From positions 5,787 through 69,786 of the forward strand of contig JAVCCC010000032.1 of assembly GCA_030765785.1 (NCBI GenBank): DNA of 64,000 bases. The letters are read 5' to 3'. Origin of the DNA: Candidatus Aceula lacicola (GTDB lineage Bacteria; Omnitrophota; Gorgyraeia; Zapsychrales; Aceulaceae). Shown here one piece after another: positions 1-64,000 of this stretch (the stretch's first letter is position 1; the number at the start of each line of letters is the position of its first letter). Made by a program: the position numbers and the translations under genes. The notes below the pieces were generated by a model that ran no database searches, had not been told where the DNA came from, and was given only the letters and a program-made list of their open reading frames with translations.

Positions 1-3000
1 CTTTAACAATTCCAGAAAAAGATTTGTGGGTCAATCTTTCTCCTTATGAAGAAAACCGCATTGTCGAAAAGAATTTCTCAGAAACAGACATGGGGAGAGA
101 TCTTTTGGCGCAAGATTATCTTTTAAAGCAAGTCGTGACCACATTGATTTATCCAGAGGGAGAGATAGGAAAAAAGTTTTGGGAAAAAGTTTACAAGAAA
201 GCATATGAACTTTTTGGTACGACTGAAGTCTCTGTTGATTCCTTGAACAAAGTGTGGATTGTTCCTGATAAGGCTGTTGTTTACGAAAGAGGAAATATGG
301 CTTTTGTTGCAGAGTCGAATCTTAAGGTTTTTATGGAAAAAGATTATTTGGCATCGAAAGAATATCAAAAAGATTCTTTAAGCAAGGAAAAGTTAAACGT
401 TGATCAGAAGCCTAAGCGAATGGATTTTTCAGATCAAATCGTTCAGGAAGTCATCATTCCAGAATTGGAGAAAGAAGTAAATTTTGGGAAAACTTTCAGT
501 CCTTTACGGCAAATTTATCATGCTCTTATTTTGGCAGATTGGTTTAAAAAGAAATTATCAAACAGTCTTATCAATTATGTTTATACAGGCAAAGGAAAAA
601 CTTCTGGAATAGATGTTTATGATCAAAAGGAGGCTGGAAGAATTTATTCTCAATATATTGAGAATTATAAAAAAGGGACTTGTGATTATCTTAAAGCAGA
701 ATATGATCCATTTTTAAAAAAATATGTTCCTCGCAAGTATTTTTCGGGTGGAGTAACTTGTATGAATGTTGATAGCCAAGTCCTAGACAATCCCGACGAC
801 CTTTCCTCTTCTAATTTAAAGAATATTAAAAGGGATGCCGTGAAGTATCATATTGCTTTGCAGCAGGCACCTTCTCAGTTATCTAGCTCAATTTCTTCAG
901 ATGCAATTCTTCCTAAGGATGGATCGATTTTCAATAGTGAGTTTGCGCCTGGCGAATTTGTTCGTCAGCTTCCTGAGGAAAATCGCGAGTGGCATATGGA
1001 AAACTTAAAGGAGTGGATCATTGAGAACGCAGAGAGATATTTGAATGAGCGGCTTTCCGGTGCTATTCGTTGGGATATTTTTATGAACCACTCCTTGCCT
1101 TATTTTGGGTTTTCGAATGATCAGATATTAGAAATTGTTGATCGTCTTAAAGTAGAGGAGAAGTCTTTAAAGATTTCTTCTGAAGGTAATCGTCCGGCTG
1201 AGTGGGAAATGATTGAATCCCTTAAGAGTTCGGCGTGGCCCTATACACAGATAATGGCAAAGAATATCATTGCTTATTTAAGGTTTGAAGAGAGTGAATC
1301 TGCCGAAAAGGATTTTTCAGAGATTTTTAGGAGTGGACAAATTTTTAAAGAGAATATTATTTTTTCAATTTCTGGAATAAAAGAAAGCTACAAGCTTTAT
1401 CCGTATTTGCGACAAATTATTAAGGATACGTTTTTTTTATCGAGTTCAAAAACAGAAAGAATTGATAAGTTAATGCGCATCGCAGAACGTGAAGTCAATG
1501 TAAGCACGCACAAAGGACAAGACCTTTTGAATTTTTCTAACTTAAAGAAAATATTAGAAAGTAATCATCAAAGACGAAGAACGGGACCAAATGCAACCTA
1601 TGATCCTGAGGTTACGGAGGCTCTAGAAGAGTTAAAGATTCTGGCAGCAAGCCTGATCGATAAAACACCGGGGGCTATTGATGATGTTAAAGAAATTGTT
1701 AGCATATATTGCGATCAAGACATCTTGCTTAGACTTGAAGATGCTGTCGAGCTGTTTTCTGGCGGAGATAATCTTGAGGCGATTCTTGTGTTAACAAATA
1801 TTAGGTCAGATCTTTATTTGTTAATTGTCGAGCAAATAAAACAAGCAGATAAAATTAATCATAGTCGTCAGCAGCGCTATGGTCCCCATATTTCTCAGTC
1901 TCAAGAGAAGGCAACAATAGCTTATAAGCTTATGGAGGCAGATATTTTGATTGAGCAGATGATTGTTGATTCTTCTACGGAAGCTTTTTCTTTGGTTAGA
2001 AGCAACGCAAGTTTAAAATCTTTTTCTTTAGAGAATGTTAAAGATATTATCTTGTCGGTATACATTATTGCTAAAAATATGTCTCATTCGATCGGTGCGC
2101 AGCCAGCGTTAAATGTTTTTGCTGATAATTTAATCAAGCTAAGAGATTCTGACCATCTTGGCGAAGAAAAGGAATATTATAGAATTTATGGGTTAATTCA
2201 GCAGATTGAAGCTGAGCTTGCTGATAATGTTGATAATTTGGTGAAGGAATTTAAATTTCGCGTTGAAGCCATGCAAAAGAATCAAGGTGTTAATGATTAT
2301 GAAGATACGCCTGAGTCCCTAGGGTTTGTTCAGGATTTTCTGATTTCAACGATGTTAAGGCAATTTAGCGAACGATTTCTTTTGGATTGTAGGAAAATAA
2401 TTGATGAGATGGAGGGCCCTCAAGATTTGACGATGACAGTCGATTCGGTTTCTCAACGAAAGGTTAGAAAGATCGTAAACGTTCCTGTTGATCTAGATCA
2501 CATTCCTTTAATCGTTAGTTTTGAGTCAGCAACAGAAGATCAAATGAGGAAGATTGGATCTAAAGCCTTTGGCCTTTACATCATGAAGAAATTGGGTATG
2601 CCTGTTCCCCCGTGGTTTGTGATCCGGGCAAAGCCTCGAAAGGATATTTTTGATATTAATGAAGTCCGAGATGAGCTGGAAAACCAGATTAAGGAAATTG
2701 AAAAAAGTAGCGGAACAAAAATAGGAGACCCAAAGAATCCTTTGTTGTTTTCTTTGAGATCAGTATTTCAGGTTTCTATGCCGGGAGAGTTTCCAACAGT
2801 TTTAAATGTAGGGATGAATCAAGAAGTTTTTGAAGGATTGAAGGAATCTAGGGGTGAGAAATTCGCTTTAATTAGCTATCTTGCTTTCTTAAAAACATAT
2901 GCAGATATGTTATATCCTAATTTATCAGATAGAGTAAATATGGATGATTTTTTAGGAGACGATCAAGATATTGATAGTTTATTGGATTTTTTAAGTGGAC

Positions 3001-4202
3001 TTAAGATTTTTTTAAAGCAGTCTAAAATCAAAATTCCCGAAGATCCTTGGCAGCAAATAGAAATTATTGTAGATCATATTATGAATAAATCAACGACACC
3101 AGAAATAGAGAATTTCTTGGCTTTGCATGGTCTCCCAGATTCTTGGAAAGTGAGTGTTATTTTTCAGAAAATGGAGTTTGGCTATTTAAACGATGAATCT
3201 TATACGGCAGTTGCTCACACGAGGGATGTGATGACTGGCGAAGATAAATTTGACATTGAGGCGATTTATGGAGCAACAGGAGAGTCTGTTGTTGGGAAAA
3301 GAAGCTCTGCGCGCCAAGTTCATAATATTCTCCCGGTGGAGGATGAAGAAATGCTAGAAATTTTTAAGCCGCAGTTAGAAAAAATATTTGGTGGCCCTGT
3401 TGAGCTTGAAATTACCAGGGGCGAAAAGCTTCATTTCCTTCAAGCTAGAACAGGACATCTTGGGGCGCAAGCGCTAAAGAAAAGCTTGAACGATTTGGTT
3501 CAAGAGAAAATTTTAACAAAGGAAGAGGCGGCTTTTCAGATTGAAATTGCTGAGACCCTTTCTGGCAAGAATGAAATCTTTCCTAACGCAGAGTCTTTGG
3601 TTATCGCTGGTGGAATTAGCGGGGGCGTCATGGCAGGGCCAATTTGCTTATCTCTTGATCAGGCAAGGAAAGCCATGAGTGACGGGGAAAATGCTATTTT
3701 AATTCTAGAAAATACACCTGATAGAAATGATAAATCTTATTATGGAAAGAACCTAGGGGTTGTCACGGCTCACGGAGGCCCATCTCAACATTTTTCTGTT
3801 TGGTCAAGACAATATCACATGCCTTACATTTCGATGGTAAAAGACATTGAAATTGATCTGGGCAACAAAAAGATTAAAATGGGAGGCAGGCAGTTTAAAG
3901 AGGGAGATGTTGTCACGATGGATGGTTATCGTGGATTGATTTTTAATGGAAATGTTGTTAAGAATTCTTCTCCAGCGGGAAAAGGGGTCGGATCCTCTGC
4001 TGTTGGTGGTATCGACTTGAGTCGGACGTTTGAATCCTTAAATATAAAGATGGATCAGTCTGGATCACCTTTGCCTGTCGAGTTTCAAGATATTGATCAG
4101 ATTCATATTCGAGGATTGATTCCCGTGATTATTAATGTTGTGCCTGTTCAGAATGTATCAACGCTTCTTGGGATTAACGCAAAAGGTTTAGTTGGATTCT
4201 AA
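1..4202 (+). CDS. Giant multidomain protein, 5'-partial (frame open to window edge). Shared N-domain (~nt 1-780), unique middle, PPDK/PEP-synthase-type ATP-grasp domain (~2430-3500), PEP-utilizer swivel phosphohistidine domain (~3560-3960), shared C-terminal tail (~3990-4202)
   Basis: No in-frame stop back to nt 3. The N-terminus aligns with aa ~110-360 of the next gene (LWVNLSPYE..MGRDLLAQDY..KVWVIPETAVVYE..RKYFSGG). 'KLGMPVPPWFVI' and 'RSVFQVSMPGEFPTVLNVGMN' match the PPDK_N 'GLPVPPGF' and 'VSMPGMMDTVLNLGLN' motifs. 'VVTAHGGPSQHFSVWSRQYHMPYI' matches the 'GGRTSHAAIIARELGIPCVVG' swivel-His motif. No PEP/pyruvate barrel follows. Confidence 0.7.
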   Translation, partial: LTIPEKDLWVNLSPYEENRIVEKNFSETDMGRDLLAQDYLLKQVVTTLIYPEGEIGKKFWEKVYKKAYELFGTTEVSVDSLNKVWIVPDKAVVYERGNMAFVAESNLKVFMEKDYLASKEYQKDSLSKEKLNVDQKPKRMDFSDQIVQEVIIPELEKEVNFGKTFSPLRQIYHALILADWFKKKLSNSLINYVYTGKGKTSGIDVYDQKEAGRIYSQYIENYKKGTCDYLKAEYDPFLKKYVPRKYFSGGVTCMNVDSQVLDNPDDLSSSNLKNIKRDAVKYHIALQQAPSQLSSSISSDAILPKDGSIFNSEFAPGEFVRQLPEENREWHMENLKEWIIENAERYLNERLSGAIRWDIFMNHSLPYFGFSNDQILEIVDRLKVEEKSLKISSEGNRPAEWEMIESLKSSAWPYTQIMAKNIIAYLRFEESESAEKDFSEIFRSGQIFKENIIFSISGIKESYKLYPYLRQIIKDTFFLSSSKTERIDKLMRIAEREVNVSTHKGQDLLNFSNLKKILESNHQRRRTGPNATYDPEVTEALEELKILAASLIDKTPGAIDDVKEIVSIYCDQDILLRLEDAVELFSGGDNLEAILVLTNIRSDLYLLIVEQIKQADKINHSRQQRYGPHISQSQEKATIAYKLMEADILIEQMIVDSSTEAFSLVRSNASLKSFSLENVKDIILSVYIIAKNMSHSIGAQPALNVFADNLIKLRDSDHLGEEKEYYRIYGLIQQIEAELADNVDNLVKEFKFRVEAMQKNQGVNDYEDTPESLGFVQDFLISTMLRQFSERFLLDCRKIIDEMEGPQDLTMTVDSVSQRKVRKIVNVPVDLDHIPLIVSFESATEDQMRKIGSKAFGLYIMKKLGMPVPPWFVIRAKPRKDIFDINEVRDELENQIKEIEKSSGTKIGDPKNPLLFSLRSVFQVSMPGEFPTVLNVGMNQEVFEGLKESRGEKFALISYLAFLKTYADMLYPNLSDRVNMDDFLGDDQDIDSLLDFLSGLKIFLKQSKIKIPEDPWQQIEIIVDHIMNKSTTPEIENFLALHGLPDSWKVSVIFQKMEFGYLNDESYTAVAHTRDVMTGEDKFDIEAIYGATGESVVGKRSSARQVHNILPVEDEEMLEIFKPQLEKIFGGPVELEITRGEKLHFLQARTGHLGAQALKKSLNDLVQEKILTKEEAAFQIEIAETLSGKNEIFPNAESLVIAGGISGGVMAGPICLSLDQARKAMSDGENAILILENTPDRNDKSYYGKNLGVVTAHGGPSQHFSVWSRQYHMPYISMVKDIEIDLGNKKIKMGGRQFKEGDVVTMDGYRGLIFNGNVVKNSSPAGKGVGSSAVGGIDLSRTFESLNIKMDQSGSPLPVEFQDIDQIHIRGLIPVIINVVPVQNVSTLLGINAKGLVGF
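2430..3960 (+). other. PPDK/PEP-synthase-like nucleotide-binding (ATP-grasp) plus swivel phosphohistidine domain segment inside the giant protein, lacking a PEP/pyruvate TIM barrel. Putative catalytic His codon at 3789-3791
   Basis: Motifs listed for the parent CDS; 'HTRDVMTGEDKF' resembles the PPDK 'FTRNPSTGEKKL' segment. Confidence 0.6.
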
Positions 4203-4303
4203 GGTAAATCAGAATTGCTAGAATTTTTTATTAGAAATCTTGTATTTTATTTTTATCTTTTTTGAAGAACTTTTTCAAGCCTGTAAGGCATTTGCTGTGA
4301 GTA

Positions 4304-4312
4304 TGTTAGAAT
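4304..4312 (+). promoter_or_regulatory. Possible extended -10 promoter element (TGtTAGAAT) upstream of giant gene 2
   Basis: 'tgttagaat' at 4304-4312; no good -35 found. Confidence 0.2.
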
Positions 4313-4387
4313 ATAGACATTTACTAGGACTGTGAGATATTGAGCTTCAAAACCTTGCTTTTTCTTAGAAATATGCTATATTTTTAC

Positions 4388-4418
4388 AAACGTTTTCAAA
4401 AGAAAACGTTTTCAAAAC
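4388..4418 (+). promoter_or_regulatory. Tandem direct repeat 'aaacgttttcaaaaG/C' (4388-4402 and 4404-4418), each with an internal inverted repeat (cgtttt..aaaacg), located 140 nt upstream of giant gene 2. Candidate operator or small hairpin
   Basis: Read directly from the sequence: acaaacgttttcaaaagaaaacgttttcaaaaccc. Confidence 0.35.
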
Positions 4419-4557
4419 CCTGACATTATTTTTATAATTTTTTTTCTATCAGTTAGGGGCAAAAATGCCACGATTTTATATATTTTAAAATAAACAAATA
4501 ACAATTAAACTTCATTTCTCAAATTAATTCGCCACGGAGAAAAAAAGGAGTAAATTC

Positions 4558-7500
4558 ATGATCAGTACATTCGAAGCGAGAAAATCAACTTTCTCTTATA
4601 AGGCACTTTGTGCGTTTGTCGCATTCGCTTTTTTTGCGACAATGGTTATTTTCCCTAATACAGCTCAGGCTCAAGGTGTGGCTAGTTTGCCGGCACCTGG
4701 AACTATGATCGGTATGACACCGGCATTTGCACCGCCAATTATTAAGGGTGTGCAGATTGATCCGCAGCATCCATTCCAGTTTAATTTTGTTCTTGATACT
4801 GGAGATGACCATGTCTCAGGCAAAAAGCTTGAACGCGAAGCCGACAAACTTATCAAATATTTCTTAGCTGCGATTACTGTTCCTGATGAAGATTTATGGG
4901 TGAACCTTTCTCCATATGAACAAGACCGCATCGTTCCAGAAGAATTTGGAAAAACAGAAATGGGACGTGATCTTTTGGCTCAGGATTATATTTTAAAACA
5001 ATTTACGGCATCCTTGATTTATCCTGAAGATGAGCTTGGAAAAACGTTCTGGGATCGAGTATACAAAAAAGCATATGAAAAGTATGGCACAACGGATATC
5101 CCTGTTAATACTTTTAACAAAGTATGGGTTATTCCTGAGACAGCCGTTGTTTATGAGCATGAAGGCACAAGCGCTTTTGTTGTTGAAAGACATCTAAAAG
5201 TTATGCTTGAAGAGGACTATCTTGCCTTATCGAATAATTTAAATAATGAAAAAATTGGAACAAGCCTTCAGGGTGAGGCTGAATCTAAAGATGTGAATAG
5301 TATTTCTTCTGAGATTGTTCGAGAAATTCTTATTCCAGAGATTGAGAAAGAAGTTAACTTTGGAAAGAATTTTGCTAACCTTCGCCAGATTTATAATGCT
5401 ATGATTTTATCAACTTGGTACAAAAGACAGTTGCGCGAAAGTGTTTTTGCTGGTGCGTATGCGAATAAAAATAAAGTTTCTGGTGTTGATATTGCCGATA
5501 AAGCGCAAGCGCAGAAAATTTATAATCAGTATTTGGAAGCGTTTAAAAAAGGTGTTTGCGACTATATTAAGGTAGAGCAAGATTCTCAAACGGGAAGAAA
5601 TATTCCAAGAAAATATTTTTCTGGTGGTTCGAAGCATGTTTCAAAAAATGTTCGTGTTAAAAAGAATTTATCGTCTTTGACATCAAGACAAGCAGGAGAA
5701 TTCAGCGCGAGCGCTGGACCTTTGGCTGTTGTTAAGGGTTTTGCGGATCCGGCTAACATTAAGTCGGCAGGAGAGAGAGCAGTTTTAGGATACAGAGGTG
5801 CAAAGGATGATGTATCGGGTTCTCCAATAGTTGTCGATGACATAGATGGTAAGGATGAGTACGTCCTTCAAGTAGGAAGTGAGGGAGTTTTTGTTAAGGA
5901 TAAAAATTGGGTTCAATTTATAGGAAAGAGATTGAGGCCAATTCAAGCATTAGAGAAAGCAATCGATGTTTTTCTCTCTAAGCATTTTTCTAAAATAGAT
6001 TATGAAAGTATAGTTTTGCAATGGGATCGAGCTCAAACTCGATTAGATGGGGTTGATGTTGTCTCATTGTCTCAAGGGAAGATAGATCAGATATCGGAAT
6101 CGTTAAAAAAGGCATCAAAACGCAGTCAGAGTCTAGACACAGATTTTAAGATTATGATGGATAATTTAAAATTTTATCAAGATCGACTTGAAAAAATAGT
6201 TGGAGACCTTGCGTATGAGGTGAGTAATGGCAAGAAAGTTTCTGAAATAAATTCGAACGATCTTTTGAGAAAGGCCAGAGAAGGGGAAAAAGATACAAAA
6301 ATTTTAGATGAATCTGGTTTGACAAAATTATTCAGGAAAGTAAGTGGATTTTTAAGGCTTGAACAATTTACAGCGATTAATGTCGCTGTTTCTCTTCATA
6401 GTATGCTTTTAAAATTTGCTGGAACAGATGCTCCTGGTTGGCAGTGGGCTTTGTGGGCGTTAGCTACCTTTTCTGTCACAACCATTATTCATGAGTTAGG
6501 TCACTGGTATCAAGGTCAGAAATCTAACACTCTTACATTGGAAGAAATTCCTTTTAAGATTATAAGAGATTCAGGAAAAATAAAGGATTCTTTGCTACTA
6601 AAATATTACAAGAATCAATCTGTTCTAAAACAATCGATTGAGGAGAAGATGCTTAAAGATAAGCTTTTTAAAGAAGAAGTTGAAGATTTTGTGAAAGGCC
6701 TTGAGTTTAAAAGTGTTTCTGGAGATAAACTGATTTTTGATGTTAGCGAAATTGATAAAAAACTTTCTGATGGAAAGAAAGAAAAGTTTTTTGAATATTT
6801 TGAAAAAGATAGCTGGCTGATGGATTCTAAAAAAGAGCACGAAATGCGAACAGGTATGGCTAATTATTGGGAAAAGACAAAATTGATTAACCGTTTAAAA
6901 AGACATGATATTATTAAGGGGTCAAAGTGGATTCCAGAATGGCTGACTTTTAACGCGCGAGGCTTGCAAGTTAATTTTAGCCGAACAACTTTGCAAAATC
7001 TTGCCTATGGGCCTCTTTTTAGCGCTTGGATGACAGGGGGAGCGATAGCGGTTTTGTTGGCTTCTCTTATTGTTCCTGGACTAGCCACAACATGGGTTCC
7101 TGGACTAGCGCTAACAACAGTTGTCATTGGGCTTTTTAATTCCATTTTTGCTGATAATTCAGCTCTTTTAGATTTAATAAAAGAAAAAAGGTTGGACCGA
7201 GCACGTAAAAAGGCAGTTAAGGCAGGTGTTGGCAAAGAAGAAGCAAAAACCATAGATGTTGATTTGCTTGTTAAGGGTAAAGATGGCAAGATGAGATCTT
7301 GGAGCATGATGAATCCTGAAGATATCAGAAGCATTGTGCGATATGATGAAAAAAAGAATGTTTATGTTCTCCCAGCAATGATTCATTGTAACGTTATTAA
7401 TGGCGGAAAACATTCAGACGGAAGCGCAACATTTCAGGAGTGGATGTATTTGCCTCTTGGGTCTGAGAGTGTTGATGAGGCCTTAGAAAAATTAACTGAC

Positions 7501-9246
7501 CTTTTTGATGCATTAAAACGAATTGTTCGAGCTGAATATGGGACATTGGGGGAAATGGGGAAAGAAGGAGGAATTGCCCCTATTTTACCAAACCAGAGAG
7601 AAATCCTTGTTTTGATGCGTAAAGCAGGAGAATTGTGCGGTTATGTTGAAGGAAAAGATTTTGCATATTCGCTTGATATTGCGGCTAGTGAGATGGAAAA
7701 TGCGGCAGAAAAAGCGGGTGAGCCGGGACAGTATCGAATGTTCAAAGACAGAAATCCAGTGAATTTACAGACGGATCAATTAATAGACGTATATGGAGAA
7801 TTAATAAAAGAATTTTGTATTATTTCTATTGAGGATCCTTTTCACGAAGATGATGTGGAAGGGTATACGAAATTTACAAAACTTTACGGAAAGAACGGAA
7901 CACGTCTTGAGGGTCTTCGTTTTCCGATTCAGAAAAAAGGGATACAGATTGTTTTAGATGACATCTCTGCGACGAATCCTATGTTAATTTACGCATTGAA
8001 ACAGGCAGGATGCGGAAATTCTATTTTGATTAAGCTTAATCAAATAGGGACGGTAACTGAAACGATTAATGCCATCAAAATTACGGAAGGCAATGGCGTT
8101 CCATTATTGCAAAAGGAAAAAGATGGTAAAGAATATGCTGATTCCTATGGAACAAAAATTTCACATCGTTCTGGGGAAACTGAGGACACCCTTCTTGGAG
8201 ATTTTGTTGTTGGAATGGGTGGTGGCCAGCTTAAAACCGGATCGGTAAATCGATCAGATAGAATGGGAAAATACAATCGATTGAAGAAAATAGCACATTT
8301 TTTAGAAGCGAATGTGGCCAAGAAGCGATCGTTATTAATTAAGCCGAAAGGTGAAATTATCATTACGGATGCTTTGGCAACAGATACCTATGATTCTAAT
8401 GGGAATCCGACAGTAACGCTTGAACTTTATTTTTCTAATGGCAGTAAGCAGGAAGCAACGGTTCCTTCTGGAGCTTCAACTGGTAAAAGAGAAGCTCAAG
8501 AATTGCGAGATGGTGACAAAGAACACCATCGAGGAAAAGGAACTAAGAAAGCGACAAAAAATGCTGCAGACTTGGCGGAGAAAATATTAGTAGGAAAGAA
8601 GCTTTCAGAGCTGAACCAATTTGATGTTGATCAGGCTATGCTGAGAGACGAGTTAGAAAAAGGGAAAGTAAACAATTATCAAGAAATTAAAAAAAGAGGA
8701 AAAAATCCTATTATTAATTTAGAGCGAGATGAATATTTAAATACGGTTGAGCAACAGCTTTATAAAACAGAGAATGGGGCTAATGCAATGTTGGCTGTGT
8801 CTATGGCGTTTGCGAGAGCTAAGGCATATTCTGAAGGACTTGAGCTATTTCAATATTTTGCCGAATTGAAGAAAGAGCCAATGAGGCAGGATGAATTGTA
8901 TGGTGTAAAGGTTCATTTTAATCCTCTTGATGCGAATGTTGTCTCCTCTGGAATACCTACAAATGTAAAAACATTAGATAGATCAGTATCTTTTCCACCT
9001 GTTGCCAGCGTTGGCGCAATCGACAACAATGAATCTCTTGGTGGTATTAGCATGAATTCTGGATTATTGGATCTTCAAATCAAGAGAGATAGCGCAGGTT
9101 CACCGCTTCCAATCAGTCAGCAACCGATTATGAATATGAATATTCAAGGGTTTAAATTTAATATTATGACAATTACGCCAATTACAACAACGTTGCCGAT
9201 GTATTTGGGGATGAGTGATGGTGATTTGTCGATTGCAATGTTGTAA
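4558..9246 (+). CDS. Giant secreted/membrane protein (1562 aa). Signal peptide, shared N-domain (~4860-5640), HELGHW zinc-peptidase-like motif in a hydrophobic segment (6490-6504), two TM helices (~7000-7170), circularly permuted enolase (~7357-8875), shared C-terminal tail (~9040-9246)
   Basis: RBS aaaaaaggag 8 nt upstream of the ATG. N-terminal 'FVAFAFFATMVIFPNTAQAQ' reads as a signal peptide. Enolase signatures 'SILIKLNQIGT', 'ISHRSGETED' and 'GQLKTGSVNRSDR' precede 'DSNGNPTV..VPSGASTGKREAQELRDGD..NGANAMLAVSMA'. Confidence 0.8.
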   Translation: MISTFEARKSTFSYKALCAFVAFAFFATMVIFPNTAQAQGVASLPAPGTMIGMTPAFAPPIIKGVQIDPQHPFQFNFVLDTGDDHVSGKKLEREADKLIKYFLAAITVPDEDLWVNLSPYEQDRIVPEEFGKTEMGRDLLAQDYILKQFTASLIYPEDELGKTFWDRVYKKAYEKYGTTDIPVNTFNKVWVIPETAVVYEHEGTSAFVVERHLKVMLEEDYLALSNNLNNEKIGTSLQGEAESKDVNSISSEIVREILIPEIEKEVNFGKNFANLRQIYNAMILSTWYKRQLRESVFAGAYANKNKVSGVDIADKAQAQKIYNQYLEAFKKGVCDYIKVEQDSQTGRNIPRKYFSGGSKHVSKNVRVKKNLSSLTSRQAGEFSASAGPLAVVKGFADPANIKSAGERAVLGYRGAKDDVSGSPIVVDDIDGKDEYVLQVGSEGVFVKDKNWVQFIGKRLRPIQALEKAIDVFLSKHFSKIDYESIVLQWDRAQTRLDGVDVVSLSQGKIDQISESLKKASKRSQSLDTDFKIMMDNLKFYQDRLEKIVGDLAYEVSNGKKVSEINSNDLLRKAREGEKDTKILDESGLTKLFRKVSGFLRLEQFTAINVAVSLHSMLLKFAGTDAPGWQWALWALATFSVTTIIHELGHWYQGQKSNTLTLEEIPFKIIRDSGKIKDSLLLKYYKNQSVLKQSIEEKMLKDKLFKEEVEDFVKGLEFKSVSGDKLIFDVSEIDKKLSDGKKEKFFEYFEKDSWLMDSKKEHEMRTGMANYWEKTKLINRLKRHDIIKGSKWIPEWLTFNARGLQVNFSRTTLQNLAYGPLFSAWMTGGAIAVLLASLIVPGLATTWVPGLALTTVVIGLFNSIFADNSALLDLIKEKRLDRARKKAVKAGVGKEEAKTIDVDLLVKGKDGKMRSWSMMNPEDIRSIVRYDEKKNVYVLPAMIHCNVINGGKHSDGSATFQEWMYLPLGSESVDEALEKLTDLFDALKRIVRAEYGTLGEMGKEGGIAPILPNQREILVLMRKAGELCGYVEGKDFAYSLDIAASEMENAAEKAGEPGQYRMFKDRNPVNLQTDQLIDVYGELIKEFCIISIEDPFHEDDVEGYTKFTKLYGKNGTRLEGLRFPIQKKGIQIVLDDISATNPMLIYALKQAGCGNSILIKLNQIGTVTETINAIKITEGNGVPLLQKEKDGKEYADSYGTKISHRSGETEDTLLGDFVVGMGGGQLKTGSVNRSDRMGKYNRLKKIAHFLEANVAKKRSLLIKPKGEIIITDALATDTYDSNGNPTVTLELYFSNGSKQEATVPSGASTGKREAQELRDGDKEHHRGKGTKKATKNAADLAEKILVGKKLSELNQFDVDQAMLRDELEKGKVNNYQEIKKRGKNPIINLERDEYLNTVEQQLYKTENGANAMLAVSMAFARAKAYSEGLELFQYFAELKKEPMRQDELYGVKVHFNPLDANVVSSGIPTNVKTLDRSVSFPPVASVGAIDNNESLGGISMNSGLLDLQIKRDSAGSPLPISQQPIMNMNIQGFKFNIMTITPITTTLPMYLGMSDGDLSIAML
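7357..8875 (+). other. Circularly permuted enolase module: C-terminal TIM-barrel domain (7357-~8320) followed by the N-terminal capping domain (~8350-8875). Metal ligands and catalytic residues apparently conserved
   Basis: Barrel start 'YVLPAMIHCNVINGGKHSD' compared with E. coli 'SMPVPMMNIINGGEHAD'. 'SLDIAASE', 'SIEDPF' and 'VLDDI' match Mg ligands D246, E290 and D317. K345, H373 and K396 equivalents are present. N-domain Ser in 'SGASTGKREA'. Confidence 0.7.
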
Positions 9247-9272
9247 GATTTGATAGTTTAGTAATGTTTTAA

Positions 9273-9307
9273 AGGCCGCTGCTTAGCAGTGGCCTTTTTA
9301 TTTTTTA
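9273..9307 (+). terminator. Rho-independent terminator after giant gene 2
   Basis: Hairpin aggccgctg-ctta-cagtggcct followed by ttttattttttt. Confidence 0.6.
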
Positions 9308-9345
9308 CCTTTTACCCGATACCGTTTTTCTGCTACAATCCAACT

Positions 9346-9852
9346 ATGGAGAAAAACATTGCACTCGTTGGTTTCATGGGGTCAGGAAAGTCTGTTGTGG
9401 CCAAGCTCTTGGCCAAACAGCTTGGGCGTAAGCTTATCAGCACGGATCAGTTAATTGTTGAACGCGAAAGAATGGAGATTACGGATATTTTTTCGATTAA
9501 GGGAGAAAAATATTTTCGTGATGTTGAAGAAGATGTTGTCTTTGAGGTAAGTCAAGGCGAAGGACTTGTGATTGATTGCGGGGGCGGTGTTGTTTTAAGA
9601 GAACAGAATATAAATAATTTGCACTATAGAAGTATTATTGTTTATTTGAAAACCTCTTCAGAGGCTATCTATAGCCGGATTAAAGATCAGATGCATCGGC
9701 CGCTTTTAAATGTGGAAGATCCAAAATCTAAAATTGATGAATTGATTGCTCCACGCTTATCGTTTTATGAGAAAGCAAACTTGACTGTTGACACGTCTAA
9801 GAAAACAATTGATTTTGTCGTCGATGAAATTATAAAAAGTATTTCTCAATGA
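9346..9852 (+). CDS. aroK: Shikimate kinase
   Basis: 'IALVGFMGSGKS' P-loop. Start moved to the internal ATG at 9346, because the upstream ORF extension lies over the terminator. Confidence 0.8.
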   Translation: MEKNIALVGFMGSGKSVVAKLLAKQLGRKLISTDQLIVERERMEITDIFSIKGEKYFRDVEEDVVFEVSQGEGLVIDCGGGVVLREQNINNLHYRSIIVYLKTSSEAIYSRIKDQMHRPLLNVEDPKSKIDELIAPRLSFYEKANLTVDTSKKTIDFVVDEIIKSISQ

Positions 9853-10949
9853 CCGAACTTGATTCTCTCGTTATTCTAAATGCCATTTCTGGTCTTGGTC
9901 CAATTCGAATTAAAGAATTATTATCTTATTTTTCATCTGCCAAAGAAGTTTTATCAGCTTCTAAAAAAGAAATTCTTTCCTTAAAGCGTATTCCGGAAAA
10001 TGTGGTAAAGAATATTTTAGAATTTAGACAAGATGAATTTCTAGAAAAAGAACATGCTTTAATTAAAAAACACGATGTTAATATTTGCGTGATCTCCCAA
10101 AAGCAATTTCCAAAAAATTTAAAAAATATTATTGATTCTCCGATTGTTCTTTATGTCAAAGGAACGTTTGATCCTGTGGATGCAAATGCGGTTTCGATTG
10201 TTGGTTCTCGACGAGCTTCGATTTATGGAATATCCATGGCAGAAAAATTTTCTATGCAGCTTTCCGATTTTGGTATCACCGTGGTATCTGGGATGGCACG
10301 GGGAATTGATTCGGCAGCTCACAGAGGAGCTCTGCGTGCCAAAGGAAGGACAATTGCCGTTTTGGGAAGTGGGATCGCACACATCTATCCTCCAGAAAAC
10401 AAAGAATTAGCGCAAAGCATTTCAGGAAGCGGTGCCGTTATATCTGAGTTTCCAATGACGACAAAACCTTTAGCTGTAAATTTTCCAAGACGAAATCGCA
10501 TCGTAAGCGGATTGTCTCTTGGCGTTATCGTGGTTGAGGCTGCTAAAAGAAGTGGTGCGCTCATCACAAGTGATTTTGCGCTTGAGCAGGGAAGAGAAGT
10601 TTTTGCGATTCCAGGAAAAGTAGATATGCCAAGCGCTCAAGGTACGAATAATCTTATAAAGCAAGGCGCAAAACTTGTTACTTCAGTTGAAGACATTTTA
10701 GAGGAGCTTCAGGTGGATCTTAAAAACGCTCGAGTAAAAATAATTGAAAGTAATGATCAAATTTCTCTAAAAGAGCTTAGTGATGTTGAACAAAAGATTT
10801 TTGGTCAAATTTCTTCTAAAGCTCTTCATTTAGATCAAATTCTAGAAAAAACAGGGCTTTCCATCTCTCAGATATCCTTAGGATTGCTTAGCCTAGAGCT
10901 AAAGCGGCTTATTAAGCAATTGCCCGGAAAACTGTTTGTCAGAACTTAA
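9849..10949 (+). CDS. dprA: DNA processing protein A (DprA/Smf)
   Basis: 'VSGMARGIDSAAHRGAL', 'GSGIAHIYPPEN' and 'GALITSDFALEQGREVFAIPG' are DprA Rossmann-domain motifs. Confidence 0.85.
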   Translation: MTELDSLVILNAISGLGPIRIKELLSYFSSAKEVLSASKKEILSLKRIPENVVKNILEFRQDEFLEKEHALIKKHDVNICVISQKQFPKNLKNIIDSPIVLYVKGTFDPVDANAVSIVGSRRASIYGISMAEKFSMQLSDFGITVVSGMARGIDSAAHRGALRAKGRTIAVLGSGIAHIYPPENKELAQSISGSGAVISEFPMTTKPLAVNFPRRNRIVSGLSLGVIVVEAAKRSGALITSDFALEQGREVFAIPGKVDMPSAQGTNNLIKQGAKLVTSVEDILEELQVDLKNARVKIIESNDQISLKELSDVEQKIFGQISSKALHLDQILEKTGLSISQISLGLLSLELKRLIKQLPGKLFVRT

Positions 10950-11003
10950 AAATCCTATATAATAGTCCTACTTATATTAATATGTATACACTAAAGGATT
11001 ATT

Positions 11004-12956
11004 ATGGCAAATTCACTTGTTGTTGTTGAATCTCCTGCAAAGGTCAAAACGATTAATAAAATCCTAGGCAAGAGCTTTAAAGTTGTCTCTTCGATGGGGC
11101 ATTTAATCGACCTTCCTAAGTCAACGCTTGGTATCGATGTTGAAGACAACTTTAAGCCTAAGTTGATTATTATTCGTAGTAAGCAAAAATTTTTAAAAGC
11201 CCTTAAGAAAGAAGCTTTAAAAAAGAAAAATATCTATATTGCCACTGACCCTGATCGTGAGGGAGAGGCAATTGGATGGAATCTTGCTAAGGAAATTGGC
11301 GAAGGGAAAAAGGTCTATCGCGTGACATTCCACGAGATTACCAAGGACGCTGTTTTGAAGGCATTTGATCATGTGCGTGAATTTGATGAAAAGAAAATTG
11401 ATGCACAAATAGCGCGTCGTGTTTTAGATCGATTAGTGGGATATCAGCTTAGTCCGCTGCTTTGGAAAAAAGTTGGTTCGGGCTTAAGTGCTGGACGTGT
11501 TCAATCTGTCGCGCTCAGGCTTATTGTTGAGCGTGATCGCGCCATCACTGCCTTTAATCCTCAAGAATATTGGCAGATGTCTGTTGATCTAAGAAAGACT
11601 GATAGTCAAGATATTTTAAATGCTTCGTTAGATAAGATTGATGGAGAAAGAATTGATTTAAAAAGTAAAGAAGAAACTGATCAAATTGTTAATGAGGTTA
11701 AGCAACAACAATTTTCTATTTCAGATGTAACCGAAAAAGAAGTGCGGCGAAACGCATTGCCACCTTTTATTACGAGTACTCTTCAGCAGGAAGCATTTAA
11801 CAAGCTCAATTTTAATACAAGCCGAACAATGATGGTCGCTCAGCAACTTTATGAAGGCGTTGACCTTGGTGACGGAGAGACAATCGGTTTGATTACATAT
11901 ATGCGTACAGATTCTGTCAATATTGCTGATGAAGCCAAAAAAAGAGTCCGCGATTTAATTCAACAGCAATACGGCGAAGCGTATTTGCCAGAAAAGCCTA
12001 GCGAATATAAATCAAAAAAACGGGCACAAGAAGCTCATGAGGCGATTCGCCCATCCGATGTTTTTAGAAAACCAGAGGACATGCGGTCTTTCTTGACAGA
12101 GGAGCAGTATAAAATTTACGAGTTGATTTGGCGAAGATTTGTGAGTTGTCAAATGACACCAGCTGTTTATCTTCAAAAAAGAATTTTAATTAGTGCCGGA
12201 AAATTTGATTTTAGCGCATCAGCTTCTAGTTTAAAATTTGATGGATGTCTCGCCTTAGATCAGAGTTCAAAAGATAAAGATTCTGAATTGGATCTTTCTC
12301 AATTCAAAAAAGAGGATGCGCTTGATTTGGCTGATGTTTATCCCACGCAGCATTTTACAAAATCTCCGCCACGTTATTCTGAAGCTACGCTTGTTCGTGC
12401 GATGGAAGAAGGCGGCATAGGTCGACCGAGTACATATGCGCCGATTATTAAAACACTTGTTATGCGTAATTATGTATATCGCGAAAATGGATATTTTAGT
12501 TCAACAGAGTTAGGCTTTACCATCATAGATCTTCTTGTTGAGTATTTTCCGAGAATTATGGATATTAGTTTTACGGCGACCATGGAAGAGCGTCTTGATT
12601 TGATTGAAGATGGTGAGCTTGATTATGCGAAACTTTTAAATGAGTTTTATGCGCCTTTCAAAGAAGAGCTTGATTATGCGACAGAGAATATTGAAAAGAT
12701 TACAACTTTAACTGATCATAAATGTCCTGAATGTCAGAAACCTTTAGCTATCAAATGGGGACGCAATGGAAAATTTTTAAGCTGTTCAGGATTTCCAGAA
12801 TGTAAGCACTCACAATCATTTCTAACGGGGGTTAAGTGTCCTGAAGAAAATTGTGAAGGGGAATTAGTTGAGCGGCGTTCTCGAAGAGGGACGACTTTTT
12901 ATGGGTGTAGTCGATACCCTGAGTGTACGTTTACTAGCAGGCAATTGCCTAAATAA
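11004..12956 (+). CDS. topA: DNA topoisomerase I with C-terminal Cys4 zinc ribbons
   Basis: Toprim 'LVVVESPAKVKTI', 'ATDPDREGEAI' and C-terminal CPEC..CSGFPEC / CPEENC..CSRYPEC motifs. Confidence 0.9.
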   Translation: MANSLVVVESPAKVKTINKILGKSFKVVSSMGHLIDLPKSTLGIDVEDNFKPKLIIIRSKQKFLKALKKEALKKKNIYIATDPDREGEAIGWNLAKEIGEGKKVYRVTFHEITKDAVLKAFDHVREFDEKKIDAQIARRVLDRLVGYQLSPLLWKKVGSGLSAGRVQSVALRLIVERDRAITAFNPQEYWQMSVDLRKTDSQDILNASLDKIDGERIDLKSKEETDQIVNEVKQQQFSISDVTEKEVRRNALPPFITSTLQQEAFNKLNFNTSRTMMVAQQLYEGVDLGDGETIGLITYMRTDSVNIADEAKKRVRDLIQQQYGEAYLPEKPSEYKSKKRAQEAHEAIRPSDVFRKPEDMRSFLTEEQYKIYELIWRRFVSCQMTPAVYLQKRILISAGKFDFSASASSLKFDGCLALDQSSKDKDSELDLSQFKKEDALDLADVYPTQHFTKSPPRYSEATLVRAMEEGGIGRPSTYAPIIKTLVMRNYVYRENGYFSSTELGFTIIDLLVEYFPRIMDISFTATMEERLDLIEDGELDYAKLLNEFYAPFKEELDYATENIEKITTLTDHKCPECQKPLAIKWGRNGKFLSCSGFPECKHSQSFLTGVKCPEENCEGELVERRSRRGTTFYGCSRYPECTFTSRQLPK

Positions 12957-12967
12957 TACGAGATTAT

Positions 12968-13828
12968 ATGAATAGATATGTTGAAAAGTTTTTGTCATAT
13001 CTTGATATTGAGAAAAATTATTCAAAACACACGATTTTAAATTATAAAATTGACCTAGAAGAGTTTTTTATTTTTTTGAAAGATACATCTATAGAGAGAG
13101 TTGATTATTTTCATCTGAGACGTTATTTGGCAAATCTGCGTACAAGGGAGTTTAAGCCAAGGACAGTGGCGCGTAAGCTTTCGGCTTTGAGAAGTTTTTT
13201 TAAATTTATTTATCGCGAAGGATTGATAGGAAAGAATCCTGCCACTCTTTTGATGACGCCAAAGCTGGATAAAAAATTACCACAATTTTTATCCGAAAAA
13301 GATGTTGAGCGCTTAATAGAGGGACCAAAAGAAAAAGATGAGCCAAATCTTCGAGACCGCGCTATTTTAGAAACACTTTATAGCACAGGTATGCGCGTTA
13401 GCGAACTTGTCTCTTTGGATTTAAATCGAGTTGATTTTATTAGCAATATTGTCAAGGTGGCAGGAAAAGGAAAAAAAGAACGTCTTATTCCTATAGGTGA
13501 AACAGCACTTAAAGTGATTCGAGAATATGTTGATAAAAGAAAGAATAAATCAGAAGCAGTTTTTTTAAATCTGAGAGGTGCGCGTCTGACAGATCGAAGC
13601 GTGCGCAATATTGTTGATAAGCATATTCGTCAGGCAAGCATTCAAAGCAAGATTTCTCCGCATGCATTAAGACATTCGTTTGCAACACATCTTTTAAATG
13701 CGGGAGCAGATTTACGTGCTGTGCAGGAGTTGTTAGGACACGTGAATCTATCAACGACCCAAATTTATACCCATATGACTACAGAGAAGCTTAAAAAAGT
13801 TTATGATAACGCGCACCCGAGAGCATGA
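12968..13828 (+). CDS. Tyrosine recombinase XerC/XerD family
   Basis: 'ALRHSFATHLL..GADLRAVQELLGHVNLSTTQIYTH' catalytic R-H-R-Y region. Confidence 0.85.
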   Translation: MNRYVEKFLSYLDIEKNYSKHTILNYKIDLEEFFIFLKDTSIERVDYFHLRRYLANLRTREFKPRTVARKLSALRSFFKFIYREGLIGKNPATLLMTPKLDKKLPQFLSEKDVERLIEGPKEKDEPNLRDRAILETLYSTGMRVSELVSLDLNRVDFISNIVKVAGKGKKERLIPIGETALKVIREYVDKRKNKSEAVFLNLRGARLTDRSVRNIVDKHIRQASIQSKISPHALRHSFATHLLNAGADLRAVQELLGHVNLSTTQIYTHMTTEKLKKVYDNAHPRA

Positions 13829-15090
13829 TGACCATATTATATAATTTAGCATTTTTTATTTTTTCAATTGTTTATTTGCCATATCTTTTGATTAAACGTA
13901 AATGGCATAAAGATTTTTCAATGCGTTTTGGATTTCTTAAAGATTTAGAAACTTCAAGCGCACCTCGTATCTGGATTCATGCTGTAAGCGTAGGTGAGGT
14001 TGTGGTGATCAAAAATCTTTTGGATGAAATTCGCCAAAGATATCCTGAGAATCCTATTGTGATTTCCGTTGTCACTCAAACAGGCTTTGAAATGGCACAA
14101 AAGATTTCAAGCCAAGAGGATCAGGTTATTTATGCGCCTTTAGATTTTAGTTTGTCAGTGCGCCGATACATTGATGCGATTAATCCGAGGATCTATATTA
14201 ATGCTGAGACAGAGATTTGGCCAAATTTATTGACGCAATTGCATCGTCGCGGTGTCCCTATTGTTCAGATCAATGGACGCATTTCTGATCGAGCGTTTAA
14301 AGGATATCGATTTTTAAAGTCAGCGATTAGTCCAGTCCTTAATTATATTAGTTTTTTTTGTATGCAAAGCGATCTTGATGCTAGTCGAATTAAAGAGCTT
14401 GGGGCATCTCAAAAGCGTATCGAAGTCGTTGGCAATATGAAGTTTGATGATATCTTAGATTCTAATCAAAAAGAACTTCCAAATTCAATTGTTGATGACA
14501 TTGAAGAGTTTTTTGTAGCTGGAAGCACGCATCCAGGTGAAGAAGAGATTATTTTAGATATTTTTAAGAAAACTAAAAGTCGTTTTGAGAATTTGCGTCT
14601 CATCATCGCTCCTAGACATCCTGAGCGCGCCAATGAGATTGTTGAGTTGGTTCAAAGAAAAGGATTCAGGGCGGTTAAATTTTCTCAGATGTACGATTTG
14701 ATTATGGATCAAGAAACAGTTGTTGTGGTTGATACTATCGGACACTTGCGCTCATTGTATCGATTGGCAAAAGTTGTTTTTGTGGGCAAGAGTTTGACGG
14801 TGCAAGGGGGTCACAATATTATTGAGCCTGCGTATTTTGAGAAACCGATTATTATCGGTCCTTATATGCAGAATTTTAAAGATATTACAGCGTTATTTCT
14901 ACAAAACAATGCCATTGTTCAAGTAAAAGATAAAAAGGAATTTGGAAAAGAGCTTGAACATCTTCTGGGGGATTCGGTGCTTTGTGAAGAACTTGGCGTG
15001 AGAGCAAGAGAGGTTATTGAGCAGTACCGAGGGGCAAGCGAAAAGACGTTCGACATGATTTCAATTATTTTGAGTAAGGCTAAGGAATGA
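13825..15090 (+). CDS. waaA: 3-deoxy-D-manno-octulosonic acid (Kdo) transferase
   Basis: 'WIHAVSVGEV' KdtA motif and GT-B architecture. Confidence 0.85.
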   Translation: MMTILYNLAFFIFSIVYLPYLLIKRKWHKDFSMRFGFLKDLETSSAPRIWIHAVSVGEVVVIKNLLDEIRQRYPENPIVISVVTQTGFEMAQKISSQEDQVIYAPLDFSLSVRRYIDAINPRIYINAETEIWPNLLTQLHRRGVPIVQINGRISDRAFKGYRFLKSAISPVLNYISFFCMQSDLDASRIKELGASQKRIEVVGNMKFDDILDSNQKELPNSIVDDIEEFFVAGSTHPGEEEIILDIFKKTKSRFENLRLIIAPRHPERANEIVELVQRKGFRAVKFSQMYDLIMDQETVVVVDTIGHLRSLYRLAKVVFVGKSLTVQGGHNIIEPAYFEKPIIIGPYMQNFKDITALFLQNNAIVQVKDKKEFGKELEHLLGDSVLCEELGVRAREVIEQYRGASEKTFDMISIILSKAKE

Positions 15091-16142
15091 AGAAATATCT
15101 TTATGAACTTATGACAGATCAGCGTAAAGATTGGCTAGCGCAAATCTTTAAGATCGTTTTGTTGGTTTTGTCTTTTTTGTATTGGGCGGGAATCAAAATA
15201 ATTTTATGGATGTATCGTCAAAAGATTTTAAAGACAAAACGGTTGCCAAAGCCTGTTATTAGCGTCGGCAACATTACCATTGGTGGTGTTGGCAAAACGC
15301 CTTTAGTTCGTTTGATTGCAACAATGTTTCAATATCACAGCCTTAAGCCTGTGATATTGACTCGAGGTTATATGGCAAAGGGTACGGGTTCGGACGAAGC
15401 TGAGATGCTTAGAAGCCAACTAAAGGATGTTCCTATTTTAGTCGGAGCTAATCGATATCAGGTAGCTCAAGATTTTTTAAGAGCGAACAGAGCCGATATT
15501 TTTATTTTAGATGATGGATTTCAGCATTGGTCGCTTCTTAGAAATTTTAACATTGTTGCGATTGACTCAACGCGTCCGTTTGGAAATCTTTTTTTAATTC
15601 CGCGTGGAATTTTGCGTGAACCAATGGATTCATTGAAGCGAGCAGATATTTTTATTCTGACAAAAACAGATTTGGGAAAAGAGAATATAAAGAAAATTTG
15701 CCAGAAGATAAAGCAATTTCAGCCTGCAGCGGTTATTGTAGAGACAGTACATAATCCTGTGGCTTTAATTAATATTAACAATTCTGGAGACAGACGGGAC
15801 ACGTCTGCTATTTCGGGTCATTTGGCATGTCTTTTTTCAGGCATCGGAGATCCTCGATCTTTTGAAGGAAGCGTCGAATCTCTCAGGGTTGATATTAAAA
15901 AACATTTTATTTTTATGGATCATCATTGTTATTCTAAAGATGACATTGAGCGCATTGTTCATTATTGTCGAGTTCACAATATTAAAACATTAATTACAAC
16001 ACAAAAAGATGCTGCTCGATTGCCTGGGTTATTGCATTTATTCTCAAGGGAATTGAATGTTTTTATTTTGGAAATTGAGATGAAAATTTTGAAAGGAGAG
16101 CAAGATCTTGAAAAGCGAATTTTCTATTTTCTGGATCGTTAA
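15087..16142 (+). CDS. lpxK: Tetraacyldisaccharide 4'-kinase
   Basis: 'SVGNITIGGVGKTPLV' P-loop. Confidence 0.85.
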   Translation: MKKYLYELMTDQRKDWLAQIFKIVLLVLSFLYWAGIKIILWMYRQKILKTKRLPKPVISVGNITIGGVGKTPLVRLIATMFQYHSLKPVILTRGYMAKGTGSDEAEMLRSQLKDVPILVGANRYQVAQDFLRANRADIFILDDGFQHWSLLRNFNIVAIDSTRPFGNLFLIPRGILREPMDSLKRADIFILTKTDLGKENIKKICQKIKQFQPAAVIVETVHNPVALININNSGDRRDTSAISGHLACLFSGIGDPRSFEGSVESLRVDIKKHFIFMDHHCYSKDDIERIVHYCRVHNIKTLITTQKDAARLPGLLHLFSRELNVFILEIEMKILKGEQDLEKRIFYFLDR

Positions 16143-18063
16143 GATTTTTGCTGCGTTTGTGCGTTGGCTTCCTGTGTCAGTTGCGCTTTGGTTGGGGCGT
16201 GTGATTGGGACGATAGGGTATCTTATAGATCATCGACATAAATCGCTTGCATATGCAAATTTAAAGATTGCATTTTCTTGTCAAAAAAAGACAAGCGAAA
16301 TTAAAGGTATTTTAAAGAAGGTTTTTCAGAATTATGCGCAGAATTTTATTGAACTTTTGCGTCTTCCAAAGATTGACCCACATCAATATATTACGCTTGA
16401 GGGAAAAGAACATGTTGATGAAGCTTTGAAAAAGAACAAAGGACTTATCTTGCTTGCAATGCATTTTGGCAGTTGGGAGCTTTGTAACTTTATGAGCAAG
16501 CTTTTAGGTCATCCATATCGAGTTGTTGTCAATCCTCAAAAACGACATCAAAGGCTTAATGATTTGCTTAATTCTTATCGTCAGAAGGCAGGGGCAAGCC
16601 TTGTTGAGCCAGGTTCGGGAACGCGTGATTTTGTAAAAGCTTTGCGTAATAATGAAATTGTTGGAATGGTTGTTGACCAAGGAGGAAAAACAGGAAGTCT
16701 TACTAAATTCTTTGGAAGGGAATCTTCGATGTCTTTAGGCGCGATTAAAATGGCGTTAAAGCTAGGAGTCCCTGTTTGTTTTTGTACGATTGTCCGTGAT
16801 CCTAAGGCTGCGCATCATAAGCTTAAAGTTTTTTCGCCGTCTCAGTTTGAGATAAGCGGTAATAGAGATCAAGATATCGCTGATAGTTTAAATAAAGTTG
16901 TTACTCAGATGGAAAAAGTTATTGTTAAATATCCTTCTGAGTATATGTGGTTTTATAAAATTTGGAAGTATTCAAAAGAATCCACCATTGTTGTCTTGAG
17001 CGATCAAAAATTTGGACATTTAAATCAGTCAAGGGCATTTTCTGAGAAAATTAAAAAGGCATTAGCGGAGCGATCTATTCGATGCCATATCGAGGTCATC
17101 GATGTTGAGTTTAAAGATGAAGCAAAAAAAACAATGTTTGCAGCACTTAGCTTTGCTATTCATGAAAAGACCTCACAAGGACGTCTTCGATATTTAAAAT
17201 GGTTCTTAAAGCGTAAATCGTTTTTAGAGGTAATGAGCGTTAAAGGGGATTTTGTTGTATCATGCGGTTCGTCTATTGCAGGTGTTAATTATTTTCTATC
17301 TCAGGATTATCGTGCTAAAAGCATTGTTCTTCAGAAGCCAGGAATTTTAAGTTTTAAACGGTTTGATCTTATTCTTTTGCCAAAACATGATAAGAAAAGT
17401 TCTCAGCAGTATGGAGAAAATGTTGTCTTTACGAATTTGACGCCGAACCTTATTGATCAAGAGTATTTGCAAAGCCAAGCAAGCAGGTTGATGGCAAAGT
17501 TTCCAGACCTTCATCATCGCAAAAGTCCAACCATTGGCCTAATGATTGGTGGAGAATCAAAAAATTATTTTATATCAAATATTCAGGTTGAAAGTATTGT
17601 TGAGCAGGTCAAAGAGGTGGTTGAACAACGGCAAGGTCGAATTTTAGCAACAACTTCAAGGCGAACTCAAAAAGATGTTGAGATTGTCGTTAAAGCAGGA
17701 TTGTCTGATTTTAATCAATGTCCGTTTTTGGTTATCGCGACTGAAAATAATGTGCCAGAAGCGGTTGGTGGTATTTTAGGAATTTCTGACATTGTTATTA
17801 TTTCCTCAGACAGCATCTCTATGATTTCAGAAGCTGTTAGCTCTGGAAAAACTGTTATTGTATTTGATGCAGAAAAGAGAAAAGTTAATTACAGAGGAAA
17901 GCATGAAGTTTTTGCTGAGAATTTGTTTAAACAAGAACATATTTTGAGAGCGAAAACATATGAAGTTGGATTGGTTTTAAATAACGTCATTGAAAATAAT
18001 ATTAAAACTAAGCCTATTTGCGATCAACAAGTTTTGTTTGAGGCTGCACGCCAAATTATATGA
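16108..18063 (+). CDS. lpxL: Lipid A lauroyl/myristoyl acyltransferase (LpxL/HtrB family) fused to a C-terminal DUF1022/ELM1-like domain. TTG start with a strong SD
   Basis: N-terminal half matches the LpxL family ('MHFGSWEL', 'MVVDQGG'). C-terminal half 'LSDQKFGHLNQSRAFSE..IGLMIGGESKNY' resembles the DUF1022 N-terminal motif. SD 'gaaaggagag' is 8 nt before ttg16108. Confidence 0.6.
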   Translation: MKSEFSIFWIVKIFAAFVRWLPVSVALWLGRVIGTIGYLIDHRHKSLAYANLKIAFSCQKKTSEIKGILKKVFQNYAQNFIELLRLPKIDPHQYITLEGKEHVDEALKKNKGLILLAMHFGSWELCNFMSKLLGHPYRVVVNPQKRHQRLNDLLNSYRQKAGASLVEPGSGTRDFVKALRNNEIVGMVVDQGGKTGSLTKFFGRESSMSLGAIKMALKLGVPVCFCTIVRDPKAAHHKLKVFSPSQFEISGNRDQDIADSLNKVVTQMEKVIVKYPSEYMWFYKIWKYSKESTIVVLSDQKFGHLNQSRAFSEKIKKALAERSIRCHIEVIDVEFKDEAKKTMFAALSFAIHEKTSQGRLRYLKWFLKRKSFLEVMSVKGDFVVSCGSSIAGVNYFLSQDYRAKSIVLQKPGILSFKRFDLILLPKHDKKSSQQYGENVVFTNLTPNLIDQEYLQSQASRLMAKFPDLHHRKSPTIGLMIGGESKNYFISNIQVESIVEQVKEVVEQRQGRILATTSRRTQKDVEIVVKAGLSDFNQCPFLVIATENNVPEAVGGILGISDIVIISSDSISMISEAVSSGKTVIVFDAEKRKVNYRGKHEVFAENLFKQEHILRAKTYEVGLVLNNVIENNIKTKPICDQQVLFEAARQII

Positions 18064-20165
18064 GAATACTTCAAATTCTTCCAGAATTGCATGTCGGCGG
18101 TGTTGAAACAGGAACTGTTGACTTGTCTCGTTATTTAGTTGAACATGGACATCAGTCTTTTGTTGTGTCTAATGGAGGCGATCTTGTTTCAGATTTAGAA
18201 AAAACAGGGGGAAAACATTTTAAGCTTCCTGTGCATAAGAAAAATCTTTGGACTGCAATTTATTCAATTAAAAAGCTTAAAGAAATTTTTGTTGAAGAAA
18301 AAATTGATTTGGTTCATGTGCGTTCGCGCGTTCCGGGATGGATTGCATATTGGGCGTGTCGGAAAACAGGAACGCCTTTTTTAACAACATGCCATGGACA
18401 CTATTCAAAGCATTTGTTTAGTCGTGTGATGGGGTGGAGTAAGTTTGTTATTGTTCCAAGTCAAGTCATTGGGCAGCACATGATTCAAGATTTTGGTGTT
18501 TCTTCAGAAAGTATTCGCTGTATCCCCAGGAGCGTGGACCTTCGTAAGTTTAATATTCCCCATAAGAGCATTTCTGGAGGATCAGAATACGTTGTTTCAA
18601 TTGTGGGCCGTATTACCCCGCTAAAGGGGCATGAATATTTTTTAAAATCTATGGCGCGTGTTGTTCGGCACTTTCCGTATATTAAGATTTGGATCATCGG
18701 CGATGCTCCAGCAAAGAAGCAGTCGTACAAAGAAGGACTTGTTGCGTTAACTAGACGTCTTGGACTTTCGGATCATGTTGAATTTTTAGGGAATCGTCGA
18801 GACATTCCAGAGCTTTTATCAAAAACAGATGTTTTGGTTCTTTCGACAGTGACACAAGAATCGTTTGGTCGCGTGATTGTCGAGGCCCAAGCGGCAGGCG
18901 TCCCTGTTGTTGCGACAAAAGTAGGAGGCGTTGTTGAAATTATTGATCATGAAAAAACAGGACTTTTAGTTTTACCAAGGCATCCAGAAGAAATGGCTGA
19001 TGCCGTTGTCCGATTGTTGGAAAATAAGGAGCTATCTGCGCAATTTGTTGCTAATGCAAAACAAAAAATATTATCGAATTATACGCTTGAACATATGGCG
19101 AGCCAAACGCTTGAAGTTTATGATGAGCTTTTAAAGAAAATTAACATTCTTGTTATAAAGATTAGTGCAATTGGTGATGTTATTCTTGCGACACCTTCTT
19201 TGCGTGCATTGAGAGAAAAATACCCTTTTGCTAAAATATATTGTCTTGTCGGAAGACAGGCTCGAGAGATTTTGCAGCGATGTCCATATATTGATGAGTT
19301 GATTGTTTATGATACAAAAGATAAGAATAGAGGGTGGTGGGGTATTTGGAAGCTCGCGAGGAAATTGAGAAAATATAAGTTAGACAAAACGATTGATTTT
19401 CAAAATAATCGAAAAAGTCACTTATTAGCATTTTTAAGTTTTTGTCCGCAGCGATATGGGTACAAGAATAAGAAGTGGGGGCATCTTTTGTCGAACGGCA
19501 TTTTAGACGACGATGGTCCGATGCCAGCCGTTGCGCATCAGTTTCGTATCCTAAGAGAGATTGGCATTTCTCCTCAGAATCAATTTCTGGAATTGTGGCC
19601 ATCCAAAGAGGATCAAAGAGAGGTTAAGGAACTTTTGCAGGGACAATGGGTCAATGAAGATGCCCAGCTTGTTGGGATTCATTTGGCTGCATCAGAGCGT
19701 TGGGCAACAAAATCTTGGGGCCTTGAATATATTGCACAACTTTGCGATATGCTGGCCGCGCAAAATATTCGAACTGTCATTACTGGATCAGAAAAAGATA
19801 TTCCTTTGATGCAGAGACTTTCGAAAATTACAAAGGCAAAACCAGTTGATTGCGTTGGCAAAACAAGTGTTCTGCAGCTCGCTGCACTTATCAAGCGTTG
19901 TTGTGTTTACATTGCGCCTGATTCAGCACCGCTTCACATTGCAGCAGCCGTACGAACACCGTTTATTGCATTGTTTGGTCCAACGGATCCAGCGCGCCAT
20001 ATGCCACCTGCAAAAGAGTTTAGAATGCTTTTTCAACGCGTTGAATGCGCTCCATGCTATCAGGGTCAGTGTCCAATCCACACTCATGTATGTATGGAGA
20101 AAATAACACCAGATCAGGTTTTAGAAGAAGTCGAACAGTTGATGCAAATACGAGCAAGATTATGA
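18060..20165 (+). CDS. Bifunctional glycosyltransferase: N-terminal GT4 domain fused to a C-terminal GT9 (ADP-heptose:LPS heptosyltransferase) domain
   Basis: N-terminal half 'VRSRVPGW..GRITPLKG..E(x7)E..FGRVIVEAQAAGVPVVATKVGG' fits GT4. C-terminal half 'ILVIKISAIGDVILATPSLRAL' and 'APDSAPLHIAAAVRTPFIALFGPT' fits GT9. Confidence 0.7.
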   Translation: MRILQILPELHVGGVETGTVDLSRYLVEHGHQSFVVSNGGDLVSDLEKTGGKHFKLPVHKKNLWTAIYSIKKLKEIFVEEKIDLVHVRSRVPGWIAYWACRKTGTPFLTTCHGHYSKHLFSRVMGWSKFVIVPSQVIGQHMIQDFGVSSESIRCIPRSVDLRKFNIPHKSISGGSEYVVSIVGRITPLKGHEYFLKSMARVVRHFPYIKIWIIGDAPAKKQSYKEGLVALTRRLGLSDHVEFLGNRRDIPELLSKTDVLVLSTVTQESFGRVIVEAQAAGVPVVATKVGGVVEIIDHEKTGLLVLPRHPEEMADAVVRLLENKELSAQFVANAKQKILSNYTLEHMASQTLEVYDELLKKINILVIKISAIGDVILATPSLRALREKYPFAKIYCLVGRQAREILQRCPYIDELIVYDTKDKNRGWWGIWKLARKLRKYKLDKTIDFQNNRKSHLLAFLSFCPQRYGYKNKKWGHLLSNGILDDDGPMPAVAHQFRILREIGISPQNQFLELWPSKEDQREVKELLQGQWVNEDAQLVGIHLAASERWATKSWGLEYIAQLCDMLAAQNIRTVITGSEKDIPLMQRLSKITKAKPVDCVGKTSVLQLAALIKRCCVYIAPDSAPLHIAAAVRTPFIALFGPTDPARHMPPAKEFRMLFQRVECAPCYQGQCPIHTHVCMEKITPDQVLEEVEQLMQIRARL

Positions 20166-21256
20166 ACATTTTAATTCTAACAACACATTTTAATACTGGC
20201 GGCATCACAAGCTATATTTTAACTCTAGCAAAGGGTCTGACGAGAAATGATCATAAGATTTTTGTTATATCGAGTGGTGGAAATATGGTTGGTGATCTTG
20301 AACGGGCAGGTGTTAAGCATACATACTTTGATATTCGCACGAAATCAGAGGTAAGTCCAAAACTTTATCGAGCGCTGCCTAAGTTGATGCGGTTTGTTAA
20401 AGAAAATAATATTAATGTTATTCACTCGCAAACAAGAATTACGCAAATATTAGCTACAATTTTAACTAAAATAACCCAGGCTAAGCACGTATCAACATGT
20501 CATGGATTTTTTAAAACACGTTTATTTAGACGAATTTTTCCATGCTGGGGAGATGCGACAATTGCAATCAGCCGTCAGGTTGAAGATCATTTGATTCATG
20601 ATTTTCATGTTTCGTCTGATAAGGTTTTTTGGGTTATTCATGGTATTTCATGTGATTTAAAACCTTTGAATCAAAAAGATCTTTTGGAAAGACGACAAGA
20701 GTTCGGAATTGCACATGGTCCTTTGGTAGGAATTATCGCTCGGCTATCAGGTGTAAAGGGTCATGATATTCTGATTAATGCTATGCGTAAAGTTGTTGAT
20801 GAAAAAAAGGATGCACGGCTTCTTGTTGTTGGTCGAGGAAAAACAGAAGAGCCTTTAAAGGCCATGACCGAGAATTTAGGCCTAGAGAATAATATTGTTT
20901 TTTTGCCTGTTGTTAATCAGGTAGATGCTATTTTGCCCATTTTAGATATTTTTGTCATGCCGTCTCGACAAGAAGGTCTAGGTTTGTCTGTCATGGAGGC
21001 GCAGGCGCAAGGTTTGCCTGTTGTTGCTTCAAAAGTTGGAGGAATTCCGAGTCTTATTGAAGATGGTACTACAGGAATTCTTGTGCCACCAGAAAACGTA
21101 GATGCGTTAGCTGAGGCTTTGATGTATTTAATTGAAAATCCAGATCAAGCAAAGCAGATTGGCCAGAGAGCTAAGATTTTTGCTAAAGAAAATTTTTCTG
21201 TTGGACGCATGATTGATCAAACGTATGCTGTTTTTAAAAAGGTTTGTGGAAAATAA
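20162..21256 (+). CDS. Glycosyltransferase family 4
   Basis: 'MNILILTTHFNTGG', 'GRLSGVKGHDIL' and 'SRQEGLGLSVMEAQAQGLPVVASKVGG'. Start set at the ATG overlapping the upstream stop (ATGA). Confidence 0.75.
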   Translation: MNILILTTHFNTGGITSYILTLAKGLTRNDHKIFVISSGGNMVGDLERAGVKHTYFDIRTKSEVSPKLYRALPKLMRFVKENNINVIHSQTRITQILATILTKITQAKHVSTCHGFFKTRLFRRIFPCWGDATIAISRQVEDHLIHDFHVSSDKVFWVIHGISCDLKPLNQKDLLERRQEFGIAHGPLVGIIARLSGVKGHDILINAMRKVVDEKKDARLLVVGRGKTEEPLKAMTENLGLENNIVFLPVVNQVDAILPILDIFVMPSRQEGLGLSVMEAQAQGLPVVASKVGGIPSLIEDGTTGILVPPENVDALAEALMYLIENPDQAKQIGQRAKIFAKENFSVGRMIDQTYAVFKKVCGK

Positions 21257-22270
21257 ATGAAAAATATTCTTGTTGTTAATGTTAACTGGCTAGGTGATGT
21301 TATTTTTTCATCACCAGCATTTAAAGCGCTTAAAGAAAAATATCCGGATAGTCGTATCACATGTTTGGGTGTGCCGAGAGTTGTCGAGGTCTTAAGTCAT
21401 ATCGAGGGAGTCGATGATATTTTTTGTTATGAAGAAAAAGGATGTCATGCGAGTCCGTTGGGAAAGCTGAAATTGATCGGACAACTTCGGAAAAAACGCT
21501 TTGATATCGTTTTTTTGTTTCACGGGTCATTAACGCGTTCCTTATTGGTTTTTATGGCAGGAATTTCAATTCGTGTTGGCTACAACACTAAGAAGAGAGG
21601 TGTCTTCTTAACGCATAAAGTCGAGCCATTAAGCGGCATTGTTCATCGAAGTGATTTTTATTTAAACGTTATTGAGTCTTTTGGAGTTGCGGTTAGCGAT
21701 AGAGAATACCATTTGATGGTTTCTGGTGAGGACGTTAAATTTTCTGAGAAAATTTTTCATGATAATAAAATAGAAGACAATGATTTTGTAATTATTTTAA
21801 ATACGGGTGGCAATTGGGATTTGAAACAATGGCCTGAAAAGAAGTTTTCTTTGCTTATTAATAAAATAGTTAAAGAATCTCAGGCTAAAGTAGTTATAGT
21901 CGGTGCGCTAAAAGATGCTGAGCGTGTTAAAAGAATTATTGCTGACACAGGGGTGGATGTTGTTAATTGTGTTGGGCAAACAAGCTTTTCGCAGCTTATG
22001 GGAATTATGCAGAAAGCAAGTGTGGTCATTTCAGCGGATTCAGGGCCTTTACATGTGGCAAGCAGCATTGGAACGAATACAATTGGGCTATTCGGGCCAA
22101 CGAGTCCGAAAATTACGGGCCAACGTGGGTTGGCAAGAAATCAGATTGTTTTTAATGATGTTGGGTGCAACAAAAAACCATGTTACAACCTAGCTTGCCA
22201 AGATAATGTTTGTATGAAATCAATTACAGTGAGAGATGTTATTGAAAAGATTAGAGAAATACGAAATTAA
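21257..22270 (+). CDS. ADP-heptose:LPS heptosyltransferase family (GT9)
   Basis: 'ILVVNVNWLGDVIFSSPAFKAL' and 'SADSGPLHVASSIGTNTIGLFGPT'. Confidence 0.75.
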   Translation: MKNILVVNVNWLGDVIFSSPAFKALKEKYPDSRITCLGVPRVVEVLSHIEGVDDIFCYEEKGCHASPLGKLKLIGQLRKKRFDIVFLFHGSLTRSLLVFMAGISIRVGYNTKKRGVFLTHKVEPLSGIVHRSDFYLNVIESFGVAVSDREYHLMVSGEDVKFSEKIFHDNKIEDNDFVIILNTGGNWDLKQWPEKKFSLLINKIVKESQAKVVIVGALKDAERVKRIIADTGVDVVNCVGQTSFSQLMGIMQKASVVISADSGPLHVASSIGTNTIGLFGPTSPKITGQRGLARNQIVFNDVGCNKKPCYNLACQDNVCMKSITVRDVIEKIREIRN

Positions 22271-23189
22271 AAAGATCCTGGTCATTAGCTTAAGTAATAT
22301 CGGAGATGTTATTTTAACCTGTCCGGTTATTGATGCGCTTTTGCATCGGTTTCCGCTTTCTGAAGTTTCGGTTGTCGTTGGGCCTAAAGTCAAAGGCCTT
22401 TTTGATGGAAATCCGCACATTAAAGATGTTTATGTATTTGATAAGCATCAGCCGTTTTACAAGATGGCGAGCTGGGCCTTTTGCTTAAGAAAGAATCGTT
22501 TTGACATGGTCATTGACTTAAGGAATACAGCATTGTCTCTTATTTTAGCTCCGAGGTATTCCACGCCGCTTAGGGCGCATAAGGCGTTAGGGCACATGAA
22601 AGATAAGCATTTGAGTCGGCTTTATAGCGTTGTTAAGGACGCCGTACCGTGCAAAAACCATCATGCGATTTTTGTTGATTGCAATACTCAGGTAAAGGCA
22701 GATGAAATTATAAAAAATCAAATTGGTCGAGATTTAACCTATTGTATTATTGGCGCTGGAGCAGCTGATCAAAAAAAGCAGTGGACGCAAAAAGGTTTTG
22801 TTGAAATCTGCGATTGGCTTTTTGAGAAATATGGATTAAAGAGTGTTTTTGTTGGTGATCAAAGCGATTTCTTTCGTGCTGAAAATATTATAAAAGAAAC
22901 GAAGACCGGAGGTGTTAATCTTTGCGGACTTGCCAGTCTTTTAGAATCTTCTTGGATTTTAAAACATAGTCGTTTTGTTCTTTCGAATGATAGTGCGGTT
23001 ATGCATATGGCAAGTTATTTCGATATTCCTACTGTTGGGCTTTTTGGCCCAACAGATGCAAGAAAATATGGTCCGTGGGGCGAAAATGCAGCTGTTGTTC
23101 AGAGTCCGTGCACGGTAGAGAATCAACAGATGGTTATGGCAGAAATTCTTCCGAAGAAGGTTAGAGAGGCAATTGAGAAGTTGTTATGA
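22236..23189 (+). CDS. ADP-heptose:LPS heptosyltransferase family (GT9)
   Basis: 'ILVISLSNIGDVILTCPVIDAL' and 'SNDSAVMHMASYFDIPTVGLFGPT'. Confidence 0.7.
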   Translation: MLLKRLEKYEIKKILVISLSNIGDVILTCPVIDALLHRFPLSEVSVVVGPKVKGLFDGNPHIKDVYVFDKHQPFYKMASWAFCLRKNRFDMVIDLRNTALSLILAPRYSTPLRAHKALGHMKDKHLSRLYSVVKDAVPCKNHHAIFVDCNTQVKADEIIKNQIGRDLTYCIIGAGAADQKKQWTQKGFVEICDWLFEKYGLKSVFVGDQSDFFRAENIIKETKTGGVNLCGLASLLESSWILKHSRFVLSNDSAVMHMASYFDIPTVGLFGPTDARKYGPWGENAAVVQSPCTVENQQMVMAEILPKKVREAIEKLL

Positions 23190-24235
23190 CAAAAAAACAA
23201 TATTATAAAAATATTTTAATTGTTCGCACAGATCGCATCGGAGATGTGGTTTTAACAACGCCAGCGATACAGGCTTTAAGAGAGACTTTTCCAAGTGCAA
23301 AGATTTCGATTCTCGTTACACCTCAAACAAAGTCGATTGTTGAAGGGAATCCATATTTAGATGAAGTTATTGTTTATGATGCAAAAAGTAAAGATAAAGG
23401 ATTTTTTGGTTTTTGGTATTTTGTTTTTAAGTTGATGAAAAAACATTTTGATTTGGCGATTAATTATCATCTTAAGAATCGAACAAATGCCTTGATTTTT
23501 CATGCTTGTATTCCATGCCGGGTTGGTTTTGAGAACAAAAAAATGGGATTTTATCTAAACCGAACAATTTCCGATTCAAGAATTGAGGGCATAAAACATG
23601 AATCTGAATATTGTCTTGATCTTTTAAAAGATTTAGGGATTGACACAGCTAAGAGATATCTGCTATGCGTTTCTGTTCAGCAAGACTCTGAACAATGGAC
23701 AAAACAATTATTCCAAGAGCATAATATTTCATTAGAAGATAGAGTTGTTGCCGTTCATCCAGGCGCAAGTTGTATTTCAAAAAGATGGCCTCCAAAACGT
23801 TTTTCAGAAGTTATTGAGCAAATTTCGTTAAAATATAAAGCAAAAATAATTTTAATTGGATCTGGGGATAATCGACTCATTGCGCGAGAGGTTCTTATTG
23901 GAACACGGGCGCCTGTGATTGATTTAACTGGAAAAACATCAGTGAGTCATTTGATTAGTCTTTTGAAAAGATGTTGTCTTTTGATTTCAAATGATTCTGG
24001 ACCAGTACATTTGGCGGCAGGCGTTGGGACGCCAGTCGTTTCTATTTTTGGTCGTAACCAGCCTGGGTTATCTGTTATGCGTTGGCGACCGCTAGGTCAT
24101 AAAGATATTTCACTTCATAGAAGTGTAGGTTGCAAGCAATGTTTGGCGCATAATTGCCAAATAGGATTTCGATGCTTAGATGCTATTAAAGCTGAAGATG
24201 TTGTTGATGCAGCTGATCGGATTTTAAATTCTTAA
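23186..24235 (+). CDS. ADP-heptose:LPS heptosyltransferase family (GT9)
   Basis: 'ILIVRTDRIGDVVLTTPAIQAL' and 'SNDSGPVHLAAGVGTPVVSIFG'. Confidence 0.75.
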   Translation: MTKKQYYKNILIVRTDRIGDVVLTTPAIQALRETFPSAKISILVTPQTKSIVEGNPYLDEVIVYDAKSKDKGFFGFWYFVFKLMKKHFDLAINYHLKNRTNALIFHACIPCRVGFENKKMGFYLNRTISDSRIEGIKHESEYCLDLLKDLGIDTAKRYLLCVSVQQDSEQWTKQLFQEHNISLEDRVVAVHPGASCISKRWPPKRFSEVIEQISLKYKAKIILIGSGDNRLIAREVLIGTRAPVIDLTGKTSVSHLISLLKRCCLLISNDSGPVHLAAGVGTPVVSIFGRNQPGLSVMRWRPLGHKDISLHRSVGCKQCLAHNCQIGFRCLDAIKAEDVVDAADRILNS

Positions 24236-24282
24236 TTTAAGAAATAAGAGAAAATATTAATCTTGGAAAAAAAGGAAATATT

Positions 24283-24639
24283 ATGAATGAGCAAATAAAC
24301 AAGCGTGAATTTATTCGTATTCCAGATTCTTCAGAAATTGCTTATGAGAGCGTGTCATCTGGAAAAAAGAAAAAGACAGAAACAAAGAATATTAGTGAGC
24401 AGGGTATTTGTTTCTTTAGTGAGGAAAAGTTTGATTTAGGTTCTATTGTTGAGGTTTCTCTAGCACTTGAGCGTTTAGAATTTTCCTTTACATCAAAGGC
24501 GGTGGTGCGATGGGTTAAGGAAATTGTAAGAAATCATCGCTATGAAATTGGAGTTAAATTTATTGATATTTTAGAAATTGAAGCAAGAAAGCTTATTAAC
24601 TACATTAATTCGGCTAAGCGTCTTGATAAATATGTATAG
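24283..24639 (+). CDS. PilZ-domain (c-di-GMP binding) protein
   Basis: 'KREFIRI' (RxxxR) and 'NISEQGICF' (D/NxSxxG) motifs. Confidence 0.55.
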   Translation: MNEQINKREFIRIPDSSEIAYESVSSGKKKKTETKNISEQGICFFSEEKFDLGSIVEVSLALERLEFSFTSKAVVRWVKEIVRNHRYEIGVKFIDILEIEARKLINYINSAKRLDKYV

Positions 24640-24829
24640 AAGAGCAAAGGTAATATCGAAAATTTCTATTTTCGGGATAAATTTGTCCGGCAAGCTTACG
24701 TTCGCAAAAAGCTCTGTAAGTTTAGGGCTTATTTAAAGGAGTTTTTTATATTTTTTGGCGATGTTTTTTATGGGCTTGCCATTGTGTCGCTTTTAGTAAA
24801 AAGAAATTAAGAAATTTATGGGGTGAGAT

Positions 24830-25783
24830 ATGAGTCAAGAAAAAGTTCTTATTGTTGAAGATGAAAAGGAGTTGAGAGTCTTGATTGCTCAGTCGATTGA
24901 GAAGCTTGATTACCAGGTGTATCAAGCAGGTGATGGTGAAGAGGCTCTTAAGGTTGCAGAGCAAGTTCTGCCAGATCTCATCATCACGGATGTTGTCATT
25001 CCAAAGAAAGATGGAAATCAGCTTCTTAAGGATATTCAAAAAACAGCGTTTGGTAAAAATATTCCTTTTATTATTATGACAGCAAGAGCTGGAATGCGGG
25101 ATTATTTTGAAGTTTTAGAGGGGGTTTGTGGGTTTTTGGAGAAACCGTTTAAAATGAAAGAATTAGTCTTAATGATAGAGGAAATTTTTACCGGGAATTC
25201 AAAGCGGGGTGGCGCGAGGTTCAAGAATAAAAAGAATATTAAGACTAAAATTGATAAAGAAAAGATTGCGATTAAAGACGAGGCTATTGTTAAAAGTGAG
25301 ATTCTTAAACACGAAGAAAATGTTAGTCATGATGATCATTCGTTATCTTTAGGAGAAAAGAAGGAAGGCGTTAAGGAAAATAAAAAGGAAGAGTGTTTTT
25401 CTGAGGATTTTTTTATTGGTAAAAGAAAAATTCTTGTTCTTGAGAATGAGAAAAATGTTTTTCAGTATTTTAAAGCATTTTTTCCAGAAGATGCGTATGC
25501 TATAGAGCTTGTAACTTCGTCAGATCATATCGCTGGTCGCGCAAAAGAATTTATGCCTGATTTGATCATTCTGAAACATATTGTTGGTCAGGCAAATAGT
25601 GAAATCGTTGCAAATTATTTAAGAGAAACTTTTGCTCTTCAATGGACACCGATTATTATTTACGATAGAATTATTGATCGCGTTTCTGGCGATCAGAGCA
25701 TGCCAGCGCATTCCAAAGAATTTAGTCTAAACTCGGAAGGCAAAGAATTAATCAAAAGAATTAAAGAATTGCTTGGCGTATAG
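24830..25783 (+). CDS. Response-regulator receiver protein: a canonical REC domain followed by a degenerate second REC-like domain, with no output domain
   Basis: 'VLIVEDEKELR..DLIITDVVIPKKDG..FLEKPFKMKEL'. The second half 'ILVLENEKNV..DLIILKH' lacks the phospho-acceptor Asp. Confidence 0.65.
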   Translation: MSQEKVLIVEDEKELRVLIAQSIEKLDYQVYQAGDGEEALKVAEQVLPDLIITDVVIPKKDGNQLLKDIQKTAFGKNIPFIIMTARAGMRDYFEVLEGVCGFLEKPFKMKELVLMIEEIFTGNSKRGGARFKNKKNIKTKIDKEKIAIKDEAIVKSEILKHEENVSHDDHSLSLGEKKEGVKENKKEECFSEDFFIGKRKILVLENEKNVFQYFKAFFPEDAYAIELVTSSDHIAGRAKEFMPDLIILKHIVGQANSEIVANYLRETFALQWTPIIIYDRIIDRVSGDQSMPAHSKEFSLNSEGKELIKRIKELLGV

Positions 25784-25802
25784 CTTTTTAATCGATAGGA
25801 GA

Positions 25803-26540
25803 ATGATGAGTATTGTTATTCATTTTTTAGGGGTTTTTGTTCTTATGGCTTTTTGGGCAGCTGTTTTGTCTTTTGTTCCAATCACTTTTTATCTTCTTGC
25901 AAAAAATCCACCAATTCAAAAAATTGATCGAACTCGTTCAAAAATGATTTTTATTTTAAATCAAGAATCGTATCTTAAAAAAGCTCGAAAATTACGAATA
26001 AAGACAATTTTGCTTACTTATACACTTTCTTTAACGATCCTTTTTGGTGTACATTCTTTTAATTTAAGATCTCATGGCACAGGAATTGGTCCATTTGATA
26101 TTTTGTCAGCTTTGTCTATTGTTTTCTTCGGGTTTTCAATTTTTTCCTATGTGCCAATTTCAGTTTATTTGGCGCTGCGGAATCCTTGGAAAGATAAAGA
26201 TGAAGGAGTCTGTTTAACTAAAATATATATTAGCTATGGTGTGGCGATTTTGTGTTTTTCAATCGCTTTTGCTTTATTTTGGCTAAAAAAACATAGCATC
26301 TCTTTCGGACTATTTCAGATCGTAGCTCCCTTAGGCTACATGCTTCTTTCCTCTGTTTTTGTGGCGTATTTGCCAATTCTTTTGTATATTTCTTTACGTA
26401 TTGGAAATATTTCTCGTCAGAAGAAAATACATCCAAATATAATTTTTATTATTTACAGTCTTAGTTTTTTATTATCTTCTGCGGTATATGTTGCTTCTTG
26501 GATCAAGTCTCGAGGAGCAGGGTTAGAGAATCTTTTTTAA
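25803..26540 (+). CDS. Hypothetical polytopic membrane protein
   Basis: Multiple hydrophobic helices; no recognised motif. Confidence 0.4.
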   Translation: MMSIVIHFLGVFVLMAFWAAVLSFVPITFYLLAKNPPIQKIDRTRSKMIFILNQESYLKKARKLRIKTILLTYTLSLTILFGVHSFNLRSHGTGIGPFDILSALSIVFFGFSIFSYVPISVYLALRNPWKDKDEGVCLTKIYISYGVAILCFSIAFALFWLKKHSISFGLFQIVAPLGYMLLSSVFVAYLPILLYISLRIGNISRQKKIHPNIIFIIYSLSFLLSSAVYVASWIKSRGAGLENLF

Positions 26541-26553
26541 AAAGGAGAAAACA

Positions 26554-27798
26554 ATGTTAAAAAAAAGAATTTATTTTGGAATTTTTAAAGTGGTGGCAGT
26601 ATTTTTATTTTTTGCGATTGCTCTATTTTTTGTCGCGGCTAATGTGTCTGCACAGGATAAGTCTGATATTGATCTTTTCGTCAAAGGAAATAATCGTTTT
26701 GCTTTGAATCTTTACGGGGAACTTAAAAGCGATGAAGGAAATTTGTTCCTCTCACCTTATAGCATTTCAACAGCGCTTGCCATGACATTTGAAGGGGCTG
26801 CTGGGGAAACCCAAAGGCAAATGGCTGATGTTTTGCATTTTGATATGTCGAAAAATCGGGTAGGGCGAGCATTTCTTTATTTAGCGCAAGGTTTATCAGC
26901 CTCGGCAAATTCAGATGGATACGAGCTTAATATTGCGAATGCGCTTTGGGGAGAAAAAACCTATACGTTTTTACCAGAGTTTCTTAATCAAACAAAGGAA
27001 TTTTATGGTGGAGCGCTTCGTAATCTTGATTTTTTAAATGAAACGGAGAAGTCACGTCAGATAATTAATGCTTGGGTTGAAGAGAAAACAAAAAATAAGA
27101 TTAAGAATCTCATCGGACCAGGAGTGCTTAGTCCTGCAACAAGACTTGTTTTGACTAACGCTATTTATTTTAAGGGAGATTGGATGACTCCTTTTAAGAA
27201 TTCAGATACATTTGACAGACTGTTTTATTTTTTATCAGGCGAGAGTGCCTCTGTGCCAACAATGAATCAAATGGCACATTTTAATTATGCAGAGGATGGA
27301 GATGTTCAAGTTTTGGAAATGCCGTATAAGGGAAATCGTCTTTCTATGGTGATTATTTTATCGAAGGAAAGAGATGGCATCAGTGCATTAGAGCAGAAGT
27401 TGACTGGTCAGAATTTAGCAAAATGGATTTCGAGTCTGAAATCGCAAGATGTGAATGTTTCTTTGCCAAAGTTTGAGGCAACAGTTGAATTTTCTTTAGC
27501 GAAGACTTTAGAGGGAATGGGCATGAGAGATGCGTTCTTACCTGTAGCCGATTTTTCTGGTATGAGTGGGAATAAAGATCTTTTCATTAGCGATGTGATT
27601 CATAAAGCATTTGTTAAAGTTGATGAAAAAGGCACAGAGGCAGCAGCAGCAACGGCTGTTGTAATGACTTTTAAGGGAGTGATGATGCCGCAGGAAACAA
27701 AGAAATTTACAGCAGATCATTCTTTTATTTTTATGATTCGAGACATGCAAACTAAAAGTATTCTATTTATTGGTCGCATTATGGATCCGAGGAGCTAA
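26554..27798 (+). CDS. Serpin (serine protease inhibitor) with signal peptide; copy 1 of a tandem pair
   Basis: RBS aaaggag. Hinge 'GTEAAAATAVV' and C-terminal 'FTADHSFIFMIRD..ILFIGRIMDP'. Confidence 0.85.
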   Translation: MLKKRIYFGIFKVVAVFLFFAIALFFVAANVSAQDKSDIDLFVKGNNRFALNLYGELKSDEGNLFLSPYSISTALAMTFEGAAGETQRQMADVLHFDMSKNRVGRAFLYLAQGLSASANSDGYELNIANALWGEKTYTFLPEFLNQTKEFYGGALRNLDFLNETEKSRQIINAWVEEKTKNKIKNLIGPGVLSPATRLVLTNAIYFKGDWMTPFKNSDTFDRLFYFLSGESASVPTMNQMAHFNYAEDGDVQVLEMPYKGNRLSMVIILSKERDGISALEQKLTGQNLAKWISSLKSQDVNVSLPKFEATVEFSLAKTLEGMGMRDAFLPVADFSGMSGNKDLFISDVIHKAFVKVDEKGTEAAAATAVVMTFKGVMMPQETKKFTADHSFIFMIRDMQTKSILFIGRIMDPRS

Positions 27799-27811
27799 AA
27801 AGGAGAGGACA

Positions 27812-29053
27812 ATGTTAAGAAAGACAATTTATTTCTTTGTATTTAGAAAATTTGCAGCATTTTTATTTTTTACGATTGCTTTATTCTTTGTCGCGGCTAA
27901 TGTGTCTGCACAGGATAAGCTGGATATTGATCTTCTCGTTAAAGGTAATAATCGTTTTGCTTTGAATCTTTATGGAGAGCTTAAAAGTGATGAAGGAAAT
28001 TTGTTTTTTTCACCTTATAGCATTTCAACAGCATTGGCTATGACATTTCAAGGCACTGAAGGCCAGACACAAAGAGAGATGGCTGATGTTTTGCATTTTG
28101 ATATGTCGAAAAATAGGGTAGGGCGAGCATTTCTTTATTTAGCGCAAGGTTTATCAGCCTCGGCAAATTCAGATGGATACGAGCTTAATATTGCCAATGC
28201 GCTTTGGGGAGAAAAAACCTATACGTTTTTACCAGAGTTTCTTAATCAAACAAAAAAGTTTTATGATGGCGGGCTTCATTCAGTTGATCTTATAAATGAA
28301 CCTGAGAAAACACGTCAGGTAATCAATGCTTGGGTTGAGGAAAAAACAAAGAATAAAATTAAGGATCTTATTGGACCAGGGGTGCTTAGCTCTACAACAA
28401 GACTTGTTTTGACTAACGCTATTTATTTTAAGGGAGATTGGATGACTCCTTTTAAGAATTCAGATACATTTGACAGACTGTTTTATTTTTTATCAGGTGA
28501 TAACGCCCCTGTGTCAACAATGAACCAGACGGTACATTTTAATTATACAGAAGATGATGATGTCCAAGTTTTGGAAATGCCTTATAAAGGAGATCGCCTT
28601 TCTATGATGATTCTTTTGCCAAAGAAAAGAAATGGCATAAACGCATTAGAGCAGAAATTAACTGTCCAAAAAATAGAAAATTGGATTTCAAACCTAATCT
28701 TTCAGGAAGCAGATGTTTCTTTGCCAAAGTTTGAGACAACAGTTGAATTCTCATTAGCAGATATTTTGGAAAGAATGGGTATGAGAGATGCTTTCTCGGG
28801 TGCAGCTGATTTTTCAGGAATGACAGAAAACAAGGATCTTTTTATTGGTGCTGTTATTCACAAAGCATTTGTTAAGGTTGACGAAAAAGGAACAGAGGCA
28901 GCAGCAGCAACAGCAGTTGTGATGGAAAATTTGGCTATAATGCCACAAGATATTAAAAAATTTAACGCAGACCATCCATTTATCTTTATAATTCGAGATA
29001 TGCAAACTAAAAGTATTTTATTTATTGGTCGCATTATGGATCCGAGGAGTTAA
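27812..29053 (+). CDS. Serpin with signal peptide; copy 2 of the tandem pair, with a divergent reactive-centre loop
   Basis: RBS aaaaggagagg. ~80% aa identity to copy 1. RCL 'MENLAIMPQDIKK' compared with 'MTFKGVMMPQETKK'. Confidence 0.85.
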   Translation: MLRKTIYFFVFRKFAAFLFFTIALFFVAANVSAQDKLDIDLLVKGNNRFALNLYGELKSDEGNLFFSPYSISTALAMTFQGTEGQTQREMADVLHFDMSKNRVGRAFLYLAQGLSASANSDGYELNIANALWGEKTYTFLPEFLNQTKKFYDGGLHSVDLINEPEKTRQVINAWVEEKTKNKIKDLIGPGVLSSTTRLVLTNAIYFKGDWMTPFKNSDTFDRLFYFLSGDNAPVSTMNQTVHFNYTEDDDVQVLEMPYKGDRLSMMILLPKKRNGINALEQKLTVQKIENWISNLIFQEADVSLPKFETTVEFSLADILERMGMRDAFSGAADFSGMTENKDLFIGAVIHKAFVKVDEKGTEAAAATAVVMENLAIMPQDIKKFNADHPFIFIIRDMQTKSILFIGRIMDPRS

Positions 29054-29057
29054 GAAA

Positions 29058-29279
29058 ATGAGCAAAATTAATGAATTAATTGAATGGGATTTCTTAGGTT
29101 CACATTGTAGCCTTTATATAAAGCATTTTGTCGATGAAGAGGGAAAGAAGGGCGTGACCATGATTTTTGAAGATGTAACCAAGGAAAAAGTAACTGAAAT
29201 TGTGATTCCAGCGCGAAAATATCCAACATTTTTACGTATCATCAATGATGGCAATCGGTATTCAAATAGCATCATTTAG
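29058..29279 (+). CDS. Small hypothetical protein (73 aa) immediately downstream of the serpins
   Basis: ATG 5 nt after the serpin stop; no recognisable motif. Confidence 0.3.
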   Translation: MSKINELIEWDFLGSHCSLYIKHFVDEEGKKGVTMIFEDVTKEKVTEIVIPARKYPTFLRIINDGNRYSNSII

Positions 29280-29305
29280 TAGTTTTAATATTGACCTTTA
29301 TTTCT

Positions 29306-29334
29306 TTGACGCTTTTGGGAAACTATGCTAAAAT
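29306..29334 (+). promoter_or_regulatory. Candidate sigma70 promoter for the hldA-kdsBADC-lptCAB operon: TTGACG, 17 nt spacer, TGcTAAAAT
   Basis: -35 at 29306-29311; extended -10 at 29326-29334; gene start at 29401. Confidence 0.45.
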
Positions 29335-29400
29335 CCTTCGTTTAGAAGAGCTCCATATGTATATCTATTATTAATTATAAAAATTAGGAATTTTCATAAC

Positions 29401-30435
29401 ATGAATGATTTCAACAAGATTATTGCGTGCTTTAAGGGTAAAAAGATACTCGTTGTGGGAGACGTGATCCTGGATCAGTATATTACGGGTAGTGTTTCTC
29501 GTATTTCTCCTGAAGCGCCAGTTCCAGTTGTTAAACAAGAAGGACAGCCTCATTATACGCCAGGTGGGTCAGCTAATGTGGCGAATAATTTAAGCGCTTT
29601 AGGAGCGAAGGTTTTTTTGGTTGGTCGAGTTGGCCAGGACAGAGAAGAAAAGATTCTTAAAAAAGAGCTTAGAAAGCGCAAGATTGATGTTACAGGGCTT
29701 TTTGTAAACAAGAATGTTCCTACGGCCATTAAAACTCGGATTATTGCCCAGCATCAGCAGCTTGTTCGTGTTGATCGAGAGGATACATCTGTGCATAGCG
29801 CTGATGGCGTTGCAAATAAAATTCTTCATTTTATTGAAAAGAAAATTAAAAATATAGACGCTGTTATTATTTCAGATTATGGTAAAGGCGTGGTTACAAA
29901 GCCGCTTGTGACTAAGCTTTGTGCGCTTGCTCGTCAAAATAAGAAAGTGATTACGGTTGATCCAAAGGTTGAACATTTTAATTTTTACAATAAAGTGACA
30001 TGTATTACGCCGAATAAAAAAGAAGCAGAAAATGCAATCCGCGATATTATTATTTCTCACCATAAAGGGCGAGCTCTTAAAATTAAAGACGATAAGCTTA
30101 TAAGTTTAAAAGATGTTAGAAAAGCAGGCTCTGAGATTTTATCTCATTTAAGTCTTGAATCGCTTTTAATTACTCTTGGTGAAGAGGGTATGTATTTGTT
30201 TGAAAAAGGTAAAGAGCCATTTTTAATTCCAACGAAAGCTAAGGAAGTTTTTGATGTTTCAGGTGCAGGGGATACGGTTATTTCAGTTTTAACATTAAGC
30301 TTAACGGCAGGTGCGACTAAACAGCAAGCGGCACTTTTAGCAAATTATGCTGCAGGCGTTGTTGTTGGAAAAACAGGTGCCGTTGCTATTAAGCCTAAAG
30401 AAATTTTAGACGTTATTGATGAGGCAAATCAATGA
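29401..30435 (+). CDS. hldA: D-glycero-beta-D-manno-heptose-7-phosphate kinase (HldE domain I, stand-alone)
   Basis: 'ILVVGDVILDQYITGSVSRISPEAPVPVV' and 'DVSGAGDTVI', the pfkB/RfaE kinase domain. No adenylyltransferase domain is attached. Confidence 0.85.
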   Translation: MNDFNKIIACFKGKKILVVGDVILDQYITGSVSRISPEAPVPVVKQEGQPHYTPGGSANVANNLSALGAKVFLVGRVGQDREEKILKKELRKRKIDVTGLFVNKNVPTAIKTRIIAQHQQLVRVDREDTSVHSADGVANKILHFIEKKIKNIDAVIISDYGKGVVTKPLVTKLCALARQNKKVITVDPKVEHFNFYNKVTCITPNKKEAENAIRDIIISHHKGRALKIKDDKLISLKDVRKAGSEILSHLSLESLLITLGEEGMYLFEKGKEPFLIPTKAKEVFDVSGAGDTVISVLTLSLTAGATKQQAALLANYAAGVVVGKTGAVAIKPKEILDVIDEANQ

Positions 30436-31166
30436 GATCAATTGGAGTGATTCCTGCTCGATATGGATCAACAAGACTAAAAGGGAAGGTGTTGGCTGAT
30501 ATTTTTGGTAAACCTTTGATTCAGCATGTTTGGGAGCGGGCGAAGAAATCTAAGTTGCTGGATGATCTCATTATTGCTGCTGATGACGAGCGTGTAAGCC
30601 AAGTGTGCGAAGGATTTGGCGCTAAAGTTGTGATGACAGATAAAGAATGTGCATCCGGCTCTGATCGAATTGCGCAAGCCGTTAAAAATATAGATGCAGG
30701 CATTGTGATTAATATTCAAGGTGATGAGCCAATGCTAGACGCATCGATTATCGATGGACTTGTTGATGTTCTTAAAAAAGATAAAGATGTGCAGATGTCG
30801 ACGGCTGTTGTGAAAATGAGAAAATCAAAGGACGCACAAGATTCTAATGTGGTTAAAGCTATTGTTGATCGAAAAGGGTATGCGATTTATTTTTCTCGAT
30901 CACCTATTCCATTTGATCGGGAGGGCAAGGGTGCTCAGTATTTTAAGCATTTGGGATTCTATGGATATCGAAAAAGTTTCTTACTTGGATTTAAGGATCT
31001 TCCACCATCTGTCTTAGAGCAAGCTGAAAAGCTTGAGCAGCTTCGTGTTATCGAAGCTGGATATAAAATTAAAGTGATTGAGACAGAATTTGATACGATC
31101 GCTGTTGATACAAAAGAAGATTTGAGTAAAGTTAAAAAAGCTCTCAAGAAGAGTGGAGGTAAATAA
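30432..31166 (+). CDS. kdsB: 3-deoxy-manno-octulosonate cytidylyltransferase (CMP-Kdo synthetase)
   Basis: 'IGVIPARYGSTRLKGK' and 'INIQGDEPM'. Confidence 0.85.
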   Translation: MRSIGVIPARYGSTRLKGKVLADIFGKPLIQHVWERAKKSKLLDDLIIAADDERVSQVCEGFGAKVVMTDKECASGSDRIAQAVKNIDAGIVINIQGDEPMLDASIIDGLVDVLKKDKDVQMSTAVVKMRKSKDAQDSNVVKAIVDRKGYAIYFSRSPIPFDREGKGAQYFKHLGFYGYRKSFLLGFKDLPPSVLEQAEKLEQLRVIEAGYKIKVIETEFDTIAVDTKEDLSKVKKALKKSGGK

Positions 31167-31169
31167 TTT

Positions 31170-31991
31170 ATGTCTAAGATTATTAAAGTTGGAAATATTT
31201 CTATTGGCGGTAAAAATCCGTTTGTTTTAATTGCAGGACCATGCGTTATCGAAGGGCGTACATTTTCTATTCAATTAGCAAAAGCGCTAAAGAAGCTTGC
31301 CTGTGAATGTAAGGTTCCATTTATTTTTAAAGCAAGTTTTGATAAAGCTAATCGAACATCTATTAATTCTTTTCGAGGACCAGGGCTTAATAAAGGGTTG
31401 GCCATTCTTAAAGATATTAAAGAAAATGTCGGTGTTCCTGTCTTAAGTGATATTCATAATGTTGATCAGGTTCAAGAAGCAGCCAAGGTTTTAGATGTTA
31501 TTCAGATACCAGCGTTTTTATGTCGACAGACAGATTTGGTCGTTGCCGCCGCAAAAACAAAGAGAGTGATCAACATTAAAAAAGGACAATTTTTAGCCCC
31601 TTGGGATATTACGCAAGTTATTAAAAAAATTGAATTTGTGGGAAATAAAAAGATTCTTTTAACTGAGCGTGGCGTAAGTTTCGGATACAATAATTTAGTG
31701 AGCGATTTTCGTTCACTCAATGTGATGGCAAAAACAGGTTATCCTGTTGTGTATGATGCAACTCATAGCGTTCAGCAGCCTGGCGGATTAGGTGCTGTCT
31801 CCGGCGGAAATAATGAATATGTGCCTTTGCTGTCTCGTTGCGCTGCCGCTGCAGGTATTTCTGCGCTCTTTGTTGAGGTGCATCCTCATCCAAAGCAAGC
31901 ATTGTCGGATGGACCAAATTCCTTGGCTCTAGCTAAATTAAAAGAACTTTTAAAGACATTAACGCAAATTGATCATATTATTAAAAAGTAG
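31170..31991 (+). CDS. kdsA: 2-dehydro-3-deoxyphosphooctonate aldolase (Kdo8P synthase)
   Basis: 'FIFKASFDKANRTS' and 'VYDATHSVQQPGG'. Confidence 0.85.
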   Translation: MSKIIKVGNISIGGKNPFVLIAGPCVIEGRTFSIQLAKALKKLACECKVPFIFKASFDKANRTSINSFRGPGLNKGLAILKDIKENVGVPVLSDIHNVDQVQEAAKVLDVIQIPAFLCRQTDLVVAAAKTKRVINIKKGQFLAPWDITQVIKKIEFVGNKKILLTERGVSFGYNNLVSDFRSLNVMAKTGYPVVYDATHSVQQPGGLGAVSGGNNEYVPLLSRCAAAAGISALFVEVHPHPKQALSDGPNSLALAKLKELLKTLTQIDHIIKK

Positions 31992-32000
31992 GGTGAAAAA

Positions 32001-32960
32001 ATGGTTTTAAAACGCGCAAAATCAGTATTAGATATCGAAGCTCAATCCATTAAAGATTTAAAAAAGAATCTTGGAAAAGATTTTATTAAGGCAATTGATT
32101 TACTTGCAAGTTGTAAAGGGCGTGTTGTAGTTTCTGGTATGGGAAAAACAGGTCTTATTGGGCGAAAGATTGCAGCTACAATGTCTTCGACAGGAACTCC
32201 AAGCACATGGTTACATGCTGCTGAAGCGCTGCATGGAGACTTAGGGCAAGTGACAAAGCAGGATGTTGTTATTTTAATTTCACATAGTGGAGAAACAGAA
32301 GAGACGAAGAGACTTATTCCGTTGATTAAGAGAATTAAAATAAAATCAATTGCTTTAACAGGTAATTCTCAATCATCGTTAGGAAGATATTGCGATGTTA
32401 CGCTCAACGTTGGTGTCAAGAAAGAGGGTTGTCCTCTCGGGTTGGCGCCGATGGCATCAACAACAGTAACGCTTGCTATGGGTGATGCTTTAGCTGCTTG
32501 TCTAATTGATCGTAAAGGATTTAAAAAAGAAAATTTTGCATTTTTTCATCCCGGAGGTTCTTTGGGACGTAATTTGCTTTTAAGAGTAGAAGATATTATG
32601 CGTACTGGCAAGTATTATTCGATTGCGAAACCTGACGCAAAAGTAAAAGATGTCCTTTTGGCAATCACAAGAGCTCGATGTGGATCAGCTTGCATTGTCG
32701 ACAACAAGGGAAAGCTGAGAGGGATTTTTACAGACGGTGATTTAAGACGACATTTAAAAAGTGATGCGAATCTTTTGAATGCGCAAATTAAAAATGTCAT
32801 GACAAAGAGCCCAACAACTGTAAGTAAAGATCAGCTTGCGGCAGAAGCAATGCGGACATTGCAGGAAAAGTGCATTGATGAGGCGCCAGTTATTGATCGT
32901 AAAGGAAAATCAGTTGGACTTTTAGATGTTCAAGATTTATTGAAAGCAGGCATTGTTTAA
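32001..32960 (+). CDS. kdsD: Arabinose-5-phosphate isomerase (SIS plus tandem CBS domains)
   Basis: 'VVVSGMGKTGLIGRKIAATMSSTGT' and 'ISHSGETEE', followed by CBS repeats. Confidence 0.85.
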   Translation: MVLKRAKSVLDIEAQSIKDLKKNLGKDFIKAIDLLASCKGRVVVSGMGKTGLIGRKIAATMSSTGTPSTWLHAAEALHGDLGQVTKQDVVILISHSGETEETKRLIPLIKRIKIKSIALTGNSQSSLGRYCDVTLNVGVKKEGCPLGLAPMASTTVTLAMGDALAACLIDRKGFKKENFAFFHPGGSLGRNLLLRVEDIMRTGKYYSIAKPDAKVKDVLLAITRARCGSACIVDNKGKLRGIFTDGDLRRHLKSDANLLNAQIKNVMTKSPTTVSKDQLAAEAMRTLQEKCIDEAPVIDRKGKSVGLLDVQDLLKAGIV

Positions 32961-33492
32961 GATGGCAATATCAAAATTATTAAAAGAAAAGATTAAAAAG
33001 ATTAAAGTTCTCGTGATGGATGTCGATGGTGTTCTGACAGAGGGAAAATTGATTTTTGATGGACAGGCGAGAGAATTAAAAGCTTTTAATGTTCAAGATG
33101 GCTATGGAATCGTTATTTTGAAACGAGCAGGAATTAAAACAGTGATTATTACGGCTGGAAATTCGAAAGTTGTAAAAGTTAGAGCAGATTATTTACATAT
33201 TGATAAGCTTTATTCTGGCGCATATCCAAAGATTATTTCTTATGAGAAATTACTGAAATTTTTTAAGGTTAAGGATTCAGAAGTTTGTTTTGTTGGCGAT
33301 GATTTGACAGATTGTCAAATTCTAAAACGTGTTGGGCTTGCAATTTCTGTCAAGAATGCTGTTGCGGAAGTTAAAAGGATAACGGATTATACGACGAAAC
33401 GTTGTGGTGGTGATGGAGCGATTCGAGAAGTGATTGAGCTTCTTTTAAAGACGCAGGGCAAGTGGAATTCTTCTATTGCTCAAGATTTATAA
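32953..33492 (+). CDS. kdsC: Kdo 8-phosphate phosphatase (HAD family)
   Basis: 'LVMDVDGVLTEG' and 'VCFVGDDLTD'. Confidence 0.8.
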   Translation: MFKMAISKLLKEKIKKIKVLVMDVDGVLTEGKLIFDGQARELKAFNVQDGYGIVILKRAGIKTVIITAGNSKVVKVRADYLHIDKLYSGAYPKIISYEKLLKFFKVKDSEVCFVGDDLTDCQILKRVGLAISVKNAVAEVKRITDYTTKRCGGDGAIREVIELLLKTQGKWNSSIAQDL

Positions 33493-34290
33493 ATGAAAAA
33501 AAATACTTTTTTCTCTATTTTTATTTTTGTTGGTGTGTTATTTTGTGCTTCTTGCTTTGCTCAAGAGGGTGCGCAGGAATTTGAAGGGTTTGATTTAGTG
33601 GGTTATGGTGAAGGTGGCGAAAAGGCTTGGGATTTAAAAGGTGATACAGCGATAATTGAAGGCGATAATGTAAGCATTACAAATGTTGACGCAAATTCAT
33701 ATGGTAAAGAAAATATGAATGTTGTTGCAGAGGTTGGTAGGGTTGATAAAAAAAGTGGTAACATGCGCCTTGAAGACAATGTGGTGGTTACATCAGAGAC
33801 AGGCATGCAGCTGTTAACCGATTCTCTTGATTGGCAGAAGGATAAAGATTTGGTAACGACACAAGATGATGTGTTGATTTTGCGTGACAATATGAAAGCG
33901 ACTGGAAAAGGTGCGACAGCTCGTCCAGGCTTAAACGCTGCACAGCTTAATAAAGATGTTAAGGTTGAGTATGAGCCTGCTCCAGAAGATGGCATGGAAG
34001 GCACTGTTACGATTACGTGTGATGGTCCGATGGAAGTTGATTACGAGAATCAAACTGCTTTTTTTAGTGATAATGTTGTTGCGATTCAAAATGATCGCAA
34101 GATTGTTGCCGATCGAATGGAATTATTTTTTGATGGGGAAACAAAAAAGATTAAAGAAATGATTTGTATCGGCAATGTTTTGATTGTTCAGGGAGAGAAT
34201 ACTTCTTTTTCTGATCGAGCGATTTATAAGGCACAGGAACAAAAAATTGTTTTATCAGGTCGGCCAAAACTCCTTATGCACATAGAATAA
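33493..34290 (+). CDS. LPS transport periplasmic protein, LptC/LptA (OstA-like) family
   Basis: Signal peptide and beta-jellyroll-like repeat composition. Sits between kdsC and lptB as in the canonical kdsC-lptC-lptA-lptB order. Confidence 0.55.
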   Translation: MKKNTFFSIFIFVGVLFCASCFAQEGAQEFEGFDLVGYGEGGEKAWDLKGDTAIIEGDNVSITNVDANSYGKENMNVVAEVGRVDKKSGNMRLEDNVVVTSETGMQLLTDSLDWQKDKDLVTTQDDVLILRDNMKATGKGATARPGLNAAQLNKDVKVEYEPAPEDGMEGTVTITCDGPMEVDYENQTAFFSDNVVAIQNDRKIVADRMELFFDGETKKIKEMICIGNVLIVQGENTSFSDRAIYKAQEQKIVLSGRPKLLMHIE

Positions 34291-34303
34291 GACGAGGACA
34301 GCG

Positions 34304-35026
34304 ATGTATCTTTTGGAAACTAAGAATTTAGTTAAGATTTACGGTGGACGTCGAGTTGTTGATGGGCTGAGCATCAGAGTTGGGCGCTCAGAGATTGTTG
34401 GACTTCTTGGTCCTAACGGAGCAGGAAAAACAACCACATTTTATATGACAGTTGGTATTATTAATCCTGATGAAGGTCAGGTTCTTTTTGACCAGGAAGA
34501 CATAACAAGAAAACCGATTCATGATCGTTGTCACTTAGGGATGGGATATTTAGCACAAGAGCCATCTATTTTTCGAAAACTTACTGTCGAAGAAAATATT
34601 ATGGTTATTTTAGAAACATTAAGAATTAGTCCTCGAGAACGAAGACGACGACTTAATAATCTTTTAGAAGAATTAAATATTGGGCATTTAGCAAAAAGTA
34701 AGGCTTTTACGCTTTCTGGTGGAGAGAGAAGGCGTCTTGAGATTACGAGAGCGCTTGTAACAAATCCGTCGTTTTTATTATTGGATGAACCATTTTCTGG
34801 CATTGATCCTATTGTTGTTGCGGAAGCGCAAGAAATAATTAAGGATTTAAGAAGTAGAGGTTTGGGGATTTTATTGACGGATCATAATGTCAGAGAAACA
34901 TTGTCGATTACAGATCGAGCGTATTTAATTGCGGATGGACGTGTTTTAATTTCTGGAACGGCTGATGATCTTGTTAATGATCCGAAGGCGAGACAGATTT
35001 ATTTGGGTGATAAGTTTAGGATGTAA
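34304..35026 (+). CDS. lptB: LPS export ABC transporter ATP-binding protein
   Basis: 'LGPNGAGKTTTFYM', 'LSGGERRRLEI' and 'LLLDEPFSGIDP'. Confidence 0.85.
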   Translation: MYLLETKNLVKIYGGRRVVDGLSIRVGRSEIVGLLGPNGAGKTTTFYMTVGIINPDEGQVLFDQEDITRKPIHDRCHLGMGYLAQEPSIFRKLTVEENIMVILETLRISPRERRRRLNNLLEELNIGHLAKSKAFTLSGGERRRLEITRALVTNPSFLLLDEPFSGIDPIVVAEAQEIIKDLRSRGLGILLTDHNVRETLSITDRAYLIADGRVLISGTADDLVNDPKARQIYLGDKFRM

Positions 35027-35046
35027 CATTTTAAAAAAAAGGATAA

Positions 35047-35955
35047 GTGGAAATAGAGATGAAAGTAGAATTAAAAAAGATTGATGCAACAAAAAGAGAG
35101 CTTAAGTTTGAAATTTCTAAAGAGCGTGTTTCTAAGAAAATGGAGGAAGTTTTTAAGGAAATTACAAAGGCTGCGAAAGTAAAAGGGTTTCGTCCAGGGA
35201 AGGCGCCTCGCCATATCATTGAAGCAGAGCATGGAAAATTAGCTCAAGAAAAAATGATGGAGGAGCTGATCCCCGAATCTTATCAAGAAGCCTTGCAGAA
35301 AGAGAAGCTAAATCCAATTGATTTTCCTGAGATTTCAGATGTTAAAAATAAAGACGGTATTTTAACATTTAAAGCGTCTCTGGATATTCAGCCAGAATTT
35401 ACTGTTAAAGATTATAAGGGCATTAAAGTTAAAAAGAAAAAATCTGAAGTAACGGATGATGAAATTAAGAAAACGTTAGATTTTTTTAAGACGGCTCAAG
35501 GAAAAGATAAAAAGGATATTAAGATTGATGATGAATTTGCAAAAGGATTAGGATATCCAAGCTTAGATGAGATGAGGTCGTCTTTTAAGAAACAGATGGA
35601 AATTGAAAAAGAACGACAAAATCGTGCTGATGTTGAAAATCAGATTGTTGATTTTCTTGTTAAGAATACAAAGCTAAGCGTTCCTAAAACAACGGTTCAG
35701 CGTCATGTTGATAGATTAGCACACGATACTCGACATCGCATGGAGAGCCAAGGTGTTAAGAAAGAGGACTTAGATAAACGTGTTGATGAATTTGTTAAAA
35801 AGATTAAGCCGAATGCTGAGCGCGATGTAAAAGCATATTTTATTTTAGAAAAGATTGCACAAGAAGAAAAAATAACTGTTTCACAAGGTGAGAATTTATT
35901 TCAAAAAGTTATTGGCGTTCTTTTAAAAGAAGCCACATGGGAGGGGAAAAAATAA
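35047..35955 (+). CDS. tig: Trigger factor lacking the central PPIase domain (N ribosome-binding domain joined directly to the C domain)
   Basis: '[17 protein letters not shown]' trigger-factor signature. The protein is 302 aa against a typical ~430 aa, and the FKBP-like segment is absent between 'EVTDDEIKK' and '[11 protein letters not shown]'. Confidence 0.7.
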
Positions 35956-35956
35956 A

Positions 35957-36562
35957 ATGGAAACACGATCACAAGTTTTAGTGCCGATGGTTGTTGAAAA
36001 GACAGGTCAAGGTGAACGAGCCTATGACATTTATTCTCGGCTTTTAAAAGATCGCATTGTGTTTATTGGAACAGCGATCGATGACAATGTTGCCAATCTT
36101 ATCATTGCGCAGCTTTTGTTTTTGCAGTCAGAGGATTCATCCAAAGACATTAGTATTTATGTTAATTCTCCAGGCGGTTCGGTGACTGCAGGTTTGGCGA
36201 TTTATGATACCATGCAATTTTTAAAACCAGATATTCGTACGTATTGTATTGGTCAGGCTGCAAGCATGGGTGCTGTTCTCTTAACGGCTGGAGCAAAAGG
36301 TAAGCGATATGCGCTTCCATATTCACGCATCATGATTCATCAGCCTTGGGGCGGTGTTCAGGGAACGGCGAGTGATATTACGATTCAAGCTAAGGAAATT
36401 GGACGACTTAAAGAGAGTTTGCTTAATATTTTAGCATCTCATACGGGTCAGTCGATTGAAAAGATTACAGCAGATTCTGATAGAGATTTCTTTATGAGTG
36501 CGGAAGAGTCCAAGAATTATGGGCTGATTGATGAAGTGATTGTCAGCTCAGATAAAATGTAA
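35957..36562 (+). CDS. clpP: ATP-dependent Clp protease proteolytic subunit
   Basis: '[11 protein letters not shown]' and 'RIMIHQP'. Confidence 0.9.
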
Positions 36563-36593
36563 GAGTGTAGTAAATTTAGAGAAGTGTGCTGAA

Positions 36594-37589
36594 ATGAAAA
36601 TTTTAATTAGTGATAAGTTGCCTTCAGCTGGTATTGATATTTTAAAAGGTGTTCAAGAATTTGAAGTCAATTGTCAGTTTGGGATTAGTCCATCTGATCT
36701 TAAAGAAATTATTAAAGACTACGATGCGCTTATTGTTCGCAGTTCAACAAACGTGACAGCAGATATTATCGAGGTTGCTGGTAAATTAAAATTTATAGGG
36801 CGCGCTGGTGTTGGCGTTGATAATGTCGATCTTAAGGCTGCAACTCAAAAAGGGGTTGTGGTTATGAATACACCTTCCGGAAATACGACGGCAACAGCAG
36901 AGCAGACCATGAGTCTTATTTTGGCCTTGTCTCGCAATATTCCTCAAGCGTGCGCTTCTTTGAAATCAGGAAAATGGGAGAGATCCCGCTTTGTTGGCGT
37001 TGAGCTTTATGGCAAAACGCTTGGCATTATTGGATTGGGACGCATTGGATCCACGGTGGCAAGAATGGCGATACCGTTTGACATGAAACTAATTGGATTT
37101 GATCCTTTTATTTCTAGAGAGTCCGCAGAAGAAAATGGAGTCCAACTCGTAAGTCTTGATAATTTATTTAGGCAATCGGATTTTATTACAATTCATGTGC
37201 CGAAGAGCACAGAAACTAAGAGTTTGATTTCGGATAAAGAATTTGATTTGATGAAAAAAGATGTTCGCATTGTTAATTGCGCGCGTGGTGGTATTATTGA
37301 TGAATCTGCTCTTGTCCGTGCCTTGAAAAGTAATCGCATTAAAGGGTGCGCTTTGGATGTTTATGAATCTGAGCCACCTGATTTTGATTCAGAGTTATTT
37401 AGGCTGGACAATTGTATTACAACGCCTCATCTTGGCGCGGCAACATCAGAGGCAAAATTAAATATTGCTGTTGAGATTGCAGAGACGATTAAGAATGCTC
37501 TTTTAGGGCATGGAATTTCAAATGCAATTAATTTTCCATCTGCAAATTTGGCAAGAAATATTGAACTAGAAGCAAAGAAAGGGAGTTAA
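36594..37589 (+). CDS. D-isomer-specific 2-hydroxyacid dehydrogenase, D-3-phosphoglycerate dehydrogenase-like, with no ACT domain
   Basis: 'GRAGVGVDNVDL', 'GIIGLGRIGS' and 'NCARGGIIDE'. Start moved to the ATG at 36594. Confidence 0.65.
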   Translation: MKILISDKLPSAGIDILKGVQEFEVNCQFGISPSDLKEIIKDYDALIVRSSTNVTADIIEVAGKLKFIGRAGVGVDNVDLKAATQKGVVVMNTPSGNTTATAEQTMSLILALSRNIPQACASLKSGKWERSRFVGVELYGKTLGIIGLGRIGSTVARMAIPFDMKLIGFDPFISRESAEENGVQLVSLDNLFRQSDFITIHVPKSTETKSLISDKEFDLMKKDVRIVNCARGGIIDESALVRALKSNRIKGCALDVYESEPPDFDSELFRLDNCITTPHLGAATSEAKLNIAVEIAETIKNALLGHGISNAINFPSANLARNIELEAKKGS

Positions 37590-37593
37590 AGAA

Positions 37594-38616
37594 ATGAAAC
37601 GATTTTTTCTCGTATTAACGATCTGTGTATTTTTTGTATCGGTAAGCGTAGCCTGTTTAGCTCAAGAAGTACAAACGGAAATAAAGCAGCAAGAAGAGAT
37701 TGTGCCGCTTTGTCGTTCGAATCAAGATTGTATGCGTCCAGGAGTTGTTGGTGTTTGTCAATCTCCAGGGGAGAAAATTGCTCGCTGTGTTTGGCAAGAG
37801 GTCGCACAAATTCCTTTAGAGATTATTGTGCCCAATAACTGTCGAACATGCCAAGCGGAGTCAACAATCGCAGGGATACAGCAGATTTTTTTTGGTGTTA
37901 ATCCAATTTATTTAAATGAAGATGACGAAAGAGCCAAAGATTTTATTAAACGTTTTAAGATTGAAGTTTTGCCAGCGTATATTTTTTCACGTGAAATAGA
38001 AAGAGATCCTAATTTTGAGAAGTTTCAGGAAATGTCGATAAAAGATGAGGACCGATATTATTTAAAGCCCCAGTTTTCGGGTGTTTCTTATTTTTCAAAT
38101 CGTAAGTTTAAAAAGAATCAGCTTGATTTGTTTTTATCGATAGGTTCTCCAGGAATGTTTCAGTCAGTTAAAATTGCCGAAGAGATTAGTAAGGGTAAAA
38201 AAAGTAATATAAAGCTAAGTTTTCATTTTTTAGGAATAAAAAATTCTGATACGGGAGTTTGTGTTACGCCTGGCGGGCAAAGAGAAATGGAAGAAGAAAA
38301 AGTTTACGCATGTGTTGATAAATACTATCCCAAGAAATCTTTTGATTATTTGTCGTGTCGATTGCTGAAAATTAATAGTATTTGGATCGAAGATTGCCTG
38401 ATTCAAAACGGTATTAAAGTTAATAAAATAAAGAAATGTGCTCAGTCGAATGAAGGTCAGAAGCTTTTTGAGAAAATGATTCAATTGTCACAAGAGCTAG
38501 ATATTCGGTATGCACCAATTTTTTTAATGGATAATGTAGAAATCTTTGGAGTGACTGATCAGACGACCCCAGAAGAAATTATGACAGCGATTCAGTCCTT
38601 TGAAGACAAGAAATAG
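37594..38616 (+). CDS. Secreted Cys-rich protein, possibly a tandem thioredoxin/DsbA-like fold (CRTC motif)
   Basis: Signal peptide. 'NNCRTCQAE' CxxC motif. Repeated 'LPAYIF'/'YAPIFLMDN' beta-strand-like motifs. Confidence 0.3.
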   Translation: MKRFFLVLTICVFFVSVSVACLAQEVQTEIKQQEEIVPLCRSNQDCMRPGVVGVCQSPGEKIARCVWQEVAQIPLEIIVPNNCRTCQAESTIAGIQQIFFGVNPIYLNEDDERAKDFIKRFKIEVLPAYIFSREIERDPNFEKFQEMSIKDEDRYYLKPQFSGVSYFSNRKFKKNQLDLFLSIGSPGMFQSVKIAEEISKGKKSNIKLSFHFLGIKNSDTGVCVTPGGQREMEEEKVYACVDKYYPKKSFDYLSCRLLKINSIWIEDCLIQNGIKVNKIKKCAQSNEGQKLFEKMIQLSQELDIRYAPIFLMDNVEIFGVTDQTTPEEIMTAIQSFEDKK

Positions 38617-39927
<1,311 letters not shown>

Positions 39928-39967
39928 GAACGCATCTTGTTACAAATATTAGGGTTAGTCAATTTTC

Positions 39968-39996
39968 TTGACTTTGATTAGGCCTTATGTTAATGT
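39968..39996 (+). promoter_or_regulatory. Candidate sigma70 promoter: TTGACT, 17 nt spacer, TAATGT
   Basis: Upstream of the RBS aaaggagg and the ATG at 40022. Confidence 0.35.
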
Positions 39997-40021
39997 GAGT
40001 TATTATAAAAAGGAGGAAGAA

Positions 40022-40663
40022 ATGCGTAGTTTTTTATCAACATTTGTTTTCATTTGTTTAGTGGTTTTATTGAGCATGAGCGTTATTGGGTGTACTGTTG
40101 TTATCCAAAAAGGAAGATCTAGTGATATTCAGAAAATATCAAGCCTAAAGCGTGAACTTAGCAGTCTTGAGAGAGCTAAGCAAGAGCTTGAGAGTAAGCT
40201 TAAAGGGGAAATTGATGATCGTCAAGTGTCTGTTGAAATGCTCGAGCGAGGTCTTGTTATTACGTTTGTTTCAGAAGTTTTGTTTGATTCTGGAAAAGCA
40301 AAGCTTCGTGGTGATTCTTTAGAAAAATTAGACAAAGTTTCTGATGTTCTAAAGACAACAGTTAAAGATCTTGATGTTGGGATTGAAGGACATACAGATA
40401 ATGTTCCAATTAAATATTCTGGGTGGAAATCAAATTGGGAGCTTTCTTCAGCACGTGCGATGAGTGTTTTGCATTATCTTGTCGATGATGACGGAGTGAA
40501 CCCGGGACGTCTCGCTGCAACAGGATACGGTGAATTTCGGTCAATCGTTTCAAATGAAACAAAAAAAGGACGACAAGAAAATCGTCGTGTTGAAATTGTC
40601 ATTTTGCCAAACACGGTTAAGGAAAAAAATTCAGTAGAAGTCATTGAAGAGAATTTAAAATAA
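40022..40663 (+). CDS. OmpA/MotB-family peptidoglycan-associated protein with a coiled-coil linker
   Basis: 'GHTDNVPI', 'SNWELSSARA' and 'NRRVEIVI' OmpA_C motifs. Start moved to the internal ATG with RBS. Confidence 0.7.
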   Translation: MRSFLSTFVFICLVVLLSMSVIGCTVVIQKGRSSDIQKISSLKRELSSLERAKQELESKLKGEIDDRQVSVEMLERGLVITFVSEVLFDSGKAKLRGDSLEKLDKVSDVLKTTVKDLDVGIEGHTDNVPIKYSGWKSNWELSSARAMSVLHYLVDDDGVNPGRLAATGYGEFRSIVSNETKKGRQENRRVEIVILPNTVKEKNSVEVIEENLK

Positions 40664-40669
40664 TCTTTT

Positions 40670-41038
40670 ATGAATAAGCAGTTTAAAGAAAAAACTTTTG
40701 GTATTTTTGCTGTTTTAACCATAGCTTGTCTAGGCGTTGCTATTGTGGCGAGTCAGAAATTCGGCACAGCCAAAGAAGGTTTAAATGAGGAGCGATATCA
40801 GCGCATGGTGGCAGAAGAAAAGTTGGAAAAAGCCAAAAGCAAAAACCGTGTGCTAGAAACAAAATCGGAACAAATGAAAAAAGAGCTGGATCAGCTTAAT
40901 GCATTATTAAAAGAAGATAAAGGCGCGATTGCCGATTTAAAGATGGAACTTGAAAAAACAACGCGACTTAGTCTAATTTTGCAAAAAGAGCTTAAAAACG
41001 CACTTGTTACCGACAAGTCAACCTCAAAAACGCGATGA
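40670..41038 (+). CDS. Hypothetical membrane-anchored coiled-coil protein
   Basis: N-terminal TM segment followed by heptad-like E/K-rich sequence. Confidence 0.4.
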   Translation: MNKQFKEKTFGIFAVLTIACLGVAIVASQKFGTAKEGLNEERYQRMVAEEKLEKAKSKNRVLETKSEQMKKELDQLNALLKEDKGAIADLKMELEKTTRLSLILQKELKNALVTDKSTSKTR

Positions 41039-41104
41039 ATGAACTTGTGAGCATAAGATGAGATAGGGTAATTTGGCTGAATGACGATTTTGCGGCATCG
41101 ATAC

Positions 41105-41127
41105 GGGGGATAACTATCCCCCATTTT
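41105..41127 (+). terminator. Rho-independent terminator-like hairpin
   Basis: gggggata..tatccccc followed by atttt. Confidence 0.4.
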
Positions 41128-41143
41128 AATTGGCAACAGCATT

Positions 41144-41866
41144 ATGAATAAAGTAAGAGTACCTCAGCATGTAGCGATTATAATGGACGGCAATGGGCGT
41201 TGGGCTAAGGCCAGGCGCATGCCGCGTTCTTATGGTCATCTAAATGGAGTTAAGCGTGTTGATGAGATTGTTGCGGCAGCGCAGAGAATGGGAGTTAAGG
41301 CGTTAACGCTATTTGCTTTTTCATCTGAGAATTGGAAGAGACCTAAGGCTGAAGTTTCGATGCTAATGAAAACGTTGGCCTCTAATCTTGATAGGAAAGC
41401 TAAGGAACTTCATCGGCTTGGGATTCGTTTTAAGGTCATTGGGCGAAGCGAAGGTGTTCCAGATCTTGTTTTGAGAAGTTTGGAGAATGCTCAAGAAAAG
41501 ACTCATGGCAATAATGGGATGACATTAAATTTGGCGTTTAATTATGGCGCACGGCAAGAGATTGTTGATGCGGTGCGTAAGATTGCATCGGATGCTAAAA
41601 AGGGAAAATTAAGGGTTGAGAAAATTGATGAAAAAACTGTATCAGACGCGCTATATACGAAAGATTTACCAGATCCAGATTTATTAATTCGAACTTCTGG
41701 AGAGATGCGCATTAGCAATTTTCTTCTTTGGCAATTATCGTACGCAGAATTTTATTTTACAAATAAGCATTGGCCGGAATTTACGGAAAAGGAATTTCAG
41801 AAAGCAATTTTAGATTTTCAAGGTCGACAGCGACGATATGGAGCGGCTAGATCTAAGAAAGGGTAG
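41144..41866 (+). CDS. uppS: Undecaprenyl pyrophosphate synthase
   Basis: 'HVAIIMDGNGRWA'. Confidence 0.9.
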   Translation: MNKVRVPQHVAIIMDGNGRWAKARRMPRSYGHLNGVKRVDEIVAAAQRMGVKALTLFAFSSENWKRPKAEVSMLMKTLASNLDRKAKELHRLGIRFKVIGRSEGVPDLVLRSLENAQEKTHGNNGMTLNLAFNYGARQEIVDAVRKIASDAKKGKLRVEKIDEKTVSDALYTKDLPDPDLLIRTSGEMRISNFLLWQLSYAEFYFTNKHWPEFTEKEFQKAILDFQGRQRRYGAARSKKG

Positions 41867-41874
41867 ACAGAGAA

Positions 41875-42696
41875 ATGTCTTTAAAGAGAGTCTTAAGTTC
41901 ATCAGTTATGATTTTGTTAACAATTTTGGCTGTTGTTAATAAGTGGTTTTTCATTGGGTTTATTGTTTTTTTGACAGCGGGAGGGCTTTATGAGTTCTTT
42001 TATTTGATTAAGAAAAAGGGGATTCCTATTTATAGTTATGTTGGGATTTTTATTGGAATCCTTATTCCGCTTTCAATTTTTACAAACTTCCAGCTTACTA
42101 AGAATTGGGAACTTTTATTTATTGTTATTGGTTTTTTGATGCTTTTGCTTTTACAATTTGCACGTGAAGATAACCGAAACGCTATTGTAGGGATATCAAC
42201 CACGCTATTTGGTGTTTTATATGTTTCTTGGTTTTTTAGTTTTTTAGTTAAGATCCGACTTATGATTCCAGGGATTAACGGGGTGAAGCTAGTAGGGTTT
42301 ATTCTTATCGTAACAAAGGCTGCCGACATCGGTGCTTTATTTATTGGAAGCAAATTTGGAAAGCATCCACTTTTGCCACGCGTAAGCCCGAACAAGTCAA
42401 TAGAGGGTTTGGTTGGAAGTTTGGCGTTTAGCGGTATTGCTGCAATCTTGGCGAGATCATTTTTACCAGCAGCATTAAATTATACGGTGATGCAGGTTGT
42501 TTTAATAGGTGTGTTTTTTGGGGCTATTGGTCAGTTGGGAGATCTTTCTGAATCGATGATTAAACGTGATTGTAACGTAAAGGATTCTGGTAAATTGCTT
42601 CCAGGACTGGGTGGCATACTTGACGTGATTGATAGTCTTTTATTTTCGGCCCCAGCTTTTTATTTATATATGAGCTCTGCTCTAAATACATTATAG
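41875..42696 (+). CDS. cdsA: Phosphatidate cytidylyltransferase
   Basis: 'KRDCNVKDSGKLLPGLGGILDVIDS'. Confidence 0.85.
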   Translation: MSLKRVLSSSVMILLTILAVVNKWFFIGFIVFLTAGGLYEFFYLIKKKGIPIYSYVGIFIGILIPLSIFTNFQLTKNWELLFIVIGFLMLLLLQFAREDNRNAIVGISTTLFGVLYVSWFFSFLVKIRLMIPGINGVKLVGFILIVTKAADIGALFIGSKFGKHPLLPRVSPNKSIEGLVGSLAFSGIAAILARSFLPAALNYTVMQVVLIGVFFGAIGQLGDLSESMIKRDCNVKDSGKLLPGLGGILDVIDSLLFSAPAFYLYMSSALNTL

Positions 42697-42697
42697 G

Positions 42698-43852
42698 ATG
42701 AGTTTGAAAAAAGTTGCCATATTAGGATCAACAGGATCTATTGGGATTAGTACTTTAAAGATTATTGAGCGGTTCCCAAAAAAGTTTATTGTGACAGCGC
42801 TTAGTGCGCATAATAATGTATCGCTCCTTGAAAAACAAATAAAGAAGTTTAACCCGAAATATGTTGCGCTTCAAAAAGAAAAGATTTCAGATCTAAGAAA
42901 AAGAATTGGCACTTGTCGTGTTAAGATTTTTGATTCTGGCTCTGAGATTGCATCTTTAGTTAATCGTAAGGATATTGATATTGTTATTTTAGGCATTCAA
43001 GGGAGAGCTGCTTTAGAACCTTTTTTGGAGGCTACTCGTTGCGGTAAAGTCATCGCTCCTGCAAACAAGGAGGCATTGGTTATGGCCGGTGACATTATCA
43101 TGAAGGAAGCCAGAAAGCACAAGGCGACGGTTATTCCTGTTGATAGCGAGCAGAGTGCAATTTTTCAGTGTTTAGAGGGTCGAGACAAGAGTGAGCTTAA
43201 GAAAGTATATTTAACGGCTTCAGGTGGTTCTTTGAAAAATATAAATCAGGCAAGATTTGACAAAATGACTGTTAATCAAATCTTGAGTCATCCTCGCTGG
43301 AGTATGGGAAAAAAGATTACAGTTGATTCTGCAACATTGATGAATAAAGGTTTAGAGGTGATTGAAGCAATGCGATTGTTTGACTTACCGGCGGAAAAGA
43401 TCGAAGTGATAATTCATCCAGAATCCATTATTCATTCAATGGTCGAATTTACAGATGGCGCGATTATTGCCCAACTGGGCGTGACTGACATGCGCATACC
43501 GATACAGTATGCAATGACTTATCCGAAGAGGATGGAGACGGGACTTGCTCCTCTAGATTTTGTAAAACAAAAATTTTTGACGTTTCAAAGGCCAGATTTT
43601 AAGAAGTTTCCTTCTTTAAAATTATGTTATGACGTTGCTAGAAAATCTGGAAGTTTGCCAAGCGTTTTGAACGCAGCCAATGAAGAGGTCGTTGATGCGT
43701 TTTTAAAGAAAGAAATAAAATTTTCACAGATGTATAAAATTGTTCAAAAAGTTGTTCGACGACATAAGACGATAAAGAATCCTAATTTAAGGATGATTCT
43801 GGAGTCAGATAGATGGGCGCGCGAGCAAACGCGAAAGGAAATAAGTAAGTAA
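42698..43852 (+). CDS. dxr: 1-deoxy-D-xylulose 5-phosphate reductoisomerase
   Basis: 'KVAILGSTGSIG' and 'LSHPRWSMGKKITVDSA'. Confidence 0.9.
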   Translation: MSLKKVAILGSTGSIGISTLKIIERFPKKFIVTALSAHNNVSLLEKQIKKFNPKYVALQKEKISDLRKRIGTCRVKIFDSGSEIASLVNRKDIDIVILGIQGRAALEPFLEATRCGKVIAPANKEALVMAGDIIMKEARKHKATVIPVDSEQSAIFQCLEGRDKSELKKVYLTASGGSLKNINQARFDKMTVNQILSHPRWSMGKKITVDSATLMNKGLEVIEAMRLFDLPAEKIEVIIHPESIIHSMVEFTDGAIIAQLGVTDMRIPIQYAMTYPKRMETGLAPLDFVKQKFLTFQRPDFKKFPSLKLCYDVARKSGSLPSVLNAANEEVVDAFLKKEIKFSQMYKIVQKVVRRHKTIKNPNLRMILESDRWAREQTRKEISK

Positions 43853-43853
43853 A

Positions 43854-44942
43854 ATGGGAACATTAGTTTTTATTGTTGTTTTAAGCGTTTTGGTTATTGT
43901 TCATGAGTATGGGCATTTTGTTGTCGCAAAATCTTTAGGAGTCAAGGTTGAGCGTTTTGCGATTGGGTTCGGGCCAAAGATTATTGGGAAAACATTTAAT
44001 GGCACAGAGTTTTTGATTTGCCTTGTTCCTTTAGGCGGTTATGTCAAGATGGCAGGTGATGAGCGAAGCGAGTGCAAAGGCGAAAGAGATGAATTTTACT
44101 CTAAGCCAGTGGGTTTAAGATCTCTGGTGGTTGTGGCGGGTCCGATTGTAAATTATGTCTTTGCTTTTTTATGTTTTTGTATTGTATTTTTTGTTGGATA
44201 TCCGACTATGACAACGCAAGTTGGAGAATTGGTTGATGATTATCCTGCGGTGAAGGCAGGACTAGCCGTTGGTGACAAGATTTTATCAATTGGTTCTGAG
44301 AAAATGGATAGCTGGGAAGATGTTCAGAAATATATTGCAAATTCTAAAGATTCAAAGCTTGATATGGTTGTTTTGAGAGGGAGCAAGAAAGAGAGCATTC
44401 TTTTAGCATCTGTCCTTACGACATCGGAAAATATTTTTGGTCAAAAGATTGAATCGCGCGTTGTTGGTATTAAGCCAAAAGAAGAGATTGTTTTATTGCG
44501 CTATGGTGTTGCTGAATCAATTTTGAAGGCTTTTGAAAAGTTAAAAGACATTACATTTACGACGTATAAGGCGTTGTATTTAATGGTGACAGGATCAATG
44601 TCTGCTAAAGATGCGGTAACCGGTCCTATTGGAATATTTTATATTATTAAGAAGGCAGCGACGATGGGATTTTCTTATGTCATGTATATTATGGCGGTGA
44701 TATCGGCAAGTTTGGCCATCTTTAATCTATTGCCTTTTCCTGTTTTAGATGGAGGACATTTGCTTTTGTTTGGAATTGAAAGAATAAAAGGAAAACCATT
44801 ATCGCAAAAAGTTGACGACGTGATTCATCGTGTTGGATTTAGTTTTATTATTTGCTTAGCTGTGTTTGTTTTTTATACGGATTTTGTTCGTTATGGAATA
44901 TTTGATAAAATTATTCAATTTGGTCATCATTTAGGGTTTTAA
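43854..44942 (+). CDS. rseP: RIP site-2 zinc metalloprotease RseP (M50) with a PDZ domain
   Basis: 'VHEYGHFVVAK' and 'NLLPFPVLDGGH'. Confidence 0.85.
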   Translation: MGTLVFIVVLSVLVIVHEYGHFVVAKSLGVKVERFAIGFGPKIIGKTFNGTEFLICLVPLGGYVKMAGDERSECKGERDEFYSKPVGLRSLVVVAGPIVNYVFAFLCFCIVFFVGYPTMTTQVGELVDDYPAVKAGLAVGDKILSIGSEKMDSWEDVQKYIANSKDSKLDMVVLRGSKKESILLASVLTTSENIFGQKIESRVVGIKPKEEIVLLRYGVAESILKAFEKLKDITFTTYKALYLMVTGSMSAKDAVTGPIGIFYIIKKAATMGFSYVMYIMAVISASLAIFNLLPFPVLDGGHLLLFGIERIKGKPLSQKVDDVIHRVGFSFIICLAVFVFYTDFVRYGIFDKIIQFGHHLGF

Positions 44943-44970
44943 TAGAAGCTCAAACCTAAGGAGAGCGCAA

Positions 44971-46236
44971 ATGAATCTCGACAGAGTTAGAAATCTTGTC
45001 CAACAGCATTTAATCACGAAAACAGATTTTTTATCTGTTAAAGATAAATTGGATGAAGATCAGTTGCGCTTGCAGACAAAGAGTGCCATTGATTTTATTT
45101 GTGCTCAAAACGAGATTGTACTTACGGATGAAGAGAAAGGAAGCTTGATTCGTGAAATGGTAAGCTCTGTCATTAGTCTTGGACCATTGCGTCCGCTAAT
45201 GGAAGACGATACAATTACAGAAATTATGATTAATGGGCCAGATACGATTTATCTTCAAAAAGATGGAAAGATTGAGCTTAGCGATGTTAAGTTTGCTGAT
45301 TCAAAAGAATTGATGCATACTGTTCAAAAGATTTTGTCTGCATCGGGATCGGGAAGGCGAGTCGATGAGTCTTCGCCATATGTTGATTTTTCTTTTCCTG
45401 ATGGATCGCGTGTCAATATTATTTTACCGCCAGTTTCTCTGGTTGGTCCGGTCTTGACCATTCGAAAGTTTTCATCTCAGATCGAAACTTTAGAGGATCT
45501 TCTAAAGTTAGAAATGTTAAGCCCTGAAATGGGAGATTTTTTAATCGCTGCGATTAAAGCAAAGCTCAACATTATTTTTTCTGGAGCAACTGGAACAGGA
45601 AAGACAACAGCGTTAAATGTTCTTTCAAAATATATTCCAGAAGAAGAGCGTATCATTACAATTGAAGATACGGCAGAGCTTGGGCTTAAGCAGAGACATG
45701 TTGTTCGGCTCCAAGCAAAATCGTCAAACATTGAAGGAAAGGGCGTTATCAGTATTCGAGATTTATTTATTAATTCGCTTCGTATGAGGCCTGACAGAAT
45801 TATTATTGGTGAGGTTCGCGGATCAGAGGCGCTGGATCTTATCCAATCAATTAGTAGCGGTCATTCTGGGTCGCTTGCGATTGTGCATGGCGATTCTCCT
45901 CGAGATTGTTACAATCGACTTGTTACGATGCTTTTGATGAGCGGTATTCATTTAAGTGTTGATGAAATCAGGCGTCAAATTGTAAGTGCGATTGATTTAA
46001 TTGTTCATGTAGAGCTTTTTGTAGATGGTAAAAGACGGATAACACATATTGCTGATTTACAGCATGATAAAGAAAAGAATGAAGTATCGTTGCATGACAT
46101 CTTTTATTATAAGCAAGAGAAGATTACAGATGAAGGGAAAGTGCTCGGCAATTGGTTTGTTAAAAAACGCAAGCCATCATTTCATGATAAATTTGTTAAA
46201 CGTAACGTTAAGTTAGACAAAAACTTTTTTGAATAG
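44971..46236 (+). CDS. CpaF/TadA-type secretion ATPase (type II/IV secretion NTPase family), orphan
   Basis: 'FSGATGTGKTT' Walker A and 'SSGHSGSLAIVHGDSPRDCYNRLVTM' CpaF-like His box. No Tad/Flp partners are adjacent. Confidence 0.7.
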   Translation: MNLDRVRNLVQQHLITKTDFLSVKDKLDEDQLRLQTKSAIDFICAQNEIVLTDEEKGSLIREMVSSVISLGPLRPLMEDDTITEIMINGPDTIYLQKDGKIELSDVKFADSKELMHTVQKILSASGSGRRVDESSPYVDFSFPDGSRVNIILPPVSLVGPVLTIRKFSSQIETLEDLLKLEMLSPEMGDFLIAAIKAKLNIIFSGATGTGKTTALNVLSKYIPEEERIITIEDTAELGLKQRHVVRLQAKSSNIEGKGVISIRDLFINSLRMRPDRIIIGEVRGSEALDLIQSISSGHSGSLAIVHGDSPRDCYNRLVTMLLMSGIHLSVDEIRRQIVSAIDLIVHVELFVDGKRRITHIADLQHDKEKNEVSLHDIFYYKQEKITDEGKVLGNWFVKKRKPSFHDKFVKRNVKLDKNFFE

Positions 46237-46248
46237 AGGAAATCTTAT

Positions 46249-47502
46249 ATGCGATGGTCAAAGTTTTTTATACCAACATTAAAAGAAACACCTGTTGGAA
46301 CAGAAGCAGTTAGTCATCAGCTTTTGTTGCGTGCGGGTCTTGTTCAAATGCTTATTTCTGGCGTGTATTGTTATTTGCCGTTGGGTTTAAAAGTTTTAAG
46401 ACAAATTGAGAAGATCATTAATGAAGAGATGAATGCCGTTGGAGCACGAGAGCTTTTTCTTTCATGTCTTCAGCCGATGGATTTGTGGAAGAAAACAGGG
46501 AGAGATGAAACGTTAAAAGATGTTATGATCAAGTTTAAAGATAAAAAAGGTCGTGCGATGTGCTTAGGCCCTACGCATGAAGAGGTTATTACGGATTTGG
46601 TTAAGAATCATATTCAATCATATAAGCAGCTTCCAGTTGTTTTTTATCAGATTCAGACAAAATTTAGAGATGAAATGAGACCGCGATTTGGGATTGTTCG
46701 AGCTTGTGAATTTATTATGAAAGATGCGTATAGCTTTGATCAAGATAAAGAGGGGCTGCAAAAGAATTATGATTTGATGTATGAGGCATATAAGAAAATA
46801 TTTACGCGTTGTGGACTTGATGTTGTGATTGTTGGTGCAGATTCAGGTGCGATGGGTGGCGATGTTTCGCATGAGTTTATGGTTCCTGCGGAAATAGGGG
46901 AAGATCAGGTTTTTTGTTGTTCTGCTTGCGGTAATGCTTTAGGCATTAATGAAGCAGATGAGAAAACAGTTTGTCCAGCGTGTAAGAAAGAAAAGTTTAA
47001 AAAAACACCTGCAATTGAGATTGGGCATATTTTTCAGCTTGGAACAAAATACAGCAAGGCATTAGACGTTTCTTTTGTTGATGATAAAGGTAAAAAGCAA
47101 ACTGTAATTATGGGTTGTTATGGAATAGGAGTAAGTCGTTTAATTGCAACGATTATTGAGAAAAATAATGATGAGGCTGGTATTATGTGGCCCAAAGAAG
47201 TGACCCCTTTTGATATTGAGATATTACCACTTCAAGTGTCGGATAAAGATGTAATGGGTGCAGCTGAGAAATATTATGAAATATTTATGAAGAATGGCAT
47301 TGACGTTCTTATGGATGATCGAGATGAAAGCCCAGGAAGAAAGTTTAAAGATTCTGATTTAATTGGAATTCCAATTAAAATTGTTATTGGAAAGCGGACA
47401 TTGGCACAGAATAAGGTTGAGATTAAAAATAGGCGAACAGGTGAAACCGTAGAAGTTGGATTAGATGCTGTTCAGCCTAAGATTCAAGAAATGATTGGAT
47501 AA
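46249..47502 (+). CDS. proS: Prolyl-tRNA synthetase, bacterial type, lacking the INS editing domain and carrying a Cys4 insertion
   Basis: 'SHQLLLRAGLVQ', 'LGPTHEEVITDL' and 'YQIQTKFRDE' motifs. Length is 417 aa. Insertion is 'CCSACG..CPACKK'. Confidence 0.8.
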   Translation: MRWSKFFIPTLKETPVGTEAVSHQLLLRAGLVQMLISGVYCYLPLGLKVLRQIEKIINEEMNAVGARELFLSCLQPMDLWKKTGRDETLKDVMIKFKDKKGRAMCLGPTHEEVITDLVKNHIQSYKQLPVVFYQIQTKFRDEMRPRFGIVRACEFIMKDAYSFDQDKEGLQKNYDLMYEAYKKIFTRCGLDVVIVGADSGAMGGDVSHEFMVPAEIGEDQVFCCSACGNALGINEADEKTVCPACKKEKFKKTPAIEIGHIFQLGTKYSKALDVSFVDDKGKKQTVIMGCYGIGVSRLIATIIEKNNDEAGIMWPKEVTPFDIEILPLQVSDKDVMGAAEKYYEIFMKNGIDVLMDDRDESPGRKFKDSDLIGIPIKIVIGKRTLAQNKVEIKNRRTGETVEVGLDAVQPKIQEMIG

Positions 47503-47517
47503 ATATTTATTAGGAGA

Positions 47518-47976
47518 ATGTCGGTGAGTCTTGTTAAAGAAAAAGTCGAGCAAATAGTTAGTCAATTCTTAGAGTCTCGAGGATTTGATCTAATTGAGAT
47601 TAATATGAGTAAGAAAAATAATAGTTTTATGGTTCAAGTTTTAACAGATAAGCCAAAAGGTGGAATCATTGTTGATGAATGCGTTAGGCTTAACCGCGAA
47701 ATTCGAGAGATTTTAGAGAAAGAAAATTTAATAACAGATGATTGTTTTTTTGAAGTCGCATCTCCAGGACTGGATCGGGACATTCAAACAAAAAAAGATT
47801 TTTTACGCGTTGGGGGTCGAGAAATTTCTGTTTATTTAAAAGAAGCCGTTGACGGCAAAATAGAGTATCAAGGAATTATGAAGTCAGTAATGGCAGGTGC
47901 GATTCGCATCATTTGTAATAATGATGAAGTTGTGTTGCCATTTAAAATGATTAACAAAGCAAAGCAAATAATTTGA
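47518..47976 (+). CDS. rimP: Ribosome maturation factor RimP
   Basis: Position upstream of nusA and RimP-like sequence. Confidence 0.7.
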   Translation: MSVSLVKEKVEQIVSQFLESRGFDLIEINMSKKNNSFMVQVLTDKPKGGIIVDECVRLNREIREILEKENLITDDCFFEVASPGLDRDIQTKKDFLRVGGREISVYLKEAVDGKIEYQGIMKSVMAGAIRIICNNDEVVLPFKMINKAKQII

Positions 47977-47992
47977 AGGAAGGAATGTTTTT

Positions 47993-49189
47993 ATGGAAAG
48001 TGAATTATTAGTTATTTTAGATCAAATTGAGCGTGACAAAGGTATTAACAAAGAGATTTTAATCGAGGCTGTTGAGACGGCGGTTGCATCTGCGGCGCGT
48101 AAAGTTTGGACAATCGACAAAGAACAAGAGATTCAGGTCGTTTTAGACCGTTTGACAGGAAAGTTGACAGCTTATGCAGATGGTGAAGAGATTAAATCGA
48201 GGGACTTTGGGCGCATTGCCGCGCAGACGGCGAAACAGGTTGTCATTCAGAAAATTCGTGAGGCAGAAAAGGATGTTATTTATAGTGAGTACTATGCTCG
48301 CATTGGTCAGCTTGTAAACGGAAGCGTGTATCGCATTGACAAGGGAAACATCATTGTCGATTTAGCCAAAACAGAGGGATTTATTCCACGAAGCGAGCAA
48401 TCAAGCAAAGAAGAGTTTAAGCAAGGTGATCGTATTCGTGCTTATGTATTAGATGTTCGTCGAGAAAGCAAGGGGCCTCAAATTGTTTTGTCCCGATCGC
48501 ATCCAAATCTTGTTAAGCGACTTTTTGAGCTAGAAGTTCCTGAAATTTATGATGGAATTGTTGAAGTCAAGGCGATTGCGCGCGATGCTGGGGAGCGAAC
48601 CAAAATTGCCGTTCATTCAAAAGAGGAAAGGGTAGATTGCGTTGGCGCTTGTGTTGGCATGAGGGGATCTCGTGTTAAAAGTATTGTCACTGAACTTCAT
48701 GGTGAGAAAATTGATATTGTTCGACATGCAGAAGACAGGAGAACATATATTCAGGCCGCTCTTTCTCCAGCCGAAATCGTGGAAATGCATTTAAATGCTG
48801 AAGAAAAAAGAGCAGATATTGTTGTTCCGGATGATCAGCTTTCAATTGCAATTGGAAAACACGGACAAAATATTCGTCTTGCTGGTCAACTTCTTGGTTG
48901 GCAGCTAGAAGTTTTTTCTGAAGAGCAGTGGAAAGAGCACTCTGGAAAGTTACCAGAAAAGGCAACAGAGTCTATGGTTAAAGATAAGGGTCCTTCTGTC
49001 GCGGATTTAAGTGGTGTTGGTGACAAAGTCATTATGGCGCTTAACGAAAATAAGCTTTCAACTTTAGAGCAAATTGCTAAAAGTTCTGTTGAGGATTTAT
49101 CTCAGATTAAAGGGCTCGGAAAAGTTAAAGCAGAGAAAATGATCAAAGAAGCAAAGAAACTTATTAAACAAAAAAAGAAAAAAGGATAG
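47993..49189 (+). CDS. nusA: Transcription termination/antitermination factor NusA
   Basis: S1 and tandem KH domains ('VGACVGMRGSRV') and the rimP-nusA-infB context. Confidence 0.9.
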   Translation: MESELLVILDQIERDKGINKEILIEAVETAVASAARKVWTIDKEQEIQVVLDRLTGKLTAYADGEEIKSRDFGRIAAQTAKQVVIQKIREAEKDVIYSEYYARIGQLVNGSVYRIDKGNIIVDLAKTEGFIPRSEQSSKEEFKQGDRIRAYVLDVRRESKGPQIVLSRSHPNLVKRLFELEVPEIYDGIVEVKAIARDAGERTKIAVHSKEERVDCVGACVGMRGSRVKSIVTELHGEKIDIVRHAEDRRTYIQAALSPAEIVEMHLNAEEKRADIVVPDDQLSIAIGKHGQNIRLAGQLLGWQLEVFSEEQWKEHSGKLPEKATESMVKDKGPSVADLSGVGDKVIMALNENKLSTLEQIAKSSVEDLSQIKGLGKVKAEKMIKEAKKLIKQKKKKG

Positions 49190-49201
49190 TGAAAAATTAT
49201 T

Positions 49202-51694
49202 ATGCATGTATCAGAATTAGCGAAAGAATATGGCCTTTCAGTCCAAGATATCTTGGGTGAATTGAAATTTTTAAAATTAAAAGCAAAAGATGGTAAGCAG
49301 GAACTTAGCTCGGCTGCCTTAGCTGTTGTTAAGCGATCTCTTGAGAAAAAAGGAAAGAAGATCGTGCCAAAGCTAAAAGAAGAAAAAAAGGCTGTCGTAA
49401 AGAAAGAAGTACTTGCAAAGGCACCTGTAAAGAAAAAGCTTGCTAAGCCTGATAAAGAAAAGACATCAAAGCCAAAGGCTAAAGAAAAGGCAGCGGCTCC
49501 TGCTAAAGCAAAAGAGGTGAAGAAGGCAGTAAAAAGAGTACAAGCTAAGAAGATTGCTAAAGCAGAATCAAAGCCAGGTGCAAAGAAAGCAGATTCTGTA
49601 AAATCTAAGAAAAAAGTCGTAGAAACAAAAAAGATTAAGGATGTTGCAAGACCGAAAAAGGCTGCACCTTCAAAGACAGTAGACCAAAAAGAAAAAAAGG
49701 TTGTTCCAAAGGCCAAGCAGGCTGAAATTAAGAAAGCGTCTCCAGCGGTCAAGGAAGAGCCTGAGGCAAAAGAGCCTGTGAAAGTGCTAGCTGAAAAATC
49801 TGTCGAAAAAGCTCCTCAGCCTGTTGAGCAGAAAAAGTTTGTTTACAAAAAACCTTTTAGAAGAAAATTTGGACATGGTTCTTCTCGTCGACATTCACAG
49901 AAAGCAAAGGTTGCTGATGTTCCAGATCCATCGCAAGGGTCTAAAAAAGATATCGAGATTGATTTTCCCGTTAGCGTTAAGGATTTGGCTGTTAAATTGC
50001 AGCAGAAATCGAGCATTGTTCTTAAACTTTTGATGCAAAAAGGAGTTTTTGCAACGATTAATCAGACTTTAGATGAAGAAGGTGTCAATAAAGTTTTGGA
50101 GGATTTAAATTTTTCTTATGTTAAGGCAAGAACGCAAGAAGAGCAGCTTCTTGATTTGCATGAAGAAGATAAGCCGGAATCTTTTAAGGGCAGACCTCCG
50201 GTTCTTACATTTATGGGTCATGTTGATCATGGAAAGACATCGCTTCTTGATAAGATTAGAAAAAGCAATATTACTGATAAGGAGCATGGAGGCATTACGC
50301 AACACATGGCAGCGTATTCCGTGAAAACGCCAAAGGGATCAATAACGTTTCTAGATACTCCTGGCCACGCAGCTTTTACTTCGATGCGAGCACGTGGTGC
50401 TCATATTACAGATTTGGTTATTTTGGTTGTTGCTGCAGATGAAGGCATTATGCCTCAGACTGAGGAAGCGATTGATCACGCACGTGCGGCAGGTGTTCCC
50501 ATTGTTGTTGCGATTAATAAAATTGATAAACGTAATGCGGATATTGATAAGGTTAAAAAGCAGCTTGCTGATAGAGATTTAGCTTCAGAAGACTGGGGAG
50601 GAAAGACTACTGCAGTTGGTGTCTCTGCTGAAACAGGAGAGGGTGTCAGTGATTTATTAGAAATGATTATTTTGGAAGCGGAAATGCTCGAGTTAAAAGC
50701 CAATCCAGATCGTCCTGCTTCAGGTATTGTCGTTGAGGCTCATTTAAGTCATGGCAAGGGAGCTATTGCCTCGATTATCGTGCAGGCAGGAACTTTAAGA
50801 GATGGTGACGTTGTTGTTGTTGGTCCATATTTTGGAAAAATTAAGGCTATGCTTGATGATCATGAGCGCCCACTCAAAGAAGCGCCTCCTGCAACGCCAG
50901 CAGAGATTTTAGGTCTTTCCGGTGTTCCAGAGGCAGGTGAAACATTTTACGTTGTCCCGGATGAAAGAAAAGCTAGAGAAATTGCTTCAAAACGAACGGC
51001 AGAGATAAAGAATAAGAAATTGCAGGCATCTCAGAAAATTACCTTGGAAGATTTGTATTCACAAATTCAGCAAGGTAAGATTAAAGATCTTAATATTGTA
51101 ATGAAAGCTGATGTCCAGGGATCTTTAGAGGCTTTAAAAGATTCTTTGGGTAAGCTTTCTAATAATGAGGTTCAGATTAAATTTATTCATACGGGAATTG
51201 GTAATATTAACGCGGCTGATGCTATTTTAGCTGGTGTTTCTAATGCGATTATTGTTGGTTTTCATGTTGATACGGATGCCAAGGCAAAGGAAGAGATTAA
51301 GAAACAAAGCGTTGATCTTAGGCAGTATCGCATTATCTATGACGCTGTTGATGATATTAAAAAGGCGTTATCTGGACTTCTTGAGCCGAAGATTAAGAAA
51401 GTTTTCTTAGGGCGTGTTGAAGTTAGGCAGGTCTTTAAGTTAAGCAAGTCTGGCATTGTTGCTGGCAGCTTTGTTCAGAAGGGAAAAGTTAATCGTAAGG
51501 CAAAAATTACAGTATTGCGTAACGGGCAAGAAGTTTTTTCTGGCGAAATTGATTCTTTAAGGCGTTTCAAAGATGATGTGCGTGAAGTTCGCGAAGGATT
51601 TGAATGTGGCGTTACAATTAAAGGTTTTGATCAGATGCAGGCAGGCGATATGATCGAGGCGTATGAATTAGAAATTATTCAAAGGGAATTATAA
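49202..51694 (+). CDS. infB: Translation initiation factor IF-2 with a K/A-rich N-terminal region
   Basis: 'GHVDHGKTSLLD', 'DTPGHAAF' and 'NKIDK'. Confidence 0.9.
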   Translation: MHVSELAKEYGLSVQDILGELKFLKLKAKDGKQELSSAALAVVKRSLEKKGKKIVPKLKEEKKAVVKKEVLAKAPVKKKLAKPDKEKTSKPKAKEKAAAPAKAKEVKKAVKRVQAKKIAKAESKPGAKKADSVKSKKKVVETKKIKDVARPKKAAPSKTVDQKEKKVVPKAKQAEIKKASPAVKEEPEAKEPVKVLAEKSVEKAPQPVEQKKFVYKKPFRRKFGHGSSRRHSQKAKVADVPDPSQGSKKDIEIDFPVSVKDLAVKLQQKSSIVLKLLMQKGVFATINQTLDEEGVNKVLEDLNFSYVKARTQEEQLLDLHEEDKPESFKGRPPVLTFMGHVDHGKTSLLDKIRKSNITDKEHGGITQHMAAYSVKTPKGSITFLDTPGHAAFTSMRARGAHITDLVILVVAADEGIMPQTEEAIDHARAAGVPIVVAINKIDKRNADIDKVKKQLADRDLASEDWGGKTTAVGVSAETGEGVSDLLEMIILEAEMLELKANPDRPASGIVVEAHLSHGKGAIASIIVQAGTLRDGDVVVVGPYFGKIKAMLDDHERPLKEAPPATPAEILGLSGVPEAGETFYVVPDERKAREIASKRTAEIKNKKLQASQKITLEDLYSQIQQGKIKDLNIVMKADVQGSLEALKDSLGKLSNNEVQIKFIHTGIGNINAADAILAGVSNAIIVGFHVDTDAKAKEEIKKQSVDLRQYRIIYDAVDDIKKALSGLLEPKIKKVFLGRVEVRQVFKLSKSGIVAGSFVQKGKVNRKAKITVLRNGQEVFSGEIDSLRRFKDDVREVREGFECGVTIKGFDQMQAGDMIEAYELEIIQREL

Positions 51695-51720
51695 AAAATA
51701 GTTTTCAAAAGAGGATTTTT

Positions 51721-52707
51721 ATGAAAAAGAAAACAATTTTTAGCGGAATGCGTCCAACAGGAAAGCTTCATTTAGGGCACCTGGTCGGAGCGCTTCATAA
51801 TTGGGCAGAGCTTCAGAAAGAATATAAATGTATTTTCGGCATTGTTGATTGGCATGCACTTATGGGCGAGTATGAGAATAGTGGATCAATTAAAGAAGAT
51901 ATTTTGGATATGGCGATTGATTGGTTGTCTTGTGGAATTGATCCTAAGGAGTCAATCATTTTTGTTCAGTCGGATGTTCCTGAGCATCTTGAGCTTCAGA
52001 TGTTCTTTTCTTGTTTTACTCCATTAGGATGGCTTGAGCGAAATCCAACATACAAAGAGCAGCTGCGTGAAATTAAAACACGTGACCTTCATACGTATGG
52101 CTTCTTGGGATATCCTGTCTTGCAGGCAGCGGATATTTTACTTTATAAAGCACAGGCTGTTCCAATCGGAGAAGATCAATTGCCACATATTGAGTTAACA
52201 AGGGAGATTTCTCGTCGGTTTAATCGTCTCTATAAGACGGATATTTTTGCGGATTGCAAGGCGATTTTGACAAAGACGCCACGACTGCTTGGACTTGATG
52301 GCCGAAAGATGAGTAAAAGTTATAATAATACAATTAATCTTTCAGACCCAAAAGAGGTTGTTGAGAAAAAAGTGAGTACGATGTTTACAGATCCAAAACG
52401 TCTTAGATTAAATGATCCAGGACATCCTGATGTTTGTAATGTTTTTAGCTATTATTCTGTTTTTGCTTCTAATAAAAAGGATGAGGTTTGCACGTGGTGT
52501 ACAAAAGCAGAAAAAGGATGCACAGATTGTAAAAAGATTTTATCGCAAGAAATTCTTAAGACACTTGCGCCGATTCAAGAAAAAAGAGCGGTATTTCTTA
52601 AAGATAAAAATAAGGTTTTAGATATTTTGGAACAGGGCGCTAAAGATGCTAGAGTTCTTGCCCAAAAGACAATGGCCGAAGTTAAAGAAAAGGTTTTTGG
52701 AAAATAA
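51721..52707 (+). CDS. trpS: Tryptophanyl-tRNA synthetase
   Basis: 'SGMRPTGKLHLGH' and 'KMSKS'. Confidence 0.9.
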   Translation: MKKKTIFSGMRPTGKLHLGHLVGALHNWAELQKEYKCIFGIVDWHALMGEYENSGSIKEDILDMAIDWLSCGIDPKESIIFVQSDVPEHLELQMFFSCFTPLGWLERNPTYKEQLREIKTRDLHTYGFLGYPVLQAADILLYKAQAVPIGEDQLPHIELTREISRRFNRLYKTDIFADCKAILTKTPRLLGLDGRKMSKSYNNTINLSDPKEVVEKKVSTMFTDPKRLRLNDPGHPDVCNVFSYYSVFASNKKDEVCTWCTKAEKGCTDCKKILSQEILKTLAPIQEKRAVFLKDKNKVLDILEQGAKDARVLAQKTMAEVKEKVFGK

Positions 52708-53555
52708 TGAGTTATCGTATTAAATTAGAAGTTTTTGAAGGCCCTCTTGATTTGTTGCTTTATTTAATTAAAAGAGATGAGCTTAACATTTATGATATCC
52801 CGATTGCTCAGATTACAGATCAGTATTTAGGATATCTTGATATGATGCAGCTTTTGGATTTAGATGTCGTCGGTGATTTTCTTGTTATGGCTGCAACTTT
52901 GATGCAAATTAAATCTAAGATGCTTTTGCCTCCGGATCCAACAGAAGAAGAGCAAGAGCCAGAAGATCCTAGAGATGAGCTTGTGCGTCGGTTACTTGAG
53001 TATAAAAAATTTAAAGAAGCCGCGGAAACATTGCATGAAAAAGCGCTTGTGCGTCAGGATTTCTTTCCTCGTGCTGTAGATGAAGAAAAAGTTAAGGAAA
53101 TGAAGGATGATGCAACGGAAGTTTACTTTGAAGCAAATTTGTTTGATTTGATTTCAGCATTTTCGAATGCGCTTAAGAATATTCCTAAAGATGTTTTTTA
53201 TGAAGTGATTAAAGAGGAATTTACGGTTGAACAAAAAATTCACGATATCCTCCACTTGTTTATGAATAAAACAAAAGTTCTTTTGGGCGAGTTATTTGAA
53301 AGAGCGCGGAGTAAAGATGAAATTATTGTTACATTTATGGCGATTTTAGAGTTAATTCGTTTGCGAGAAGTTGTTGCAATGCAAAAAGGTGTTTTTGGAG
53401 AGATTGAAGTTATGCGAAATCGTGAGAATTTAGCTCCTATCGAAGAGCAGACGGAACAGGTGGAAGAAGAAATATCTGAGCAACAGAACAATGGTCAAGA
53501 TGCTGAAGAAAATCAGACCCAGGAAGATTCATGTCAGACGAGCGAAGAAAGTTAG
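52707..53555 (+). CDS. scpA: Segregation and condensation protein A
   Basis: 'FEGPLDLLLYLI' plus an acidic C-terminus. Confidence 0.75.
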   Translation: MSYRIKLEVFEGPLDLLLYLIKRDELNIYDIPIAQITDQYLGYLDMMQLLDLDVVGDFLVMAATLMQIKSKMLLPPDPTEEEQEPEDPRDELVRRLLEYKKFKEAAETLHEKALVRQDFFPRAVDEEKVKEMKDDATEVYFEANLFDLISAFSNALKNIPKDVFYEVIKEEFTVEQKIHDILHLFMNKTKVLLGELFERARSKDEIIVTFMAILELIRLREVVAMQKGVFGEIEVMRNRENLAPIEEQTEQVEEEISEQQNNGQDAEENQTQEDSCQTSEES

Positions 53556-54556
53556 TTTTAAACAACGAGACAGAAGAAGATGCGGTTGTTAGCCTATCTC
53601 TTAGACCCTCAAAGCTTGAAGATTTTGTTGGTCAAAAAGATTTAGTCGAAAGCCTTCGTGTTTCGCTCCAAGCAGCAAGACAGCGAGGAGAGCCTATTGA
53701 GCATATACTTTTTTCTGGACCGCCCGGACTAGGTAAGACATCACTTTCGTATATTATTGCGCATGAAATGAATTCTCGGGTTACTGTCACATCGGGCCCT
53801 GCGATTGATCGTGCTGGTGACTTTATTGGGATTTTGACAAATCTTGAAGAAGGAGACATTCTTTTTATTGATGAGATTCATCGCCTTTCAAAGGCAGTTG
53901 AAGAATTTCTGTATCCAGCGATGGAAAGTTTTCAAATTGATTTTGTTGTCGATAAGGGACCGTATGCTAAAACAATCAAATTTAATTTAAAGCCATTTAC
54001 ACTTATCGGCGCAACGACGCGCAGCGGACTTTTAGCGTCTCCTTTACGAGATAGGTTTGGCATATTTCATCATTTGGATTTTTATGGCATTGACGATTTG
54101 GCACAAATCATTATTAATTCATCTAAGAAACTAAATCTTCAGATTGATTCTGCCGCAGCCTCGGAGATTGCGAAAAGATCGCGGGGGACACCTCGTATCG
54201 CCAATCGACTTTTGCGTCGAGTTCGTGACTATGCACAAGTTAAAACAGATTCTGGACAAATTACCTCTGACATTGTTCAAAAAGCAATGGCAACATTGGG
54301 CATAGATCGGGAAGGTTTAGATGAAACAGATCGAAAGCTTTTAAATGTTATCTTAACGCATTATAAAGGGGGGCCGGCTGGCGTTGAGGCGATTGCCGCA
54401 ACGCTAAATGAAGAAGTCGATACGATTGTCGATGTGGTCGAACCTTTTTTGCTCAAAAAAGGATTTTTAAAGCGAACGCAAAGAGGTCGCGAGCTTACCG
54501 AAAAGACACTTAAACATTTAGGGTCTTCCTTTTCTCAAGAAAACGATCAAAAATAA
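53531..54556 (+). CDS. ruvB: Holliday junction branch migration helicase
   Basis: 'GPPGLGKTSL' and 'DEIHRL'. Confidence 0.9.
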   Translation: MSDERRKLVLNNETEEDAVVSLSLRPSKLEDFVGQKDLVESLRVSLQAARQRGEPIEHILFSGPPGLGKTSLSYIIAHEMNSRVTVTSGPAIDRAGDFIGILTNLEEGDILFIDEIHRLSKAVEEFLYPAMESFQIDFVVDKGPYAKTIKFNLKPFTLIGATTRSGLLASPLRDRFGIFHHLDFYGIDDLAQIIINSSKKLNLQIDSAAASEIAKRSRGTPRIANRLLRRVRDYAQVKTDSGQITSDIVQKAMATLGIDREGLDETDRKLLNVILTHYKGGPAGVEAIAATLNEEVDTIVDVVEPFLLKKGFLKRTQRGRELTEKTLKHLGSSFSQENDQK

Positions 54557-54578
54557 CTCTTTTAATATTTCATTTCAG

Positions 54579-55736
54579 ATGATCAAAAGATTCCTTATAC
54601 TTTTTTCTATAGTTTGCCTTTGCTTAGGATGTAGCATTTCAAGCCAATTGGTTTTAGATGACTTAACGCCAAGGCAGATTGTTCGCGTGGCTGTTTTGGA
54701 TGACGTTAAGGAATTTTCTTTAAAAGTTAAAGGACCTTTTAGTGTTCTCGATTTTTCTAAGAATTTAGTCTTAATAGAAGATGAAGGCCTAGTAGCTTCG
54801 ATCGTTCGTGCAAAGGATACTGATATCCAGATTGGGAATAATTACTATGACGCTTATCATTTAAGAATAACGCCTTATTATGATGCGAGTATTTATGTTA
54901 ATGGATTGCGTTTTAGAGGGCGCGTTGATATTGTTCTAAACAAGGATGACCTTTTAACAGTCGTCAATGTTATTAGCTTAGAAAAGTATATCAAAGGTGT
55001 CTTGTATCGAGAAATTTCTGATCGCTGGCCTCTTGAGGCAATTAAGGCTCAGGCCGTTGCCGCTCGAACATATGCTGTTTATATTAAGGAGAGAAGTAAG
55101 GATCAATCTTATGATTTGAGAAGCGATATCTATTCCCAGGTTTACGGAGGAAAGAACGCAGAGCGATATCGAACAAATTTGGCTGTTGATCGAACAAAAG
55201 GTTTAATTTTAAAATATAATGGTATGGTTTTGCCAGCTTATTATCATGCGACATGTGCAGGTAAGACAGAAGATGCTAAATTATTATGGGACCATGACAT
55301 CGCTCCTCTTAGAGGAGTAACGTGTAATTTTTGTAAGAAATCTCCGCATTATTTCTGGAAGAGAAATGTTCAGCTTAAAGATATTCAAGATAAACTTAAT
55401 GAGAACGGATATGATTTATGGCTTATTGAGGAGATTCAAGTTGTTGATCGCAATGAGAGTGGACGAATTAACATATTAAAGATTGTTACGCGTGATAATA
55501 AAGAAATTATTATATCCGGAAAAGATTTTCGTCAGATTATTGGTCCGAATTTAATTAAGAGTAATAATTACGTTGTTGATATGCAAGGGTATTATGTTGA
55601 TTTTTTAGGCAAAGGGTGGGGTCATGGTGTGGGCTTATGCCAGTGGGGCGCAAACTTCATGGCTCGTGATTCTTATCGATTTGACAAGATTCTTGGATAT
55701 TATTATCCCGGCGCGAAGATGGTTGAGTATAAATAG
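54579..55736 (+). CDS. SpoIID/LytB-domain protein
   Basis: 'EKYIKGVLYREI..EAIKAQAVAARTYAV'. Confidence 0.7.
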   Translation: MIKRFLILFSIVCLCLGCSISSQLVLDDLTPRQIVRVAVLDDVKEFSLKVKGPFSVLDFSKNLVLIEDEGLVASIVRAKDTDIQIGNNYYDAYHLRITPYYDASIYVNGLRFRGRVDIVLNKDDLLTVVNVISLEKYIKGVLYREISDRWPLEAIKAQAVAARTYAVYIKERSKDQSYDLRSDIYSQVYGGKNAERYRTNLAVDRTKGLILKYNGMVLPAYYHATCAGKTEDAKLLWDHDIAPLRGVTCNFCKKSPHYFWKRNVQLKDIQDKLNENGYDLWLIEEIQVVDRNESGRINILKIVTRDNKEIIISGKDFRQIIGPNLIKSNNYVVDMQGYYVDFLGKGWGHGVGLCQWGANFMARDSYRFDKILGYYYPGAKMVEYK

Positions 55737-55739
55737 TGT

Positions 55740-56750
55740 ATGCGATTAGATGATTTTGATTACGATCTTTCTGAAAAGTTAATTGCGCAATATCCGCTTA
55801 AAAAACGAGATCATGCAAAATTAATGATTGTTAATCGCAAGACACTAGAAATTACTCATGATTACTTCTTTAATTTAAATCGATATTTACCTCAAAAAAG
55901 TATTTTGGTCTTAAACGATAGCAAGGTTGTACCAGCGAGGCTCTTTGGTAAAAAAGAATTTGGAGGCAGAGAGGTAGAAGTATTTCTCTTGAAAAAGCTT
56001 CCAGATGGATATTGTTACGAAACATTAATGCGTCCATTGAAGAAAATTAAAGATAATGAAAAGATTTTTTTTAATGACACAACATTGTACGCTAAGCTTG
56101 TTGATCGAGAAAAGATGATTGTTCGATTTAATCGAAAAGATGTGATGTCTCATTTAAGCAAGATAGGACACATTCCGTTACCGCCTTACATCAAAAGGGC
56201 AGATGAAAAATCTGATCATGTTGACTATCAAACAGTTTATGCAAGGACGCAGGGATCGGTTGCAGCTCCGACGGCAGGATTACATTTTACAAAGACTCTT
56301 TTGACTAGAATTAAGAAACTTGGTCATTTGATTAAGAAAGTAACTTTGCATGTGAATTATGGTACATTTCGTCCTGTTGAGGAGAAAGATATTGTATCGC
56401 ATAAAATGCACAAAGAAGATTTTTCAGCTTTAAAAGGAACCTGGGATTCTATTTTAAAAGCCAAAAAGAATAGTCAAAAGGTTGTTGCTGTTGGAACCAC
56501 GAGTTGTCGTGTTCTTGAAACAATTGCAAGAACAAAAAAGCTTAAAGGCGCATCCGATCTTTTTATTTATCCAGGATTTAAGTTTCGTGTTGTAGATGCA
56601 CTTTTAACAAATTTTCATCTTCCTAAAAGCACGTTGTTAATGCTTGTTTGTGGATTTGCAACGCGTGATTTGATTATGAATGCATACAGCGAAGCGATAA
56701 AGAAAAAGTATCGATTTTATAGTTATGGTGATTGCATGCTTATTATTTAA
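55740..56750 (+). CDS. queA: S-adenosylmethionine:tRNA ribosyltransferase-isomerase
   Basis: Family-level match to QueA. Confidence 0.8.
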   Translation: MRLDDFDYDLSEKLIAQYPLKKRDHAKLMIVNRKTLEITHDYFFNLNRYLPQKSILVLNDSKVVPARLFGKKEFGGREVEVFLLKKLPDGYCYETLMRPLKKIKDNEKIFFNDTTLYAKLVDREKMIVRFNRKDVMSHLSKIGHIPLPPYIKRADEKSDHVDYQTVYARTQGSVAAPTAGLHFTKTLLTRIKKLGHLIKKVTLHVNYGTFRPVEEKDIVSHKMHKEDFSALKGTWDSILKAKKNSQKVVAVGTTSCRVLETIARTKKLKGASDLFIYPGFKFRVVDALLTNFHLPKSTLLMLVCGFATRDLIMNAYSEAIKKKYRFYSYGDCMLII

Positions 56751-58531
<1,781 letters not shown>

Positions 58532-58559
58532 GAAAAATAAAGCTATTTTTAAGGGGGTT

Positions 58560-58916
58560 ATGATGGTTACAAACATTGGACAAACAATAAAAAATGTTGA
58601 GAGTAAGTACAAGAAAGATTTACCAGATTTTACTGTAGGCGATACAGTAAAAATGATGATCAAGGTAGAAGAGGGAGATAAGGTTCGTCGTCATCCATTT
58701 GAAGGAACTGTAATTCGAAAAACAGGCCGCGGCGTTAAAGGAACATTTACGTTACGAAAGATTTCTTTTGGAGAAGGCGTTGAAAGAACATTTCCGTTAA
58801 ATTCACCTCTGATTGAAGATTTAAAGGTTTTACGAAAAGGTGTTAATAAGCGCGCGAAATTGTATTATTTAAGAGGTCGCGTTGGAAAATCTGCCCGCGT
58901 AAAAAAAGCAGAATAA
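58560..58916 (+). CDS. rplS: 50S ribosomal protein L19
   Basis: '[29 protein letters not shown]'. Confidence 0.9.
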
Positions 58917-58951
58917 TTTAGTTTTTAGTTTTTCAATTCTATTGGCCTTTC

Positions 58952-59578
58952 ATGTTATCCTACGAGCGTAAAGCAAAAAAACACGGGTTTCAGACAATTG
59001 TTGGAATCGATGAAGCGGGACGTGGTCCTTTGGCCGGCCCTGTTGTTGCTTGCGCTGTTTTGCTCAAGAGTTATGACTTTGAGTCTATCATTCGAGATTC
59101 AAAGAAAATGACGCCGAAACAGAGGCAAATTGCTTATCGTGAAATTCAGGAAAAAGCTTATGTTGGCACAGGGTTAAGCGATGCAAAGCTCATTGATCAC
59201 ATCAATATTCTCAAAGCAACGTTTCATGCGATGACGCTAGCCGCTGAAGACCTTTTTTCTAAATTGCCAGAATCTAAGGCTTCAAGAAATCAGCTTCAAA
59301 AACAAACATGTTTGTTTGTTGACGGAAATGCGTTTGAAACACATCTGCCTTTTAAATATCAAGCGATTGTTCAGGGCGATTCTTTAAGTCTTTCAATTGC
59401 ATGTGCATCCATTGCTGCCAAAGTGACGCGAGATCATATGATGGAAAATTATGATAATGCGTTTCCAGGATACGAATTCAAGACACACAAAGGGTATCCG
59501 ACAGCACTTCACAAAGAAAAGATTAAAGAGCTTGGTCTTTCTCCAATTCATCGAAAAACATTTAAATATTGGAAATAG
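58952..59578 (+). CDS. rnhB: Ribonuclease HII
   Basis: 'VGIDEAGRGPLAGPVV'. Confidence 0.9.
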   Translation: MLSYERKAKKHGFQTIVGIDEAGRGPLAGPVVACAVLLKSYDFESIIRDSKKMTPKQRQIAYREIQEKAYVGTGLSDAKLIDHINILKATFHAMTLAAEDLFSKLPESKASRNQLQKQTCLFVDGNAFETHLPFKYQAIVQGDSLSLSIACASIAAKVTRDHMMENYDNAFPGYEFKTHKGYPTALHKEKIKELGLSPIHRKTFKYWK

Positions 59579-59962
59579 ATGAGCGTTAAGCGTAACCAGA
59601 TTGGCCGAGAAGGCGAAGATTTAGCTCAAGATTTCTTAATAAAAAACGGCTATAAGATTTTAGAGCGAAATTATCGCAATTCTTTAGGCGAGATTGATTT
59701 TATTGCTAAAGATAAGAATGTCACTTGCTTTGTGGAAGTTAAAACTCGGTCAAACGAAAGCAAAGGGTCGCCAATGGAGGCGGTCACATTTCAAAAGCAG
59801 CGTAAAATTTCTCAAGTTTCACTAATGTATTTGAAAAATACCAAAACGATGGATAAGGAAGCCCGTTTTGACGTTGTTTCAGTTCTAAAGCGACCCTATG
59901 ATGAGCCAGAAATTGATATTGTCAAGGACGCTTTTCCGCTGTCAGAGCCCTATGCTTATTAA
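59579..59962 (+). CDS. yraN: YraN (UPF0102) family endonuclease
   Basis: 'GEIDFIA..CFVEVKTR'. Confidence 0.75.
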   Translation: MSVKRNQIGREGEDLAQDFLIKNGYKILERNYRNSLGEIDFIAKDKNVTCFVEVKTRSNESKGSPMEAVTFQKQRKISQVSLMYLKNTKTMDKEARFDVVSVLKRPYDEPEIDIVKDAFPLSEPYAY

Positions 59963-59992
59963 ATATATATACTAATAAAACTAAGAAGATAA

Positions 59993-60021
59993 TTGCAAAA
60001 ATATTGAAATTAAGTTATTAT
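59993..60021 (+). promoter_or_regulatory. Candidate sigma70 promoter: TTGCAA, 17 nt spacer, TATTAT
   Basis: Lies in the 111-nt gap before the cyclodeaminase-folD pair. Confidence 0.3.
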
Positions 60022-60073
60022 AATCACGCATCATCTTCTATTCCTACAGGTTGCATATAATCATAGATTCGAT

Positions 60074-60559
60074 ATGACACAATATAAAAATTATTCATTA
60101 TCAAAATATTTGGACCGTCTTTCGTCAAAAGATCCTGCACCTGGAGGAGGATCTGCATCAGCTTTGGTTTCGGCAACGGGAGCAAGTCTTGTTTCGATGG
60201 TGGCTCGTTACTCTTTGGGGCGCAAGCAGCCTAAATTTGTTGAATCAAAGATTAAGAGCATTTTGAGTAAAAGCGAAAAGATTCGAAAGCGTCTATTGGT
60301 TTTAGTTGATTTGGACGCACAGGCATATCTTCAGGTTGTTAAGGTGCGCAAAGGAACAGAAGCGCAAAAAAAGAAGGCTAAGAAAAAAGCATGCGATATT
60401 CCTTTGGAGATTTGTCGACTATCCTATGCTGCGATTCAGCTAGCACCATTTTTAGTTGAAAAGGGTAATCCGTATTTGTTGAGTGATGTTAAATGTGCGA
60501 TTGAGATGCTTTTGGCTGGATTTCAATCAGCACTTGCCAATGTTGAAGCAAATCAATAG
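60074..60559 (+). CDS. Formiminotransferase-cyclodeaminase C-terminal (cyclodeaminase/cyclohydrolase) domain protein
   Basis: 'SSKDPAPGGGSASALVSATGASLVSMVARYS', an FTCD_C-like glycine-rich motif. Positioned upstream of folD. Confidence 0.55.
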   Translation: MTQYKNYSLSKYLDRLSSKDPAPGGGSASALVSATGASLVSMVARYSLGRKQPKFVESKIKSILSKSEKIRKRLLVLVDLDAQAYLQVVKVRKGTEAQKKKAKKKACDIPLEICRLSYAAIQLAPFLVEKGNPYLLSDVKCAIEMLLAGFQSALANVEANQ

Positions 60560-60577
60560 CCGTACAAAAGAGGTTTT

Positions 60578-61444
60578 ATGAGCGCACAATTATTGGACGG
60601 AAAAATTTTAGCGAAGAATTTAAAAGAAGATCTTTGTACAGAAATCGTTGGTTTAAAATCTAAGACAGGGAAGGCTCCTGTTGTGGTTAACATTATGATT
60701 GGCGATGATCATGCGGCATGTGCGTATGCAAAATCTCAACAAAAAGTTGCTGAATATATTGGCATTGATTATAGGCTTAATATTTTAGGTAAAGATATAA
60801 CTGAAGACAATCTTTCAAAGCACATAAAAGAATTAAACAGCAATCCTAAAATTAATGGCATTATGGTTCATAAGCCGGTGCCAAAACAAATTAATCATCA
60901 GACGGTATCCAATCGTATTGATATGGTAAAAGATTTAGAAGGGGTGAATGTTGGTAATGTCGGAAAAATGCTTTTAGGTCAGACGAATATTATTCCTTGT
61001 ACGCCTGCAGCAGTTATGGAACATATCAAATCAACAAAGATCGATCTAAGAGGAAAAGAAGTTGTTGTTGTTGGTCATAGCGAGATTGTTGGAAAGCCAC
61101 TTAGTCTTTTGCTCCTTCAAGAAATGGCAACTGTGACTGTGTGTCATGTTGCAACCAGCGAAGCGGGAAAATTAGTTGATCATATTGCAAGAGCTGATGT
61201 TTTGATTGTTGCTGTTGGAAAAGCAGGATTAATTAAAGGGGATTGGATTAAGCAAGGTGCTGTTGTTATCGATGTTGGTATCAATCAGGTCGGCTCAAAG
61301 ATTGTTGGCGATGTAGAATTTGATGTTGCTAAAAAGAAAGCCGCATTTATTACACCTGTTCCAGGAGGAGTTGGACCTGTTACAGTTGTTATGTTAATGA
61401 AAAACGCGATCGAAGCGTTTAAGTGTCAATTAAAGGACGGTTAA
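60578..61444 (+). CDS. folD: Bifunctional methylene-THF dehydrogenase/methenyl-THF cyclohydrolase
   Basis: 'LLDGKILAK', 'GHSEIVGKP' and 'PVPGGVGPVT'. Confidence 0.9.
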   Translation: MSAQLLDGKILAKNLKEDLCTEIVGLKSKTGKAPVVVNIMIGDDHAACAYAKSQQKVAEYIGIDYRLNILGKDITEDNLSKHIKELNSNPKINGIMVHKPVPKQINHQTVSNRIDMVKDLEGVNVGNVGKMLLGQTNIIPCTPAAVMEHIKSTKIDLRGKEVVVVGHSEIVGKPLSLLLLQEMATVTVCHVATSEAGKLVDHIARADVLIVAVGKAGLIKGDWIKQGAVVIDVGINQVGSKIVGDVEFDVAKKKAAFITPVPGGVGPVTVVMLMKNAIEAFKCQLKDG

Positions 61445-61449
61445 GATTT

Positions 61450-62790
61450 ATGAAGAAGATTGCGATAGTTGGTAATTCTTTAATGAGTATTGCAGCGATT
61501 GAAGAGATTCGTAGCGTCGATCAAGAAAGCAAGATTACTCTTTTTTGTCCTGAAGGCATTTTGCCATACGACAGAGTTCGCTTGCCATCAGTTTTGAGTG
61601 AGCAGATTTCTTTAGAAGATATTTATTGTAAGGCGCAGAGCTATTTTGATGAAAAAAGAGTAAATGTCGTTTTGAATAAGAAAATTGTTAAGGTTCATCC
61701 AAAGCGAAAGCGTGTTGTTTTTGAAGATAAAGAGCAAGAACCTTTTGATGTTTTGATGATTGAAGATTCTGGTTCTTTTGAGCCTTCAGGGGCCAAAAGC
61801 GCAAAAAAACAGGGTGTTTTTACTTTGTATGCGGTAAGTGACATTGAGGAAATTTCAAAAGCTGCTCCGCTATGTGACGTGATTGTTATTCAGCCCAATA
61901 ATCTTTTAATGCTAGAGGCTGCTGTTTATTTAAGAAAGTTTAACAAAGAAGTGATTGTTGTTTGCTCTGATGATTCGTTGCTTTCTAGTGTCGTTGGTAA
62001 AAGTGCGGGCGATTTTTTAGCAAAACGTTTAAGGGAATTTGGAATTCGTGTTATCTTAAACAATGCAATTGCTGAAGTTTTAGGTGAATCTGAAGCGAAG
62101 GCTATCCGGCTGAAGACCGGAAAAGTTTTGGAAAGCCAAGTTATTATTTTAGGAGAGGTCAAAAAGAATTTATTGCTTTTGTCTATTGATGAGACTTTAG
62201 TTGAGCGAAATGATTTTTATACAAAATTTGAAGACATTTTCATTAACAGCGCAATTGAAATTTTGAGCAAGGAACAAGCAGTAGAAGATGTTAAGGCATC
62301 AGATCTTTCCCTTGGCGATAAAGGAAAGATGGTAGGAGCTGCGGTTACAGGTCATCAACAATCGTATCAGCAGGCATTTAAAAAAGTTATTTTTAGTTTA
62401 GGTGATTTAAAGGGTTGTGTCTTGGGCAGTCTAGAAAATGAGAATGCCATTGAGTATGAGCGAATTGATAGGCCTAGCAAGACTTATAAGAAAATCTTTG
62501 TTGCTGATAATGTGATTACAGGGGCGGTATTGATCAACCTTGATCAGGAAGTTGCCCAAATAGAGGATGTTGTGAAAAATAAAATTAATATTTCACAATT
62601 ATCCAGTCATGTATTAGAATTAGATCAGAGCAACGAACCGGCTCAACAAAATTCTTTTCAATCTAATTCTTTACTAGAAACAGAACAAATTCCTGCTGTG
62701 GATAAACAGCAGAATCCTGTTGATATGGTAGCGTCAAGCGATATTTCTGAAGTTCGGATTGAAGACAGTGCGCCTAGCGCAGAGTATTAA
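61450..62790 (+). CDS. Pyridine-nucleotide-disulfide-oxidoreductase-like protein with both dinucleotide-binding Gly motifs degenerate (likely non-catalytic) and a Q/S-rich C-terminal tail
   Basis: Fold-level resemblance to the NADH oxidase/CoA-disulfide reductase family. 'KIAIVGNSLMSIAA' replaces 'VIVGGGAAGL..', 'VIVIQPNNLLMLEAA' replaces the second GxGxxG, and 'GVFTLYAVSD' resembles 'GVFTLRTLED'. Confidence 0.4.
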   Translation: MKKIAIVGNSLMSIAAIEEIRSVDQESKITLFCPEGILPYDRVRLPSVLSEQISLEDIYCKAQSYFDEKRVNVVLNKKIVKVHPKRKRVVFEDKEQEPFDVLMIEDSGSFEPSGAKSAKKQGVFTLYAVSDIEEISKAAPLCDVIVIQPNNLLMLEAAVYLRKFNKEVIVVCSDDSLLSSVVGKSAGDFLAKRLREFGIRVILNNAIAEVLGESEAKAIRLKTGKVLESQVIILGEVKKNLLLLSIDETLVERNDFYTKFEDIFINSAIEILSKEQAVEDVKASDLSLGDKGKMVGAAVTGHQQSYQQAFKKVIFSLGDLKGCVLGSLENENAIEYERIDRPSKTYKKIFVADNVITGAVLINLDQEVAQIEDVVKNKINISQLSSHVLELDQSNEPAQQNSFQSNSLLETEQIPAVDKQQNPVDMVASSDISEVRIEDSAPSAEY

Positions 62791-62804
62791 AAAAACTTGT
62801 CAAA

Positions 62805-63671
62805 ATGACGAAAATATACTATTCTATGTATAAACAAGTATCTTTTATGAGAATCTTTTCTTTAGCCCTTATCCTATTTTTAATTCCTATTATTTCTCAA
62901 ACACAAGCGTTTGGCGGTACTAACGAAAAGTTTGAGAAATACCGTATGCGAGGTCTTATGGCCCAGCAGGAAGGACTACTTCAAGAGTCTCTTGAATATT
63001 ATAGGAAAGCTTTGAAAATTGATTCAACGACTCCAGAAATTTATAATGATATTGGTATTGTTAGCGAGCGCATGGGTGATTTGTATGAAGCAAAGCGTAA
63101 TTATTTTAAGGCGCTCGAAATTAATGAAAATTATCTTCCTGCATATTCAAATCTTGCTTATTTGTATAAAAAGCAAGGAGATTTTATAACAGCGATTGAA
63201 TATTTTAAGAAACGTATGAAATTAGGCGGCCCAAAGGATCCTTGGACGCAGGAAGCCGGTGATCAGCTAAGGTATTTAAGTGAGTTTTCACCTGAGCTAA
63301 AGAAGTGGATTATGGCCATTGAGACAGACATGCTTTCAAAAGAAGTCAAAGAGGTATCTAATGTTTTGGCTGAAGTTGAAAAGAAGAAGTTTGACAAACA
63401 AGTTGCGGATGTAAAGAAGTATGTCGATCAGGCACAATCATATGAAGAAGAGGGCCTTTATAAAGCTGCCCTTGCAGAATGTGACAGAGCTTTATCTCTT
63501 GTCCCAGAGAATGCTAAGCTTGTAGAGTACCGAAAGAATATTGTTTTTAAAATAAAAGCGGAGGAGATCAGAAGCAGAGTCAATACAGCATTAAAAAAGT
63601 TAGAATCCGGAGATACCGATTCCTCAAGAGAAGACTTTCGCACGATACTTACCATTATTCCAAGCGAGTAA
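62805..63671 (+). CDS. TPR-repeat protein with an N-terminal signal/anchor
   Basis: 'YYRKALKIDSTTPEIYNDIGIV', 'YFKALEINENYLPAYSNLAYLY' and 'GDFITAIEYFKKRMKLG' repeats. Confidence 0.7.
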   Translation: MTKIYYSMYKQVSFMRIFSLALILFLIPIISQTQAFGGTNEKFEKYRMRGLMAQQEGLLQESLEYYRKALKIDSTTPEIYNDIGIVSERMGDLYEAKRNYFKALEINENYLPAYSNLAYLYKKQGDFITAIEYFKKRMKLGGPKDPWTQEAGDQLRYLSEFSPELKKWIMAIETDMLSKEVKEVSNVLAEVEKKKFDKQVADVKKYVDQAQSYEEEGLYKAALAECDRALSLVPENAKLVEYRKNIVFKIKAEEIRSRVNTALKKLESGDTDSSREDFRTILTIIPSE

Positions 63672-63730
63672 ATCAATTTTTCTAAGAAAATAAGATATTA
63701 AATAAATCATCATCATAAAGTTTTAACAAG

Positions 63731-64000
63731 ATGCCAAAACCTCGTCTCTTTTTAATTGATGCGCATGCGCTTTGCTATCGATCTTTTTTTGCGATCAAGA
63801 GCTTGGCGACAAGTTATGGTCAGCCAACCAATGCTGTCGTTGGGTTTTTAAATACGCTGAAAAAGATTTTAAAGGACTATAAGCCAGAATATATTGCTGC
63901 GTGTTTTGACGTTGGGAAAAAGACGCATCGTCAGGAAAAGTTTTCTGAATATAAGGTAAATCGTCCATCGATGCCAGATGATTTGATTAGCCAGATTCCT
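63731..64000 (+). CDS. polA: DNA polymerase I, N-terminal 5'-3' exonuclease domain (3'-truncated by the window)
   Basis: 'PRLFLIDAHALCYRSFFA' and 'GQPTNAVVGFLN'. Confidence 0.8.
   Translation, partial: MPKPRLFLIDAHALCYRSFFAIKSLATSYGQPTNAVVGFLNTLKKILKDYKPEYIAACFDVGKKTHRQEKFSEYKVNRPSMPDDLISQIP

Follow-up and report, generated by a model that had tools for sequence, protein, structure and literature searches.

The window analysed here is a 64,000-nt stretch of Candidatus Aceula lacicola DNA (GCA_030765785.1, JAVCCC010000032.1:5787-69786), at the start of which lie two adjacent large genes, gene 1 and gene 2. The window edge cuts off the 5′ end of gene 1, whose full protein has 1494 aa (NCBI MDP8264555.1; positions 5161-9645 of locus L001); the first 95 aa, including a Sec-type signal peptide, are encoded upstream of the window in L001. 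Gene 2 encodes a 1562-aa protein (NCBI MDP8264556.1) annotated as 'hypothetical protein'. The features are as follows, in window coordinates:

3..4202, + strand: gene 1, 5′ end cut off by the window edge (ORF 24..4202, open to the edge from nt 3)
3..752, + strand: family N-terminal domain of gene 1 (C-terminal ~250 aa of the domain), ending in RKYFSGG
753..2513, + strand: central region of gene 1, ~585 aa, with no detectable homology
2514..3686, + strand: PPDK-type ATP-grasp nucleotide-binding domain of gene 1 (PF01326, TIGR01828, 1dik)
3687..3935, + strand: PEP-utilizer 'swivel' phosphohistidine domain of gene 1 (PF00391; 1dik alignment)
4005..4199, + strand: family C-terminal tail of gene 1, GGIDLS...LNIKMDQSGSPLPVEFQ...IRGLIPVIINVVPVQNVSTLLG
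4409..4438, + strand: promoter-like site TTTTCA-18-TATAAT, a consensus match only
4545-4550, + strand: putative ribosome-binding site of gene 2, AAGGAG
4558..9246, + strand: gene 2
4558..4671, + strand: predicted Sec-type signal peptide of gene 2 (positive n-region, hydrophobic core, A-Q-A|Q site after residue 38)
4687..5628, + strand: family N-terminal domain of gene 2, LPAPG to RKYFSGG
6490..6504, + strand: HELGH (HExxH) motif of gene 2, at the end of a hydrophobic helix
7042..7137, + strand: two adjoining hydrophobic segments of gene 2 (aa 829-860), a TM hairpin predicted from Kyte-Doolittle hydropathy only
7363..8307, + strand: enolase C-terminal TIM-barrel domain, corresponding to about residues 157-430 of human ENO1 (PF00113, TIGR01060, alignment)
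8341..8871, + strand: enolase N-terminal domain, placed after the barrel, corresponding to about ENO1 9-151 (PF03952, alignment)
9040..9237, + strand: family C-terminal tail of gene 2, GGISMN...LQIKRDSAGSPLPISQQ...IQGFKFNIMTITPITTTLPMYLG
9271..9297, + strand: strong intrinsic-terminator-like hairpin directly 3′ of gene 2 (12-bp stem with 7 GC pairs, T-run)

The spacer between the two genes is AT-rich, 355 nt long and holds the promoter-like site; judged by such signals, the two genes are probably transcribed separately. The exact proteins of both genes were present on 19 contigs, collinear orthologues of both were found in another MAG (L003), and the architecture recurs thousands of times, which rules out a chimeric assembly. 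An origin from a mobile element or phage was likewise rejected, since the surroundings consist of housekeeping genes (aroE, aroK, dprA, topA, xerC and Kdo/LPS genes) and both composition and strand are uniform. Rfam and tRNA scans of the window returned no matches. The gene immediately 5′ of gene 1 codes for a prepilin peptidase; its recurrence at other loci of the family described below was not seen.

The two proteins resemble each other at their ends. BLASTP aligned the N-terminal block with 138 identities in 271 aa (51%, E 2e-84; phmmer, E 6e-91), and nucleotide identity over the block was 63%; the original prediction was therefore right about a common N-terminal domain but overstated its identity, at about 60% for amino acids and 75% for nucleotides. 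The C-terminal block had 16 identities in 40 aa (40%, E 2e-5), and both tails matched the family tail profile at E ~1e-23 to 1e-25, as expected from the common tail that had been proposed. Between the two end blocks no significant BLASTP alignment was obtained, in line with the proposal that the centres are unrelated. Each protein begins with a Sec-type signal peptide, which in gene 2 is predicted from sequence, hydropathy and family statistics, followed by a ~300-aa domain with the signature WVNLSPYE ... TEMGRDLLAQDY ... EKEVNxGKNF ... RKYFSGG. Each ends with a single ~60-aa tail, located within ~80 aa of the C-terminus, with the signature GGIDL ... LQIKRDGxGxPLP ... GFxPVIINITPV..LP.LLG.

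The central part of gene 1, which we refer to as its cargo, contains half of a PPDK-type enzyme. Pfam matched PPDK_N (PF01326) at aa 886-1100 (E 2.9e-16) and PEP-utilizers (PF00391) at aa 1229-1311 (E 6.9e-9), both in window numbering and both as anticipated. The catalytic His is kept in a GGPSQH motif (3774-3791; His codon, 3789-3791) that aligned to GGMTSH of the PDB PPDK chain 1dik. The NCBIfam PPDK model TIGR01828 covered gene 1 at model positions 4-510 of 865 only and scored 228 bits against an equivalog cut-off of 843, far below PPDK/PPS cut-offs, and 1dik aligned at residues 6-513 of 874 only (E 1e-52). Because these matches end at 510 and 513, the PEP/pyruvate barrel is absent from gene 1, as the original prediction had it; no PEP/pyruvate TIM barrel follows the swivel domain. 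The region upstream of the ATP-grasp domain (window aa 260-839) gave no Pfam match and no PDB sequence match, and the central region is 48% identical to that of the L003 orthologue. An ATP-grasp domain plus a swivel domain with a catalytic His is common to PPDK, PEP synthase, rifampin phosphotransferase and glucan water dikinase, of which the last two exist, like gene 1, without a PEP/pyruvate barrel. Gene 1 differs from these families in having no recognisable acceptor-binding domain and in carrying the enzyme half inside a family protein with predicted export. Dikinases of this type use ATP. The gene 1 enzyme half would move phosphate from ATP onto its own His, which may then hand it to an acceptor other than pyruvate.

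The cargo of gene 2 includes an enolase whose two domains are in reversed order. Enolase_C (PF00113) matched aa 936-1250 (E 5e-67, 227 bits) and Enolase_N (PF03952) aa 1269-1363 (E 8e-31, 107 bits), and TIGR01060 scored 330 bits against a cut-off of 300. The barrel occupies aa 936-1250 and the N-terminal domain aa 1262-1438, the reverse of the canonical order, and the gene 2 enolase is a true circular permutation, as had been suspected. Alignment to human ENO1 showed that the barrel keeps E168, E211, D246, E295, D320, K345, H373/R374/S375 and K396, and that the N-terminal domain keeps the SGASTG loop and S39 (all in yeast numbering). All metal-binding and acid/base residues of enolase are thus present, and with this full catalytic set the gene 2 enolase is predicted to be active. 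It differs from ordinary enolases in the ~15-aa linker that joins barrel and N-terminal domain, in two ~16-aa insertions and in being embedded in a 1562-aa protein with a signal peptide. We know of no described natural permuted enolase, and this catalytically complete one would be a rare natural circular permutation of a core glycolytic enzyme.

In the protein, the enolase comes after a predicted membrane-hairpin region bearing the HExxH motif. Assignment of gene 2 to Peptidase M48 (Ste24/HtpX), as first proposed, was not upheld: neither Peptidase_M48 nor any other Pfam peptidase family matched at E≤1, aa 381-931 gave no Pfam match and no PDB sequence match, and an HExxH motif beside hydrophobic helices is insufficient on its own. 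A metalloprotease role of HELGH, which lacks profile support, is possible, and one close relative has a comparable HEMGH. With the predicted TM hairpin, cargo and N-terminal domain would lie on one and the same side of the membrane.

The ends define a superfamily of modular proteins, predicted to be exported, with hardly any members outside Omnitrophota. A profile of the N-terminal domain matched 8,394 clusters at 50% identity (E≤1e-3), almost all from this phylum. In the 150 best-scoring clusters the proteins were 420-5,312 aa long and the domain always lay at residues ~1-400. We found 71 ORFs with the domain, often in tandem, across 51 genome loci, of which all but a few come from Omnitrophota MAGs. 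The tail was present in 55 of the 59 of these ORFs that were complete at the C-terminus; it occurred without the N-terminal domain only where the ORF was cut by the locus edge or, in L005, by an N run in the contig. Exactly one C-terminal tail was found in 106 of 117 and in 87 of 112 database proteins, and the tail-less database proteins are mostly short (mainly 600-930 aa) and look truncated. The tail was placed 0-80 aa from the C-terminus, and the stretch between the ends ranged from 165 to about 5,000 aa. A tail profile search of a 5.8-billion-protein database returned 20 small fragments; because the matches appear to be about as long as the query, this search says nothing on cargo. Simple sequence rules, including hydropathy, detected a hydrophobic N-terminal segment in 199 of 204 family members, a positive n-region in 196 and an AxA-like site in 189, with an A|Q junction conserved across the family just before the N-terminal domain. 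Most members have no further TM segment by hydropathy.

Neither end matched any entry in Pfam or NCBIfam, so the ends are not a common module known to these collections. An NCBIfam scan of both full proteins (E≤0.1) yielded PPDK/PPS and enolase models only, with no match to T9SS, PEP-CTERM, LPXTG or other sorting signals, and no beta-barrel translocator or SLH/S-layer domain was found at either end. The N-terminal domain had no PDB fold match, and hence no fold relative pointing to anchoring or translocation; it was modelled as a mixed alpha/beta fold with three beta-hairpins. When a 602-aa member was modelled in full length with AF2, the first hairpin of the tail had a pLDDT of 76-94, which suggests that the tail is structured rather than floppy. 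A distant homologue, L051, has the N-terminal domain in an apparently cytoplasmic protein, so this domain can work in another setting.

The cargo, listed from the genome loci and a search with a 750-aa full-length query, belongs to dozens of unrelated families. It includes enolase, PGI, FBA, PGK, PPDK_N, GluDH, AlaDH, SATase, Cys/Met PLP enzymes, UDPGP, sucrose synthase, acyl-CoA dehydrogenase, ECH, AMP-binding, SDR, kinase, PP2C, HATPase, receiver, CheR, radical SAM, methyltransferase, GNAT, DnaJ, HEAT and Macro domains. One 4,553-aa member (P0278) combines ECH, AMP-binding and SDR domains, and the AlaDH in L026 is possibly permuted too. Among 72 pairs of proteins with N-terminal domains at least 80% identical, 43 had no alignable cargo, and gene 2 and its L003 orthologue were 78% identical in the N-terminal domain and 81-84% in the tail as against 18-31% in the cargo. 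With N-terminal domain and tail occurring about 1:1 in hundreds of proteins, these results bear out the expectation of conserved ends around swappable cargo, and they do so far beyond the two genes. No partner gene recurred near the family loci, the most frequent neighbour clusters (TPR, GGDEF/EAL, ABC transporter, aminotransferase and similar proteins) occurring at no more than 6 of 50 loci, and no secretion or sorting gene was consistently linked to them. Since no partner recurs nearby, the common function is likely to lie in the ends themselves.

These results suggest that metabolic enzymes are exported or displayed by one common system. We favour, with moderate confidence, the reading that the ends are a common handle acting after the Sec step, that enzyme cargo is exchanged between them, and that gene 1 and gene 2 are old tandem paralogues within this very large superfamily. 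Every member would consist of a cleavable Sec-type signal peptide, the ~300-aa N-terminal domain, a variable centre and the ~60-aa tail. After Sec export the ends would serve in retention, in assembly or in onward transport, either to the surface or to a partner cell. The cargo, chiefly enzymes and signalling domains found in the cytoplasm of other bacteria, is swapped and evolves much faster than the ends. It depends on ATP, NAD(P), PLP, CoA or SAM, and neither the periplasm nor the space outside the cell is expected to contain these; export is therefore hard to reconcile with the cofactor need, unless the proteins end inside another cell or compartment. A more far-reaching version, which we offer tentatively and which may well fail, is that the two ends are the signature of a hitherto unrecognised, phylum-wide export of hundreds to thousands of different housekeeping-type enzymes, which would end up on a self-assembled surface coat or inside cells of a partner or prey. 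Much metabolism would then take place outside the cells' own tiny cytoplasm, the giant proteins of the phylum would be extreme members, and cargo such as enolase, and possibly AlaDH, would have become permuted as an adaptation to ends that meet.

An enzyme partnership between the two genes, as originally imagined, would make gene 1 a dikinase that phosphorylates a polymer outside the cytoplasm, with the enolase of gene 2 as its source of PEP. The genes adjoin, their order, dikinase-type then enolase-type, is kept in the related MAG, both cargo domains derive from PEP-pathway enzymes, the phosphocarrier His of gene 1 is kept, and the barrel-less enzymes named above offer precedents. We nevertheless consider this reading very improbable. 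Lacking the barrel, which is the only PPDK domain to bind PEP or pyruvate, gene 1 does not handle PEP; gene 2 has a promoter-like site and a terminator of its own, with a 355-nt spacer between the genes; and family genes often stand in tandem with cargo that is unrelated. A specific PEP link within the pair is unsupported. In L003, moreover, a third family gene separates the two orthologues, with unrelated cargo that has no Pfam match, and the cargo has evolved at very different rates, the L003 orthologues being 28-31% identical in the enolase cargo of gene 2 and 56-66% in the dikinase cargo of gene 1. Given the third gene and this unequal divergence, the adjacency is best read as that of two tandem paralogues. 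The cofactor problem would disappear if the N-terminal segment were an uncleaved anchor, the whole protein stayed in the cytoplasm and the ends organised a metabolon. This is the only reading in which cofactors are at hand for every cargo domain, and the apparently cytoplasmic L051 homologue is compatible with it. It is hardly tenable in view of the positive n-regions and AxA-like sites, which predict an N-in, C-out orientation with cleavage, and of the Ala-Gln junction just before the N-terminal domain; in addition, a 2026 preprint reports SP or SP+TM calls by DeepTMHMM for about half of the Omnitrophota long proteins (10.64898/2026.06.07.730766).

Two further readings share the exported handle. 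In one, which overlaps with the favoured explanation and differs in final destination only, the ends form a translocation or injection module, much as the conserved end regions of MARTX toxins do, and the cargo enzymes are effectors with which a nano-sized epibiont or predator redirects the metabolism of its host or prey from within that cell's cytoplasm, where their cofactors exist. Nearly all cargo is of cytoplasmic type and yet follows Sec signals, and a very large family with fast cargo turnover between constant ends resembles effector or polymorphic toxin repertoires. Predator intron RNA has reportedly been found in dead archaeal prey, to go by the title of a study on Ca. Velamenicoccus archaeovorus (PMC13153191). 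Omnitrophota are mostly ~0.2 µm cells for which host-dependent or predatory lifestyles have been predicted (PMC10066038). We judge delivery of this kind unlikely, since the ends contain no detected pore-forming, repeat or autoprocessing domain, no secretion system is linked to the loci, and some of the cargo, such as HEAT repeats, receivers and CheR, does not readily suggest effectors. The other reading, a self-assembling coat or filament, has the tail inserted into the next N-terminal domain by strand complementation, or both ends folded together in cis, to give a scaffold, at the surface or in the periplasm, whose subunits would each bear a different enzyme. The strict 1:1 occurrence of the ends, the lack of a linked partner gene and the conservation of both ends far above that of the cargo would suit such a scaffold, and permuted cargo fits insertion between ends that meet. 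The beta-strand-rich tail was confidently modelled only within a full protein, and the predicted pLDDT of WVNLSPYE, the most conserved motif of the N-terminal domain, rose from ~51 in the domain-only model to ~88 in the full-length one, although this rise may merely reflect the deeper alignment (106 against 68 sequences). In a mean-field coupling analysis of 245 sequences gap artefacts prevailed and no credible pair between the domains emerged, and N-terminal domain and tail identities were only moderately correlated across pairs (Spearman 0.34). A coat seems quite unlikely to us.

Omnitrophota are widespread, uncultured bacteria of ~0.2 µm whose lifestyle and enormous proteins are open puzzles, and a single pair of ends over ~8,400 clusters provides a concrete handle on the protein puzzle. 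The ends define the family by sequence rather than by length, so that members can be counted in any genome, and they predict that all members share a handling step, one within reach of antibodies, fusions or structure prediction. If the signal peptides are read correctly, enzymes of glycolysis, amino-acid and lipid metabolism are placed outside the cytoplasm, which would mean either a new kind of biochemistry at the surface or in the periplasm, or a large set of effectors directed against host metabolism. In annotation pipelines, KO or Pfam counts of enolase, PGI and PGK may then take exported family members for cytoplasmic steps.

Several known systems resemble this family in part. Cargo of type IX secretion carries a Sec signal and a small beta-rich C-terminal domain on unrelated proteins within one phylum; this sorting domain has ~80 aa, and the family tail matches no NCBIfam T9SS model at E≤0.1. 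T9SS cargo consists of hydrolases and adhesins, which have no common 300-aa N-terminal domain. Polymorphic toxins (Rhs, CdiA) also combine a constant trafficking part with a variable part that is replaced like a cassette among near-identical relatives, but there the variable part is the extreme C-terminus, a toxin with an adjoining immunity gene, whereas in the family it is internal and metabolic, and no immunity-like neighbour recurred at the family loci. MARTX toxins offer an analogy in which constant ends frame exchangeable enzyme cargo, different even among close relatives, in large secreted proteins. They use type I secretion without a Sec signal, have glycine-rich repeat ends and release their effectors with a cysteine protease. 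None of these features was detected here, and the family cargo is of housekeeping type rather than toxins.

The closest counterparts are the giant proteins of the same phylum, which by description also combine SP and/or TM segments with cytoplasm-type enzyme domains; PPDK_N, HEAT, GT1, HAD, GNAT, HATPase, receiver, radical SAM and ROK are common to both. In the two preprints, the long proteins, mostly with SP and/or TM and metabolic Pfam content, are a set cut at a length of at least 10,000 aa and presented as 'multi-enzyme metabolic clusters' (10.64898/2026.06.07.730766), and the 'giant' set comprises proteins of tens of thousands of aa, with PPDK_N among the 'Archaeovorin' domains (West-Roberts et al. 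2023, 10.1101/2023.11.21.568195). By description the giants have many TM helices; the family members seen have 0.6-5.3 kaa, usually one or a few cargo domains and mostly no TM segment, and gene 1 and gene 2, at 1494 and 1562 aa, have one TM hairpin at most. We found no earlier description of the two ends in the literature, and keyword searches of the text of the two preprints returned no mention of a shared N-terminal domain or tail. The original statement that the architecture is not a described family therefore stands for the ends, whereas exported multi-enzyme proteins of Omnitrophota, PPDK_N domains included, had been noted before among the giant proteins (10.1101/2023.11.21.568195; 10.64898/2026.06.07.730766).

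An exact look-up at NCBI identified gene 1 as MDP8264555.1 ('PEP/pyruvate-binding domain-containing protein', 1494 aa) and gene 2 as MDP8264556.1 ('hypothetical protein', 1562 aa), the source in both cases being the Omnitrophota bacterium Candidatus Aceula lacicola. The pair is arranged in the window as follows:

24–4202, plus strand: gene 1 ORF, open from nucleotide 3 to the window edge
4409–4438: promoter-like site between gene 1 and gene 2
4558–9246, plus strand: gene 2 ORF
9271–9297: strong terminator-like hairpin after gene 2

Because a 355-nt AT-rich spacer (4203–4557) with the promoter-like site separates the genes, and the strong terminator-like hairpin follows gene 2, they look separately transcribed. 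The pair is preceded by pfk, ilvC, leuA, aroE and a gene for a prepilin peptidase and followed by aroK, dprA, topA, xerC/D, a Kdo transferase gene, lpxK and LPS-core glycosyltransferase genes, all ordinary chromosomal genes on one strand, with uniform composition. Each of the two proteins was present on 19 contigs, and both occurred on one 430-kb JGI metagenome contig. Considering these surroundings and the 19 contigs, misassembly and a mobile-element origin of the pair were set aside.

Across the window (1–64000), 53 ORFs of at least 150 aa were found, all on the plus strand except 49102–49752, which overlaps plus-strand ORFs, and GC skew was positive in each 2-kb interval; this layout is consistent with the leading strand of a single replichore. 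Scans of the 64 kb for tRNAs and Rfam RNAs gave no match. Serpins are uncommon among bacteria, and a tandem pair of full-length serpin genes (26554–29053; 414 and 427 aa; PF00079, E ~1e-125 each) sits within a stretch otherwise made up of LPS/Kdo biosynthesis genes. Two LPS-related genes are fusions, one of a lipid A acyltransferase with an ELM1-like domain (16108–18063, 651 aa) and one of a GT4 glycosyltransferase with a GT9 heptosyltransferase (18060–20165, 701 aa); fused genes appear to be frequent in this genome, also beyond the family studied here.

The original prediction was that gene 1 and gene 2 share N- and C-terminal modules around unrelated centres, and BLASTP confirmed this: the N-termini aligned over 271 aa with 51% identity (E = 2e-84), the C-termini over 40 aa with 40% identity (E = 2e-5), and nothing aligned between these ends. 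The identities first proposed for the N block, 60% for amino acids and 75% for nucleotides, were too high, the measured values being 51% and 63%. The complete gene 1 begins with a signal peptide. Its C-terminal third matched residues 6–513 of Clostridium symbiosum PPDK (E = 1e-52), a stretch comprising the ATP-grasp and swivel domains, with the catalytic His retained (GGPSQH versus GGMTSH). As the match ends at residue 513, gene 1 indeed carries, as had been proposed, a dikinase-type pair of domains without the PEP/pyruvate barrel (PPDK residues ~535–874), and the family tail stands in its place.

The circularly permuted enolase proposed for gene 2 was also borne out. Enolase_C (aa 936–1250) precedes Enolase_N (aa 1262–1438), the break coincides exactly with the boundary between the domains, and a linker of ~15 aa bridges the native C- and N-termini. 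Every metal ligand and acid/base residue is present, and the protein scored 330 bits against the NCBIfam enolase cut-off of 300. To our knowledge, no natural permuted enolase has been described. By contrast, the proposed relationship to Ste24/HtpX received no profile support; the HELGH motif comes after a hydrophobic helix, and one close relative has a similar HEMGH, which another lacks. Gene 2 also encodes an extra hydrophobic hairpin (aa 829–860).

Searches with the N-domain returned more than 1,200 proteins, nearly all of them without a Pfam match on the N-domain itself; those with a taxon name came from Omnitrophota MAGs, and a few others bore just the label hydrothermal vent metagenome. 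When a profile was searched against 1.84 billion cluster representatives, 8,394 N-domain clusters reached E ≤ 1e-3 and 6,810 reached E ≤ 1e-30. Among the 150 family proteins with the best scores, lengths ranged from 420 to 5,312 aa, and the N-domain always lay at about residues 1–400. Across 51 genome loci we counted 71 ORFs with an N-domain, the shortest of 700 aa and the longest of more than 3,700 aa, frequently in tandem arrays of 2–4. Many database matches are annotated as 'partial' and stop at contig edges; the conserved N-domain probably breaks short-read assemblies. Several of these matches belong to one and the same MAG (for example NUV91_03175, _03895, _04465 and _04735; at least nine MNBD_UNCLBAC01 loci), and family copy number per genome appears to be high.

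The tail of the pair proved to be a family-wide element, with the consensus GGIDLN..L.LQIKRDG.G.PLP..QQ.....I.GF.PVIINITPV.NLP.LLG among the C-termini of locus ORFs. It was present in 55 of the 59 N-domain ORFs with a complete C-terminus, and without an N-domain only in ORFs cut by the locus edge or, at one locus (L005), by a run of N. A single tail, 0–78 aa before the stop, was found in 106 of 117 and in 87 of 112 database proteins; most of the tail-less ones are of small size (mainly 600–930 aa) and seem to be truncated. N-domain and tail are thus coupled almost one to one. In many members (for example at loci L017 and L024 and in database proteins P0289, P0291 and P0327) an acidic linker of 10–40 aa follows the tail, and some linkers end with (E/Q)-(L/V/I)-S-x-(L/I)-N at or near the C-terminus (24 of 253 by the strict pattern, looser variants being much commoner). 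Gene 2 ends in DGDLSIAML (9217–9243). The linker-end motif could be a third conserved family element.

Of 204 members, 199 have an N-terminal hydrophobic segment, 196 carry a net positive charge in the n-region and 189 show an AxA-like cleavage site; a conserved Ala|Gln junction immediately precedes the N-domain. The majority have no second hydrophobic segment. Neither end matched Pfam or NCBIfam, C-terminal sorting-signal models included. In an AF2 model of a full-length 602-aa member, the first tail hairpin had a pLDDT of 76–94, and the pLDDT of the invariant N-domain segment WVNLSPYE went from ~51 in a model of the N-domain alone to ~88, a pattern compatible with the tail being packed on the N-domain. 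Since no neighbouring gene recurs consistently around family loci (the commonest neighbour clusters appear in at most 6 of 50), whatever the ends do, they probably do alone or with the help of machinery whose genes lie elsewhere. A distant N-domain homologue (31% identity; L051, 8540–11074) on the Syntrophorhabdaceae chromosome OY762209.1 makes up the C-terminal half of a calcineurin-like phosphoesterase with neither signal peptide nor tail. Its neighbours encode a KaiC/STAND-like ATPase, a Fic protein and IS66 transposases. Horizontal transfer from Omnitrophota could explain this homologue, as could a more ancient cytoplasmic function of the domain.

The stretch enclosed by the ends measures 165 to about 5,000 aa. 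The centre of many members had no Pfam match at all; the others carried a wide range of domains.

Cargo domains found with Pfam
Central carbon: enolase, phosphoglucose isomerase (E 3e-198), class I aldolase, phosphoglycerate kinase, PPDK_N, sucrose synthase, UDP-glucose pyrophosphorylase
Amino-acid metabolism: glutamate and alanine dehydrogenases; serine acetyltransferase fused to Cys/Met PLP enzyme
Lipid-related: acyl-CoA dehydrogenase, enoyl-CoA hydratase, AMP-binding enzyme, SDRs (the last three combined in one 4,553-aa protein)
Signalling/modification: protein kinases, PP2C, HATPase_c, receivers, CheR, radical SAM, methyltransferases, GNAT, HAD, HD
Other: DnaJ, Macro, peptidases, HEAT/TPR repeats

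In one member (L026 15259–18831, MAG CAIVRE01) the cargo contains a glutamate dehydrogenase and an alanine dehydrogenase in which AlaDh_PNT_C (aa 663–795) lies ahead of AlaDh_PNT_N (aa 822–943); the latter enzyme may be the family's second circularly permuted one. At L035 (8288–13891), and also at L036, L044 and L046, the gene for a member with diverged Cys/Met PLP repeats in its cargo comes immediately after a canonical Cys/Met PLP enzyme gene that stands alone; the related L036 protein has serine acetyltransferase domains in its cargo. The cargo copy retains the PLP lysine. Since the stand-alone gene adjoins it and the two are only 24% identical, the cargo is, at least here, an extra, deeply diverged copy and not the sole one.

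Sequence conservation is far higher in the ends than in the cargo. Pairs among 245 members had a median identity of 59% in the N-domain and of 40% in the tail. Between gene 2 and its orthologue in the closest syntenic genome (L003, MAG CAZYOA01), N-domain identity was 78% and tail identity 81%, but identity was only 18% in the middle and 28–31% in the enolase, where the permutation is retained and most catalytic residues persist. Of 72 pairs with N-domains at least 80% identical, 43 had no alignable cargo, as expected for the conserved ends around swappable cargo originally proposed; in the closest of the listed pairs the tails were ~85% identical. Hence either cargo is truly exchanged while the ends stay constant, or gene conversion homogenises the ends. 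In both cases the architecture behaves as a cassette system.

We lean towards the view that genes 1 and 2 are old tandem paralogues from a superfamily of modular proteins that Omnitrophota export by the Sec route. Together the signal peptide, N-domain and tail would act as a shared handle for post-export fate (retention, assembly or onward delivery), and the centre would be exchangeable cargo, mostly enzyme. The paradox of export is that the cargo domains require cytoplasmic cofactors. As a refinement, delivery of the cargo into a partner or prey cell is conceivable though unlikely, and a self-assembled coat or filament formed by N-domain-to-tail docking is less probable still. A membrane-tethered arrangement with the cargo in the cytoplasm seems very improbable, as the signal-peptide features count against it.

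The observation behind the original prediction was confirmed and its interpretation partly supported, but the proposal that the two genes form a PEP-coupled dikinase/enolase pair is highly unlikely. Gene 1 lacks the PEP-binding domain, and the genes look separately transcribed. In L003 a third family gene (4856–9511, 1552 aa, cargo without any Pfam match) lies between the orthologues; it is missing from the window, where the AT-rich spacer occupies its position. Moreover, the two cargos evolve at very different rates, gene 1 being collinear with its L003 orthologue at 47–69% identity over its whole length.

The exported enzyme content of Omnitrophota has been noted in two preprints on giant proteins, which report cytoplasm-type enzyme domains with signal peptides and TM helices, the domains including PPDK_N, HEAT, GT, HAD, GNAT, receiver, radical SAM and ROK (10.1101/2023.11.21.568195; 10.64898/2026.06.07.730766). 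Keyword searches of both preprints and literature searches returned no description of the conserved N-domain and tail, of a 0.6–5 kaa class set by shared ends, or of cassette exchange between constant ends. Although the tests run found in the family none of the defining features of MARTX toxins, T9SS cargo or polymorphic toxins, these systems are its nearest functional analogies.

What the first reader, a model, noticed from the sequence alone, without database searches (positions are those of the whole stretch)
2430..3960. PPDK/PEP-synthase-like ATP-grasp and swivel phosphohistidine pair without a PEP/pyruvate domain (candidate dikinase acting on a non-PEP substrate)
'IGSKAFGLYIMKKLGMPVPPWFVI' and 'LRSVFQVSMPGEFPTVLNVGMN' correspond to 'GGKGANLAEM..GLPVPPGF' and 'SMPGMMDTVLNLGLN' of the PPDK/PEPS nucleotide-binding domain. 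'GGISGGVMAGPICL' through 'VVTAHGGPSQHFSVWSRQYHMPYI' through 'GYRGLIFNG' corresponds to the phosphohistidine swivel domain 'GGRTSHAAIIARELGIPCVVG..DGSTGEV'. The catalytic His would be in the SQH triplet at 3789-3791. The protein then ends in the shared tail, so there is no PEP/pyruvate TIM barrel. The same two-domain logic is used by rifampin phosphotransferase and plant glucan, water dikinases, which transfer the ATP beta-phosphate to a small molecule or a polysaccharide. Here the module is fused to a large N-terminal region that is probably extracytoplasmic, based on the signal peptide of paralog gene 2.
Basis: partly seen in the sequence, partly recalled or inferred. Interest (0 to 1): 0.7.

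Follow-up and report, generated by a model that had tools for sequence, protein, structure and literature searches.

The report
Truncated PPDK paired with permuted enolase
This gene encodes the ATP-binding and phosphohistidine parts of pyruvate phosphate dikinase (PPDK) without its pyruvate-binding barrel, fused to a new helical domain; wherever the downstream DNA could be read, in Omnitrophota and in Desulfobacterota-type genomes, the unit sits just upstream of a membrane-anchored, circularly permuted enolase, which points to an undescribed two-protein device at the PEP step of sugar metabolism.

Summary
Window 2511-3971 encodes a PPDK nucleotide-binding ATP-grasp domain and a phosphohistidine swivel domain. 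The catalytic His is at 3789-3791, the nucleotide-site residues are conserved, and there is no PEP/pyruvate barrel in the gene or anywhere in the 64 kb.

1. The 'unique middle region' (828-2510) is a conserved, all-helical, about 560-aa domain. A search of 1.84 billion protein representatives finds it only directly upstream of this truncated PPDK. Together they form a distinct clade, separate from canonical PPDK and from the actinobacterial VadK-type short PPDKs.
2. In all eight loci with readable downstream DNA (Omnitrophota, Desulfobacterota-type MAGs and one MAG labelled Gammaproteobacteria), the unit precedes a gene for a membrane domain (TM helices plus HExxH) fused to a circularly permuted enolase. 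Gene 2 here is that partner.
3. In this organism both partners sit inside an Omnitrophota-specific 'bracket': a signal peptide plus an about 330-aa N-domain, and an about 65-aa C-tail. Thousands of proteins with cytoplasmic-type enzyme cargo share this bracket.

The most likely function is an autophosphorylating His dikinase whose acceptor site lies in the helical domain and/or the enolase partner. The acceptor and the cellular location are unresolved. I rate it a new variant of a known kind.

The parts
3..4202 (+). Gene 1. The CDS is cut by the left edge of the window, which removes about 105 codons including the signal peptide. 1399 codons plus the stop remain. 'g1 numbering' counts residues from nt 3.
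   Evidence: ORF list; frame open from nt 3; orthologs P0001 (1515 aa) and P0002 (1516 aa) at 55/54% identity and 99% coverage
3..827 (+). C-terminal about 275 residues of the Omnitrophota 'bracket' N-domain (LWVNLSPYE..GRDLLAQDY.LKQ...PRKYFSGG)
   Evidence: 51% identity to gene 2 residues 106-376. The same domain is N-terminal in all 122 retrieved proteins. No Pfam, NCBIfam or PDB match.
828..2510 (+). Clade-specific all-helical 'mid' domain (g1 residues 276-836), the candidate acceptor-binding or partner-docking domain
2514..3458 (+). PPDK nucleotide-binding (ATP-grasp) domain, equivalent to C. symbiosum PPDK residues 6-340
   Evidence: K22, R92, G101, Q240, T253, E271, E323, Q335 and R337 are conserved, and D321 is E, in g1, P0001 and P0002.
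3594..3965 (+). Phosphohistidine swivel (PEP-utilizers mobile) domain
3789..3791 (+). Codon of the predicted phospho-accepting His (g1 H1263; H1256 in the ORF that starts at nt 24)
   Evidence: Aligns with His455 of C. symbiosum PPDK. Invariant in all 8 clade members.
3990..4199 (+). Bracket C-terminal tail (GGIDL..L.IK.D..G.PLP..FQ.I....I.G.iPVIiNv.PV)
   Evidence: A tail HMM hits the C-terminus of 118 of the 122 proteins that carry the N-domain. Matches the tail of gene 2.
4558..9246 (+). Gene 2, the conserved partner. Layout: signal peptide (4558-4671), bracket N-domain (about 4672-5697), membrane region with HELGH and TM helices (5698-7332), enolase barrel (7366-8304), then enolase N-domain (8341-8646 and 8764-8871), then bracket tail (9022-9243).
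   Evidence: Enolase_C at residues 936-1250 comes before Enolase_N at 1269-1363; TIGR01060 scores 330 bits against a cut-off of 300. Permutation verified against PDB enolase 9x4f. TM segments. Conserved position downstream of the PPDK unit.

Best explanation
Gene 1 carries a self-contained dikinase unit: an all-helical 560-aa domain, the PPDK ATP-grasp domain and the phosphohistidine swivel domain. The unit works together with the protein encoded just downstream, a membrane-anchored, circularly permuted enolase.

Proposed mechanism:
1. The ATP-grasp domain binds MgATP and transfers phosphoryl to His1263 of the swivel domain, as in the first two partial reactions of PPDK (ATP + Pi -> AMP + PPi + E-His-P). 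This is inferred from conserved residues and from the VadK precedent.
2. The swivel domain carries the phosphoryl group to a second site. No PEP/pyruvate TIM barrel is present, so this site must lie in the invariably attached helical domain and/or on the enolase partner.
3. My preferred reading is that the helical domain is the acceptor-binding third domain, following the logic of rifampin phosphotransferase, HpeHI and glucan dikinase. The acceptor would be a carboxylic acid at the enolase node, such as pyruvate/PEP or glycerate/2-phosphoglycerate, so that the pair feeds or drains the enolase reaction at the membrane.

In this Omnitrophota genome both partners have also been placed inside the lineage's N-domain/C-tail bracket, behind a Sec signal peptide. 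The meaning of that for location is not understood.

Shown: domain identity, residue conservation, clade, synteny. Inferred: catalysis, acceptor, direction.
For: - Domain identity and missing barrel.
- Nucleotide-site residues and the catalytic His are conserved in g1, P0001, P0002 and across the whole clade.
- The mid domain occurs only fused to this PPDK half (6 hits in 1.84e9 representatives; 10 hits). It has 43 invariant positions, many of them charged. It is modelled confidently together with the PPDK half (pTM 0.83).
- The clade is separate from canonical PPDK and from NF004531-type short PPDKs.
- A permuted-enolase gene lies downstream in the window and in L004, L001/L011, L005, L013, L014, L015 and L006/L016. 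Overlapping stop and start codons in the Desulfobacterota-type loci (L006 9956/9956, L005 13507/13507) suggest co-translation.
- Enolase catalytic motifs are intact in gene 2 and, read by eye, in the Desulfobacterota partner sequence.
- Neighbours include FBP aldolase/phosphatase. Distant long truncated PPDKs sit in GAPDH-PGK-TIM clusters.
- Precedent that a barrel-less PPDK still autophosphorylates its His with ATP/Mg: VadK, PMC13400623.
Against: - There is no biochemical evidence.
- R135 of C. symbiosum PPDK is not conserved, and the TSH motif is S/T/A-Q-H in the Omnitrophota members and mostly A-Q-H in the rest of the clade.
- The helical domain has no recognisable ligand-binding fold, so its role as acceptor site is only an analogy.
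- Replacing a working pyruvate barrel with a different domain suggests the acceptor may no longer be pyruvate.
- Orthologs have a Sec signal peptide and no other TM segment. This would put an ATP-dependent enzyme in the periplasm, in a different compartment from the predicted cytoplasmic enolase domain of the partner.
- In this genome the enolase cargo is only 24-28% identical to that of the orthologous-position partners, so the coupling may have loosened.
Confidence: 0.45

Rival explanations
1. VadK-like regulatory histidine kinase. The unit autophosphorylates on the swivel His. In a phosphorylation-dependent way it then binds, or passes phosphate to, the enolase partner (or to an invariant His of its own helical domain). 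This tunes flux at the PEP/2-PG node and makes no small-molecule product.
For: The only characterised barrel-less PPDK, M. tuberculosis VadK, autophosphorylates on the equivalent His and interacts with metabolic enzymes of one pathway (PMC13400623). Synteny with one specific enzyme is strict. Invariant H629 and a near-invariant His in the VSTHKG motif of the helical domain could act as relay sites.
Against: g1 is not in the VadK/NF004531 family: it scores 174.8 bits against a cut-off of 456 and falls in a separate clade. VadK has no 560-aa extra domain. So large a domain with so many invariant charged residues is more than a docking surface usually needs. The VadK mechanism itself is still only a model.
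Confidence: 0.25
2. One reading: a dikinase for an acceptor unrelated to central metabolism (antibiotic, aromatic compound, glucan or other polymer), bound by the middle domain, as in rifampin phosphotransferase, HpeHI, PigC or glucan water dikinase.
Against: There is no sequence match to RPH, PigC or RedH models at E <= 0.1. The ATP-grasp and swivel are contiguous as in PPDK, with no inserted substrate domain. No carbohydrate-binding module was found. The conserved neighbour is enolase, not a catabolic or resistance gene.
Confidence: 0.12
3. Split, non-canonical PPDK. The permuted enolase itself supplies the PEP site, so that phosphoryl passes between enolase-bound PEP and the swivel His. The overall reaction would be 2-PG + AMP + PPi <-> pyruvate + ATP + Pi.
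For: The pairing is obligatory and the enolase permutation is conserved across lineages. The PPDK half lacks exactly the domain that binds the enolase product.
Against: The enolase active site is not known to allow phosphoryl transfer or access by a protein His (established enolase mechanism, my own knowledge). It leaves the helical domain without a role. Gene 2 has a fully canonical enolase site.
Confidence: 0.08
4. Catalytically irrelevant cargo. The PPDK remnant is a structural or binding module of an exported Omnitrophota surface or coat protein, related to the enzyme-rich giant 'Archaeovorin' proteins, and does not turn over ATP.
For: Signal peptide with no TM segment in the orthologs. 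The barrel is lost. PPDK_N and glycolytic domains in Omnitrophota giant proteins are also predicted to be extracellular (bioRxiv 10.1101/2023.11.21.568195). There is no ATP in the periplasm (general knowledge).
Against: All key nucleotide-site residues and the His are conserved across orthologs that share 32-56% identity, including signal-peptide-free cytoplasmic versions in Desulfobacterota. 85 positions in the PPDK half are invariant.
Confidence: 0.1

Closest known systems
Pyruvate, phosphate dikinase (EC 2.7.9.1; TIGR01828; PDB 1dik, 1vbg)
   Same: ATP-grasp nucleotide-binding domain and phosphohistidine swivel domain in the same order and spacing, about 27-30% identity. K22, R92, G101, Q240, T253, E271, E323, Q335, R337 and H455 are conserved.
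   Different: No PEP/pyruvate TIM barrel (PF02896). Scores 228 bits against the 843-bit equivalog cut-off. Carries a 560-aa helical domain in front. Falls in a separate clade.
VadK / Rv1127c-type short PPDK (NCBIfam NF004531; EMBO Rep 2026, PMC13400623)
   Same: PPDK that has lost the barrel but keeps the ATP-grasp and catalytic His. VadK autophosphorylates with ATP/Mg and is functionally tied to specific metabolic enzymes.
   Different: Independent lineage: 175 bits against the 456-bit cut-off, and a separate branch in the NJ tree. VadK is about 490-550 aa with no extra domain, no enolase partner and no signal peptide.
Three-domain dikinases with a non-PEP acceptor: rifampin phosphotransferase (PMC4844700), HpeHI hydroxyphenylethanone kinase (PMC12167813), glucan water dikinase (PMC13553574), prodigiosin ligases PigC/RedH
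   Different: Different domain order or split subunits. No sequence-level membership. The acceptor domain here is a new all-alpha fold placed N-terminally. The genomic partner is enolase.
Omnitrophota giant 'Archaeovorin' / multi-enzyme proteins (bioRxiv 10.1101/2023.11.21.568195; 10.64898/2026.06.07.730766)
   Same: Same phylum. PPDK_N and glycolytic enzyme domains in signal-peptide or TM-bearing proteins, with the same unexplained predicted extracytoplasmic location.
   Different: These are discrete 1.4-1.6 kaa genes with a defined N-domain/C-tail bracket around one cargo. In the sections and passages I read, those papers do not describe the bracket, the mid domain or the PPDK-enolase pairing.
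PTS Enzyme I
   Different: EI has the PEP barrel and no ATP-grasp. g1 is the reverse.

Membership tests
Canonical PPDK (TIGR01828 equivalog) | ATP-grasp nucleotide-binding domain with the catalytic Lys/Arg/Glu/Gln set | tested here: met
   PF01326 hit. K22, R92, G101, Q240, T253, E271, E323, Q335 and R337 conserved; D321 is E; R135 is not conserved.
Canonical PPDK (TIGR01828 equivalog) | Phosphohistidine swivel domain with the catalytic His | tested here: met
   PF00391 hit. His455 equivalent at window 3789-3791.
Canonical PPDK (TIGR01828 equivalog) | C-terminal PEP/pyruvate-binding TIM barrel (PF02896) | tested here: not met
   No PF02896 hit. TIGR01828 is matched only over positions 4-510 of 865. 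Nothing in the window matches the barrel.
Canonical PPDK (TIGR01828 equivalog) | Whole-protein score at or above the curated cut-off (843 bits) | tested here: not met
   227.9 bits
VadK-type short PPDK (NF004531) | ATP-grasp plus swivel, no barrel | tested here: met
VadK-type short PPDK (NF004531) | Score at or above the curated cut-off (456 bits) and same clade | tested here: not met
   174.8 bits, whereas actinobacterial P0126 scores 490.8. Separate branch in the NJ tree.
VadK-type short PPDK (NF004531) | ATP/Mg-dependent autophosphorylation of the His | not testable with these tools
   Requires purified protein. Shown for VadK in PMC13400623.
Rifampin phosphotransferase (NF041857) | Family model match, and a substrate-binding domain inserted between ATP-grasp and swivel | tested here: not met
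New clade defined here: mid-domain + truncated PPDK | About 520-560 aa all-helical domain directly N-terminal to the PPDK half | tested here: met
New clade defined here: mid-domain + truncated PPDK | Next gene (or next but one) encodes a membrane domain plus circularly permuted enolase | tested here: met
   Window gene 2. Also L004, L001/L011, L005, L013, L014, L015 and L006/L016.
Omnitrophota N-domain/C-tail bracket family | Conserved about 330-aa N-domain at the N-terminus | tested here: met
   The last about 275 residues are present at window 3-827, 51% identical to gene 2. The rest is off-window.
Omnitrophota N-domain/C-tail bracket family | Conserved about 65-aa C-terminal tail | tested here: met
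   Tail HMM E 6e-36 at g1 residues 1330-1398
Omnitrophota N-domain/C-tail bracket family | Sec-type signal peptide | tested here: inconclusive
   The N-terminus of gene 1 lies outside the window. It is present in orthologs P0001 and P0002 and in gene 2, judged by hydropathy and an A-x-A motif only.

The most novel reading that the evidence does not exclude
The helical-domain/truncated-PPDK protein and the membrane-anchored permuted enolase would form one machine that replaces the classical PEP/pyruvate barrel with a new acceptor site. This machine would couple enolase chemistry directly to ATP/PPi-level phosphoryl transfer at the membrane. In Omnitrophota it would be one cargo of a thousand-member export or display system (signal peptide + N-domain ... 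C-tail) that places whole cytoplasmic-type pathways outside the cytoplasm or into prey cells.
Probability: 0.15. Interest if true: 0.85.

Novelty: new variant of a known kind. Interest (0 to 1): 0.64.

Why it matters
Barrel-less PPDKs were long annotated as 'PPDK' without a known function, and the first one (VadK) was characterised only in 2025-26. This finding defines a second, independent lineage. It brings its own conserved extra domain and a strictly conserved, oddly built enzyme partner, a permuted enolase on a membrane anchor. That gives a concrete, testable pair for asking what phosphohistidine dikinases do once they lose the pyruvate site.

It also gives a small, tractable entry point into a known puzzle of Omnitrophota biology: why glycolytic and other cytoplasmic-type enzymes sit in proteins with export signals. 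The same two cargos exist both with the bracket (this window, L004, L001) and without it (L015, Desulfobacterota-type MAGs).

Tried and rejected
- Barrel supplied by another gene in the window. Rejected for these 64 kb by tblastn with full-length PPDKs. A PTS Enzyme I gene lies 9 kb upstream in L001 but is not part of the conserved block.
- Membership of VadK/NF004531, RPH or PEP synthase families. Rejected on curated scores and the tree.
- Pfam identity for the membrane/HExxH region of gene 2 and of the Desulfobacterota partner: none.
- Homology between the mid domain and the about 900-aa N-terminal regions of P0176/P0177: not detected by HMM.
- Literature on the bracket family, on permuted membrane enolases, or on a PPDK-enolase pairing: nothing found.
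- A terminator between genes 1 and 2: none found. Promoter-like hexamers are present, so co-transcription here is undecided.
I could not check whether the helical domain occupies the barrel's position or whether the tail contacts the N-domain.

Full report
**1. The observation.**
It is the 3' part of a longer gene. The frame is open from nt 3, and the first residues (LTIPEKDLWVNLSPYE) align with residues 106 onwards of the neighbouring gene 2. About 105 codons, including the signal peptide, therefore lie outside the window. I number residues from nt 3 ('g1 numbering'; subtract 7 for the ORF that starts at nt 24).

- Pfam gives PPDK_N (E 2.8e-16) and PEP-utilizers (E 6.9e-9), both above their gathering scores.
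- The NCBIfam PPDK equivalog TIGR01828 matches at E 2e-67, but only over model positions 4-510 of 865.
- C. symbiosum PPDK (1dik) matches at E 1.1e-52 over its residues 6-513.
- There is no PEP-utilizers_C hit, and the protein ends in a short linker plus tail. Full-length PPDK queries find nothing resembling the barrel anywhere in the 64 kb.

**2. Is the half-enzyme likely to be active?**
I mapped the residues known from work on C. symbiosum PPDK (my own knowledge of that literature) through the HMMER alignment. K22, R92, G101, Q240, T253, E271, E323, Q335, R337 and H455 are all present in g1 and in its orthologs P0001 and P0002. D321 is Glu in all three. R135 and E279 vary, and the TSH motif is S/T/A-Q-H. 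Across eight clade members that share only 32-56% identity, 85 positions of the PPDK half are invariant, including the His. This is the pattern of an enzyme under selection, not a decaying remnant.

**3. The middle region is a domain that belongs to this PPDK half.**
g1 residues 276-836 (window 828-2510) have no Pfam match. A profile of the four orthologs, searched exhaustively against 1.84 billion representatives, found only six proteins. They are the orthogroup, a 100% identical metagenome fragment (P0121), and P0171, P0172 and P0173. In each, the region is followed directly by PPDK_N plus PEP-utilizers and no barrel. A profile search of the 5.8-billion-sequence set added P0174 and P0175. 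These are 1168-aa proteins from a JGI metagenome and an unnamed NCBI record, close relatives of the Deltaproteobacteria-MAG protein P0171; one is named 'phosphohistidine swiveling domain-containing protein'.

An NJ tree of the PPDK halves puts all of these on one branch. That branch is apart from canonical PPDKs and from the short actinobacterial proteins. The latter are the NF004531 family: P0126 passes its cut-off with 490.8 bits, while g1 reaches only 174.8 bits against 456.

**4. The conserved partner.**
Gene 2 (4558-9246) shares the N-terminal domain (51% identity over 271 residues) and the tail with gene 1. Its cargo is an enolase whose barrel (residues 936-1250) comes before its N-terminal domain (1269-1363). 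Alignment to PDB enolase confirms the circular permutation: query 12-324 matches enolase 157-430, then query 337-438 matches enolase 9-109. The SIED, DD, KxNQIG, SHRSGETED and KTG motifs are intact. It passes the TIGR01060 cut-off with 330 bits against 300. A region with an HELGH motif and TM helices precedes the enolase.

The order PPDK unit then enolase protein recurs in:
- The orthologous Omnitrophota loci L004 and L001/L011. L001/L011 has one extra bracket protein in between. These loci share flanking genes: prepilin peptidase upstream in both, and shikimate kinase downstream. DprA and TopA are seen in L004, as in the window.
- An unbracketed Omnitrophota locus, L015.
- A Desulfobacterales MAG (L013).
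- A MAG labelled Gammaproteobacteria (L014).
- A Deltaproteobacteria MAG (L006/L016) and a closely related JGI metagenome contig (L005, L007).

In the Desulfobacterota-type versions the unit has no signal peptide, N-domain or tail. The two genes overlap at stop/start, and in L006 and L007 the next recognisable gene is FBP aldolase/phosphatase. The Desulfobacterota partner (1067 aa) has four or five TM helices, an HERGH motif and the same barrel-then-N-domain order. Its HMM matches the Omnitrophota partners P0017, P0041 and the L001 gene end to end. The pair is therefore an old, conserved two-gene module that Omnitrophota later put inside their bracket. More distant long truncated PPDKs, P0176 and P0177, have about 900 helical residues followed by a PPDK half. 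P0177 sits in a GAPDH-X-GAPDH-PGK-TIM cluster, and P0176 sits next to a GAPDH gene and near a phosphoglycerate mutase.

**5. The bracket.**
A search with full-length gene 1 gave 3895 proteins at E <= 1e-5 among 8000 scored candidates. Wherever a source names them they are Omnitrophota, and they are 800-2400 aa long. Their cargos include full-length PPDK, enolase, phosphoglucomutase, glucose-6-phosphate isomerase, PGK, glycogen synthase, FBPase, methyltransferases, CheY receivers, PP2C and NAD synthase.

- The N-domain is always single and N-terminal, behind a Sec-type signal peptide with an A-x-A|Q site.
- A tail HMM hits the C-terminus of 118 of 122 proteins.
- 89 of 117 members have a strongly hydrophobic N-terminus, and only 13 have an internal TM-like segment.
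- The organism is diderm: KdtA, LpxK and LpxL lie at 13825-18063.

Published work on Omnitrophota giant proteins has already noted PPDK_N and glycolytic domains predicted to be extracellular, and called this puzzling (bioRxiv 10.1101/2023.11.21.568195; 10.64898/2026.06.07.730766). In the passages I read, it does not describe this bracket or this pair.

**6. Mechanism.**
- Shown: domain identity, conserved catalytic residues, an exclusive fusion to a new helical domain, and strict synteny with a permuted, apparently active enolase.
- Inferred: the unit autophosphorylates His1263 from MgATP as PPDK does. The barrel-less VadK of M. tuberculosis does the same (PMC13400623).

The phosphoryl group must then go to a site other than a PEP barrel. 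Rifampin phosphotransferase (PMC4844700), HpeHI (PMC12167813) and glucan water dikinase (PMC13553574) all use ATP-grasp plus swivel plus a third acceptor domain. By analogy, I take the helical domain as the acceptor site. From the synteny, I take the acceptor as a metabolite of the enolase node.

My estimates for the alternatives are:

| Reading | Confidence |
|---|---|
| Helical domain is the acceptor site, acceptor at the enolase node (preferred) | 0.45 |
| VadK-like regulatory role towards the enolase partner | 0.25 |
| Inert structural cargo | 0.10 |
| Enolase itself acts as the PEP site | 0.08 |

**7. Unresolved.**
Orthologs of gene 1 have a signal peptide and no TM segment. The whole ATP-dependent unit and its tail are therefore predicted to be periplasmic. 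By homology with the Desulfobacterota partner and the positive-inside rule, the enolase domain and tail of gene 2 are predicted to be cytoplasmic. The two partners, and two copies of the same tail, thus come out on opposite sides of the membrane. I could not resolve this.

In this genome the bracket of gene 2 is 72-84% identical to that of the orthologous-position proteins, but its cargo is only 24-28% identical and looks much more like canonical enolase. This suggests cargo replacement or very uneven divergence.

**8. Verdict.**
It is not a wholly new kind of enzyme, because barrel-less PPDKs and three-domain dikinases are known. It is a distinct, undescribed lineage with its own extra domain and an obligatory, unusual partner, seen here in an Omnitrophota-specific packaging whose meaning is open. 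I rate it a new variant of a known kind, with interest 0.64.

Noticed in passing
window 3-827 and 3990-4199 (gene 1); 4558-5697 and 9022-9243 (gene 2): A very large Omnitrophota protein family (3895 hits at E <= 1e-5 among 8000 scored). A signal peptide plus an about 330-aa N-domain and an about 65-aa C-tail bracket highly diverse cytoplasmic-type enzyme cargos. Neither element has any Pfam, NCBIfam or PDB relative.
   Followed up: partly
window 7366-8871: The enolase of gene 2 is circularly permuted: the barrel (enolase residues 157-430) comes first, then the N-domain (residues 9-109 and 116-151). All catalytic motifs are intact. The same permutation occurs in the Desulfobacterota-type partners.
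   Followed up: yes
window 5698-7332; L006 9956-10975: The enolase partners carry a membrane region with TM helices and an HExxH motif (HELGH here, HERGH in the Deltaproteobacteria MAG) that matches no Pfam family. It may be an intramembrane metalloprotease-like module.
   Followed up: partly
window 4558-9246 compared with P0017 (L004) and L001 19883-24418: The bracket of gene 2 is 72-84% identical to the proteins at the orthologous position, but the cargo is only 24-28% identical and much closer to canonical enolase. This looks like cargo replacement inside a conserved bracket.
   Followed up: partly
gene 1 orthologs P0001/P0002 compared with gene 2 / P0017: Topology paradox. The PPDK unit and its tail are predicted exported (signal peptide only). 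The partner's enolase and tail are predicted cytoplasmic (odd number of TM helices after a periplasmic N-domain).
   Followed up: partly
L008/L009 8001-12254; L010 2424-6623: Another class of long (about 1400 aa) barrel-less PPDKs, with a 900-aa helical N-terminal region. One sits inside a GAPDH-X-GAPDH-PGK-TIM cluster (L008/L009). The other lies next to a GAPDH gene and near a phosphoglycerate mutase (L010). No detectable sequence homology to the mid domain.
   Followed up: partly
L015 (Omnitrophota MAG JACQZH010000023.1) 2124-8773: An Omnitrophota genome carries the same PPDK-unit/enolase pair without the bracket. At 36-40% identity to g1 it resembles the distant relative P0172, a 1486-aa protein in which the unit is followed by a weak HD-domain match and which has an SP-like N-terminus.
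   Followed up: partly
L011 (CAZYOA010000001.1): The record that holds the closest full-length ortholog is titled 'uncultured Planctomycetales bacterium', although its bracket proteins and synteny are those of Omnitrophota. The taxonomic label is probably wrong.
   Followed up: no
window 1-64000: 52 of the 53 ORFs of at least 150 aa are on the + strand, and GC skew is positive in every 2-kb bin (0.13-0.36). This is extreme strand bias over the whole window. No tRNA genes in 64 kb.
   Followed up: no
window 12968-20165: A XerC/D-type tyrosine recombinase is followed by lipid A/LPS core genes: KdtA, LpxK, an LpxL-like acyltransferase fused to an ELM1-like domain, and a GT4-GT9 fusion. These show the organism is diderm.
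   Followed up: no
P0121 (JGI contig, 3037 bp): A 736-aa metagenome fragment is 100% identical to gene 1 over the PPDK half. The same organism is therefore present in a public JGI metagenome.
   Followed up: no

What the first reader, a model, noticed from the sequence alone, without database searches (positions are those of the whole stretch)
3990..4202. Conserved ~65-aa C-terminal tail shared by both giant proteins (second copy at 9040-9246): candidate sorting or anchoring signal
Gene 1 'GGIDLSRTFESLNIKMDQSGSPLPVEFQDIDQIHIRGLIPVIINVVPVQNVSTLLGINAKGLVGF' and gene 2 'GGISMNSGLLDLQIKRDSAGSPLPISQQPIMNMNIQGFKFNIMTITPITTTLPMYLGMSDGDLSIAML' align without gaps, while the upstream ~1000 aa are unrelated. 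A conserved C-terminal extension after heterologous cargo is the hallmark of dedicated export or attachment signals such as T9SS CTD, PEP-CTERM or LPXTG. I do not recognise this motif as any of those.
Basis: seen in the sequence. Interest (0 to 1): 0.65.

Follow-up and report, generated by a model that had tools for sequence, protein, structure and literature searches.

The report
Omnitrophota carrier proteins' conserved C-terminal tail
The shared tail is real, but it is one end of an undescribed two-ended "carrier" frame (signal peptide, N-terminal domain, variable enzyme, tail) found in thousands of Omnitrophota proteins, so it is not a free-standing sorting tag of any known kind.

Summary
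The tail similarity is real. A family profile built without the window's own tails scores them at E 5e-23 and 2e-21, against 2.4 for the next-best window ORF.

The genes come from Candidatus Aceula lacicola (Omnitrophota). The tail has the consensus GGIDLNPxLLDLQIKRDGNGVPLPxxQQPIxxMxIEGFxPVIINVTPVxNLPLLLG, followed by an acidic extension. It hits 3,252 protein clusters and always lies within about 75 aa of the C-terminus. Every complete gene examined also carries a Sec-type signal peptide and a conserved ~320-aa N-terminal domain.

The variable middle holds cytoplasmic-type sugar-metabolism enzymes:
- a PPDK-like module and a circularly permuted enolase in the window;
- PGK, PGM, PGI, UDPGP, glycogen synthase, MalQ and FBPase in relatives.

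The tail matches no Pfam, NCBIfam or PDB family. AlphaFold gives it no autonomous fold, its end is acidic rather than basic, and no sorting enzyme is conserved next to these genes.

My best reading (0.42) is a partner-dependent docking peptide that works with the N-terminal domain to assemble or localise exported enzymes. The main rival (0.28) is a second-step secretion or attachment signal.

The parts
3..4202 (+). Gene 1, with its 5' end cut by the window. The full protein is 1494 aa (MDP8264555.1, Candidatus Aceula lacicola).
   Evidence: The ORF is open to the window start. The full gene with its signal peptide was recovered on the parent contig at L080:5161-9645.
3..752 (+). Gene 1: the C-terminal about two-thirds of the conserved N-terminal domain (WVNLSPYE ... 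PRKYFSGG).
   Evidence: 51% identity to gene 2 residues 113-376, E 3e-81. Coordinates.
2511..3971 (+). Gene 1 cargo: a PPDK-like ATP-grasp domain plus the phosphohistidine 'mobile' domain. The PEP/pyruvate-binding barrel is absent.
   Evidence: Pfam PPDK_N 2.8e-16 and PEP-utilizers 6.9e-9. TIGR01828 is matched only over positions 4-510 of 865.
4005..4175 (+). Gene 1 tail core (GGIDLSRTFESLNIKMDQSGSPLPVEFQDIDQIHIRGLIPVIINVVPVQNVSTLLGI).
   Evidence: Translation. E 1.6e-21 against a family profile built without the window tails.
4176..4202 (+). Gene 1 short C-terminal extension (NAKGLVGF) and stop codon.
4558..9246 (+). Gene 2, 1562 aa (MDP8264556.1, annotated 'hypothetical protein').
4558..4671 (+). 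Gene 2 Sec-type signal peptide (K/R n-region, hydrophobic core, AQA|QG site).
   Evidence: Read directly from the sequence. The hydrophobic segment has KD 2.0. The same layout occurs in 114 of 122 family N-termini. This is a heuristic call; no dedicated signal-peptide predictor was available.
4672..5628 (+). Gene 2 conserved N-terminal domain (no Pfam, NCBIfam or PDB relative).
   Evidence: 1,302 homologues at E<=1e-5, named Omnitrophota/Omnitrophica where a name exists. No Pfam match. No PDB sequence or fold match.
6490..7149 (+). Gene 2 hydrophobic region: a HELGH motif (6490-6504) and a TM-like hairpin (7000-7149). This is atypical for the family.
   Evidence: 104 of 112 family members have no TM-like segment between the N-domain and the tail.
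7363..8880 (+). Gene 2 cargo: a circularly permuted enolase. The TIM barrel (7363-8304) comes before the enolase N-domain (8362-8880).
   Evidence: Pfam Enolase_C 5e-67 followed by Enolase_N 8e-31. BLASTP to E. coli enolase (sequence recalled from memory) aligns residues 144-416 first and then 4-141, with the catalytic motifs kept.
9040..9210 (+). Gene 2 tail core (GGISMNSGLLDLQIKRDSAGSPLPISQQPIMNMNIQGFKFNIMTITPITTTLPMYLG).
   Evidence: Translation. E 4.9e-23 against a family profile built without the window tails.
9211..9246 (+). Gene 2 C-terminal extension (MSDGDLSIAML, containing the (D/E)-hydrophobic-S motif) and stop codon.
   Evidence: An M3-like motif is present in 91 of 248 family extensions against 4 in shuffled controls.

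Best explanation
The tail is the C-terminal end of a two-ended carrier frame specific to Omnitrophota. The frame runs: cleavable Sec signal peptide, conserved ~320-aa N-terminal domain, variable cargo (often a complete sugar-metabolism enzyme), then a ~56-aa Pro/Gly-punctuated tail and an acidic extension.

I propose that the tail is an extended docking peptide that becomes ordered only when bound. It would act together with the N-terminal domain, most likely by docking onto the N-domain of the same or another family member (head-to-tail chains or closed loops), or onto a receptor shared by all paralogs. That would hold different exported enzymes together in an envelope-associated assembly.

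Shown:
- the family exists and is large;
- the tail sits strictly at the C-terminus;
- the tail is linked 1:1 with the signal peptide and N-domain;
- the cargo is diverse;
- no autonomous fold is predicted;
- no known sorting family is matched.

Inferred: export across the inner membrane (from signal-peptide features), binding to a partner, and the identity of that partner.
For: Family size and position. The tail profile hits 3,252 cluster representatives (1,649 at E<=1e-10), in every listed case 1-75 aa from the C-terminus and once per protein.

Distribution. 184 tblastn-confirmed tails were found in GTDB species genomes. The 78 loci kept are Omnitrophota MAGs, a few labelled Planctomycetales or 'bacterium'. 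Several occur per genome, often in tandem. None were found in viral contigs.

Coupling to the N-domain. Every ORF complete within its locus has both the N-domain and the tail. All 'one end only' ORFs run off the locus or are frameshift-split neighbours. Nearly all representatives of 1000 aa or more also have both.

Constraint. About 24 of 56 core positions are at least 90% conserved across 60 diverse tails, including 6-7 prolines. That is far more constraint than a generic hydrophobic anchor or secretion signal shows.

Fold. In AlphaFold models the tail is coil and undocked in a full-length minimal member (pLDDT 34-52). Alone with 112 sequences it has no secondary structure (pTM 0.30).

Export. 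114 of 122 N-termini have signal-peptide features. 104 of 112 members have no TM-like segment between the two ends, so both ends lie on the same side of the membrane.

Lineage-specific change. Both window tails share G-S-PLP where 291 of 309 family tails have V or I, and S occurs only in these two genes. Their N-domains are closer to other genomes' proteins (up to 64% identity) than to each other (51%). This fits co-adaptation of both tails to one lineage-specific partner.
Against: - AlphaFold did not dock the tail onto the N-domain in cis. The alignment was shallow (43 sequences) and the model only moderate (mean pLDDT 58.9), so this is weak evidence. No multimer prediction was possible.
- Proteins with divergent tail variants (P0201, P0215/6) have ordinary N-domains, about 56-57% identical to gene 2. 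There is therefore no sign of lock-and-key co-variation.
- Only 2 of 112 conserved N-domain columns are changed in both window genes.
- No partner gene was identified.
- Exporting ATP/UTP-dependent enzymes such as PGK, UDPGP and the PPDK-like module makes no obvious biochemical sense outside the cytoplasm. Either the signal-peptide inference or the localisation model may be incomplete.
Confidence: 0.42

Rival explanations
1. The tail is a second-step secretion or surface-attachment signal. After Sec export, a dedicated and still unidentified outer-membrane machinery would recognise it, by the same logic as the T9SS C-terminal domain. The N-domain would be a second element required by the same pathway, for example for retention, chaperoning or plugging.
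For: - N-terminal signal peptide plus a strictly C-terminal conserved module on diverse cargo in a diderm.
- The tail is extended or disordered, like a linear signal.
- The tail is shared by all paralogs in a genome, and both window paralogs carry the same lineage-specific change.
- Published work places Omnitrophota long proteins next to secretion and pilus loci.
Against: - No HMM match to any known C-terminal sorting or secretion domain.
- No beta-sandwich fold.
- A true tag should also occur on proteins without the N-domain, and none was seen.
- No secretion component is conserved next to the genes.
Confidence: 0.28
2. The tail has no targeting or docking role. It would be a conserved C-terminal piece of an ancestral ~550-aa protein into which cargo was repeatedly inserted, serving as an intramolecular regulatory, folding or pro-peptide element.
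For: - Minimal members exist with only about 115-170 aa between the N-domain and the tail (P0133 549 aa, P0201, P0215/6).
- The two ends are strictly coupled.
- Short conserved linker motifs lie upstream of the tail ([SAG]SP[IVL] is 8-fold enriched; D.AM is frequent), which could be processing sites.
Against: - AlphaFold shows no intramolecular packing of the tail.
- The very high conservation of a Pro/Gly-rich unstructured peptide argues for an external binding surface.
Confidence: 0.13
3. The tail is a classical sortase-, exosortase- or rhombosortase-type signal. It would be cleaved at a signature motif, and the protein would then be covalently anchored to the envelope.
For: - C-terminal position, signal peptide at the N-terminus, and a hydrophobic stretch (PVIINVTPVxNLPLLLG, mean KD about 1.6) after a conserved motif.
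Against: - The extreme C-terminus is acidic (net negative in 168 of 205; median charge -4), with no basic cluster.
- The hydrophobic stretch is the most conserved part and contains invariant Pro and Asn, unlike the variable TM helices of such signals.
- Gene 2's stretch falls below the TM threshold.
- No NCBIfam sorting-signal model matches 60 tails at E<=10.
- No sorting enzyme is found nearby.
Confidence: 0.07
4. The tail is a C-terminal membrane anchor (tail anchor) that holds the protein in the inner or outer membrane.
For: - Borderline hydrophobicity of the PVIINV...LLLG stretch in gene 1 (KD 1.63 over 19 aa).
Against: - Three conserved prolines and two asparagines lie inside the stretch.
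- Gene 2's equivalent stretch scores below 1.3.
- The stretch is not predicted helical.
- Sequence-specific conservation far exceeds what a lipid-embedded anchor needs.
Confidence: 0.05

Closest known systems
T9SS C-terminal domain (CTD) cargo of Bacteroidota
   Same: The layout is N-terminal Sec signal peptide, diverse cargo, then a conserved module of roughly 60-100 aa at the extreme C-terminus. It is found on many paralogs per genome and restricted to one phylum.
   Different: - The T9SS CTD is an autonomous beta-sandwich detectable with TIGR04183, TIGR04131 or PF18962. This tail has no such match and no predicted fold.
- CTDs sit on unrelated architectures, whereas this tail is always paired with one N-terminal domain.
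- The cargo here is cytoplasmic-type metabolic enzymes.
Flagellin-type two-ended polymer subunits, including enzymatic flagellins (from my own knowledge, not tested here)
   Same: Conserved N- and C-terminal regions flank a hypervariable middle that can hold an enzyme domain. The terminal region is disordered in the monomer.
   Different: - No sequence homology to flagellin (no Pfam hit).
- A Sec signal peptide is present, whereas flagellin is exported by a T3SS and has none.
- The N-domain here is a folded alpha/beta domain.
- Polymerisation is not shown.
Dockerin-cohesin (cellulosome) enzyme tethering
   Same: A short C-terminal docking module on signal-peptide-bearing enzymes would tether different catalytic subunits into one extracytoplasmic complex. 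Dockerin-type giant proteins have been reported in Omnitrophota.
   Different: - No dockerin HMM match and no duplicated Ca-binding segment.
- The candidate receptor (the N-domain) sits on the same polypeptide.
- The cargo is glycolytic or glycogen enzymes, not polysaccharide-degrading enzymes.
PEP-CTERM/exosortase and LPXTG/sortase sorting signals
   Same: C-terminal position, an N-terminal signal peptide, and a conserved motif followed by a hydrophobic stretch.
   Different: - The end is acidic, not basic.
- The hydrophobic stretch is conserved and rich in Pro and Asn.
- No HMM match.
- No co-located sorting enzyme.
Omnitrophota long and giant proteins ('Archaeovorins'; the sugar-metabolism Pfam module)
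   Same: Same phylum. Signal peptides or TM segments are common, and PPDK, phosphoglucomutase, starch synthase and response-regulator domains have been reported inside long proteins.
   Different: Those papers, as far as the text searches show, do not describe the N-domain/tail frame or the GGIDLNP motif. The family here is mostly 0.55-5 kaa rather than above 10-30 kaa.

Membership tests
T9SS C-terminal sorting domain | Detectable by CTD models (TIGR04183, TIGR04131, PF18962, PF13585) | tested here: not met
   No Pfam or NCBIfam hit for the two window tails. Nothing recurrent for 60 tails at E<=10.
T9SS C-terminal sorting domain | Autonomous beta-sandwich fold of about 70-100 aa | tested here: not met
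   AlphaFold on the tail alone (112 sequences) gives no secondary structure and pTM 0.30. In a full-length model the tail is coil with pLDDT 34-52.
T9SS C-terminal sorting domain | Cargo carries an N-terminal Sec signal peptide | tested here: met
   Signal-peptide features in gene 2, full-length gene 1 and 114 of 122 family N-termini. This is a heuristic assessment.
T9SS C-terminal sorting domain | The tag occurs on many otherwise unrelated proteins | tested here: not met
   The tail always co-occurs with the same N-terminal domain.
T9SS C-terminal sorting domain | T9SS machinery genes (PorU/PorV/Sov/GldKLMN) in the genome | not tested
   Only 64 kb plus flanks of this genome were available. 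None were seen among the window genes scanned.
Sortase/exosortase/rhombosortase-type signals (LPXTG, PEP-CTERM, GlyGly-CTERM etc.) | Tripartite end: signature motif, variable TM helix, basic cluster | tested here: not met
   The extension after the core is net negative in 168 of 205 cases, with median charge -4. The hydrophobic stretch is highly conserved and contains Pro and Asn.
Sortase/exosortase/rhombosortase-type signals (LPXTG, PEP-CTERM, GlyGly-CTERM etc.) | Match to the NCBIfam/TIGRFAM sorting-signal models | tested here: not met
Sortase/exosortase/rhombosortase-type signals (LPXTG, PEP-CTERM, GlyGly-CTERM etc.) | A dedicated sorting enzyme co-occurs in the genome | tested here: inconclusive
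   No such gene is conserved within about 10 kb in 79 loci. Genome-wide co-occurrence could not be tested.
Type I secretion (RTX-type) C-terminal signal | No N-terminal signal peptide, and GGxGxD nonapeptide repeats upstream of the signal | tested here: not met
   A signal peptide is present. No RTX or HemolysinCabind domain appears in the window proteins or in 64 family members.
Dockerin | Duplicated Ca-binding segment, PF00404 match | tested here: not met
   No Pfam hit. No internal duplication in the tail.
Autotransporter (T5SS) | C-terminal beta-barrel of at least about 250 aa | tested here: not met
   The conserved C-terminal module is about 56 aa plus a median 33-aa extension. No autotransporter Pfam hit.
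New Omnitrophota N-domain/tail carrier family (defined here) | Signal peptide, WVNLSPYE...PRKYFSGG N-domain, and a GGIDLNP...PVIINVTP...LLLG tail at the C-terminus | tested here: met
   Both window genes have all three elements.

The most novel reading that the evidence does not exclude
Omnitrophota export whole sets of glycolytic and glycogen-metabolism enzymes (enolase, PGK, PGM, PGI, FBPase, UDPGP, glycogen synthase, MalQ, PPDK modules) on a self-docking N-domain/tail carrier. The carriers would build an extracytoplasmic multi-enzyme assembly on the cell surface, in an enlarged periplasm, or delivered into prey. That would amount to a previously unknown protein-assembly or targeting system tied to the proposed predatory or parasitic lifestyle of the phylum.
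Probability: 0.15. Interest if true: 0.9.

Novelty: new variant of a known kind. Interest (0 to 1): 0.66.

Why it matters
Omnitrophota are uncultured, ultra-small and possibly predatory bacteria. Their many long proteins are noted in the literature but not understood.

This work shows that a large share of them follow one building plan: signal peptide, conserved N-domain, exchangeable enzyme, conserved tail. The plan occurs in at least 3,252 protein clusters and has no Pfam, NCBIfam or PDB relative.

The result turns a vague category ('hypothetical giant proteins') into a defined family with two testable handles, the N-domain and the tail. It also raises a sharp question: why would cytoplasmic-type, nucleotide-dependent sugar-metabolism enzymes carry export signals?

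If the two ends dock to each other or to a common receptor, this would be a new way of building multi-enzyme assemblies, and a potential scaffold for protein engineering.

If the tail is a secretion signal, it marks an undiscovered export route in the PVC group.

Tried and rejected
- **Known C-terminal sorting domains.** Pfam and NCBIfam scans of the two tails and of 60 diverse tails at E<=10 gave nothing recurrent. The best hits were 2-4 members with unrelated families. A PDB sequence search with the tail profile gave only E 0.07 and above, which is noise.
- **Mixed-fragment alignment for structure prediction.** MAFFT aligned the end of the N-domain ('G(I/V)D..D') onto the tail's GGIDLNP. Alignment A5 is therefore corrupt and was discarded. 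It was replaced by an alignment of full-length members only (A6).
- **Internal extra tail copies.** The first small profile suggested some, but they disappeared with the better profile.
- **Conserved neighbours.** Clustering 1,018 flanking ORFs from 79 loci gave only ABC ATPases, response regulators and a menaquinone cluster belonging to one orthologous locus. No sortase, protease or secretion partner emerged.
- **Tail-based protein word search.** It returned only short fragments, which were not useful for a cargo census.
- **Viral contigs.** No relative was found.
- **Literature.** No paper contains 'GGIDLN'. Three Omnitrophota papers do not describe this frame.
- **Compensatory changes.** Looking for N-domain changes that match the lineage-specific tail change found 2 of 112 conserved columns changed in both genes. 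One is E to A/V in the YIKED motif. This is about the chance level and is only a lead.
Full report
**1. The observation**

They are the ends of two adjacent + strand ORFs, 24..4202 and 4558..9246.

BLASTP of the two proteins gives a separate C-terminal match of 16/40 identities with no gaps (E 2e-5). A profile made from 58 tails of other organisms, with the window's own tails left out, scores the two ORFs at E 4.9e-23 and 1.6e-21. The next-best of the window's 987 six-frame ORFs scores E 2.4. The similarity is therefore real, and there are exactly two copies in the window.

The 57-aa cores are 32% identical in protein and 47% in DNA, so this is old, selected similarity rather than recent gene conversion.

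- One 1-residue indel is needed near the end of the alignment.
- The proteins are not unrelated upstream. Their N-terminal regions are 51% identical over 264 aa (E 3e-81).

Gene 1 is cut by the window edge. On the parent contig it encodes 1494 aa and begins with its own signal peptide.

**2. Organism and context**

Both proteins are on record for Candidatus Aceula lacicola, phylum Omnitrophota. Gene 1 is MDP8264555.1, annotated 'PEP/pyruvate-binding domain-containing protein'. Gene 2 is MDP8264556.1, annotated 'hypothetical protein'.

The surroundings are ordinary chromosome: aroK, dprA, topA, xerC-like, kdtA, lpxK, LPS-core glycosyltransferases, KDO genes, nusA, infB and tRNA synthetases. The organism is therefore a diderm with LPS.

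**3. The tail is a large family**

A profile of the tails, searched against 1.84 billion cluster representatives, found 3,252 proteins at E<=1e-3 and 1,649 at E<=1e-10. In all 153 sequences inspected the tail occurs once and ends 1-75 aa before the C-terminus.

The consensus is GGIDLNPxLLDLQIKRDGNGVPLPxxQQPIxxMxIEGFxPVIINVTPVxNLPLLLG. Across 60 diverse tails, 11 positions are invariant and about 13 more are at least 90% conserved, including 6-7 prolines.

Divergent variants keep the two ends of the core (GGIDL..., and GFxPVIINIxP...L..LG) and change the middle.

After the core comes a variable extension with a median of 33 aa. It is net negative in 168 of 205 cases. Often it ends in a third small motif, (D/E)-hydrophobic-S-hydrophobic, for example ...EEISALN-COOH. 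This motif occurs in 91 of 248 extensions against 4 in shuffled controls. Gene 2's ...GDLSIAML fits it.

In GTDB species genomes, 184 tails were confirmed. The 78 loci kept are Omnitrophota MAGs, a few labelled Planctomycetales or 'bacterium'. Several occur per genome, often as tandem genes as in this window. None were found in IMG/VR viral contigs.

**4. The tail never comes alone**

Nearly all representatives of 1000 aa or more also carry, at residues ~45-360, the N-terminal domain shared by the two window genes.

In the 79 genomic loci, every ORF that is complete within its locus has the N-domain at the start and the tail at the end. Every ORF with only one end either runs off the locus or is one half of a frameshift-split gene.

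The N-domain itself has 1,302 homologues at E<=1e-5, named Omnitrophota/Omnitrophica where a name exists. It has no Pfam hit, no PDB sequence relative and no Foldseek match in the PDB.

In front of it, 114 of 122 N-termini have a K/R-containing n-region, a strongly hydrophobic core and an (S/A)xA|Q site. That is a Sec-type cleavable signal peptide by heuristic criteria (gene 2; gene 1).

Between the two ends, 104 of 112 full-length members have no TM-like segment. Gene 2, with a HELGH motif and a hydrophobic hairpin, is an exception. Minimal members have only about 115-170 aa between the ends (P0133, 549 aa).

**5. The cargo**

| Source | Cargo found |
|---|---|
| Gene 1 | PPDK ATP-grasp and phosphohistidine domains, without the PEP-binding barrel |
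| Gene 2 | Complete but circularly permuted enolase with catalytic motifs intact |
| Locus L001 | PGI and PGM |
| 64 other members | UDPGP (7), PGM (4), PGK (3), starch/glycogen synthase (3), response-regulator receiver (3), MalQ, FBPase, PEP-utilizers_C, PP2C, CofD, HEAT and WD40 repeats |

Most middles have no Pfam hit. The theme is cytoplasmic-type central sugar metabolism.

A 2026 preprint lists the same 'sugar-metabolism module' in Omnitrophota long proteins and reports that 94% carry signal peptides or TM segments. A 2023 preprint notes PPDK domains. Neither describes this frame in the searched text, and no paper contains 'GGIDLN'.

**6. Structure**

An AlphaFold model of the minimal member P0133, built with 43 full-length relatives, gives a moderately confident alpha/beta N-domain (pLDDT 70-88 over much of residues 40-280). 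The tail is low-confidence coil (pLDDT 34-52) and is not packed on the N-domain.

The gene 1 tail alone, with 112 sequences, gives pLDDT 70.8 but pTM 0.30 and no secondary structure.

The tail is therefore not an autonomous globular domain. It looks like an extended peptide with local preferences that would become ordered on a partner.

**7. Known signals excluded**

- No Pfam or NCBIfam model matches. These libraries include the T9SS CTD, PEP-CTERM, LPXTG, GlyGly-CTERM and related models.
- The end is acidic rather than basic.
- The hydrophobic stretch is the best-conserved part and holds Pro and Asn.
- The module is too short for an autotransporter barrel.
- A signal peptide and the absence of RTX repeats argue against type I secretion.
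- No candidate sortase, protease or secretion gene is conserved within about 10 kb.

**8. Interpretation**

A portable sorting tag should occur on many unrelated architectures. This one is bound 1:1 to one N-terminal domain, so the two ends work together.

Both ends are strongly conserved among paralogs whose middles are unrelated. The tail has no fold of its own. In this genome both tails carry G-S-PLP, where 291 of 309 other tails have V or I and none has S. Meanwhile their N-domains are closer to proteins of other genomes than to each other.

I therefore commit to the tail being a partner-dependent docking peptide of a two-ended carrier frame. Its most likely partner is the N-domain of the same or another family member, or else a receptor common to all paralogs. 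Either way it would tether exported enzymes into an assembly (confidence 0.42).

The logic resembles flagellin-type subunits, with conserved ends and a variable and sometimes enzymatic middle, and dockerin-cohesin tethering. These are resemblances in logic only; there is no homology.

The main rival is a second-step secretion or attachment signal read by an unknown machinery (0.28). Lesser rivals are an intramolecular regulatory or pro-peptide element (0.13), a sortase-type anchor (0.07) and a membrane tail anchor (0.05).

Weaknesses of my reading:
- No cis docking in the model.
- No co-variation between tail variants and N-domains.
- An unsolved paradox: nucleotide-dependent enzymes behind export signals.

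**9. Verdict**

- The 'sorting signal' idea is partly supported in spirit (conserved C-terminal module on exported, diverse cargo, of no known kind) but not in form (it is not a free-standing tag).
- The family appears undescribed and phylum-wide.
- Mechanism and localisation remain to be shown. Multimer prediction, genome-wide co-occurrence and terminomics would decide between the readings.

Noticed in passing
window 7363-8880: The enolase inside gene 2 is circularly permuted. The TIM barrel (E. coli residues 144-416) comes first and the N-terminal domain (residues 4-141) follows. All catalytic and metal-binding motifs are kept, and there are several insertions.
   Followed up: yes
window 2511-3971: Gene 1's PPDK-like cargo has only the ATP-grasp and phosphohistidine swivel domains. 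The PEP/pyruvate-binding barrel is missing. Another family member (among the L-loci) carries PEP-utilizers_C, so the enzyme may be split over different carrier proteins.
   Followed up: partly
window 6490-7149: Gene 2 has a HELGH (HExxH) motif at the end of a hydrophobic stretch and a TM-like hairpin, with no Pfam match. 93% of family members have no TM-like segment in the middle.
   Followed up: partly
window 4065-4079 and 9100-9114 (the G-S-P-L-P codons): Both window tails have Ser in G-S-PLP, where 291 of 309 family tails have Val or Ile. Ser was seen only in these two genes. Both genes also replace a 91%-conserved Glu in the N-domain motif YIKED with Ala or Val. This may be a compensatory pair or plain lineage drift.
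   Followed up: partly
window 3960-4004; family-wide, just upstream of tails: Short linker motifs recur in family proteins. [SAG]SP[IVL] is about 8-fold enriched over shuffles; an example is NSSPAG, a near-match to it, before the gene 1 tail. D.AM often occurs 5-25 aa before GGIDLNP. These could be linkers or processing sites.
   Followed up: partly
window 4388-4417: The 14-nt motif AAACGTTTTCAAAA, with the palindromic core AAAACGTTTT, occurs twice in tandem in the 355-bp AT-rich spacer upstream of gene 2. It overlaps the -35 of a promoter-like site (4409-4438) and may be an operator. No terminator-like site follows gene 1.
   Followed up: partly
window 26554-29053: Two tandem full-length serpin genes (Pfam Serpin, E about 1e-125 each), preceded by a response-regulator gene. 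Serpins are uncommon in bacteria.
   Followed up: no
L080 4238-5038 (parent contig, just upstream of gene 1); window 44971-46236: A prepilin peptidase (Peptidase_A24) gene lies directly upstream of gene 1, and a T2SS/T4P-type ATPase (T2SSE) lies in the window. The prepilin peptidase is not a conserved neighbour in other loci.
   Followed up: partly
L001 1293-10345; L029; L053; L069 130-6917: Several MAGs have family genes split by frameshifts. As a result, 60-140-aa 'tail-only' ORFs are annotated as separate hypothetical proteins (for example HZA28_08065 on the L069 contig). Break points vary, so these look like assembly errors or pseudogenes rather than programmed frameshifts.
   Followed up: partly
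protein P0148 (295 aa): This database protein starts with a canonical enolase N-terminus (MIISVHARQIFDSRGNPTVEVDV...). From the PSGASTG motif onwards it is identical to the gene 2 C-terminus including the tail. It is probably an assembly chimera, which hints that a standalone enolase exists in the same or a related genome.
   Followed up: no
window 1-64000: 52 of the 53 ORFs of at least 150 aa lie on the + strand. The single minus-strand ORF (49102-49752) overlaps the end of nusA and the start of infB and is probably spurious. This is an unusually long co-directional gene run.
   Followed up: no
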